From assembly GCA_900617105.1 (NCBI GenBank), contig UYFQ01000392.1:1-43210 (forward strand): a stretch of 43,210 nt of DNA, written 5' to 3'. Every line of letters starts with the position of its first letter. Within the stretch, counting starts at the first letter, position 1. A program made the translations under genes and the position numbers. Shown one piece after another: positions 1 to 43,210 of this stretch. The notes beneath the pieces are model-generated. The model had not been told where the DNA came from, ran no database searches, and was given only the letters and a program-made list of their open reading frames with translations. This stretch comes from Hydrurus foetidus (lineage: Eukaryota).

Positions 1-803
1 CCCTGCAATATATACTGATGCTAGTCTACAAGATGATTTCCCAGTAGGTTCAAGCGATTATAATCACTGAGACTGTTAAAAAGAATGAGGCTTCGGTTGC
101 CACTCTGAATTAACTGTTGTCCCATTCGCTGTTTTTGAAGATGGCGTTCAGACGGCGGTCACGAATGAAGGTAAACTACATCTGGCGACAGTTGACGGCT
201 CCTGGCAAGCGACTTCTGAGGAGCGCTGTCTCCTCAACCAGCAGTTGAGCTCGAAGAGTCGATCATAAAGTTCGCATGAAATGGTGGCGTCTTCACCTCG
301 AAGATGGGTTGCGGCGGGAGCCAATAGCTGTGGAGTACCGAAGGTGGGAGTTGGGCCGTTGGAAAAGAGAAAACGGTACGCGCATGCAACAGAACATTCC
401 GATTCCAAATTGCCGATCTGCATCGACGGCAGCACATTCCTCTGATGTCGTCAAGACAGAGCAGTGGGTAGTGTGCAGTATTTCGAGCAAGGAATTAGTG
501 CAGCAACACTGCACTTTTTTAAGTACGGGAAAAATTGAAATCGGTATGAGAAAATCGAAATTTAGTACCTCAATCGATAATCAGGCAGAGCAGTAACTTT
601 TTCCGATTGTAACAAACTCTGCGTACGCGAGTCAATTTTTGTGTCGGTGTACATACATCTCGAAAATGCACACCGGATTATAAATATTTTTTTTTCAAAA
701 AAAAATATAATTTTTTTTTCTTCGAAGTGATATGCAAAATTGAATTAATTGCATCACAATTGAATCCAATGCTTTACATCTTTGCTATACTTCACTTATA
801 CCT

Positions 804-3800
804 TTGGTTGTGTGTAGTGGCTTAGATCGTACTGGCTATAACAATAATACTGTAATCGACATAGGTATTAATTTCAAATCGATTAACAATGTATGCCATA
901 CCATATATTTGACTGTAAGGGTCAAAGAATCGTCGCTCATAGACTTAATTATTGGCAGAGTCTCTTTAAATAAATACTCGTTTTATAAATTAACTCCTTT
1001 CGCTTTTGGGATAAGTGAGGAACACAAACTAATTTCCTCAGCAAGTGTCGATTGCTCAGCGTGCGACGAACTACCTGATGTCGAACCGTTATTTTCGCAA
1101 CGGTTCACAACAATATTATCCAGTGATAGGATTAATAAAAATTTGATAAAAAATTCAAATATCTTACCTATTGAAGAACAGTCAGTTGTAACACAACTTG
1201 CTTCTACTTCTAATATCCTAAGGGACTTCGGACAACCTACAACCGAAGGGGAAAGACTGACTATCTGTGGTCACTCATGTTGTTCGTCCGGGACAGGGTC
1301 CTGCCCGGCATTATTGGAATTAGCTACTCCAGAGGCCGGCTGTGAGAGGGGTCGGGCAGTTCATGGGAGTATCGTTCACCCTGAACTGACTCGTGACGGT
1401 GATACACCTCCCGAAGATGGATTAGATTACATCCCTCCGACACCAGGGTTTCTTAACGACGAAACGCATGACACTTTAGGCCACTCGCCAAGTGTTGTCA
1501 TTATCAGTAACGATGAGATTGACAGTGAGAAAACCGATACTTTCGGACCTTTCCTCCAAGGGACTAGCCCTGATTTACCGCCCGACAGTAACGGGTCAGA
1601 CAAGTTTCTTGACGAAATAACTTTCGTTGGTATGGAAGACCAAATAATTGCAATGAAACTTCTCTGCTTAGAGTTTCGCGACTTGTTCAGCAATAAAATT
1701 GCAACTCTACCAGCTAAACTAGATCCGTTTAGACTGGATGTGAGGGAACAAGAATGGGAAATATCCGCAAACCGGACCCCGGTTCGACCCCAATCATCTC
1801 GTAAAGAGATTGAAATAAAAAGCCTTAGACGAGATGCTTTCATTAGGTATCATCGAATCTTCGAGTGCAGTCTATTACAGTCACCCTGTAGTAGTACAAA
1901 AGACAGCTGATACGTATCGATTCTGCATCGATTACAGACTCTTAAATGCGTGCATGCAACCAGCTAGTTTTCCGCTACCGAATATTCGGGGTCTTTTTGA
2001 ACGCATTGGCCGTCACCAAGCCGATATTTTCGGTGTAATGGACTTAACTGCCGGTTACCATCAAGCTCCGCTTTATGAACCACATCGCCATTTTACGGCA
2101 TTCATATGCTATGCAGGCATATTCCATTTTACTAGACTCCCCTTTGGACCTAGGTGTGCTCCCTCTTACTTCCAAGAGCAGATGGCCACCAAAGTCCTTC
2201 GCGGTCTCATATATATGATATGCGAAATATATCTTGACGATATAATTATATATGGCCGGGGATTTGCAGAGTTTCTTAGTAGACTGAGAGATATATTTTT
2301 ACGTTTACGTGAATTTCGCATTTTGCTAAAAGCAAAGAAATGCAAATATGGTTGTAAAAGCCTGGAGTATGTTGGTCGTACGATCTCAAAAGACGGATTA
2401 TCCATGTCTGAGACAAAAATTGAGTCTATACTCAACTTTCCAAGACCACAGACTTTAACAGCACTTCGCTCGTTACTGGGTCTTGCGAACTATTTTAGAG
2501 GATTTGTACCAAATCACTCTACTATAGTCGCACCTTTACAGAGATTAGTTGATTCTAAAGCTCACAAAAAATCACCAATTATTTGGACACCTAGTGCTAT
2601 ACTAGCATTCCAACACGTAAGAGTGGCTATATCAAGATGCCCTCTAATGTATTTTCTTGATGAAAAGTCAACTATTAAGTTATACACTGACGCATCAGAT
2701 TATGGAATCGGTGGTGTGTTAATTCAAGTTGTTAACAATGAATGGAGACCTATCGCTTTCATTAGCAAGTCCCTTTCTGCAACACAATTAAAATGGTCCA
2801 CGATACAAAAAGAAGCTTATGCTATCTATTACTCGTGTCAACAACTTGATTCTTTAATTAGAGATCGTGAGTTTGAAATACATACCGATCATAAAAACAT
2901 TACATATATGAAACAAACACCAACTTCAATGGTGTCACGGTGGTTTATAGCTTTACAAGAATTAAATTTCAAAGTTATATTTGTGAAGGGCACACAAAAT
3001 CAGCTAGCAGACGGTCTATCAAGACTTTGTCCCAACATAGCTAAGTTAGCTTTACCGTTCACACCGGTAGCTACTAGCAATAATGAAATAGTATTATCTG
3101 CACTGACAGTTATACCTGAACCTAATCCAGAACAACTTGAATGGATGGAACAATGTCACAACGCAATAGTGGGACATGGTGGTTCTTCTAGAACTCTTAC
3201 CAAACTTTTCAGTTTAGGTCATGCATGGAAGTATATGCGACAGCACGTACGTATGTTCATTGCATCTTGCCCATGCTGTCAAAAGATGAGCATGATAAAG
3301 GTACCGGTTGAAGTTCAACATTATGTGACTTCTTCTAACCGACCTTTTGACGTCGTGAATATCGATTTTATCGGGCCATACCCAGACGATTCATACGTTC
3401 TTGTTATTATTGACACATTTTCTAAATGGATTGAACTTTTCCATTGCAAAGATGCCACTGCTAAATCAGCATGTGAGGCACTCTTGCAACATTTTGGTCG
3501 CTACGGCGCTCCCAATATGATTAGATCTGATAAAGGTTCTCATTTCGCAAACGATTTGATAAAGAGTTTCTTGTTTTAACAGGTACTCCACACAACCTTA
3601 CATTATCTTATTCTAAACAAGAAAATGGGGTAGTTGAACGTGCTAACAGAGAAGTCAACAGACATCTTCGCGCATTAACTTTCGAAACTAATGATGTAAA
3701 TAACTACAGATTAAGTCTTCCATTTGTACAAAGAATTATAAATAGTTCTATACACGAAACTACAGGCGTAGCACCTGCTAGTATGTTGTTCGGGAATCAA

Positions 3801-4412
3801 GTAAATCTTGATAGAGGTATTCTTATACCCAATCCGGTAATTCGAAACACTGAAAAGAGCTCAGCTCTTATATCTAATATGTTATACATACAAGATCAAG
3901 TAATGCTAAATGCAATTGCAAAAGTAACACTAGCAAAAGCAAGACATTTAGTGAAAAATGCCAAACCATTGACTGTATTTCCAGTTGGTTCATATGTTTT
4001 AGCAAAGTATGCTGTGGGGCCACCCACTCGTTTACACACTAAATGGCAGGGACCATTTCAGGTCATTTCGTATATCGATTCAGAATACACATTACTTAAT
4101 TTAGTGAATAAATCTGAACGAATTACCCATGCAAGTAATCTGAAGCAGTTTATTTTTGATCCTTCAAGAACATCTGCTCCAGATATTGCTAGACGGGATT
4201 ATATGGAATTCTTTGTTGAATCCATTGTAGAACATCGTGGAGACACAAAACGATTAAATTCGCTGTTTTTAAAAGTAAAATGGCTCAATTACGATGATTC
4301 ACATAATTCATGGGAACCATGGAATGCATTAAGAACATGCGACAAACTACACGATTATCTTCGTTCAAATCAAAAGCTCAAGAAATTGATGCCTAAAACT
4401 TCTAAACATTAA
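804..4412 (+). pseudogene. pol: Gypsy A pol (protease C-terminus, RT, RNase H, integrase, chromodomain), frameshifted twice
   Basis: ORFs 804-1910, 1834-3579 and 3783-4412. Motifs: RFCIDYRLLN, RLPFGP, IYLDD (RT); YTDASDYGIG (RH); CH...GHG...CPCC zinc finger, IDFIGP/SDKG (INT); WQGPF (GPY/F); FFVESIVEHR...VKWLNY...SWEP (chromodomain). Frame breaks near 1815-1835 and ~3575. Confidence 0.92.
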
Positions 4413-4750
4413 TTTGTTATTATGATGTGGTATCTTTTGAAGATTTTTTAGCCTAATTTTTTGCCCTCTGGGTTTTTATGGTTTTTAGTCAGTAAGAATC
4501 TGACATACCCACATCATAATATATGTTATTTTGTACATACATTAATTTGTATTGATTTACAAAATAAACTTATTTCCACGACCACTCCCGACTCTCTTTA
4601 AATTTTGTTATTTTGTTAAATTTTGTTTTACTATTTTATATTGAAATCTTTTCTTTTTCTTTTATATTTCTGTAATCGAATTACTTTTCATGTAAATATG
4701 TTAGTATCATTTTTAAATTTTATTTTATTTTTTAAAATATAGCTTAATTA

Positions 4751-4798
4751 GAGATAAGTGGGAGTAGGGTCATTCTCTGTGGAGATAAGTAGGAGTAG
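4751..4798 (+). other. Polypurine tract of gypsy A, present as a direct duplication
   Basis: GAGATAAGTGGGAGTAG (4751-4767) and GAGATAAGTAGGAGTAG (4782-4798); the second copy abuts the LTR TG. Confidence 0.7.
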
Positions 4799-5016
4799 TG
4801 TAGCCATATGCCATTTAGTATGGCATTATGAGCTTCTAGGACTATCGGTCTACAGATCGGTCTACAGGGTCGTAGGCTTCCAGCCTCACCCTTACAACGT
4901 GTACTCTGCTATCATCTAGCTAGTCCACGTAGAAGTTACCCTAGCTACGGCTTTCCCCTGTAACTAAGACTTCAGCTCCTCTCCTTTCCTTTCTCTCTTT
5001 TGCCATTAGGACTACA
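4799..5016 (+). repeat. Gypsy A 3' LTR (218 bp)
   Basis: Follows the PPT; 5-bp inverted termini TGTAG/CTACA; copia B sequence resumes right after. No partner LTR in the window. Confidence 0.8.
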
Positions 5017-7702
5017 CTGCATTAGATACGACAGGTGCAGGAGAGGCAGTCACAGTAGTTGAGCGTAAGATAAGGCAGATTAAAGAGAGAGTCAGAGCAG
5101 TTATTAACACATTACCTTTTAAGTTAACCGAAAAACTAGAAGGATGGTTAGTTAGATATGCTATTAACCGTATAGTGTTGGTTCCGACTAGGAACACTGT
5201 TGACTATGTTAGCCCTTGGGAAAAACTATACGGTAGAAAAATTAACGTAGATAAAGAACTGAAACATGGTTTTGGTGACTACGTTCAAGTACATTCTGAT
5301 GACATTGATAACAGTAACAAAGCCAGAACTTCAGGTGCTATCGCTCTGATGAGTGCAGGCAACCTTGAGGGATCTTGGTATTACATGTTACTCAATAACG
5401 AACAGATAGTTAAACGTACAAAAGCCACATCATTACCCATGCCTGATGAAGTTATTTCTTACAGTAATGGATTATCTGAAAAGAGAAACATTAACAAAAG
5501 TAATATTGCTAGTCAACCTATATTTGAACAGAATAAGCGTGTAATAGTTGATGATGGACTTGACTATGATGATGAAAATATATATAACAAAAATATGCGT
5601 AGATTCAGCCATGCAGTGACACCTAATACAGATGAAATGTATGATGATTCATATGTCGATGAAATGAACGTACAGCATAATGCACCCGTTCCATACACAA
5701 TGAACGACATAAACAATATTGATAACATACCCGATGTATCTGACATGAATGATATGAGTGACATGAATAATCAAGATGATTATGACTACACACAGCTTGA
5801 AACTGATGACGTGAATATTGAAACAGTTGAGTATGACGATACTTTGACTGAATATTATACACCTAATGTTGATGATGTGCACAATGAACATGAAGTACTT
5901 ACACCATATCAACTATCCGATGTTACTGATGATACGTACGCCGTTGATGATGTACTTACTGATGCACTGCCTGAGATAGAACAGCCTGCTCTGAGACGTA
6001 GCGCTAGAAATCATCAACCAGGCAGATGGGTTCCTAGGAGAGGAAATTACACTATAAGATGTAGTGCTATGAATCATGTACCATCCACCAATTTTTCATA
6101 TGCTTTCAACATGACCGTTAAAGATGGCATTGATAAGTTAGGCAATATTGCTGTAGATTCCATTATAAAAGAAATGCAACAGAGAATGAAAAAGATGTTT
6201 GGGAGGGAGTGTTGATCAGCTCTCTTAGCCAGACTCAAAGAAGTAACATCATAACTAGTAGCATGTTCTTAAAGGATAAGTATACGGCGGACGGTAATTT
6301 TGACAAGCTTAAGTCTAGATTAGTAGCAGGAGGCCACTTACAAGACAGATATATATATGACAATGGATCTTCACCAACTGTTAGTACTACTAGTGTGTTT
6401 ATTGTTGCCTCAATTGCTGCCCATGAATGTAGATCGATTGCTACTATTGATTTTCCTGGTGCATTTTTGAATAGCGACATGCCTTTAGAGGGCACTCACA
6501 CTGTGTATATGCGACTGAATAAATATTTAACTGGAGTGTTGACATCAATTGATAAATCATATATAAAATATGTTAATGATAAAGGCACATGCATTGTTAA
6601 ACTGAAAAAAGCATTGTATGGGTGTGTAGAATCTGCTAAATTATGGTATGATAAAATCTCACATGACTTATCATTATTAGGGTATACCGTTAACCCTTAT
6701 GACATATGTGTATTTAACAGAACTGAATCAAATAATAAACAAACCACACTAATAATTCACGTTGATGACATGATGATCACATGCTGTGATGAAAAACATG
6801 TTGATTATGTTATTGACGAAATTGAAAAACTATACCCTGGTCCAACAAAACATTGAGGAAAAGTACTTAATTACATAGGTATGACGTTTAATTTTGAGAT
6901 GGCGGGAAAGGTTATTATAACCATGAAAGGATTCATCAAGGAGCTGCTAGAAGACTGTAAAGGAATTATAGGGATGTCACCGACACCGGCTAAGACGGAT
7001 TTATTTTCGGTTTCACCGGAAACTTCTAACCCATTGTCAACCACTTCTGCGAGTGAATATTTTCACTCCATAACAGCCAAGTTGCTTTATCTCAGCAAAA
7101 GATCGAGGCCGGATATTCTAACGCCGGTAGCCTTCTTAACTAAGAGAGTAACCAAGCCCCAGACGGATGATATGAAAAAGCTGGAACGTACCGTACAGTA
7201 CATACGTGGTACTCGAGACTTAGGCCTCATCCTTACAATTGGCGATCCAATGACTGTCATCAGCTACATTGATGCATCATATGGGGTCCATCAAGACATG
7301 AAGAGCCACACCCTTGGCAAAGGATCTATCTATGCAAAAAGCTCCACTCAAAGACTTACCACCAGGTCGAGTACGGAGGCAGAGTTAGTGGGACTTAGCG
7401 ATTCTGCGAATCAAGTACTATGGACCAGATAGTTCATCATAGCTCAAGGATACACCAACAGACCAGCCATCATATTTCAAGACAATAAATCCACTATCCA
7501 ACTTATCACCAACGGGAGATCGAACAGCGAACGGACAAGACATATCGATATCCGGTACTTTTTTCTCACCGACCGGATAAAAGAAAACGGAATTAATGTG
7601 ACCTATAAACCCACAAATGAGATGTTAGCAGATATGCTGACGAAACCCCTTCAAGGCGAGCAGTTCAGAGCTCTTCGAAACTTACTACTCAACATTACCT
7701 GA
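5017..7702 (+). pseudogene. pol: Copia B copy 1 pol fragment (INT, RT, RNase H), disrupted
   Basis: ORFs 5175-6215, 6209-6856 and 6881-7432; KSRLVAGG, ALYGCVESA, IHVDD, YIDAS, SSTEAE. Frameshift ~6180, premature TGA 6854-6856, TAG 7430-7432, 15-bp deletion near 7310; natural stop TGA 7700-7702. Confidence 0.92.
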
Positions 7703-8231
7703 GTATTCCACTCTGACATTTTTCTTCTACCTACACTTTGCCAAAACCTTTCTACTACTTCGGCCAAAATCAACCCTATGTATTATATGAATCTGTTTTT
7801 ATGAATCTGCAATTCCAACGAATTCCTGCTGCCCTACAACATCAACTTCCAAGACCCGAACACTCAAGATACTTACGCTAGAGCCTACACCACACATGGT
7901 CGAGATACATTAGCTGAAGACCCGTCATGACGAAGACTCCAGCACCAACATTCCTACAATAAACTATTACTAACCGCAAACTTTGCCAAACGCCAACTTC
8001 CTTCTATAACCGACAATTCCAACAGCCAACTATTTCTAGCACCTGTAAATTCCTACCGCAAACTTCTACCAGAGATCGATTTTCAAGACACTGACGTAAC
8101 ATTCCGGAGCCATTGATGAAACTTTATTTATGATTAATATTCAATGAAAATGTATGAATTGGTTTAACGCTTTTGAAATAATAATTGAATAAACCTGTTT
8201 GAATTGAATACGATAACACATCATAGGGGTG

Positions 8232-8575
8232 TGTAGTAATATCAGTGTTATGTAGACTACATATTCCGTATGCGAATTGTGATGCTATTATCTGTATTTC
8301 ATATTTGAACCACACGTACGGTGTTGCACCAGAGCAGTACCGTACTACATACGATTGAACTAGATTAGCTACCTACTCTTTGAAACAACTACCAACCGAA
8401 CTCGATAACTACTGCGTTGCAGCAGTGCTAATTAACCCAATCTCGTAGCCGATACCAACTCTTCTCTTGCAAACGAATTGCGACGAGTAAAGAGCCCTCG
8501 GAGAGAGCAGTGGGGAGCTTGTGATCAGCCGTACTGGCACATACGTATGCCCTTGTGAGACCACTAATCACAACA
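8232..8575 (+). repeat. Copia B 3' LTR, copy 1 (344 bp)
   Basis: TGTAG...CAACA, preceded by the short PPT AGGGGTG; matches 17843-18186 and 23810-24153. Confidence 0.95.
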
Positions 8576-8655
8576 GGGGACCAGGAAGTTCAGTTTTCAA
8601 TGTTGGACTATGGACCCTCTCTCCATCACCAACATCCAACATACAACATCTCAAC

Positions 8656-8774
8656 GAGCCCGTTCGATGAAAAATATTCCGCTAGAAATTAGATCCGGTT
8701 TCAGTGATTTGGGGTGAAATGGCTAGCTTCAGAAAATCTACTTTTCGGCCATTTCTGAAAAAATCTAGCGGATT
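8656..8774. mobile_element. Left half of the MITE-like element (duplicated copy)
   Basis: Same sequence as 24234-24352, starting with the TIR GAGCCCGTTCGAT. Confidence 0.55.
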
Positions 8775-9164
8775 TCTTGGAATAAAACTGTCTTGTGGAT
8801 CCTGGATCCAGTCAGAGCACCTGGTTGATAGCAGTGATTCGTTTAGAACACACTTTGCTTTCAGCTAGTCGACCAAAGTCGCTCCAACAGCTCACTCAAG
8901 TGTAGGTATAATGGCACACAGCCATATAGTCTCTTTTAATTAGAAGTGCTCATCATGTCAAAACAAAGCAGTTCATGGCTAGCTATACTAGCTACAGTTG
9001 ACTGTTCACAGTCATCATCAGTTGCAACTTCAGTACAGTTCGAGTGATGGTCTTGGGTCTGAAAACGCTACCCTCGCTCCTCCGCTTGGGCTTAGATGAT
9101 ATTACCCCAAGGGATTTCCCCCAAGGGGATCGTCCCCATAGGGATAGCTATGCTATATCCAACA
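8775..9164 (-). repeat. Copia C 3' LTR, copy 1 (390 bp)
   Basis: Matches 24353-24744 and 37272-37663; on the minus strand it reads TGTTGG...CCAAGA, preceded by the PPT AGGGGTG. Confidence 0.95.
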
Positions 9165-9326
9165 CACCCCTAATGTCATAAGCATTCAGGCGGCATATTC
9201 GTATTTTTCATGGGAATGAAACATAAATCGTATTTGTATCTGCTGTAAGCTATAGTGATCATACAAGTATTGTTGCTAATAAAATTTTAAAAAATAGCTC
9301 AACTGTAAGTCAATAGTGTATACTAC

Positions 9327-12300
9327 TTAATTTCCCATAATTTTCTTCACCATCTTGGAAAAAACCGTTCCTTGTAGTGGCTTGGTGTAGTAATCGGATG
9401 TCATATCCTCGGTGGGCACGTAGACAATGTTTACGGCACCGATACGGATGTAGTCTGAGATCCAGAATTTCCGTACCTCAATAAACCGGGTGGTCTCTGC
9501 GGTAGACCGACCTTTTTTCAGCAACGCAATGCATGATTGATTGTCTTGTTCCAGCCTCACTGGGTGTTTCCCATGTCCTTGGTACGCAATAAACCCAGCA
9601 AGCCATAGTGGAATGTTCATGCCGTCGGAAACTGCAATGATCTCGGACTCCGTACTTGACTTGGAATTGAGCCTCTGGACCTTGGAACTCGTAATAAAAT
9701 ATCCCACCCCAATGTGACACACATTCCTGAGGTTGATTTCATCATATCTCGGTTAGCAAATGCAGCATCAATTGATACTGTAACTGTCAGTGGCAAAGTG
9801 CAACCGAGTCGTAATGGCTTGTCTCTAGTAGCCCTCAGATAGCATATGAGCCTATCAAGTTTCTTGTCGTCTTCTGTTGTTGGTGCCTTTACACGTTTGC
9901 AAAGTTCACCTAACACTAATACGATGTCCGGACGCGTTCGGTTCCCCAGGTATAGCGCTGTAGCGACGTCGGTATGGAAGGTTTTAGCGTCTTTCTCATT
10001 CAGGAATTTGCAGTCCAAGGTCCGCTCAAATAGGTGTGGGGCACCCGGTGACGATGGATTCCCAATGAGGTTCATACCTCGTTCGGCATGGCTTTTTTCC
10101 CTTGATGAGATCAGATCTTGAATCATTCCGATCTGTGTGACCTTTACAAATCCTTTCTCAGTGAAATCCCACGTGCAACCTAGGTACGGTACGACACGCT
10201 CTTGAGTGGTACGGAATTGTCCGTACGTTTTCAGCAAAGTTTGCTCAAAATCCAAAACTGCTTTCTTGTCCACACACGTCATCATTAAGTCGTCTACGTA
10301 GACTAGGATAGTAAATTGGTTCCCTTTGACGTCCTTATTAAAGACGCAAATATCGCGCGGGTTGGCCGTAAACCCATTACGGCCAAGTGTTCCGGCTATT
10401 TCGTTATACCATAGTTTGGCGGACTTGATACATCCGTAAAGTGCTTTGTCCAGTCTCACCACTAACCCTCCATTGTGTCTTCGGTAGCACTTAAATGATT
10501 TGTCTTGTTTGATGATTGCGTCGGCCACATTCTTATCAATGAACATATGGAGGATTTTATCCGGTTTTTCCTTAGGCATATCGGCGTTGAGGTACGCGGA
10601 CCCAACGTCCCCGACCATAATGAAACGGTTTTCCGCAGCAGCAATCTGTGCAACTGTAAAGATGGAAGCTATAGTCGCTGTAGGTGACTCAACTTCATCT
10701 GCAGCGTAGTCTTCTCTAACTTGAGCACGCCCATCCACACAGAAACGTGCCTTGACCTTGTCGATCTGGCGATCACCATTCGAATTCAGTGTTGGGAGGT
10801 ATTTCTCCACAACATTCATGTTAGAACGCAGTATCTTCTGCTTCTGAGTAGGTGATAGCTGTTCCATGTGCACACCCGAAAATGTCCCCTTGGCAAGTAG
10901 TGATTTGACCTCTGACTCGATGGCTGTGGTAGCCTTGAACTGGGTACCCAGTTTCAGTGCCTGGGTAACTGTCATTAATGACCACTCACCCCTAATTCCT
11001 TCTTTCCACGTTGAAATAGGTAGTTTTTGAGCTACTAAGTTGAGTCTGTCTGGTGGCTTTCGAATTCTCGTCGACTTCTCACGCATTTCAATGGGTGCAC
11101 TGGGCACGTACGTACGCACGGAGGTAGGTAGTGCCTCTGGTTGCTCCTCCGATACCGCTTCAAAATTAGTTTCTGGCCCGGATACTTCGTCAGTAGTGGA
11201 AATACTATTATTTTCATCGACAGCTGATTCCATTTCACCCCGAATCTCCAATTGGTCTTGTGTAATTTGAGGTTCTATCACGGTATCAGGCGTGTCGGTT
11301 TCATCCCGGAACACCGGTTGTATGGGAGGTGGGTGTCGGAATTGGATCGTGGGTTCTGATTCTGAGGGTGTATCCATTGTTACCACATCATCATCGATAT
11401 CTCCAGTGATGTCTCTATCATGGAAAGTGAATATCGGTTCTTGCGATATGTGAATTTTATTCTTCGATGCCCACCCATTTATAGTGGTGGTGACGAGTGC
11501 AGGTATCGGTAGTACCACGTAGTGGTTGGCCGATATGATGCTCCTTGTATCGATGCGCATGAAGGAATGAGTGCCTGTGCCATTCATCTTTGGTTCCAGG
11601 TATAGGCATCCGATGGTTCGTGGATCCATGTTGTTGCTAAGCACCCTTGCGGTGACTTGGCAGTATGAGCCGAAAGGCGGTCCAATATCTTTTTTCGTGT
11701 CGGCCAAAAAATGCTTCGAAGGGGGAGATCCTATCTGTTCTCGTTGATGAGGGAAACAGTAGAAGCTTCCTTCCTGAGCTTATGACGAGGTGAGGCATCA
11801 GTATATCTGGTAGGAGGTACGGTAGACTGAAGATGGTACAACGGATGGTCTCCTTCAGGTGCCTGATCATTCGCTCAATAATGTGATCATGTTGCCCTGG
11901 ACCAACTGTAATGACCTCGACGCCCATGGCGTTCATGTCGTTGACAAGTGCCGCAATGCCTCTTTCATTATCGCTGGTAAATTTCACGATGGAAATGCGT
12001 CGGGACCCGATAGTTCCGAACATACGCTTGATGCTCTGTCGGAGCACCGGTGTTGTGAGATTCTCAATGCAGGCCACCAAAACAATGCCCAGTGAGTGAG
12101 TAATTGAAACTAGAAATGGGTGTCGATTTATGAACATGACATCACAATGCATGTGTTGATCGTCAATGTTGCGGGCCGTTGTAGATAGTTGTGGTGGTGG
12201 CATAGGCCTCAGCCTAATGGTGCGTCCTTTGAGCGAAGCAGTGCTTGCTCCCCAAATTGCTGTGGCACGTGCGATGTCTTCAGGTAAGATGTCGCAGTTG

Positions 12301-14153
12301 AGAAATGTCCCAGCCCTCAAAGCAGAAATGAATTTCTGATCGGGTGGGAATCCTAAACTTGCTTGCAAACGTCGTGCATCGTCGCTTCTTTGAACTTCGC
12401 GTTTTGTGAAATTGGCTTCGTTTCCTGCCGTTGTTTCTAGCTTAGTAGAGTAAAATAAGTTGCTAGATGGTGTTTTCACCACTGCGGGATGTGCATATCC
12501 ATTTCTGCGCTCTGCGGCGTCAGAGTATCGCGGCTCTGGAGGCGTTGCCAAATCGCTGACATACAGCCCTCCACGGTGTTAAAATTTGTATGTATTCTGA
12601 TCAGTGTGAAGCAGAAATGCATCTTGATCTATTGTAGAACCCTGGCGAAACTCCCAGTTGTGTCCTTGCAACAGGCAATCCGATGCCGAGATGATGGAAA
12701 GTCCAGCTCGCGGATCAAAATGAACAATACCAATGTCTCGAAGAAGTCCTGCTTTAGTTACAGTAAGGGAACCATGCAAGCCTTTGAATACAGTTGGAGT
12801 GCATGTTGCAATGTCAGTCAGAACATCTGCACATGTAATGATGGTTCCAGTAGCTCCTGTGTCGAAGATGGCCTCCGAGGTACTTTGTTGGTTGATGTGT
12901 TGGTTTACGGAAAAATCAGTCCGAGGACCGAGGGTTGCGACTTCCACCGGTGGGGTGGTGGTGAGGCACACACTACAGTGCCTGTCGCCATACTGATTCT
13001 CGTTAACCTCTTGGTCCCACATTTGGCCAAAAGCTGTATACCGATTGTCGTCGTCGTTGGTGTCATCTTCGTCGGTTTGTCCAATGACCGAGTATGAAGT
13101 TTTTGGTGCTGAATCGGCCTCATCCGCAGCCTTCTTTCTGCACTCACTAGCACGGTGACCGACTTTCTTGCAATATTAGCAGGTTCCACTGAACTTGCCT
13201 TCCTTTGCTTCCTTAGCAAATTTCACTTTCGGCTCCTTAATCTTGTCAGCATCGATCTTTTTGGCCTTGTCTTTGGCAGGTGATTTTTCTCCCTTTGGGG
13301 GACCACCCTGTTTGCCGGGATTCTTCGCCGCCAGTGCCGTGTGGGGAGTCGCTATCGCTGATTGCAATGCGCTACCCTTCGCCCCTCGATGGAATCGGGT
13401 TGCTCCATTGATGGCCTCCACCAAAGTCTTCGGATAGATGTCGATAGCGGTGCACTCGAGGGAGTTGCTGAGGTAGTTTTTGTAGTCGTGGTAGACCTGC
13501 ACGGTGCTACTTAGACCGTCAATTAACCTCATGGCTTGTTGTTTTGCATCTGGAATTTGTGCTGTTGGTACTCCTGTCGCAGCAAGTCGGTCGAAAAGCT
13601 TGACTGCGCGCCGTCCGTACGTTACGATCTCTTCGCCCGTACTCATAGTGAGTGTATACCAGTCCCGTAGGGCCTGGGACCGCTCCAATTCCTGATTTCC
13701 GTCACATCTGGATGTGACTACTGACTTGATTACTGCAAGCAGTTCGAGTGGATCATCGAATTTGACAGCGGCGAATTTGGCATTCACTATCAAAATCGCG
13801 TTTAGCGATGGTGAACACATCGATCGGATCAGTCGATATGCCGATCGTCGGTCCTCCATTTGCTTCTTTTTCATCTTTGTCACGACTGCTCTCTCACTAT
13901 TCAAGTCTGCCATCATTAGCTTTGCTCGAAATCCCTTTGGGTCAGTAGTGTCGTCCAGAGCCTCGAGTTTTGCATAGTTGGGTTCTGCGAATTCGTAAAC
14001 CTCATACGCAGGTTTTATCGCCAACATCATGGGGTCAGGACAGATTGACTCGAGGTCTTGAAAGTTGACTCGCATGTACTCTTTCAGAATCTACATGTTG
14101 TCGTCCCATTCTTTCCAGACATTGTGGGCTATCTCAGGAAGATTCTCTGGCTT
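9327..14153 (-). pseudogene. gag-pol: Copia C copy 1 gag-pol, disrupted
   Basis: ORFs 13176-14075, 12579-13022, 11637-12551, 9617-11707 and 9327-9722; IFDTGA (PR), CDVMF/SDNE/IIERM (INT DDE), VYVDD (RT), SSTESE (RH). Two premature TAA and two frameshifts relative to copy 2. Confidence 0.92.
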
Positions 14154-14369
14154 TGTGACCCGCACAGCTGTACAGCTGTACGGGTACCGGCGTACGTTCG
14201 GTTCAGATCGAGGACGATCCGAGCCATCCGATTCATGACTTGCCTATCTCTGTGTTTATCTGTAAGCTAACCACATCTTTAGCCAATAGCACCAGCACAA
14301 CAGCTGCCTTCCTCTTGCCCTCGCGTCCTGTCCCATCAGACCCACCGCAGAGCACATAGTTAGGCCACA
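14154..14369 (+). repeat. Gypsy D 5' LTR, copy 1 (216 bp)
   Basis: TGTGA...CCACA; matches 29726-29941 and 36939-37154; preceded by the TSD GCTT. Confidence 0.93.
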
Positions 14370-14918
14370 ATACTAGTTTTTGGACCAACTTGGTGCTCTT
14401 TTTAGAGACCAGTTCCAAAACGCGACCCAAAAACATCGCCACGACCCGTAAAACGGCGTGCAAACAAGCTAGTAACTTGGAAACAAGTGAAAACAACGTC
14501 GAAAGACACTACAAAGGCTACGTCTAATCGACAGCCTCTGAAACGCTTTAGTTAAAAAGCTCGAGTCGTCGATATTTTCGCGACAAAATCGTGACGGCTT
14601 CAAAACTCGAAGCCTAACGAAGCAAGTGGCTCTGAATCGAGCAAAAGCAAGTCCCATCGTTATAGAAACGAAAGCTGGCCCAAACGCCCGCAGTTTAGTT
14701 CCTTGAGAGGTTCAAACCGCCAGGCAACTTTTCGAGCGATATCCGACGAAATCGCGCGAAAGTAAACCAAGAAATACTCCCCAGTTGCTAGGATCCTCTG
14801 ATCCCACGCAATCATAGCTGCGGGACCACATCCTCAGCTCCATAGAGCGCCGCGTCCGAGTTCCGTCGCTGTCCAAGACCCCAAGATCCAGACGTTTCAA
14901 GCTCAAGACAAAAGTCCG

Positions 14919-17147
14919 ATGACAAGGGCCCAAATAAAGAAGAAAGCGGCTGCTAACGCAGCCGCCTCTGCTTCTTCAGCTCCAAGCGCTTCGCGCAGTG
15001 CTCCTCTCACTGAGAAGGAAAAGCACAAAGCGGAGCAGGCCCTTGTAAAGCAAAACATCGAGAAATCGATACAGGCTCTGGCCAAAGAAGCAATACATGT
15101 TTCGGCTACCCCAACTCGTCTTGAGGACGAACAAATTTTCTTCCAAAGCGTCATAGCAGCAACAAAAGAAATGCAAGCAGCTCACCAACTAGAGCTAGCA
15201 CAAATAGCTGCTGCACAAGCTGCCGCTGACGCTTTAGAACCCTCAAACGACGAGCTCCTCGGGTTGGCACCCGAGGAAGCCGAGGAAGCCGAGGGCAAGA
15301 CAGACTCTCCTCTCGATACCCGCGGGTACTTAAAAAGAGGGGGAGACAACTCGATACTCCCTCCGCGATTGAACCATCAGTCGACGGTAAAATCAAAACA
15401 AAACAGGCATCCGACACCGGCAAGGCTGACGCCGACGCCGAGTCAGAGCCGGAGGCTGACGCCGACGGTGATGACAATGCCAACAACAACGACGACGACA
15501 AACCCCCCGACGAGTCCGACGACGACAACGACAGTAACGTCGACGACGTTAACGACACGGGAGGCGATGGCGGCAACCCCGACAGCTCCTCCGACGAGTC
15601 CGACGCAAGTAGTGGCGACGGGGACGACGGAGAGGGTAACGTGGAAGATGACGGGGACGACAACAGCGACGACGATGAGGCGAAAGCTGAAGTCGAAGTC
15701 GAAGACGACGAGGAGGTCGAACCCGGAAAGTCTAAGCCCAAGGTCAAGAAGTCCCTTAAGATAAAACCCCTCGCCAAGAAAAAGTCCCCAAAGGCGGGTC
15801 CCAAACCCGCCCCAAAGGACAAAAAGGTGAAAACCAAAACCGATGCCAAATCCGGTAAAACACACCGCGCGCAAAAGGCGGAAAACTCGGAAGAGGATTC
15901 CCCTCCGCAACGCAAAGCGGGTTTGCAAACCTCCATCATCAACATGAAGGAGGCGTACTACCTCACTCGAGAAAAACTCCTCGATGACGCTGATAAAGCA
16001 GCAAGAGCGTTTTACGAACAAGCATACCGCCCTGGTATGTTAACCAGTTGGGAGATGCTAATCGAAATGGATGCCATCCAAACGATCCGCGACCAGTTGC
16101 TTTGATGCAAAAGCGAGACAAGTTACAACACCAAGACTTGTCTCGCCTGGCCAACGGTCGAAGGCAAAACGTTAACGCTAAAGAACATTGCAAATGATCT
16201 TAAAAAGATCTTTTACAAAAACAAGCGTACATCTTCCCATTACGACTTCGAAATGAAGTTAAAAAATTGCAAATTTCGCATCAGCTGGAAAGATCCTTCC
16301 GTTGAAGACAGAGCTCTCTCTGAGTTCCGTGACATCCTACTCGGATTCTGGACGTCATACGACAATATCGATGCCGACATGCAAAATGATATCTGTAAGG
16401 CCTTCTACAAGAAGCTGCCAAAGAACAACAAGTTCACAGACAATTTCATGGCAAAGACAAAACGTAAGACGAAAAAGACCGGGAAAGATACCATCTTCAA
16501 AATGCTCACGCGTCTTGTCGTCATGCTGGGCGAAGCACGCCAGATGATCAAAGACGCGGAGGACATGGGAGGTCTCGACTTCGTCTTCGAGTCAAAGCTC
16601 ACACCAACTGACCAAGACGACGCTGAGGTCGCACCTCACCGTGACAGCCACTCGGCTAACGCCTACAAGGCAATCCCAAAACGTCAGGTGGACCCTGAGT
16701 CGTCCGGCCTCAGCCGGGCGACCAACTTCTGTCACACCTGTGGCAAAAAGGGACACAACCGTTATGAATGCCAAAACCACATGAACCCTCACTGCAACCG
16801 TAGTCATCGCACTTGGTCGCAGTCTGAGGAGGCAAAGGACTTCAAACGGATTGGTCACGAAAACTTCGTACCCAATGTGTACATCAACGGGGAACTTACC
16901 CGGGACACCAACAATCCCGGGGCAGCCACCTACGTGTATCCATCTGACGACGTTGAGAACAACTTCTCTCCGCCAGGGAGAGCCCAAGACGACCGTCCGA
17001 CAAAGAAACAAAAGCTGGCCACCAACAACAACAACAAGTACAACAAGTACAAGAGCAATCCCACTCAACCGGATAGGGACAACGATCGTTCCAACACGAA
17101 CAAGTTGAGCTCCAACTACAAGGGAAAAAGTAAGTCAAAACTTGCTA
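14919..17147 (+). pseudogene. gag: Gypsy D copy 1 gag, disrupted
   Basis: ORFs 14919-15764, 15641-16105 and 16253-17152; CCHC knuckle CHTCGKKGHNRYEC; CGA>TGA at 16103-16105 versus copy 2. Confidence 0.85.
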
Positions 17148-17842
17148 CGTGAGATATTGAAGTCGCCGAGAAGGGAATTGGAAAGTTGGATTTCCGTCAT
17201 CCCCACTCAAAGCAAAAAAAACATATGGGAGGAGACGGTAGTCAAAGTTAAGTTCTTGGTCCCCCACGGTGTTTTGGGACGCCCCCTTCACCTCGACGAA
17301 ACGGTTGCAGTGCGTCTCACTACACAATTACAGAACACAATCAATTTTCCACTTACGGAGCTTTTGAGCCCTATTTCTGAATCCGGAAGACAAGATTTAC
17401 CTCAGTCGTGCATTGGAAGCAGCATTCAAAATCAGCAGCATTTTTTCCCCGCTGCCCCGGAATTTCAATTTTTTCATGATCGATATTTTGACCTTCCAGA
17501 TACTGCTGTTGCTGGGGATTTTGATTCATATGATGTTATGTAGGTTATGAGGTGCTATTTCATCAAAAAGCCCCACCAGAGCGTCGCAGGCTGATGCTGA
17601 AATATGCATTTGGAAGCGCTTGAAACGGCCAATTTTTGCGAACCTGGATTCACTGAAGACACCAGACTCTTCTTGATATTGGCCAAGTAAACCTTGCCAA
17701 GAACAATGGCTGATTCAGATTTGCTTTTTATTGACTTCTATTGTGCTTGCGCTGCAGTAGTATCGAGCGAATTTTAGACTTTTGACGTTTTCAGTGACAA
17801 GATGATTTCCGTAAAACATTAATGTCAGAACACCGTAGGGGA
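17148..17842. other. Unclassified single-copy sequence: the pre-insertion flank of copia B copy 2
   Basis: No match elsewhere in the window; ends in the TSD GGGGA (17838-17842) and continues at 24159 after B. Confidence 0.6.
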
Positions 17843-18186
17843 TCTAGTAATATCAGTATTATGTAGACTAGATATTCCGTATGCGAATTGTGATGCTATT
17901 ATCTGTATTTCATATTTGAACCACACGTACGGTGTTGCACCAGAGCAGTACCGTACTACATACGATTGAACTAGATTAGCTACCTACTCTTTGAAACAAC
18001 TACCAACCGAACTCGATAACTACTGCGTTGCAGCAGTGCTAATTAACCCAATCTCGTAGCCGATACCAACTCTTCTCTTGCAAACGAATTGCGACGAGTA
18101 AAGAGCCCTCGGAGAGAGCAGTGGGGAGCTTGTGATCAGCCGTACTGGCACATATGTATGCCCTTGTGAGACCACTAATCACAACA
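17843..18186 (+). repeat. Copia B 5' LTR (344 bp; starts TC instead of TG)
   Basis: Matches 23810-24153; boundaries fixed by the TSD and LTR-LTR alignment. Confidence 0.95.
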
Positions 18187-18197
18187 TAATTAGCACT
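18187..18197 (+). promoter_or_regulatory. Copia B non-tRNA primer-binding site TAATTAGCACT, complementary to LTR 18035-18045 (putative self-primer)
   Basis: Abuts the LTR end; exact reverse complement of AGTGCTAATTA at 18035-18045. Confidence 0.8.
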
Positions 18198-18225
18198 TCA
18201 TAGATTGCAACAAGAAGCTGCAACT

Positions 18226-19461
18226 ATGAAAGGGCGTGGAAACCCTCCACCACAAGGACGTGGTAAAGGAGGAGGATGTTTTGGTAATCGTGGCAGAGGA
18301 GCTGGCGCTAACAACCATCTTAGGGGAAACATTCCGACTATCGGAACTTACTTAGATTTACAACCGGGAAAGGACATTGTCCCTGGTACTGTAACTAAGT
18401 TTATGGGAAAAATGAAAGAGCACGCGATGACAACTTTGAAGTCCAAAGTTAGCCTTATATTCGGTGTAGACGGCACACTTGGAGACTACCCAGTGTTAGC
18501 CATACCACTACCACCTGGGGAAGGAGCAACTCAGGATGAGACGGACATCTGGAAGTTAGAGCGAGTTGAATATATCAAAGCTCGAACAAAATTGGAGGAG
18601 GACAAGCAGAACCTATACGGTGCAATGATCGGGCAGATGTCTGAGAATTCCAAGATCAGAGTGAAGGAAGTTACCGTAGGAGTTCAAGCCGATTCCGAGC
18701 CGGACCCTCGGAAACTAATGCAAGCCATCCTTGCAACTCATGTCGGAGATTCGACTCTTGGAGCAGAGCATCAAATGCACAACATCCAACAACGATACGA
18801 CCATCTAGTGATGCTACCTCACGAGCATCTGAGTACGTACCTGACCAACACCAAGTCGGCACTCACCGCTATCCAACAAGCGTTTGAGGCGGCTGGCAGG
18901 ACGGAAATAGATGAGCTATATCCTGAGGGCAGAATGGCAGTGAGGTTTATTCTGGGACTGAATAATTACTATTCAGAATCCAAAAATTTCTATATCAACA
19001 ACCTGAAGGTGTGGCCAAACACCCTCGAGGAATCTTACAACGAGGCGTCGAAACTCAAACCGACGAAGGTTTTGAATAACTCACCAGCTGCTATGGAACG
19101 CGCCAACGCTTTCGCAATGACTGGGAGAGGCGGCAAAAGTGGCAGAGGAGGATACCCCGGAGGACATAACGGGAAGAGCGCACCTGGCGCTAAGTGGGTG
19201 AAGGACGGAGCCGATTCACCCGACAGCATGAGCAGCGAGAGAGGATCTCCTGCAGCTTCAGCAGCAGTTTATACTGCATCAGCCACTCCACCTAAGGGAT
19301 ACAAGCGGGGACCTTGTAACAACTGTGGGAAGTTTGGACACCTGGCATATGAATGCAGAGGAAACGCCGCAGACACCGTAGCACAGTACTGGAATGAGGA
19401 AGGCGCGAGGAGCCCAGGAAGAAAATCAAATACAGCACCCGGCAAAGGAAAGGGAAAGTAA
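18226..19461 (+). CDS. gag: Copia B Gag with RGG-rich ends and CCHC zinc knuckle
   Basis: First ATG at 18226, 40 nt after the LTR; CNNCGKFGHLAYEC; ends TAA 19459-19461. Confidence 0.88.
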   Translation: MKGRGNPPPQGRGKGGGCFGNRGRGAGANNHLRGNIPTIGTYLDLQPGKDIVPGTVTKFMGKMKEHAMTTLKSKVSLIFGVDGTLGDYPVLAIPLPPGEGATQDETDIWKLERVEYIKARTKLEEDKQNLYGAMIGQMSENSKIRVKEVTVGVQADSEPDPRKLMQAILATHVGDSTLGAEHQMHNIQQRYDHLVMLPHEHLSTYLTNTKSALTAIQQAFEAAGRTEIDELYPEGRMAVRFILGLNNYYSESKNFYINNLKVWPNTLEESYNEASKLKPTKVLNNSPAAMERANAFAMTGRGGKSGRGGYPGGHNGKSAPGAKWVKDGADSPDSMSSERGSPAASAAVYTASATPPKGYKRGPCNNCGKFGHLAYECRGNAADTVAQYWNEEGARSPGRKSNTAPGKGKGK

Positions 19462-22400
19462 GTCTTTTACGTGATTGTTTACATGATGACATAGATAGCG
19501 ATGTGAATAATAATGTGACTAGTGTTGTAGACAAAAATGTTAAACACGTACGCATATCTAATATTGTACAAATAAAATTTATAGATGACCAAGAATCCGT
19601 GATGGACCCCATAGCAGTAGATAGTAATGTATTTAGCATAGACATCACAGACAAACCTGATGCGTTTGGTGATGATCAATTGCTGCTTGATACATGCGCG
19701 GGCGAGTCTGTATTTAGAACTAGTACACTGTTCTATGACATTGTGCACGCCCCTACACCCATGGTAGTTAATGGAGTAAATAGTAGAGGAGAGCCAATGG
19801 TGATCACAGAGCGCGGAATGACGGACTTCGGACTAGTATACTATGACCCTAATTGAATAGCAAACATTCTATCCTTTGCAAATATGGTAAATAACTGTGA
19901 CTCGGTGAAATATATAAGTAAAGGAGATTTTTACAGTTTGCAAATTATAAAAGGAGGATGCTGTTATTACTTCAATAGGGATGTTAAAAGTAACATTTAC
20001 ATATGCGATTTGAATACAATGGTAAGTAAACCCAAACTTATGTTAGTTACGACTGTTAATGACAAGATGAAAAAGTACACAGTTAGGCATGTAAAACAGG
20101 CTGAGTTAGCTAGAGAGTATCAGAGTAAATTAGGTTACGTTAGTCCAGGTCAGTTAGTTAAGCTAATTGGACAAGGTAAACTAATTAATAGCAACATTAC
20201 AACACAAGACGTAGTTAGGTCTTTAGATATCTGGGGTCCTGACTTGGGCTCCCTAAAGGGCAAAACGCCAAGCCATCAGGCACAGGTGGAAGAAGAGCAG
20301 CCGTTGTTAGATAACATTCAAGATTTAAACCAGATAATGTACATAGACATAATGTTTGTAAACGGCAATCCATTTTTAATTGCTGTAGTAAAGCCATTAG
20401 AATATGTTATGGTGAATAAGTTAAATAATAGAGCCAACCTTACACTGTGGACTAGCCTAGAGAGTGACATTAGACATGTTACTAAGTATGGATTCAGACT
20501 AGACCTAGTTAGAGTTGATGGCGAAGGTGCGATCAATTCAGTATGGTTTGAAACCAAGCTAGCTAGTATAGGTACTGCATTAGATACGACAGGTGCAGGA
20601 GAGGCAGTCACAGTAGTTGAGCGTAAGATAAGGCAGATTAAAGAGAGAGTCAGAGCAGTTATTAACACATTACCTTTTAAGTTAACCGAAAAACTAGAAG
20701 GATGGTTAGTTAGATATGCTGTTAACCGTATAGTGTTGGTTCCGACTAGGAACACTGTTGACTATGTTAGCCCTAGGGAAAAACTATACGGTAGAAAAAT
20801 TAACGTAGATAAAGAACTGAAACATGGTTTTGGTGACTACGTTCAAGTACATTCTGATAACATTGATAACAGTAACAAAGCCAGAACTTCAGGTGCTATC
20901 GCTCTGATGAGTGCAGGCAACCTTGAGGGATCTTGGTATTACATGTTACTCAATAACGAACAGATAGTTAAACGTACAAAAGCCACATCATTACCCATGC
21001 CTGATGAAGTTATTTCTTACATTAATGGATTATCTGAAAAGAGAAACATTAACAAAAGTAATAATGCTAGTCAACCTATATTTGAACAGAATAAGCGTGT
21101 AATAGTTGATGATGGACTTGACTATGATGATGAAAATATATATAACAAAAATATGCGTAGATTCAGCCATGCAGTGACACCTAATACAGATGAAATGTAT
21201 AATGATTCATATGTCGATGAAATGAACGTACAGCATGATGCACCCGTTCCATACACAATGAACGACATAAACAATATTGATAACATACCCGATGTATCTG
21301 ACATGAATGATATGAGTGACATGAATAATCAAGATGATTATGACTACACACAGCTTAAAACTGATGACGTGAATATTGAAACAGTTGAGTATGACGATAC
21401 TTTGACTGAATATCATACACCTAATGTTGATGATGTGCACAATAAACATGAAGTACTTACACCATATCAACTATCCGATGTTACTGATGATACGTACGCT
21501 GTTGATGATGTACTTACTGATGCACTGCCTGAGATAGAACAGCCTGCTTTGAGACGTAGCGCTAGAAATCATCAACCAGGCAGATGGGTTCCTAGGAGAG
21601 GAAATTACACTATAAGATGTAGTGCTATGAATCATGTACCATCCACCAATTTTTCATATGCTTTCAACATGACCGTTAAAGATGGCATTGATAAGTTAGG
21701 CAATATTGCTGTAGATTCCATTAGAAAAGAAATGCAACAGATGTGTGAAAAAGATGTTTGGGAGGGAGTGTTGATCAGCTCTCTTAGCCAGACTCAAAGA
21801 AGTAACATCATAACTAGTAGCATGTTCTTAAAGGATAAGTATACGGCGGACGGTAATTTTGACAAGCTTAAGTCTAGATTAGTAGCAGGAGGCCACTTAC
21901 AAGACAGAGATATATATGACAATGGATCTTCACCAACTGTCAGTACTACTAGTGTGTTTATTGTTGCCTCAATTGCTGCCCATGAACGTAGATCGATTGC
22001 TACTATTGATTTTCCTGGTGCATTTTTGAATAGCGACATGCCTTTAGAGGGCACTCACACTGTGTATATGCGACTGAATAAATATTTAACTGGAGTGTTG
22101 ACATCAATTGATAAATCATATATTAAATATGTTAATGATAAAGGCACATGCATTGTTAAACTGAAAAAAGCTTTGTATGGGTGTGTAGAATCTGCTAAAT
22201 TATGGTATGATAAAATCTCACATGACTTATCATTACTAGGGTATACCGTTAACCCTTATGACATATGTGTATTTAACAGAACTGAATCAAATAATAAACA
22301 AACCACACTAATAATTCACGTTGATGACATGATGATCACATGTTTTGATGAAAAACATGTTGATTATGTTATTGACGAAATTGAAAAACTATACCCTGGT

Positions 22401-23280
22401 CTAACAAAACATCGAGGAAAAGTACTTAATTACATAGGTATGACGTTTAATTTTGGGATGGCGGGAAAGATTATTATAACCATGGAAGGATTCATCAAGG
22501 AGCTGCTAGAAGACTGTAAAGGAATTATAGGGGTGTCACCGACACCGGCTAAGACGGATTTATTTTCGGTTTCACCCGAAACTTCTAACCCATTGTTAAC
22601 CACTTCTGCGCGTGAATATTTTCACTCCATAACAGCCAAGTTGCTTTATCTCAGCAAAAGATCGAGGCCGGATATTCTAACGCCGGTAGCCTTCTTAACT
22701 AAGAGAGTAACCAAGCCCCAGACGGATGATATGAAAAAACTGGAACGTACCGTACAGTACATACGTGGTACTCGAGACTTAGGCCTCACCCTTACAATTG
22801 GCGATCCAATGACTGTCATCAGCTACATTGATGCATCATATGGGGTCCATCAAGACATGAAGAGCCACACCGAAAGCACCATCACCCTTGGCAAAGGATC
22901 CATCTATGCAAAAAGCTCCACTCAAAGACTTACCACCAAGTCGAGTACGGAGGCAGAGTTAGTGGGACTTAGCGATTCTGCGAATCAAGTACTATGGACC
23001 AGATACTTCATCATAGCTCAAGGATACACCAACAGACCAGCCATCATATTTCAAGACAATAAATCAACTATCCAACTGGGAGAAAACCAACGGGAGATCG
23101 AACAGCGAACGGACAAGACATATCGATATCCGGTACTTTTTTCTCACCGACCGGATAAAAGAAAACGAAATTAATGTGACCTATAAACCCACAAATGAGA
23201 TGTTAGCAGATATGCTGACAAAACCCCTTCAAGGCGAGCAGTTCAGAGCTCTTCGAAACTTACTACTCAACATCACCTGA
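19458..23280 (+). pseudogene. pol: Copia B copy 2 pol (PR-INT-RT-RH) in the -1 frame relative to gag
   Basis: Frame open from 19458 through ORF 19503-19856 (LLDTCAG protease), one in-frame TGA (19854-19856), then ORF 19884-23174 (YIDIMF/VDGEG/VVERK, IHVDD, YIDAS). Frameshift near 23080; natural stop 23278-23280. Confidence 0.92.
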
Positions 23281-23809
23281 GTATTCCACTCTGACATTTT
23301 TCTTCTACCTACGCTTTGCCAAAACCTTTCTACCACTTCGGCCAAAATCAACCCTATGTATTATATGAATCTGTTTTTATGAATCTGCAATTCCAACGAA
23401 CTCCTGCTGCCCTACAACATCAACCTCCAAGACCCGAACACTCAAGATACTTACACTCGAGCCTACACCACACATGGTCGAGATACATTAGCTGAAGACC
23501 CGTCATGACGAAGACTCCAGCACCAACATTCCTACAATAAACTATTACTAACCGCAAACTTTGCCAAACGCCAACTTCCTTCTATAACCGACAATTCCAA
23601 CAGCCAACTATTTCTAGCACCTGTAAATTCCTACCGCAAACTTCTACCAGAGATCGATTTTCAAGACACTGACGTAACATTCCGGAGCCATTGATGAAAC
23701 TTTATTTATGATTAATATTCAATGAAAATGTATGAATTGGTTTAACGCTTTTGAAATAATAATTGAATAAACCTGTTTGAATTGAATACGATAACACATC
23801 ATAGGGGTG

Positions 23810-24153
23810 TGTAGTAATATCAGTATTATGTAGACTAGATATTCCGTATGCGAATTGTGATGCTATTATCTGTATTTCATATTTGAACCACACGTACGGT
23901 GTTGCACCAGAGCAGTACCGTACTACATACGATTGAACTAGATTAGCTACCTACTCTTTGAAACAACTACCAACCGAACTCGATAACTACTGCGTTGCAG
24001 CAGTGCTAATTAACCCAATCTCGTAGCCGATACCAACTCTTCTCTTGCAAACGAATTGCGACGAGTAAAGAGCCCTCGGAGAGAGCAGTGGGGAGCTTGT
24101 GATCAGCCGTACTGGCACATACGTATGCCCTTGTGAGACCACTAATCACAACA
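23810..24153 (+). repeat. Copia B 3' LTR, copy 2 (344 bp)
   Basis: TGTAG...CAACA; PPT AGGGGTG at 23803-23809. Confidence 0.95.
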
Positions 24154-24233
24154 GGGGACCAGGAAGTTCAGTTTTCAATGTTGGACTATGGACCCTCTCT
24201 CCATCACCAACATCCAACATACAACATCTCAAC

Positions 24234-24352
24234 GAGCCCGTTCGATGAAAAATATTCCGCTAGAAATTAGATCCGGTTTCAGTGATTTGGGGTGAAATGG
24301 CTAGCTTCAGAAAATCTACTTTTCGGCCATTTCTGAAAAAATCTAGCGGATT
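24234..24352. mobile_element. MITE-like element, left part (continues at 37669-37730; ~181 bp reconstructed)
   Basis: 13-bp TIR GAGCCCGTTCGAT (24234-24246) is the reverse complement of ATCGAACGGGCTC (37718-37730); AAC on both outer flanks; split by copia C at the TSD GGATT. Confidence 0.6.
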
Positions 24353-24744
24353 TCTTGGAATAAAACTGTCTTGTGGATCCTAGATCCAGTCAGAGCACCT
24401 GGTTGATAGCAGCGATTCGTTTAGAACACACTTTGCTTTCAGCTAGTCGACCAAAGTTGCTCCAACAGCTCACTCAAGTGTAGGCATAATGGCACACAGC
24501 CATATAGTCTCTTTTAATTAGAAGTGCTCATCATGTCAAAACAAAGCAGTTCATGGCTAGCTATACTAGCTACAGTTGACTGTTCACAGTCATCATCAGT
24601 TGCAACTTCCAGTACAGTTCGAGTGATGGTCTTGAGTCTGAAAACGCTACCCTCGCTCCTCCGCTTGGGCTTAGATGATATTACCCCAAAGGGATTTCCC
24701 CCAAGGGGATCGTCCCCATAGGGATAGCTATGCTATATCCAACA
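24353..24744 (-). repeat. Copia C 3' LTR, copy 2 (392 bp)
   Basis: Matches 37272-37663. Confidence 0.95.
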
Positions 24745-24908
24745 CACCCCTAATGTCATAAGCATTCAGGCGGCATATTCGTATATTTTCATGGGAATGA
24801 AACATAAATCGTATTTGTATCTGCTGTAAGCTATAGTGATCACAACATGTATTGTTGCTAATAAAATTTTAAAAAATAGCTCAACTGTAAGTCAATAGTG
24901 TATACTAC

Positions 24909-27900
24909 TTAATTTCCCATAATTTTCTTCACCATCTTGGAAAAAACCGTTCCTTGTAGTGGGTTGGTGTAGTAATCGGATGTCATATCCTCAGTGGGCA
25001 CATAGATAATGTTTACGGCACCGATACGGATGTAGTCTGAGATCCAGAATTTCCGTACCTCAATAAACCGGGTGGTCTCTGCGGTAGACCGACCTTTGCT
25101 CAGCAACGCAATGCATGATTGGTTGTCTTGTTCCAGCCTCGCTGGGTGTTTCCCATGTCCTTGGTACGCAATAAACCCAGCAAGCCATAGTGGAATGTTC
25201 ATGCCGTCGGAAACTGCAATGATCTCGGACTCCGTACTTGACTTGGAATTGAGCCTCTGGACCTTGGAACTCGTAATAAAATATCCCACCCCCAATGTGA
25301 CACACATTCCTGAGGTTGACTTCATCATATCTCGGTTAGCAAATGCGGCATCAATTGATACTGTAACTGTCAGTGGTAATGTGCAACCGAGTCGTAGGTG
25401 CTTGTCTCTAGTAGCCCTCAGATAGCATATGAGCCTATCAAGTTTCTTTTCGTCTTCTGTTGTTGGTGCCTTTACACGTTTGCAAAGTTCACCTAACACT
25501 AATACGATATCCGGACGCGTTCGGTTCCCCAGGTATAGCGCTGTAGCGACGTCTGTATGGAAGGTTTTAGCGTCTTTCTCATTCAGGGATTTGCAGTCCA
25601 AGGTCCGCTCAAATAGGTGTGGGGCACCGGGTGACGATGGATTCCCAATGAGGTTCATACCTCGTTCGGCATGGCTTTTTTCCCTTGATGAGATCAGATC
25701 TTGAATCATTCCGATCTGTGTGACCTTTACAAATCCTTTCTCAGTGAAATCCCACGTGCAACCTAGGTACGGTACGACACGCTCTTGAGTGGTACGGAAT
25801 TGTCCGTACGTTTTCAGCAAAGTTTGCTCAAAATCCAAAACTGCTTTCTTGCCCACACACGTCATCATTAAGTCGTCTACGTAGACTAGGATAGTAAATT
25901 GGTTCCCTTTGACGTCCTTATTAAAGACGCAAATATCGCGCGGGTTGGCCGTAAACCCATTACGGCCAAGTGTTCCGGCTATTTCGTTATACCATAGTTT
26001 GGCGGACTTGATACATCCGTAAAGTGCTTTGTCCAGTCTCACCACTAACCCTCCATTGTGTCTTCGGTAGCACTTAAATGATTTGTCTTGTTTGATGATT
26101 GCGTCGGCCACATTCTTATCAATGAACATATGGAGGATTTTATCCGGTTTTTCCTTAGGCATATCGGCGTTGAGGTACGCGGACCCAACGTCCCCGACCA
26201 TAATGAAACGGTTTTCCGCAGCAGCAATCTGTGCAACTGTAAAGATGGAAGCTATAGTCGCTGTAGGTGACTCAACTTCATCTGCAGCGTAGTCTTCTCT
26301 AACTTGAGCACGCCCATCCACACAGAAACGTGCCTTGACCTTGTCGATCTGGCGATCACCATTCGAATTCAGTGTTGGGAGGTATTTCTCCACAACATTC
26401 ATGTTAGAACGCAGTATCTTCTGCTTCTGAGTAGGTGATAGCTGTTCCATGTGCACACCCGAAAATGTCCCCTTGGCAAGTAGTGATTTGACCTCTGACT
26501 CGATGGCTGTGGTAGCCTTGAACTGGGTACCCAGTTTCAGTGCCTGGGTAACTGTCATTAATGACCACTCACCCCTAATTCCTTCTTTCCACGTTGAAAT
26601 AGGTAGTTTTTGAGCTACTAAGTTGAGTCTGTCTGGTGGCTTTCGAATTCTCGTCGACTTCTCACGCATTTCAATGGGTGCACTGGGCACGTACGTACGC
26701 ACGGAGGTAGGTAGTGCCTCTAGTTGCTCCTCCAATACCGGTTCAAAATTAGTTTCTGGCCCGGATACTTCGTCAGTAGTGGAAATACTATTATTTTCAT
26801 CGATAGCTGATTCCATTTCACCCCGAATCTCCAATTGGTCTTGTGTAATTTGAGGTTCTATCACGGTATCAGGCGTGTCGGTTTCATCCCGGAACACCGG
26901 TTGTATGGGAGGTGGGTGTCGGAATTGGATCGTGGGTTCTGATTCTGAGGGTGTATCCATTGTTACCACATCATCATCGATATTTTCAGTGATGTCTCTA
27001 TCATGGAAAGTGAATATCGGTTCTTGCGATATGTGAATTTTATTCTTCGATGCCCACCCATTTATAGTGGTGGTGACGAGTGCAGGTATCGGTAGTACCA
27101 CGTAGTGGTTGGCCGATATGATGCTCCTTGTATCGATGCGCATGAAGGAATGAGTGCCTGTGCCATTCATCTTTGGTTCCAGGTATAGGCATCCGATGGT
27201 TCGTGGATCCATGTTGTTGCTAAGCACCCTTGCGGTGACTTGGCAGTATGAGCCGAAAGGCGGTCCAATATCTTTTTTCGTGTCGGCCTTCCTTCCAAAA
27301 AATGCTTCGAAGGGGGAGATCCTATCTGTTCTCGTTGATGAGGGAAACAGTAGAAGCTTCCTTCCTGAGCTTATGACGAGGTGAGGCATCAGTATATCTG
27401 GTAGGAGGTACAACGGATGGTCTCCTTCAGGTGCCTGATCATTCGCTCAATAATGTGATCATGTTGCCCTGGACCAACTGTAATGACCTCGACGCCCATG
27501 GCGTTCATGTCGTTGACAAGTGCCGCAATGCCTCTTTCATTATCGCTGGTAAATTTCACGATGGAAATGCGTCGGGACCCGATAGTTCCGAACATACGCT
27601 TGATGCTCTGTCGGAGCACCGGCGTTGTGAGATTCTCAATGCAGGCCACCAAAACAATGCCCAGTGAGTGAGTAATTGAAACTAGAAATGGGTGTCGATT
27701 TATGAACATGACATCACAATGCATGTGTTGATCGTCAATGTTGCGGGCCGTTGTAGATAGTTGTGGTGGTGGCATAGGCCTCAGCCTAATGGTGCGTCCT
27801 TTGAGCGAAGCAGTGCTTGCTCCCCAAATTGCTGTGGCACGTGCGATGTCTTCAGGTAAGATGTCGCAGTTGAGAAATGTCCCAGCCCTCAAAGCAGAAA

Positions 27901-29725
27901 TGAATTTCTGATCGGGTGGGAATCCTAAACTTGCTTGCAAACGTCGTGCATCGTCGCTTCTTTGAACTTCGCGTTTTGTGAAATTGGCTTCGTTTCCTGC
28001 CGTTGTTTCTAGCTTAGTAGAGTAAAATAAGTTGCTAGATGGTGTTTTCACCACTGCGGGATGTGCATATCCATTTCTGCGCTCTGCGGCGTCAGAGTAT
28101 CGCGGCTCTGGAGGCGTTGCCAAATCGCTGACATACAGCCCACCACGGTGTTGAAATTTGTATGTATTCTGATCAGTGTGAAGCAGAAATGCATCTTGAT
28201 CTATTGTAGAACCTTGGCGAAACTCCCAGTTGTGTCCTTGCAACAGGCAATCCGATGCCGAGATGATGGAAAGTCCAGCTCGCGGATCAAAATGAACAAT
28301 ACCAATGTCTCGAAGAAGTCCTGCTTTAGTTACAGTAAGGGAACCATGCAAGCCTTTGAATACAGTTGGAGTGCATGTTGCAATGTCAGTCAGAACATCT
28401 GCACATGTAATGATGGTTCCAGTAGCTCCTGTGTCGAAGATGGCCTCCGAGGTACTTTGTTGGTTGATGTGTTGGTTTGCGGAAAAATCAGTCCGAGGAC
28501 CGAGGGTTGCGACTTCCACCGGTGGGGTGGTGGTGAGGCACACACTACAGTGCCTGTCGCCATACTGATTCTCGTTAACCTCTTGGTCCCACATTTGGCC
28601 AAAAGCTGTATACCGATTGTCTTCGTCGTTGGTGTCATCTTCGTCGGTTTGTCCAATGACCGAGTATGAAGTTTTTGGTGCTGAATCGGCCTCATCCGCA
28701 GCCTTCTTTCTGCACTCACTAGCACGGTGACCGACTTTCTTGCAATAGTAGCAGGTTCCACTGAACTTGCCTTCCTTTGCTTCCTTAGCAAATTTCACTT
28801 TCGGCTCCTTAATCTTGTCAGCATCGATCTTTTTGGCCTTGTCTTTGGCAGGTGATTTTTCTCCCTTTGGGGGACCACCCTGTTTGCCGGGATTCTTCGC
28901 CGCCAGTGCCGTGTGGGGAGTCGCTATCGCTGATTGCAATGCGCTACCCTTCGCCCCTCGATGGAATCGGGTTGCTCCATTGATGGCCTCCACCAAAGTC
29001 TTCGGATAGATGTCGATAGCGGTGCACTCGAGGGAGTTGCTGAGGTAGTTTTTGTAGTCGTGGTAGACCTGCACGGTGCTACTTAGACCGTCAATTAACC
29101 TCATGGCTTGTTGTTTTGCATCTGGAATTTGTGCTGTTGGTACTCCTGTCGCAGCAAGTCGGTCGAAAAGCTTGACTGCGCGCCGTCCGTACGTTACGAT
29201 CTCTTCGCCCGTACTCATAGTGAGTGTATACCAGTCCCGTAGGGCCTGGGACCGCTCCAATTCCTGATTTCCGTCACATCTGGATGTGACTACTGACTTG
29301 ATTACTGCAAGCAGTTCGAGTGGATCATCGAATTTGACAGCGGCGAATTTGGCATTCACTATCAAAATCGCGTTTAGCGATGGTGAACACATCGATCGGA
29401 TCAGTCGATATGCCGATCGTCGGTCCTCCATTTGCTTCTTTTTCATCTTTGTCACGACTGCTCTCTCACTATTCAAGTCTGCCAACATTAGCTTTGCTCG
29501 AAATCCCTTTGGGTCAGTAGTGTCGTCCAGAGCCTCGAGTTTTGCATAGTTGGGTTCTGCGAATTCGTAAACCTCATACGCAGGTTTTATCGCCAACATC
29601 ATGGGGTCAGGACAGATTGACTCGAGGTCTTGAAAGTTGACTCGCATGTACTCTTTCAGAATCTACATGTTGTCGTCCCATTCTTTCCAGACATTGTGGG
29701 CTATCTCAGGAAGATTCTCTGGCTT
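24909..29725 (-). pseudogene. gag-pol: Copia C copy 2 gag-pol (single-ORF type); N-terminus displaced to 37159-37245 by D
   Basis: ORFs 27389-29647 (CYYCKKVGHRASEC, IFDTGA, INT) and 24909-27413 (RT VYVDD, RH). A 19-bp deletion near 27411 shifts the frame. Removing D rejoins MSQRGEK...DGVK|PENLPE... in frame, with one TAG. Confidence 0.92.
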
Positions 29726-29941
29726 TGTGACCCGCACAGCTGTACAGCTGTACGGGTACCGGCGTACGTTCGGTTCGGATCGAGGACGATCCGAGCCATC
29801 CGATTCATGACTTGCCTATCTCTGTGTTTATCTGTAAGCTAACCACATCTTTAGCCAACAGCACCAGCACAACAGCTGCCTTCCTCTTGCCCCCGCGCCC
29901 CGTTCCATCAGACCCACCGCCGAGCCCAGAGTTAGGCCATA
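29726..29941 (+). repeat. Gypsy D 5' LTR, copy 2 (216 bp)
   Basis: TGTGA...CCATA; matches 36939-37154. Confidence 0.95.
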
Positions 29942-30491
29942 ATACTAGTATTTGGACCAACTTGGTGCTCTTTTTAGAGACCAGTTCCAAAACGCGACCC
30001 AAAAACATCGCCACGACCCGTAAAACGGCGTGCAAACAAGCTAGTAACTTGGAAACAAGTGAAAACAACGTCGAAAGACACTACAAAGGCTACGTCTAAT
30101 CGACAGCCTCTGAAACGCTTTAGTTAAAAAGCTCGAGTCGTCGATATTTTCGCGACAAAATCGTGACGGCTTCAAAACTCGAAGCCTAACGAAGCAAGTA
30201 GCTCTGAATCGAGCAAAAGCAAGTCCCATCGTTATAGAAACGAAAGCTGGCCCAAACGCCCGCAGTTTAGTTCCTTGAGAGGTTCAAACCGCCAGGCAAC
30301 TTTTCGAGCGATTTCCGACGAAATCGCGCGAAAGTAAACCACCAAATAGCTCCATCAGTTGCTAGGATCCTCGATCCCACGACATCATAGCTGCGGGACC
30401 ACATCCTCAGCTCCATAGAGCGCCGCGTCCGAGTTCCGTCGCTGTCCAAGACCCCAAGATCCAGACGTTTCAAGCTCAAGACAAAAGTCCC

Positions 30492-33400
30492 ATGACAAGG
30501 GCCCAAATAAAGAAGAAAGCGGCTGCTAACGCAGCCGCCTCTGCTTCTTCAGCTCCAAGCGCTTCGCGCAGTGCTCCTCTCACTGAGAAGGAAAAGCACA
30601 AAGCGGAGCAGGCCCTTGTAAAGCAAAACATCGAGAAATCGATACAGGCTCTGGCCAAAGAAGCAATACATGTTTCGGCTACCCCAACTCGTCTTGAGGA
30701 CGAACAAATTTTCTTCCAAAGCGTCATAGCAGCAACAAAAGAAATGCAAGCAGCTCACAAACTAGAGCAAGCACAAATAGCTGCTGCACAAGCTGCTGCC
30801 GACGCTTTAGAACCCTCAAACGACGAGCTCCTCGGGTTGGCACCCGAGGAAGCCGAGGGCGAGACAGACTCTCCCCTCGATACCCGCGGGTACTTAAAAA
30901 GAGGGGAGAAACTCGATACTCCCTCCGCGACTGCAACAGATCTGTGCAGAGGACGATCTGTTCGAACCATCAGTCGACGCCAAAGTCAAAACAAAACAGG
31001 CATCCGACACCGGCAAGGCCGAGGCCGACGCCGAGTCAGATCCGGAGGCTGACGCCGACGGTGACGACAATGCCAACAACAACGACGACGACAAACCCCC
31101 GACGAGTCCGACGACGACAACGACAGTAACGTCGACGACGTTAACGACACGGGAGGCGATGGTGGCAACCCCGACAGCTCCTCCGACGAGTCCGACGCAA
31201 GTAGTGGCGACGGGGACGACGGAGAGGGTAACGGGGACGACGACGGGAACGACAACAGCGACGACGATGAGGCGAAAGCTGAAGTCGAAGTCGAAGACGA
31301 CGAGGAGGTCGAACCCGAAAAGTCTAAGCCCAAGGACAAGAAGTCCCTTAAGATAAAACCCCTCGCCAAGAAAAAGTCCCCAAAGGCGGGTCCCAAACCC
31401 GCCCCAAAGGACAAAAAGGTGAAAACCAAAACCGATGCCAAATCCGGTAAAACACACCGCGCGCAAAAGGCGGAAAACTCGGAAGAGGATTCCCCTCCAC
31501 AACGCAAAGCGGGTTTGCAAACCTCCATCATCAACATGAAGGAGGCGTACTACCTCACTCGAGAAAAACTCCTCGACGACGCTGATAAAGCAGCAAGAGC
31601 GTTTTACGAACAAGCATACCGCCCCGGTATGTTAACCAGTTGGGAAATGCTAATCGAAATGGATGCCATCCAAACGATCCGCGACCAGTTGCTTCGATGC
31701 AAAAGCGAGACAGGTTACAACACCAAGACTTGTCTCGCCTGGCCAACGGTCGAAGGCAAAACGTTAACGTTAAAGAACATTGCAAATGATCTTAAAAAGA
31801 TCTTTTACAAAAACAAGCGTACGTCTTCCCATTTCGACTTCGAAATGAAGTTAAAAATTGCAAATTCCGCATCAGCTGGAAAGATCCTTCCGTTGAAGAC
31901 AGAGCTCTCTCTGAGTTCCGTGACATCCTACTCGGATTCTGGACGTCATACGACAATATCGATGCCGACATGCAAAATGATATCTGTAAGGCCTTCTACA
32001 AGAAGCTGCCAAAGAACAACAAGTTTACAGACAATTTCATGGCAAAGACAAAACGTAAGACGAAAAAGACCGGGAAAGATACCATCTTCAAAATGCTCAC
32101 GCGTCTTGTCGTCATGCTGGGCGAAGCACGCCAGATGATCAAAGACGCGGAGGACATGGGAGGTCTCGACTTCGTCTTCGAGTCAAAGCTCACGCCAACC
32201 GACCAAGACGACGCTGAGGTCGCACCTCACCGTGACAGCCACTCGGCTAACGCCTACAAGGCAATCCCAAAACGTCAGGTGGACCCTGAGTCGTCCGGCC
32301 TCAGCCGGGCGACCAACTTCTGTCACACCTGTGGCAAAAAGGGACACAACCGTTATGAATGCCAAAACCACATGAACCCTCACTGCAACCGTAGTCATCG
32401 CACTTGGTCGCAGTCTGAGGAGGCAAAGGACTTCAAACGGATTGGTCACGAATTCTTCGTACCAAATGTGTACATCAACGGGGAACTTACCCGGGACACC
32501 AACAACCCCGGGGCAGCTACCTACGTGTATCCATCTGACGATGTTGAGAACAACTTCTCTCCTCCAGGGAGAGCCCAAGACGACCGTCCGACCAAGAAAC
32601 AAAAGCTGGCCACCAACAACAACAACAAGTACAACAAGTACAAGAGCAACCAGACTCAACCGGATAGGGACAACGATCGTTCCAACACGAACAAGTTGAG
32701 CTCCAACTACAAGGGAAAAAGTAAGTCACAACTTGCTAACCCAAGTACGGACATAATCGAGTACGCTCGAGAATTACCGTCAATGAAACAACTTCTATCA
32801 GCTGTATTAACTGAAAACATAGATGATTTCTTACAAGTTCACATATCTCTACCACAGATCCGATCGCCAACTTCAAACCAAGTCGCGACCGACCTGACGA
32901 TCGCAGGGACAACTCGCACCAGGCGGAGAGCAAGGAGGGGGACAGACATAAGTCTTCCTCTTCTTCCTCCTCCTCCAACCAATACGTGCCAAACTAGAGG
33001 CATGGAAGCCTTGGCCCAAATCGACACTGGATGTCAAGTCGGGGACGTCATCAACGGTAGAGTCCTTCGGGGCCTCCGTGGCGAAACCCACTTGAGGAAT
33101 TCCGACTCACCCATGTGGATGTGTAGTGGCTTAAATAATCAATGTGTAGAATCTACAAATGTGCTTGATATTGTTGTATCATTTAATAAAGACGATTTAA
33201 AACACACTTTTAGTCTTCCTGTCCGAATAGCTCCGGAGTCAAAAGTCGACCTAATCTTAGGATTACAGACTATAAAAAATTTAAATTTAGTAAAAATAAT
33301 ACCAGAGTTCTTCCAGAACCTCGATAAAATAACGCCTAGTGCGATACCAGCTTCACCGCTGAAGAAACAAAGGGTGTCGTTCTCGGCTGAGGACGATGCA

Positions 33401-36400
33401 CAAGTACCACACACGGTACTCATAGACACCGAACTACCCCCGAGGTAATATCAGCCGAATCAGCGTCAGCAGACACAATCCAAACGGAAATTCCTTTACC
33501 GTTACTAACGGAAAAGGACACTGTCCAAAAGGAAAGTAAAATAGCTGACCCAGGGTCCCCACTACCTCCTGGCATTTCTGTCATGGAGGGCATAAATCCC
33601 TCGACTACAGACTTTCCCCGGCAGGATAACCTGGTAGCTCGAGGTGCTTGTACACACAAGACTTGCAACTCTTCATGCGGGTGTTCTACAAGCTCAGCGA
33701 CGGCAGTTGCTCAGCTTGCTTCCGATGAGTCCATACTACGCACCACCAATTTGACAACACTAGTGTTGCCACTTCCGCGTCAGAATGGATCTGGTGTAAA
33801 AACCAAAAGGCGTAAGAGAGTAGCTACTCTTACACCCTCATCCATAACACCAACCGAAACGCGTGGTATTGCGGCAGCTCTACTTAGGGAGGAAGACGAA
33901 GACCTCCCTGAGGTTCGGTCTTTCCGTGATAAGGAAGGGATCGACTACAAGTCGAAGGATACCTTCGCTCCTTTTCAAGACAATCCAAACAACGATTCGA
34001 TGTACTTAATTGATTTAATACATATCGATGGTACACCAACTGAGATTGCCGAAATTAAAGCGATTTGCATAAAACACAAATCGCTTTTCAAAAACGAGCT
34101 GGGTCCAGAACCCGCTCGAATTCCTCCTTTTGATTTCAAAAAGGTAAACATACCTCAATGGAAACACTTCCGTAATCGGGGTGCTCCCAGAGTCGCTTCA
34201 ACGATGCGACAAGAGGAAATCAGGAAACAAATCGTAGCAATGCTCAAAAAGGGAATAATAAAACCATCAGATGCCTCATATTACTCCCAAGTAATACTTG
34301 CAAATAAACCAGACGGTTCACTCCGATTCTGCATAGATTACAGGAACCTCAATGAGGCAACCGAATCTGCAAGTTGGCCGATCCCAAATATAAAACAAAT
34401 GTTATACAGACTTGGCGCCCAACGGCCAAACGTATTCGGCGTAATCGACCTTACGGCCGGATACCACCAAGCCCCAATAACACTGGCGGCACAAGTATTT
34501 ACCGCATTTATAACATTTATGGGTATATACCAATTCACACGACTACCATTCGGTCCCAAGATGGCCCCATCATACTTTCAACAGATGATGGCGTCAATAG
34601 TACTACTTGGCCTTATATACAGCATCTGTGAAGTCTATTTAGACGACATCATCATATATGCTGATGGACACATCCAATTCTGTGAACGTTTAGAAACATT
34701 GTTTCAACGTCTAGAAGATAAAAACATTTCACTCAAAGCTGCAAAGCTAAGACTTAACGTCAAAGTAGTTGAATATGTTGGTAGACAAATATCTAAGGAA
34801 GGTATATCAATGAGCTCCAAAAAGATAACGGGTGTGACTGACTTTCCGATGCCAAGAAAGACAACTGAACTACGTTCGTTCCTCGGTCTCACCAATTACT
34901 TTAGGGATCATGTACCAAATCACTCAAATGTGGTAGCACCGCTACACAAAATGATAGATCACGCCGCCAAAAAGCAAACATTGCTTGTCTGGACAGACGA
35001 AGCGGCCGACGCGTTTACGTTAGTCAAAGATCTTATCTCCAAGAGTCCCTTATTATATTTCATCGACGATGTAGCACCTATTACCCTCATGACAGATGCG
35101 TCTGACTACGGTATAGGTGGTTATTTATATCAAGAAGTCGACGGAGTCAAACAACTCGTCGCTCTCGTAAGCAAATCTCTTACCAAGACCCAGTTGAAAT
35201 GGTCCGTAATACAAAAAGAGGCTTACGCCCTTTACTTTTGCTGTGACTATCTCGACGCCCTGCTACGAGATCGTAAGTTTACTATCCTGACCGATCACAA
35301 AAATCTTACTTTCCTGCACAAGGATAAAAATGAGATGGTCGGAAGATGGCGCTGTGCGCTACAGGAATTAGATTTTACGATAGGGTATATCCCTGGGAAA
35401 AATAATGAAGTCGCTGACGCAATGTCACGCCTATGTAAAAACAAGATGCCGAAACACATCATAACAGCAATCCTAACTTGCAAACCGCTTGCAGCGGAAA
35501 TATATGCATACTTAATGCGTGTCCACAACTCTACCGTTGGGCACGGAGGATTCAATCGCACTTTGCGAAACCTAAAAAAATAGGGAAAGTATGGGAAGGC
35601 ATGAGACACGATATAAGAGCATACATTAAACAATGCCCGTGTTGCCAAAAGATGTCTGCTGACAAACAAAAACCCGTCACCCATCGTTTCACAACATCAA
35701 CATATGCACCTATGGAATGCATAAACATAGACTTTATTGGTCCATTCCCGGATAAAGGATACATCCTTGTTATGGTAGACACCTTCACAAGGTTTGTCGA
35801 ACTATCAGCCACAACTGATAATACTGCAAAATCGGCCGTAACAGGCCTAATAGAACACATCGGTCGCTACGGAGCTCCCAAATTCCTGCGATCCGATAAC
35901 GGTCCCCATTTCGTAAACAAAATCCTCGAGGAATTTGTAAAAGTTGCCGGTACAACACACAACCTTATTCTACCATACTCTTCGCAAGAAAACTCGATAG
36001 TAGAGCGTATGAATAAGGAAATTAACCGACACATCACGGCATTTACATTTGACCGTGCAACTACGGAAAACTACCGAGAAATTTTACCATTCGTACAACG
36101 AATTATAAATACGACATTCAACGTACGGACACAGTCAACAGCAGCAAAGCTTATATACGGCAATGCTATTGACCTTGATGCCAACATCCTTCTCCCTCGA
36201 GATGAGATAAACTTAGACATGGCTCATGTCACCCATTCTACTGAGAAAATTATGCAGATGCAAGATGAACTCATCAGAATCACTGCTGAACTACTCAAAG
36301 AAGCGGACGAGAAACGAAAAGCAGGCGGTTCCACCGACTACACAACGTTCGAAATCGACTCGTTGGTACTGGTTACCCACCGCACATCAAAACCAACACG

Positions 36401-36788
36401 CATGCACACTTTATGGAAAGGTCCCATGCAAGTGGTCGCAAACGATCTCGACGAGTATACACTACTCGATCTTATTACCAACCGCGAAAAAAGATACCAT
36501 GTATCAAATATTAAACAATTTGAGTTTGACCCCACAAAGGTCAACCCAACCGATATCGCCCGACGAGATTATCTCGAATTCTTTATCGAAGATATCCTAG
36601 CAATGGAAGGGAACATCCGAGTGGTGGGAACATTAAAGTTTCACGTAAAGTGGCTAAATTATCCCCACGACAGAAACACTTGGGAACCGTGGAAAAACAT
36701 GCGTGACGCTGAAAAAGTCCACGAGTTCTTAATTGCTAAAAACCTAAAACACTTGATTCCAAGTAAATTTGCTGAAAATTATCGTTAA
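30492..36788 (+). pseudogene. gag-pol: Gypsy D gag-pol (Gag, PR, RT, RH, INT, chromodomain) with several frameshifts
   Basis: ORFs 30492-31052, 31419-32138, 31970-33448 (CCHC knuckle; QIDTG protease), 33583-35583 (RFCIDYRNLN, VYLDD, TDASDYG) and 35478-36788 (CPCC, IDFIGP/SDNG, WKGPM, VKWLNY...TWEP chromodomain). Confidence 0.93.
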
Positions 36789-36819
36789 CCGATATACAGT
36801 ATGAAACACATAGGTTTAT

Positions 36820-36835
36820 AAAAAAAAAAAAAAAA
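36820..36835 (+). repeat. A16 homopolymer in the D 3' UTR
   Basis: Seen directly. Confidence 0.8.
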
Positions 36836-36938
36836 CTCAATGTTCAACCTGAAATAGTAGTTATATGTTAGTATTTAAGCATAGATAAATTGTTCATGAA
36901 AAATTTAGTACACCTTTTTTTCGAGAGAGGGAGGCCAT

Positions 36939-37154
36939 TGTGACCCGCACAGCTGTACAGCTGTACGGGTACCGGCGTACGTTCGGTTCGGATCGAGGAC
37001 GATCCGAGCCATCCGATTCATGACTTGCCTATCTCTGTGTTTATCTGTAAGCTAACCACATCTTTAGCCAATAGCACCAGCACAACAGCTGCCTTCCTCT
37101 TGCCCCCGCGCCCCGTTCCATCAGACCCACCGCCGAGCCCAGAGTTAGGCCATA
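36939..37154 (+). repeat. Gypsy D 3' LTR (216 bp)
   Basis: Follows the PPT; matches 29726-29941. Confidence 0.95.
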
Positions 37155-37158
37155 GCTT

Positions 37159-37245
37159 CACGCCATCTCCGATCGTAGATTTTTCAGACTTTCCACCCTT
37201 CTCGGATCTCAGTTGGGCAGCGCCCTTCTCGCCTCGCTGGCTCAT
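37159..37245 (-). pseudogene. gag: Copia C gag N-terminal fragment (MSQRGEKGAAQLRSEKGGKSEKSTIGDGV)
   Basis: ATG 26 nt after the C 5' LTR; in frame with the rest of gag once D is removed. Confidence 0.8.
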
Positions 37246-37260
37246 TCTGAGCAGCTTGCG

Positions 37261-37271
37261 ACTTCTAATTA
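37261..37271 (-). promoter_or_regulatory. Copia C non-tRNA primer-binding site TAATTAGAAGT, complementary to LTR 37434-37444 (putative self-primer)
   Basis: Plus-strand ACTTCTAATTA (37261-37271) and TAATTAGAAGT (37434-37444) form a perfect 11-bp inverted repeat; the PBS abuts the LTR. Confidence 0.8.
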
Positions 37272-37663
37272 TCTTGGAATAAAACTGTCTTGTGGATCCT
37301 AGATCCAGTCAGAGCACCTGGTTGATAGCAGCGATTCGTTTAGAACACACTTTGCTTTCAGCAAGTCAACCAAAGTTGCTCCAACAGCTCACTCAAGTGT
37401 AGGCATAATGGCTCACAGCCATATAGTCTCTTTTAATTAGAAGTGCTCATCATGTCAAAACAAAGCAGTTCATGGCTAGCTATACTAGCTACAGTTGGCT
37501 GTTCACTGTCATCATCAGTTGCAACTTCCAGTACAGTTCGAGTGATGGTCTTGAGTCTGAAAACGCTACCCTCGCTCCTCCGCTTGGGCTTAGATGATAT
37601 TACCCCAAAGGGATTTCCCCCAAAAGGATCGTCCCCATAGGGATAGCTATGCTATATCCAACA
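37272..37663 (-). repeat. Copia C 5' LTR (392 bp)
   Basis: Matches 24353-24744; followed on the plus strand by the TSD GGATT. Confidence 0.95.
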
Positions 37664-37668
37664 GGATT

Positions 37669-37730
37669 TGACCGGCGCCAGCGACCTACTAGAAATTTGG
37701 CGGGGACCCGGAAAATTATCGAACGGGCTC
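37669..37730. mobile_element. MITE-like element, right part
   Basis: Ends in the TIR ATCGAACGGGCTC (37718-37730). Confidence 0.6.
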
Positions 37731-37733
37731 AAC

Positions 37734-38062
37734 TGTTGGAGTATCGGGAAAAGACACTGTAGTAGTTGTGAGTGTGTGTGCGTGGATCCCGACGGACAGC
37801 GGCGTGTACCCTTGGGGTAGTGGCCGGGACCCCGTTGGCTGTATAGTCTTCTCGGACTTTGTCCGTTCAAGATACTGTGCATTGACTGATGTGTGATTCG
37901 ATCTTGATGATTGTAAAGGACTGTGTTGCCGTCGTGTGGAGACAGCGACACAAGTTTAATTATCAAGTGATTAAACATACAGTCTTATTTCACGAGTCTT
38001 GGGTCCAAGTCACGAGTTACGCGGAGTTGCTATATCCACCGGATTAGCCGAAAGCCCCAACA
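37734..38062 (+). repeat. Copia E 5' LTR (329 bp)
   Basis: TGTTGG...CCAACA perfect 6-bp inverted termini; first 191 bp repeated at 43020-43210. Confidence 0.9.
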
Positions 38063-38072
38063 TAATTAAACT
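38063..38072 (+). promoter_or_regulatory. Copia E non-tRNA primer-binding site TAATTAAACT, complementary to LTR 37953-37962 (putative self-primer)
   Basis: Abuts the LTR end; exact reverse complement of AGTTTAATTA. Confidence 0.75.
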
Positions 38073-38087
38073 GATCAGCGCATCGAG

Positions 38088-41000
38088 ATGCCGCCGAAGA
38101 AACAAGAAGTCCTCAAGTCTGCAAGAGAGCCTTGCATCTTGAAGATAGGACGAGGAAACAACGTGGTGCAATGGATGGAAGAGATGCAAAACGATGCATG
38201 CGCGCTGTATGGCATGACAGGCATGTTCTTCAGCACCGACGTGAGCCACTTGATACCGTATCCACGCGAGGTGGACTACAACCCGAGTGCTCCACCACCT
38301 GGAGCAGATGATGTCGACACTGACGATGAGGCGGAAGGTGAAGATGAAGAGGTGGACCCTGTACCCGCAGTCGTACCTGTGGTGTATCTACCCGCATTCC
38401 TCGCGAAACTGAGGGCCATTGCGTTCGAAGGACGGAGAAAGCTTGTCGAAGCTCAAAAAGTCGATACGCAAATGCTGTTTCCAATGATTTGGGATAGGAT
38501 GTCAGCTGGGTCACAATCTAAGGTGCGCGAGGAACCTGGGTTCGAGGCCGCAAGGATGCAACTCGATAGTGTGAGGCTATGGCAGTTCATCAAACGCAGT
38601 CACCTCACGCACGTGTACGGAGAGGACGACTCGATGCGTGCGGTGAACGTTCAAGAGCGGACGCTCAGGTACAACTACCTTCGTCAGGGTGACCGAGAGC
38701 TAATAGGCGAATTCAAGACCAGATTTGACAATCAAGTGTCAGCCAATAAGGGTGTTGGTATGGAACCCGCGGAAGAGTCGATTAGGGCAATCGATTTCCT
38801 GAGCAAACTTGACCCGAAAAGGTATACATGTATGCTCACTGTGATGCGTAACAATGCTGTACAAAATCTCCCGCATAGCTACCCTTCCACCTTAGCCGGA
38901 GCATACAGGATTGCATCGTCATGGATGAACGCGAACGGAGCAGTCCCCCTTGGCGCTGAGCAACATTCCGCGTTTTTGACCGATTTGGCAATGCCCACGA
39001 AAGGAAAAGGTCACGGAAAGAAAGGCAACGGCAAGACTGCAACGACGAAGAAAAAATCATCGTCAGTGATTTGCTTTGTCTGCGGATTGGCGGGACACTA
39101 CGCTCGCGATTGTGAGAGTCGAAAGAGCGACGAGCAAGCCCTTATAGCAGAGGTTCAGGAAGAACCAGACGACAACGACAGGACCGTAGAGACGGCTTTC
39201 GTGGCGACCCATGAGGTCGTTCTGTTCGCAAAGAGTCACGTCCTTTTGGACAACCAGGCATCAGTAAATGTCTTCTGCAATGGGGGGCTTCTCACCGACA
39301 TCCGGAGGTCGAAGCAGGGGATACTTCTCAACGGAGTCCAGGCCGGCGTCAAGTCAGTCCGAGTCGACCTGGAGGGAGACTTTGAGGAAGTCGGCCCAGT
39401 CTATTTCAGTCGTGGAGCGACAGCGAACATCTTGTCCTTTGCCGCCATGGTCGATAGGGGTGCCAAGATTCAGTACGAGCAACAAGCCGGACGGTTCACT
39501 TTGCAGCCCAGGGGAAGCAGCAACATCTACAGCTTCTGTAGACAACCTGTCACAGGATCAGACGGCCGGTTCTACGTGTGCGACGTAGACACCATGGTCA
39601 AGCGAGTCCCGACGAAACATCGAGAAGAAATGGTGCTAGTCAACACAGTTAGCGACAACATGATGAGGTACACAAAACGCGAGATAGCATCGGCAGCAAG
39701 AGCTAGAGAGTTGCTTGCGAGGATGGGATACCCTCCAGTAGAGATGGCCATCGCCATGGTTCGTGGAGGGAACAATTTCAACGTCTCAGAGAACGATTTC
39801 AGAGTGGCTCATTCCATATGGGGGAAATGTCTTGCCAGCCTGAAAGGCAAAACGCATAAAATGAAGACGGCGGTGTCGGACGTCTCGCTAACACCTGCGC
39901 TAGTACAAGTGGAGCAAGTCTTAAGTGTAGACATTGCCTTCATCGATAACACAGCGGTACTTATTGGCGTATCTACCCCTCTGGACTTGACCCTCGCCAG
40001 CAGCCTCATACGACTAGATATCTCGAAAACCTCACGATCAACGCCAGTGGTGAAGGGTGCGCTAGATGATATGATACGTACCCTAGCTTCTAGGAACTTT
40101 TCAGTCCGAGTTATCATGAGCGACGGGGAAGGTGCTATAGGAAAAATCGTGCCTAATCTCATGGCTGCTGGGATCGAGGTTGATATCAGCGCAGCTGGCG
40201 GGCATGTTGCCAGAATCGAGCGTAGAATCCAAATGGTTAAGGAACGGTGTCGAGCACACATCTGCGGACGACTTCCATTTACGCTGACTGACTTGGGTAA
40301 CACTATGCTTGACTTATACTGTGTCTCTCGTATCAACTGTCAACAATCAGGATCAAGGCCCGGGGGTCTCTCGCCGCGAGAACTTTTTTCTGGACGGAGG
40401 GTTGACGGGACCCTGGACTTTCGTGCGGGGGAGACTATGCCGTATGCACCGTTCCCAACACCAATAACACGATGGAATCTCGCACCGAAGACTGCATTGT
40501 GATGCTTCCCACTCACAACCGGACTGGATCATTCAAAATGCTATCGCTAACATCTGGCAAAATTGTGACACGAGACCAGTTCAAAATCTTACCCATTCCC
40601 CAGTCCGTCATTCAGACGTTGAACTCCTGGGCCATAAGAGAAGGGAAAAAAATAACCAAAACTATAATACATGTGTTTGATGAGCTGTTATTTGCCAATA
40701 GTGTCGACAAATCTAACATGCCACTCTTCATTACCAACCCCCCCACTCAGGATGGTGTTTTCAATAGCGAGATGGAAAATCAACCTAGTGGACCTCAACC
40801 TCAACCGGTCATAGCAGATCTTCCTAGAGCAGACAGCGTCATCGAGCTCTCACAATACGTAGTGGGGGGGGGGTACCTGTGGGACCTGTGGGACTTGGTA
40901 TTATGGAGTCTCAACTGCCTCAACCGGATGACACCGACTACCCTCCATCGATACTCGCATCACCGCACATCCCCCTAGGGGAACCGGATGTGATCGCGAT

Positions 41001-42874
41001 ACCAACTGACGTAGCACAACCATCATCACCACCGGCTGAGGACCCAGCGATTGAGCAGGAGATCGCACTGGCAGTGCACACCCACCACCACCACCACCAC
41101 TACCGCGAGTCATTGAGTTCTTCCGGACTGGAGAGGGGGCGTTCGTTACTGCCAACCGGAGTGTACGTACAACCGCGACCGGGCCGACAGCCATACTGCA
41201 CAGCATCGAGAAGGTGCTCAAACGGCACCGAGCAGAGCTCGCTAACAGCGACACAGCCAACATCAGCGTGAAGGAGGCGCTGCGAACTAGGGGTGATGAA
41301 GCGAGTAGGGTGATCATTCATGAGTTGAAGCAAATGCTAGACAAGAAGGTATGGGTACCGGTGTCAGGAGCAGTGCTCACAGCATCACAGCGATCAGCGA
41401 TTATACGATCATCCATGTTTCTCAAGAGGAAGAATCATCCAGACGGGAGCTTCCATAAGCTCAAGGCACGACTGGTAGCTGGGGGGGACCAGCAAGACAA
41501 GGGACTGTATGACGACTTATCCTCACCGACGGTGTCAATCAGCGCAGTGTTCACTTTGCTAGCAGTGGCAGCACATGAACATCGTCATGTAGCTGTGGTG
41601 GATATCACGGGGGCATTTTTGAATGCTGACATGAGGAAGGGTGTGCCGGTGCACATGCGACTTGACCGTACGATGTCCGACTTCATCACAGACATCGACG
41701 GTAGGTACAAGAAGTACGCGGATAAGGGAGGTGGCACCGTCGTGCACCTCAAGAAGGCTCTATATGGGTGTGTGGAGAGTGCGGGCCTATGGTATGATGA
41801 TTTGAAGACGACTATGAGCTTTCTCGGGTATGTGAGGAACGGATGCGATCAGTGCGTGTTCAACCGAGTCTGGTCAGACGGATCACAGTGCACTGCAGCA
41901 GCGCATGTAGACGACCTCTTTGTCATGTGCAAGAACAAGGCGGCGTTGACTCACATAGTCGATGGGCTGCGGAGTAAGTACGGTGCGATAACACTCGCAC
42001 TCGGACCTGTTGTGAACTACCTTGGTATGTCCGTAGATTTATCCTCACCAGGTCGCGCGGAGATCACCATGCGAGGGTACACTGATGAGGTCGTGTCCAC
42101 ATCCGGGGTGCGCGGTACAGCCAGATCACCCGCAACCGACGGACTGTTCGAGTACAGAGAGAATGCAGAGTTAGTAGCGGAGCCCACCCGAGTATGGTTC
42201 CACAAGATCGTCGCGATGGTGCTCTATCTGGCAAAACGCACTAAGCCGGAATGCCTCACTGCGGTATCTTACCTGTCCACTCGGGTGACCAAATGCACCA
42301 CCGACGACGTCGACAAGCTCCAGCGCCTCATACGATACATCGCCGGGACACGGGACAGCGGCGTGGTACTTATGCCGGGTCTGGCCGGTATCACTGTAAA
42401 GCTATTCGTGGACGCATCTTACGGTGTCCACCATGATGCGAAGTCTCACACTGATGCATCGTCATCGGAGATGTAGGAGCGGTTCACTGCAGGTCGAGCA
42501 AGCAGCTCATAGTGACGAAGTCGAGCACGGAGGCGGAGCTCGTGGGCCTATCAGACTCTGCGAACCAGGGGATTTTCATTCATAACTTTCTCATTTCACA
42601 GGGATATGGAATGCCGCCGGTCACCATCCTGCAGGACAACCAGTCGTGCATGGCACTCATTGGACGTGGACGCTCGGCGGCGGAGCGTACAAGACACATC
42701 CAAATCCGCTATTTCTGGGTGAAGGAGAGAGTGGACACAGGCGAGGCGAAGATCGAGTACCTGCGCACGGAGGACGTGTACGCGAACATGCTCACCAAGC
42801 CGCTCCAGGGAGCCCAATTCATCAGAGAGAGAGACGCGCTCACAGGATGGACCAGTCGCGCGGAGAAGATCTAA
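38088..42874 (+). pseudogene. gag-pol: Copia E gag-pol (single-ORF type) with ~4 frameshifts
   Basis: ORFs 38088-40502 (CFVCGLAGHYARDC, LLDNQAS protease, SVDIAF/SDGEG/RIERR), 40472-40978, 40879-41271, 41214-42476 (KARLVAGG, AHVDD, FVDAS) and 42512-42874 (SSTEAE, LTKPL). Confidence 0.93.
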
Positions 42875-43019
42875 AACGAAACTTTATCATGCTATTAATT
42901 TTAACTGTTATGCAAATCAATTCACATGAGTGTGTCTGCTGTGCAAATCAATTCATTCTGTTTCTGCTATTGAGTCTCTTGCATAAAATCATGCTAAACT
43001 ACTGTGTGCCTGTGAAGTG

Positions 43020-43210
43020 TGTTGGAGTATCGGGAAAAGACACTGTAGTAGTTGTGAGTGTGTGTGCGTGGATCCCGACGGACAGCGGCGTGTACCCTTG
43101 GGGTAGTGGCTGGGACCCCGTTGGCTGTATAGTCTTCTCGGACTTTGTCCGTTCAAGATACTGTGCATTGACTGATGTGTGATTCGATCTTGATGATTGT
43201 AAAGGACTGT
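43020..43210 (+). repeat. Copia E 3' LTR (partial)
   Basis: Matches 37734-37924. Confidence 0.95.

Follow-up and report, generated by a model that had tools for sequence, protein, structure and literature searches.

Self-priming of reverse transcription has been proven at the bench for the gypsy-type LTR retrotransposon Tf1 (PMC7175516), for which the RNA's initial 11 bases are described as annealing to the primer-binding site (PBS; PMC7175516, PMC4600332) and as being separated when RNase H cleaves between base 11 and base 12 (PMC7175516). An 11-nt primer is common to Tf1 and Tf2 of Schizosaccharomyces pombe and to Tj1, all of the Tf1/sushi group of Ty3/gypsy elements, and the predicted primers of the three copia elements described here (named B, C and E) are also 11 nt long. 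The latter differ from Tf1 in that they are copia elements (RVT_2 domain, integrase before the reverse transcriptase, RT) with a predicted start site and a predicted cleavage, and in that the primers predicted for their relatives are 13–16 nt long when counted from the predicted +1.

Among Ty1/copia elements, self-priming is predicted in PMC6317226 for TAR (Houba, Osr-1), a plant lineage filed there under Tork. The prediction for TAR was drawn, as for B, C and E, from LTR–PBS complementarity and by the same in silico rule, namely an LTR complement of at least 10 bp that starts 0–5 bp past the LTR (PMC6317226). The original prediction had named two isolated copias suggested to self-prime, of which Fourf holds in substance, being filed under TAR in PMC6317226, whereas for Blackbeard the main text of PMC2806351 mentions neither tRNA, nor Tf1, nor priming. 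The latter paper (Maumus et al. 2009) defines the CoDi copia lineages of diatoms. The literature searched, in which few subscription papers were included, yielded no report of self-priming for copias of diatoms or other protists, and in the available text of PMC3601003 hairpin priming is mentioned only for chromoviruses and a hypothetical ancestor. A self-priming copia as such has already been predicted in plant TAR, outside of which the clade of B, C and E appears to lie.

A third system to be compared is that of the fungal GalEa copias, which according to PMC5445492 possess no tRNA-type PBS and carry a palindrome immediately following the LTR. In one of its forms, CTAATTAGT, this palindrome contains the TAATTA with which the PBSs of B, C and E start (PMC5445492). 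It is found in low-GC families, which suggests that it is likely a C-to-T/G-to-A derivative; the form CTGATCAGT occurs mostly in families of higher GC (PMC5445492). The combination checked for GalEa membership (CHSeq1 palindrome plus downstream CHSeq2, QTDD and CQPEA motifs) was not found in B, C and E, whose RT motifs read HVDD/YVDD and SRPD/TRPD/TKPE in place of QTDD and CQPEA. Moreover, the GalEa authors report no LTR complement and a hairpin partner downstream (PMC5445492), which B, C and E lack. In view of the downstream partner and the missing LTR complement of GalEa, of the reverse layout in B, C and E, and of the tie of the GalEa TAATTA form to low GC, the likeness of the two sites is probably incidental.

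Retrotransposons in the window

The window, i.e. the whole 43,210-nt stretch of Hydrurus foetidus DNA analysed here, is filled with nested LTR retrotransposons, comprising a partial gypsy A, copia B, copia C, chromovirus D and copia E (Table 1); no tRNA or Rfam family was found within it. Paired LTRs with a 5-bp target duplication, a PBS position and a purine tract, as in Ty1/copia elements, are present in B and C, whose LTR pairs are nearly identical, and the 3′ LTR of E is truncated by the window end. An RVT_2 domain is present in all three copias (E 8e-19 for B). An integrase was recognized ahead of the RT by matching a family profile to a solved integrase (positions 212–647, E 2.8e-8), although Pfam rve was not detected. 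Because of RVT_2 and this integrase match upstream of the RT, B, C and E are assigned to copia. Features checked for Tf1/sushi membership (RVT_1, RT-RH-IN order, chromodomain) are carried by gypsy elements A and D of the window; B, C and E have RVT_2 and no chromodomain. These three elements appear to work like Tf1, yet are no members of the Tf1/sushi group.

The RTs of the three copias are 38% (B–C), 45% (B–E) and 34% (C–E) identical, and the reading frames of all three window copies are broken, rendering them coding-defective. In the pol of B there is an in-frame stop at 19854–19856, and the frame is lost near the end of RNase H. The two LTRs of B differ at 2 of 344 nt and are flanked by a 5-bp target duplication (GGGGA); the G-rich tract preceding the 5′ LTR was considered as a purine tract and rejected, being this very duplication. 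In C, both LTR copies end in GA rather than CA (37272–37273 and 24353–24354).

The window also holds a tandem segmental duplication of approximately 12 kb (5016–17147 and 20574–32738, 15.6 kb apart, 97.9% identical), which spans the 3′ half of B, all of the internal part of C and the start of D, with insertion junctions identical in both copies. Sequencing runs containing the window stretch come mostly from freshwater, biofilm and sediment samples, and copia B is covered over its whole length by contigs of four runs. Deep contigs of the runs examined cover the DNA around the insertion site of B (17500–17830, 24154–24352), which may therefore be a repeat itself. In one run (X2), loose contig ends closely flank the stretch 18019–18060 on either side; these may stem from a diverged family in which no more than the 40 bases surrounding the predicted start and primer are retained.

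Table 1. Features of the copia elements B, C and E and of gypsy D, in window coordinates.
Element	Feature	Position	Strand	Remark
B	Complete element	17843-24153
B	5′ LTR	17843..18186	+	344 nt, starts TC
B	Predicted self-primer	18035..18045	+	Predicted RNA nt 1-11, from A of GCA; exact PBS complement; start predicted
B	Primer-binding site	18187..18197	+	Zero spacer, without TGG
B	gag	18226..19461	+	With zinc knuckle
B	pol	19398..23174	+	Protease, integrase, RT, RNase H; from RVT_2, integrase profile, translation
B	Polypurine tract	23803..23809	+	From sequence; relatives have same G-rich tract before LTR
B	3′ LTR	23810..24153	+	Starts TG; followed by target duplication GGGGA
C	Element	37663-24353	-	Target duplication GGATT; gypsy D nested inside
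C	5′ LTR	37272..37663	-	392 nt, TG...GA
C	Predicted self-primer	37434..37444	-	11 nt from A of GCA
C	Primer-binding site	37261..37271	-
C	3′ LTR	24353..24744	-
E	5′ LTR	37734..38062	+	329 nt
E	Predicted self-primer	37952..37962	+	11 nt from A of ACA; 10 nt paired, the A itself unpaired
E	Primer-binding site	38063..38072	+
E	3′ LTR	from 43020		Runs past window end
D	Gypsy element (chromovirus)	29726-37152		Nested in C
D	5′ LTR	29726-29939

Each PBS is an exact complement of its own LTR

From the sequence, it is clear that none of B, C and E has a TGG after the 5′ LTR, and that in 3/3 of these elements an exact, element-specific complement of the LTR starts directly at the first base after it (11, 11 and 10 nt at offset 0). 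In B, the 11 nt of 18187–18197 are the reverse complement of 18035–18045, a match that does not extend further; in C, 37271–37261 pairs with 37444–37434 over 11 nt, and in E 38063–38072 pairs with 37953–37962 over 10 nt. All three complements have the length and position of the in silico rule of PMC6317226. Dinucleotide-shuffled LTRs reached the observed length in only 2 (B), 0 (C) and 0 (E) of 2000 trials. When a PBS was compared with the LTR of another window family, the match was 6–7 nt, which is the common core alone. No significant similarity was seen among the LTRs of B, C and E by blastn (best E 0.14–0.6), and the top match between the B and C LTRs is a 15-nt site around the primer partner itself. 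The original prediction is thus borne out in its exact 11-nt complement in B with zero spacer and no TGG, in the same layout for C and E, in the unrelatedness of the three LTRs, and in the co-variation of the distal PBS bases with the element's own LTR.

The calculated duplex energies are −12.3 (B), −10.1 (C) and −6.5 kcal/mol (E), the E duplex being weak. When the predicted 5′ RNA was folded with the predicted start assumed, the duplex was closed, with a mean pair probability of 0.86–0.99. For gypsy D, there is no TGG within 5 bases after the 5′ LTR, and the LTR complement is at most 3 nt long. Its PBS position (29940–29952) is occupied by a perfect 12-bp palindrome starting with TAAT, as in B, C and E; such a self-complementary site could allow pairing between two RNAs, as has been wondered for GalEa.

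Related copia families

In two protein searches, the homologues listed numbered 1721 and 705, with top rows from environmental samples, and 17 copia-bearing loci with DNA (L001–L012, L100–L104) were collected, 1 of the loci being found in the metagenome scan and 11 in the genome scan. Searching 261 + 401 further genomes yielded 2 more contigs, neither with a testable PBS. Among viral contigs, no relative was found by protein search, and none of 62 loci picked out by the purine-tract pattern gave a tblastn match. Both LTR and PBS are available in five families (L001, L003/L004, L005/L006, L007 and L009), in which L003 was pooled with L004, and L006 with L005, each pair being of the same family; L002, L008, L011 and L103 were left out of the count, with LTR or PBS missing, and the distant L102 and L104 were not scored. 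The relatives are mostly collapsed single-LTR contigs, with LTR ends called from the purine tract and TG...CA. These eukaryotic contigs (L002–L012, L100–L104) sit inside bacterial MAGs, which is most likely due to binning contamination; the end of L009 resembles large-subunit rDNA by eye.

The five testable relatives are 37–46% identical to B in the RT. Each of them (5/5) has its own exact LTR complement from the first base after the LTR, with differing letters and a length of 12 (L001), 16 (L003/L004), 14 (L005/L006), 15 (L007) and 15 nt (L009); 0 of 2000 LTR shuffles reached it in any of the five. PBS/LTR covariation, which had been proposed to be sought by mining related copia families, is therefore present in all five. 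In the 8 × 8 matrix of PBSs against LTRs, the matches are 10–16 nt on the diagonal and 2–8 nt off the diagonal. Over the 104 positions between LTR end and CA in the eight elements, there are 0 mismatches and 0 G-U pairs, with the +1 A unpaired in 4/8. In contrast, the more distant controls L010 and L012 (RT identity 26%) have a PBS starting with GGTTA, which we take to be of the half-tRNA type, and an LTR complement of at most 4 nt. The distant copia L101 (RT identity 28%) has a complement of at most 5 nt. An 11-nt match is present in L100 (24% RT identity; 4027–4037/4216–4226), the start of which is not at a CA and the LTR ends of which are unsure; this element may represent another self-complementary lineage.

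The eight elements form one clade with a support of 100/100 against two distant copias (only two outgroup rows), and are 23–28% identical in the RT to the other copias fetched. Since the homologues are environmental and the RT identity to other copias is this low, the clade is likely of an origin independent of TAR, from which it is set apart by these indications rather than by a direct tree. As to the diatom CoDi elements, the atlas clusters nearest to the integrase region of B have Bacillariophyta as commonest recorded phylum (1–4 members with records), which is a weak lean to diatom-type elements; the atlas RT clusters, unlike the integrase region, show no diatom lean.

Predicted transcription start

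In 8/8 elements, the LTR partner starts at, or one base past, the A of an initiator-like CA dinucleotide: at the A in B, C, L004 and L009, and one base after it in E, L001, L005 and L007. A rough estimate from CA frequencies gives a chance of 4e-8 for this placement in 8/8. The partner had been expected at the A of CA in B and C, as is indeed found, and the partner of E is also at a CA, with the A unpaired. A TCA is present at the partner start in 5/8, and 3/8 fit YCAYTYY, the initiator of oomycetes, whose A is regarded as the transcription start in PMC3599244. The start contexts of B, C and E (GCA, GCA and ACA) do not strictly fit YCAYTYY or YYANWYY, and none of the window copias has a TATA box at the usual distance from the predicted start. 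Counted from the A of the CA, the predicted primer is 11 nt long in B, C and E and 13–16 nt in the relatives.

Probable self-priming and its alternatives

Taken together, the complementarity with zero spacer, the lack of TGG, the family-specific covariation and the CA at the partner start constitute a real feature, and B, C and E are very likely self-primed by their own RNA in a Tf1-like manner, as judged from sequence comparison and from the analogy with Tf1. It is by this analogy that we infer the start site, the cleavage, the enzyme and the priming itself. The RNAs of B, C and E would begin with the A of the CA dinucleotide (18035, 37444 and 37952, respectively), and their first 11 bases would fold back onto the PBS. 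A cut after base 11 (after 18045 in B), likely made by the RNase H of the element as in Tf1, would free a 3′ end that RT could extend. In B, this would give a strong-stop DNA of 141 nt on an 11-nt RNA primer, i.e. 152 nt in total, if the first 11 nt are assumed to be cut off the template; the approximately 152 nt plus primer of the original prediction is corrected accordingly. In plus-strand synthesis, the primer would then serve as template for the new PBS, so that the two sites would stay matched while drifting. The 104 pairs with neither mismatch nor G-U pair would follow from such copying, and a mere structural stem would need no perfect pairing over 104 positions.

The alternative that survives best, which we still consider unlikely, is that the duplex is selected but that the 3′ OH is supplied by another route, such as pairing in trans of the two packaged RNAs via the palindromic UAAUUA, the 3′-terminal copy of R in the RNA, or a host nuclease in place of RNase H. 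TAATTA is indeed a palindrome, the 3′ LTR, and hence the 3′ R region of the RNA, contains the partner as well, and in the fungal GalEa copias the PBS is replaced by a palindromic site (PMC5445492). Moreover, the bases past the predicted cut are unconserved (ACCC, AAAG, TCAA, CCTT, TCAA, CCAA, GCTC and TTTG). However, the duplex is kept in relatives that have no common palindrome, the match stops precisely at the initiator-like CA, as would fit the 5′ end of an RNA, and a GalEa-type downstream hairpin partner is absent (within 70 nt, 4–5 of 9 positions mismatched at best).

Alternatively, all three families could be primed by a host RNA with UAAUUA at its end, either a tRNA half or another small RNA, with the LTR complement being a secondary structure or a by-product. 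Such a primer would account for the first six PBS bases common to three families whose RTs are only 34–45% identical, and for the TAAT at the PBS position of gypsy D, which has no LTR complement; half-tRNA priming is also common in copia, as described in PMC6317226. On the other hand, the distal 4–5 bases are family-specific and track the LTR of each element, so that no common RNA fits them, and the wholly different PBSs of the five relatives each match their own LTR. A primer comprising tRNA positions 30–40 (standard numbering) would in addition need CUA/UUA stop anticodons and would lack the 30–40 stem pair. We therefore regard a host-RNA primer as quite improbable. Chance inverted repeats in AT-rich LTRs can hardly be the cause. 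About a dozen other window sites do show a 10–11 nt inverted match after CA/GA within 450 nt, but a match at the first base after the LTR in 8/8 clade members (0–2 of 2000 shuffles each) and the covariation across families refute such an origin.

The TAATTA core

TAATTA is mildly enriched in the window (18 seen versus 11.8 expected), and it is its position, rather than the hexamer count, that matters. None of the five related families (0/5) has TAATTA at the PBS start, and UAAUUA is therefore not a lineage-wide primer 3′ end; a primer closing with UAAUUA (+6 to +11) marks the B, C and E families. Of the self-priming copia lineage with a conserved UAAUUA that had been put forward, the self-priming part stands by comparison (3/3 in the window, 5/5 relatives, controls without it), whereas the lineage-wide UAAUUA has to be given up.

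Monophyly of B, C and E was rejected with 12 rows (p-AU 0.035), and was not rejected (p-AU 0.156) after removing L002 and L008, the PBSs of which are unknown; the common TAATTA may thus reflect shared ancestry or host-level convergence. The LTR of gypsy D contains no TAATTA, which makes a general promoter element of the host slightly less likely. TAATTA does not fit the oomycete FPR motif MWTTTNC (PMC3599244) either. A more far-reaching proposal is that a large protist copia clade, independent of TAR and Tf1, self-primes, and that three of its families, only 34–45% alike in the RT, have converged in this host on one and the same geometry, with the palindrome UAAUUA (+6 to +11) closing an 11-nt primer. 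This combined proposal is possible, and we advance it only tentatively, as it is more doubtful than not.

Implications

Covariation of primer and PBS in a widespread copia clade of aquatic habitats would mark one more origin of self-priming, likely an independent one, and would show that a copia RT/RNase H is able to make its own primer. Self-priming would free these elements from the host tRNA supply and from tRNA-fragment silencing, and would also explain why self-primed copias are missed by PBS-based annotation. The start and cut sites are predicted to the base, which opens the way to a direct test. If the convergence on TAATTA were true, it would suggest a constraint imposed by the host on a sequence acting as both promoter and primer, candidates being a core-promoter element, a cleavage signal or a dimerisation signal.

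Follow-up and report, generated by a model that had tools for sequence, protein, structure and literature searches.

The window analysed here, 43,210 nt of contig UYFQ01000392.1 from Hydrurus foetidus, contains a Ty1/copia retrotransposon, designated family C, in which the sequence adjoining the 5′ long terminal repeat (LTR) is complementary to a segment within that LTR. This arrangement raises the question of whether reverse transcription of the element is primed by the 5′ end of its own RNA. Self-priming has been demonstrated for Tf1 of Schizosaccharomyces pombe and proposed for the Tf1/sushi group of Ty3/gypsy chromoviruses (Tf1/Tf2, Tj1 and Tosmo). In Tf1, an 11-nt LTR segment complementary to the primer binding site (PBS) just past the 5′ LTR is cut off by RNase H (PMC7175516, PMC10085805, PMC4600332), and the mechanism is described in PMC7175516.

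Structure of the family C element

Features of the family C element and its surroundings are as follows.

37663 to 24353, minus strand: full-length Ty1/copia element of family C
37272..37663, minus strand: 5′ LTR, 392 nt, TGTTG...CAAGA, 7 mismatches to the 3′ LTR
37156..37245, minus strand: start of gag, ATG at 37245 and the first 30 codons
29726..37154, plus strand: chromodomain Ty3/gypsy element inside gag, LTRs TG...TA, 4-bp target duplication GCTT
24912..29721, minus strand: remainder of gag-pol (zinc knuckle, protease, integrase, RT, RNase H), frameshift near 27400
24353..24744, minus strand: 3′ LTR, with a purine tract just before it
8775..9164, minus strand: duplicate of the 3′ LTR, without a PBS, inside the segmental duplication 5016-17147 / 20574-32738

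The whole element lies between two copies of AATCC, a 5-bp target duplication, and its LTRs are 98% alike, differing at 7 of 392 positions. Paired LTRs, a purine tract and a target duplication mark it as a Ty1/copia LTR retrotransposon, and the domain order is gag-protease-integrase-RT-RNase H, with a copia-type RT (Pfam matches to RVT_2 and the zinc knuckle). The integrase gave no Pfam match and was identified by motif and homology; the RNase H motifs are intact. An intact family member of 1639 aa, about 95% identical, is present in public data (P0130), and the gag frame opening at ATG 37245 matches its residues 1-30 at 97%. The copy in the window is inactive, as its gag is interrupted by the gypsy element and its pol carries the frameshift near 27400.

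The inserted gypsy element (29726-37154) has a palindromic 10-mer after its LTR that is neither a TGG-type PBS nor an LTR complement. A 12.2-kb segmental duplication (5016-17147 and 20574-32738, 97.9% identity) takes in parts of three retroelements. Retroelements are densely packed, with gaps of 199 bp (24154-24352) and 70 bp (37664-37733) and the gaps contain no tRNA gene. Nothing in the window was recognised as a host gene, and searches of it with ARAGORN and Rfam found no tRNA gene or Rfam family.

Predicted primer arm and PBS of family C

37434..37444, minus strand: ACTTCTAATTA, the putative self-primer arm; transcription is predicted to start at 37444 (GC/A, the slash marking the start), judging by the initiator pattern of the clade
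37261..37271, minus strand: PBS TAATTAGAAGT, directly adjoining the LTR end (offset 0); many other copies have C at its position 11 (37261)
37260..37260, minus strand: C base immediately past the PBS, a possible footprint of cap copying (clade test 9/13, post hoc)

An earlier note, made from the sequence alone, had described a PBS abutting the LTR and a perfect 11-nt complement within it, and this description holds: the PBS begins at the first base past the LTR end at 37272, and 37271-37261 pairs with 37444-37434 at 11 of 11 positions. The remaining measurements in that note agree with those made here. R+U5, given as about 173 nt, is 173 nt (37444-37272), the gag ATG at 37245 follows 26 nt past the LTR in a frame that matches the intact family member, and the initiator-like context GC/A is present at 37444. 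RNA folding, which the note had proposed as a check, places the arm/PBS helix in the minimum free energy structure with pair probabilities of 0.75-1.0, and the fold is stable (z -2.5). The motif is 82% A/T, and the A/T-rich duplexes are weak, at -10.1 kcal/mol in C and -6.5 kcal/mol in D (described below). When the LTR was shuffled with dinucleotides preserved, a complement of at least 11 nt at offsets 0-3 arose in 7 of 20,000 shuffles. The note had also counted the motif as intact in three C LTR copies. All three do carry the primer motif, but only one is accompanied by a PBS; the other two are the 3′ LTR (24744-24353) and its duplicate (9164-8775), which lack one, and the three copies do not amount to three independent observations.

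Families A and D

Two further families in the window, A and D, share the layout of C, with an arm inside the LTR and a PBS next to it.

17843..18197, plus strand: family A, 5′ LTR 17843-18186, primer arm 18035-18045, PBS TAATTAGCACT 18187-18197, 11-nt pair
37734..38072, plus strand: family D, 5′ LTR 37734-38062, primer arm 37953-37962, PBS TAATTAAACT 38063-38072, 10-nt pair

The LTR end of D was set from its CAACA terminal repeat, since its 3′ LTR is cut by the end of the window. The observed lengths were reached in 8 of 20,000 shuffles for A (11 nt) and in 17 of 20,000 for D (10 nt). The PBSs of A, C and D all begin with TAATTA and differ in the last 4-5 bases, where the LTR arm has changed to match. 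The pol products of C and A are 31% identical. All three families are homologous and belong to a single copia lineage. The palindrome TAATTA opens the PBS in all three window families (at 18187, 37271 and 38063) and in 2 of 33 relatives, despite the separate positions of the three families in the tree described below.

Relatives in metagenomic contigs

A scan of metagenome contigs gave 543 confirmed loci in the part scanned, of which the best 78 (29-41% identity) were considered. Fifty-one of these were picked by hand for apparent sequence upstream of a gag frame, the gag positions also being chosen by hand. For each CAACA-like site that precedes gag, the upstream sequence was searched for the longest perfect complement.

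A complement of at least 11 nt at offset 0 from the LTR end was found in 33 of the 51 relatives, and 33 also exceeded all 60 of their shuffles, the two sets differing by L009 and L010; for L010 (14 nt), the score comes from a candidate LTR end nearby. In the 33 positive relatives the pair is 11-19 nt long, most commonly 14, and R+U5 measures 70-216 nt. Their PBS sequences are all distinct, have 18% G+C, and in no case (0/33) begin with TGG. The control orientations (direct, complement-only and reverse-only) each gave 1 of 51, against 34 of 51 for the true complement, and 33 of those 34 have it beginning at offset 0.

Among the other loci, L019 and L020 have a 16-nt complement at other LTR ends, and L002, L012, L034 and L069 have 9-10 nt at offset 0. 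Eight negatives (L003, L018, L026, L051, L055, L062, L070 and L075) seem, when inspected, to have no intact junction between 5′ LTR and gag. Three relatives that seem testable, L016, L021 and L025, failed the complement test.

In a tree of RT-RNase H (46 rows, quick search, no outgroup, with 6 short loci and the loci scored untestable left out), self-complementarity occurs on all major branches, the negatives are scattered tips, and C, A and D fall in different places. This spread points to a trait of the lineage as a whole rather than one that C acquired independently. The earlier note had regarded C as an independent second case, a view that the data do not support: A, C and D are homologous and the trait is found throughout the tree.

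Three scans of viral contigs found no relatives. A scan of a genome collection gave one 2.8-kb internal fragment without an LTR (L079), a piece of a C-like element with 53% identity that lies within a bacterial genome bin and is probably eukaryotic contamination. One branch of relatives carries a conserved 100-aa ORF between the PBS and gag (L078 1599-1916 and L062 96-392, 49% identical), which was also seen by eye in L009, L015, L018 and L058. The product is predicted to form a coiled coil followed by a small beta domain that matches Pfam MS_channel_2nd.

The arm as the probable 5′ end of the RNA

The arm starts at the A of a CA dinucleotide (13 relatives) or one base later (16) in 29 of the 33 positive relatives, where 3.9 were expected, and in 25 of the 29 a T stands at -2, ahead of the CA. 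CA is one of the common initiator dinucleotides (PMC7370879). Where the arm starts on the A (13 relatives), the PBS is followed by C in 9, and local composition would predict 3.4 (p about 0.001, in a post hoc test without correction for kinship). Family C likewise has a C after its PBS, at 37260. No such excess was seen in the 16 relatives with an arm one base past the A (4/16) or in window families A and D. In the preparation of transcription start site libraries, RT adds C opposite the cap (PMC7370879), and a C after the PBS is what copying of a capped primer would leave. Both the initiator and the C after the PBS are indirect signs; together they suggest that the LTR arm is likely to be the RNA 5′ end.

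Variation among copies of C and D

Variation was taken from contigs of three public runs of one study. At PBS position 11 (37261), 7, 9 and 9 contigs of the three runs have C in place of T, and these account for about 77%, 58% and 68% of the summed depth there, depth not being equivalent to copy number. No compensating change at the partner position, 37444, is listed in the three runs with C at 37261. As the eleventh pair is broken in many copies and no change of its partner is listed, the duplex common to C copies is 10 bp. The first A is likewise unpaired in 16 of the 29 relatives, and a start at 37443 together with a cap-derived C would yield the same C variant at 37261. The 29 variant rows (28 places) in 301 nt include none within 37262-37271 or 37434-37444, a number too small to count as conservation. 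Some D contigs (3 in X3 and 2 in X4) have an extra T in the PBS, with which the pair would lengthen to 11 bp and reach the C/A. Two RNA-labelled runs, consisting of contigs, contain just 5-7% of the words and give evidence of neither expression nor a start site.

In X3 and X5, from one study, one contig each connects 37272 with 37434 on the opposite strand, and the two sides have the 11 letters in common at the junction. Such a junction may reflect an inversion at the repeat, or copying from a primer that carried additional upstream sequence.

Alternative explanations and the favoured reading

A chance inverted repeat might be suspected in a motif that is 82% A/T, but 7 of 20,000 shuffles reach the C pair, and the complement is found in 34 of 51 relatives where each control orientation gives 1 of 51; this explanation was ruled out and its probability is negligible. 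The pair could instead be a structural element, concerned with RNA circularisation, packaging or control of translation, with another primer in use. The stability of the fold would suit such a role, and fungal GalEa copia elements have a conserved hairpin of unknown role at the PBS position (PMC5445492). However, all but one of the 34 loci with a complement have it at offset 0, the very point from which minus-strand synthesis has to start; it ends at an initiator motif, and no alternative primer site was found, none of the 33 PBSs starting with TGG. A purely structural role is thus unlikely.

Two other sources of primer were considered. The C arm fits the general anticodon-arm pattern, with UCU as anticodon, and priming of family C by the 5′ half of tRNA-Arg(UCU) would place the match at offset 2. 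FunCo1, whose PBS fits an internal part of tRNA-Lys (PMC5445492), provides a precedent. Across the lineage, however, the pattern is not enriched (5/36 against 3.1 expected, a level reached by 393 of 2000 shuffles), families A and D depart from it, the match to the tRNA would be shorter with the common variant at 37261, and the copy inside the LTR is left unexplained, all of which make this tRNA a very improbable primer. The primer could also be the element's own 5′ sequence acting in trans, from short capped transcripts or a dimer partner RNA, or be freed by a host nuclease rather than by the element's RNase H. Side helices of the Tf1 type were not detected, primer length varies from 10 to 19 nt, and the TAATTA start common to all three window families, against 2 of 33 relatives, could be a cut site set by the host or simply reflect kinship of host. 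Yet the fold forms readily in cis, the RNase H motifs are intact, and TAATTA, being palindromic and A/T-rich, may converge for other reasons; supply in trans or release by a host nuclease is distinctly unlikely.

Priming in cis by the element's own RNA 5′ end, in place of a tRNA and in the manner of Tf1, is on these comparisons very probably the mode used across the clade. For the Tf1-like self-priming that the earlier note proposed, comparison supports the central part, through the 33 of 51 relatives, the lack of a TGG start in any of their 33 PBSs and the initiator at the start of the arm, while the side helices that belong to the Tf1 structure were not detected.

Comparison with known systems

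The likeness to the Tf1/sushi group lies in a PBS immediately past the 5′ LTR that can pair with a short segment of the LTR. Unlike that group of Ty3/gypsy chromoviruses, family C is a Ty1/copia element (integrase before RT, RVT_2), and the predicted primer length across its lineage is 10-19 nt, compared with 11 nt in Tf1. The Tf1 "pretzel" consists of three duplexes, with helices on both sides of the PBS (PMC10085805). Such flanking helices were not detected in the C lineage, where they are not enriched (1/36 and 2/36 at p<=0.05) in a simple duplex test that may miss short helices.

Self-priming has also been predicted for the plant TAR Ty1/copia elements Houba, Osr-1 and Fourf, by a rule that calls for a complement of at least 10 bp starting 0-5 bp past the LTR (PMC6317226). 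The C lineage resembles them as copia elements in which self-priming is predicted by the same rule, but differs in its divergent RT (RVT_2, 64-77 bits), for which the nearest Atlas clusters are mostly labelled Bacillariophyta. Self-priming in the C lineage presumably had an origin separate from that in plant TAR.

Among Atlas look-alikes at 0.97, the commonest taxon is Bacillariophyta, the phylum being known for 3-9 members per cluster. The nearest clusters, on these few records, point to a lineage of the CoDi type. The diatom copia elements CoDiI and CoDiII (Maumus 2009, PMC2806351) are comparable in that the C lineage is divergent copia with diatom-labelled look-alikes, and an additional ORF precedes the polyprotein in some relatives. 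CoDi is a candidate affiliation for the C lineage, suggested by these look-alikes. The main text of the CoDi paper contains neither "tRNA" nor "priming", and hence describes no priming mode, though its supplements may list PBS data (PMC2806351). Fungal GalEa elements, with their Conserved Hairpin Site, are similar in lacking a tRNA PBS and in having a short palindromic A/T-rich motif directly past the 5′ LTR. However, the partner in GalEa is 12-41 bp downstream and its authors found no LTR complement (PMC5445492), whereas the partner in C is inside the LTR.

A proposed model for priming and its implications

The observed part of the proposed mechanism is complementarity at offset 0 from the LTR end, in C and across the lineage. 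Transcription would begin at the C/A initiator at 37444, or one base later, and the first 10-11 nt of the RNA are predicted to pair with the PBS, looping out 162 nt of R-U5. By analogy with Tf1 alone, the element's RNase H would then cut after the last paired base to leave a free 3′-OH, from which RT would extend the primer into U5 and produce minus-strand strong-stop DNA. Plus-strand synthesis would copy the primer, and sometimes the cap, such that every cycle would regenerate the PBS from the LTR. Rewriting of this kind would explain how the arms can drift freely in sequence and still match each other, and also the frequent C after the PBS.

In the literature searched, Tf1 is the one element with proven self-priming, and plant TAR elements are the only copia group for which it has been predicted, a prediction already in the literature (PMC6317226). 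Nothing was found on self-priming in stramenopiles, on tRNA-independent copia elements in algae or on self-priming in the C lineage, in searches that did not extend to the majority of subscription journals or of Repbase entries.

For this protist copia lineage, Tf1-like self-priming is a prediction that comparison of sequences strongly supports. A broader picture, which we offer tentatively and hold somewhat less probable than its opposite, is that a large and deeply divergent copia lineage of aquatic protists would be self-primed throughout, independently of Tf1/sushi and plant TAR. RT would copy the whole primer including the cap, each cycle rewriting the PBS from the LTR and leaving behind a genomic C derived from the cap. 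DNA alone would then suffice to read transcript starts, and priming without tRNA may be an old feature of Ty1/copia, not a late peculiarity.

Elements of the C lineage would escape LTR finders that require a tRNA PBS. A protist copia lineage that pairs the PBS with its own LTR through many unrelated sequences of 10-19 nt, apparently without the side helices of Tf1, offers a natural series for studying what RT and RNase H need in order to release a self-primer. The hypothesis that hairpin priming came before tRNA priming has been raised (PMC3601003), and self-priming in the C lineage would bear on whether it did.
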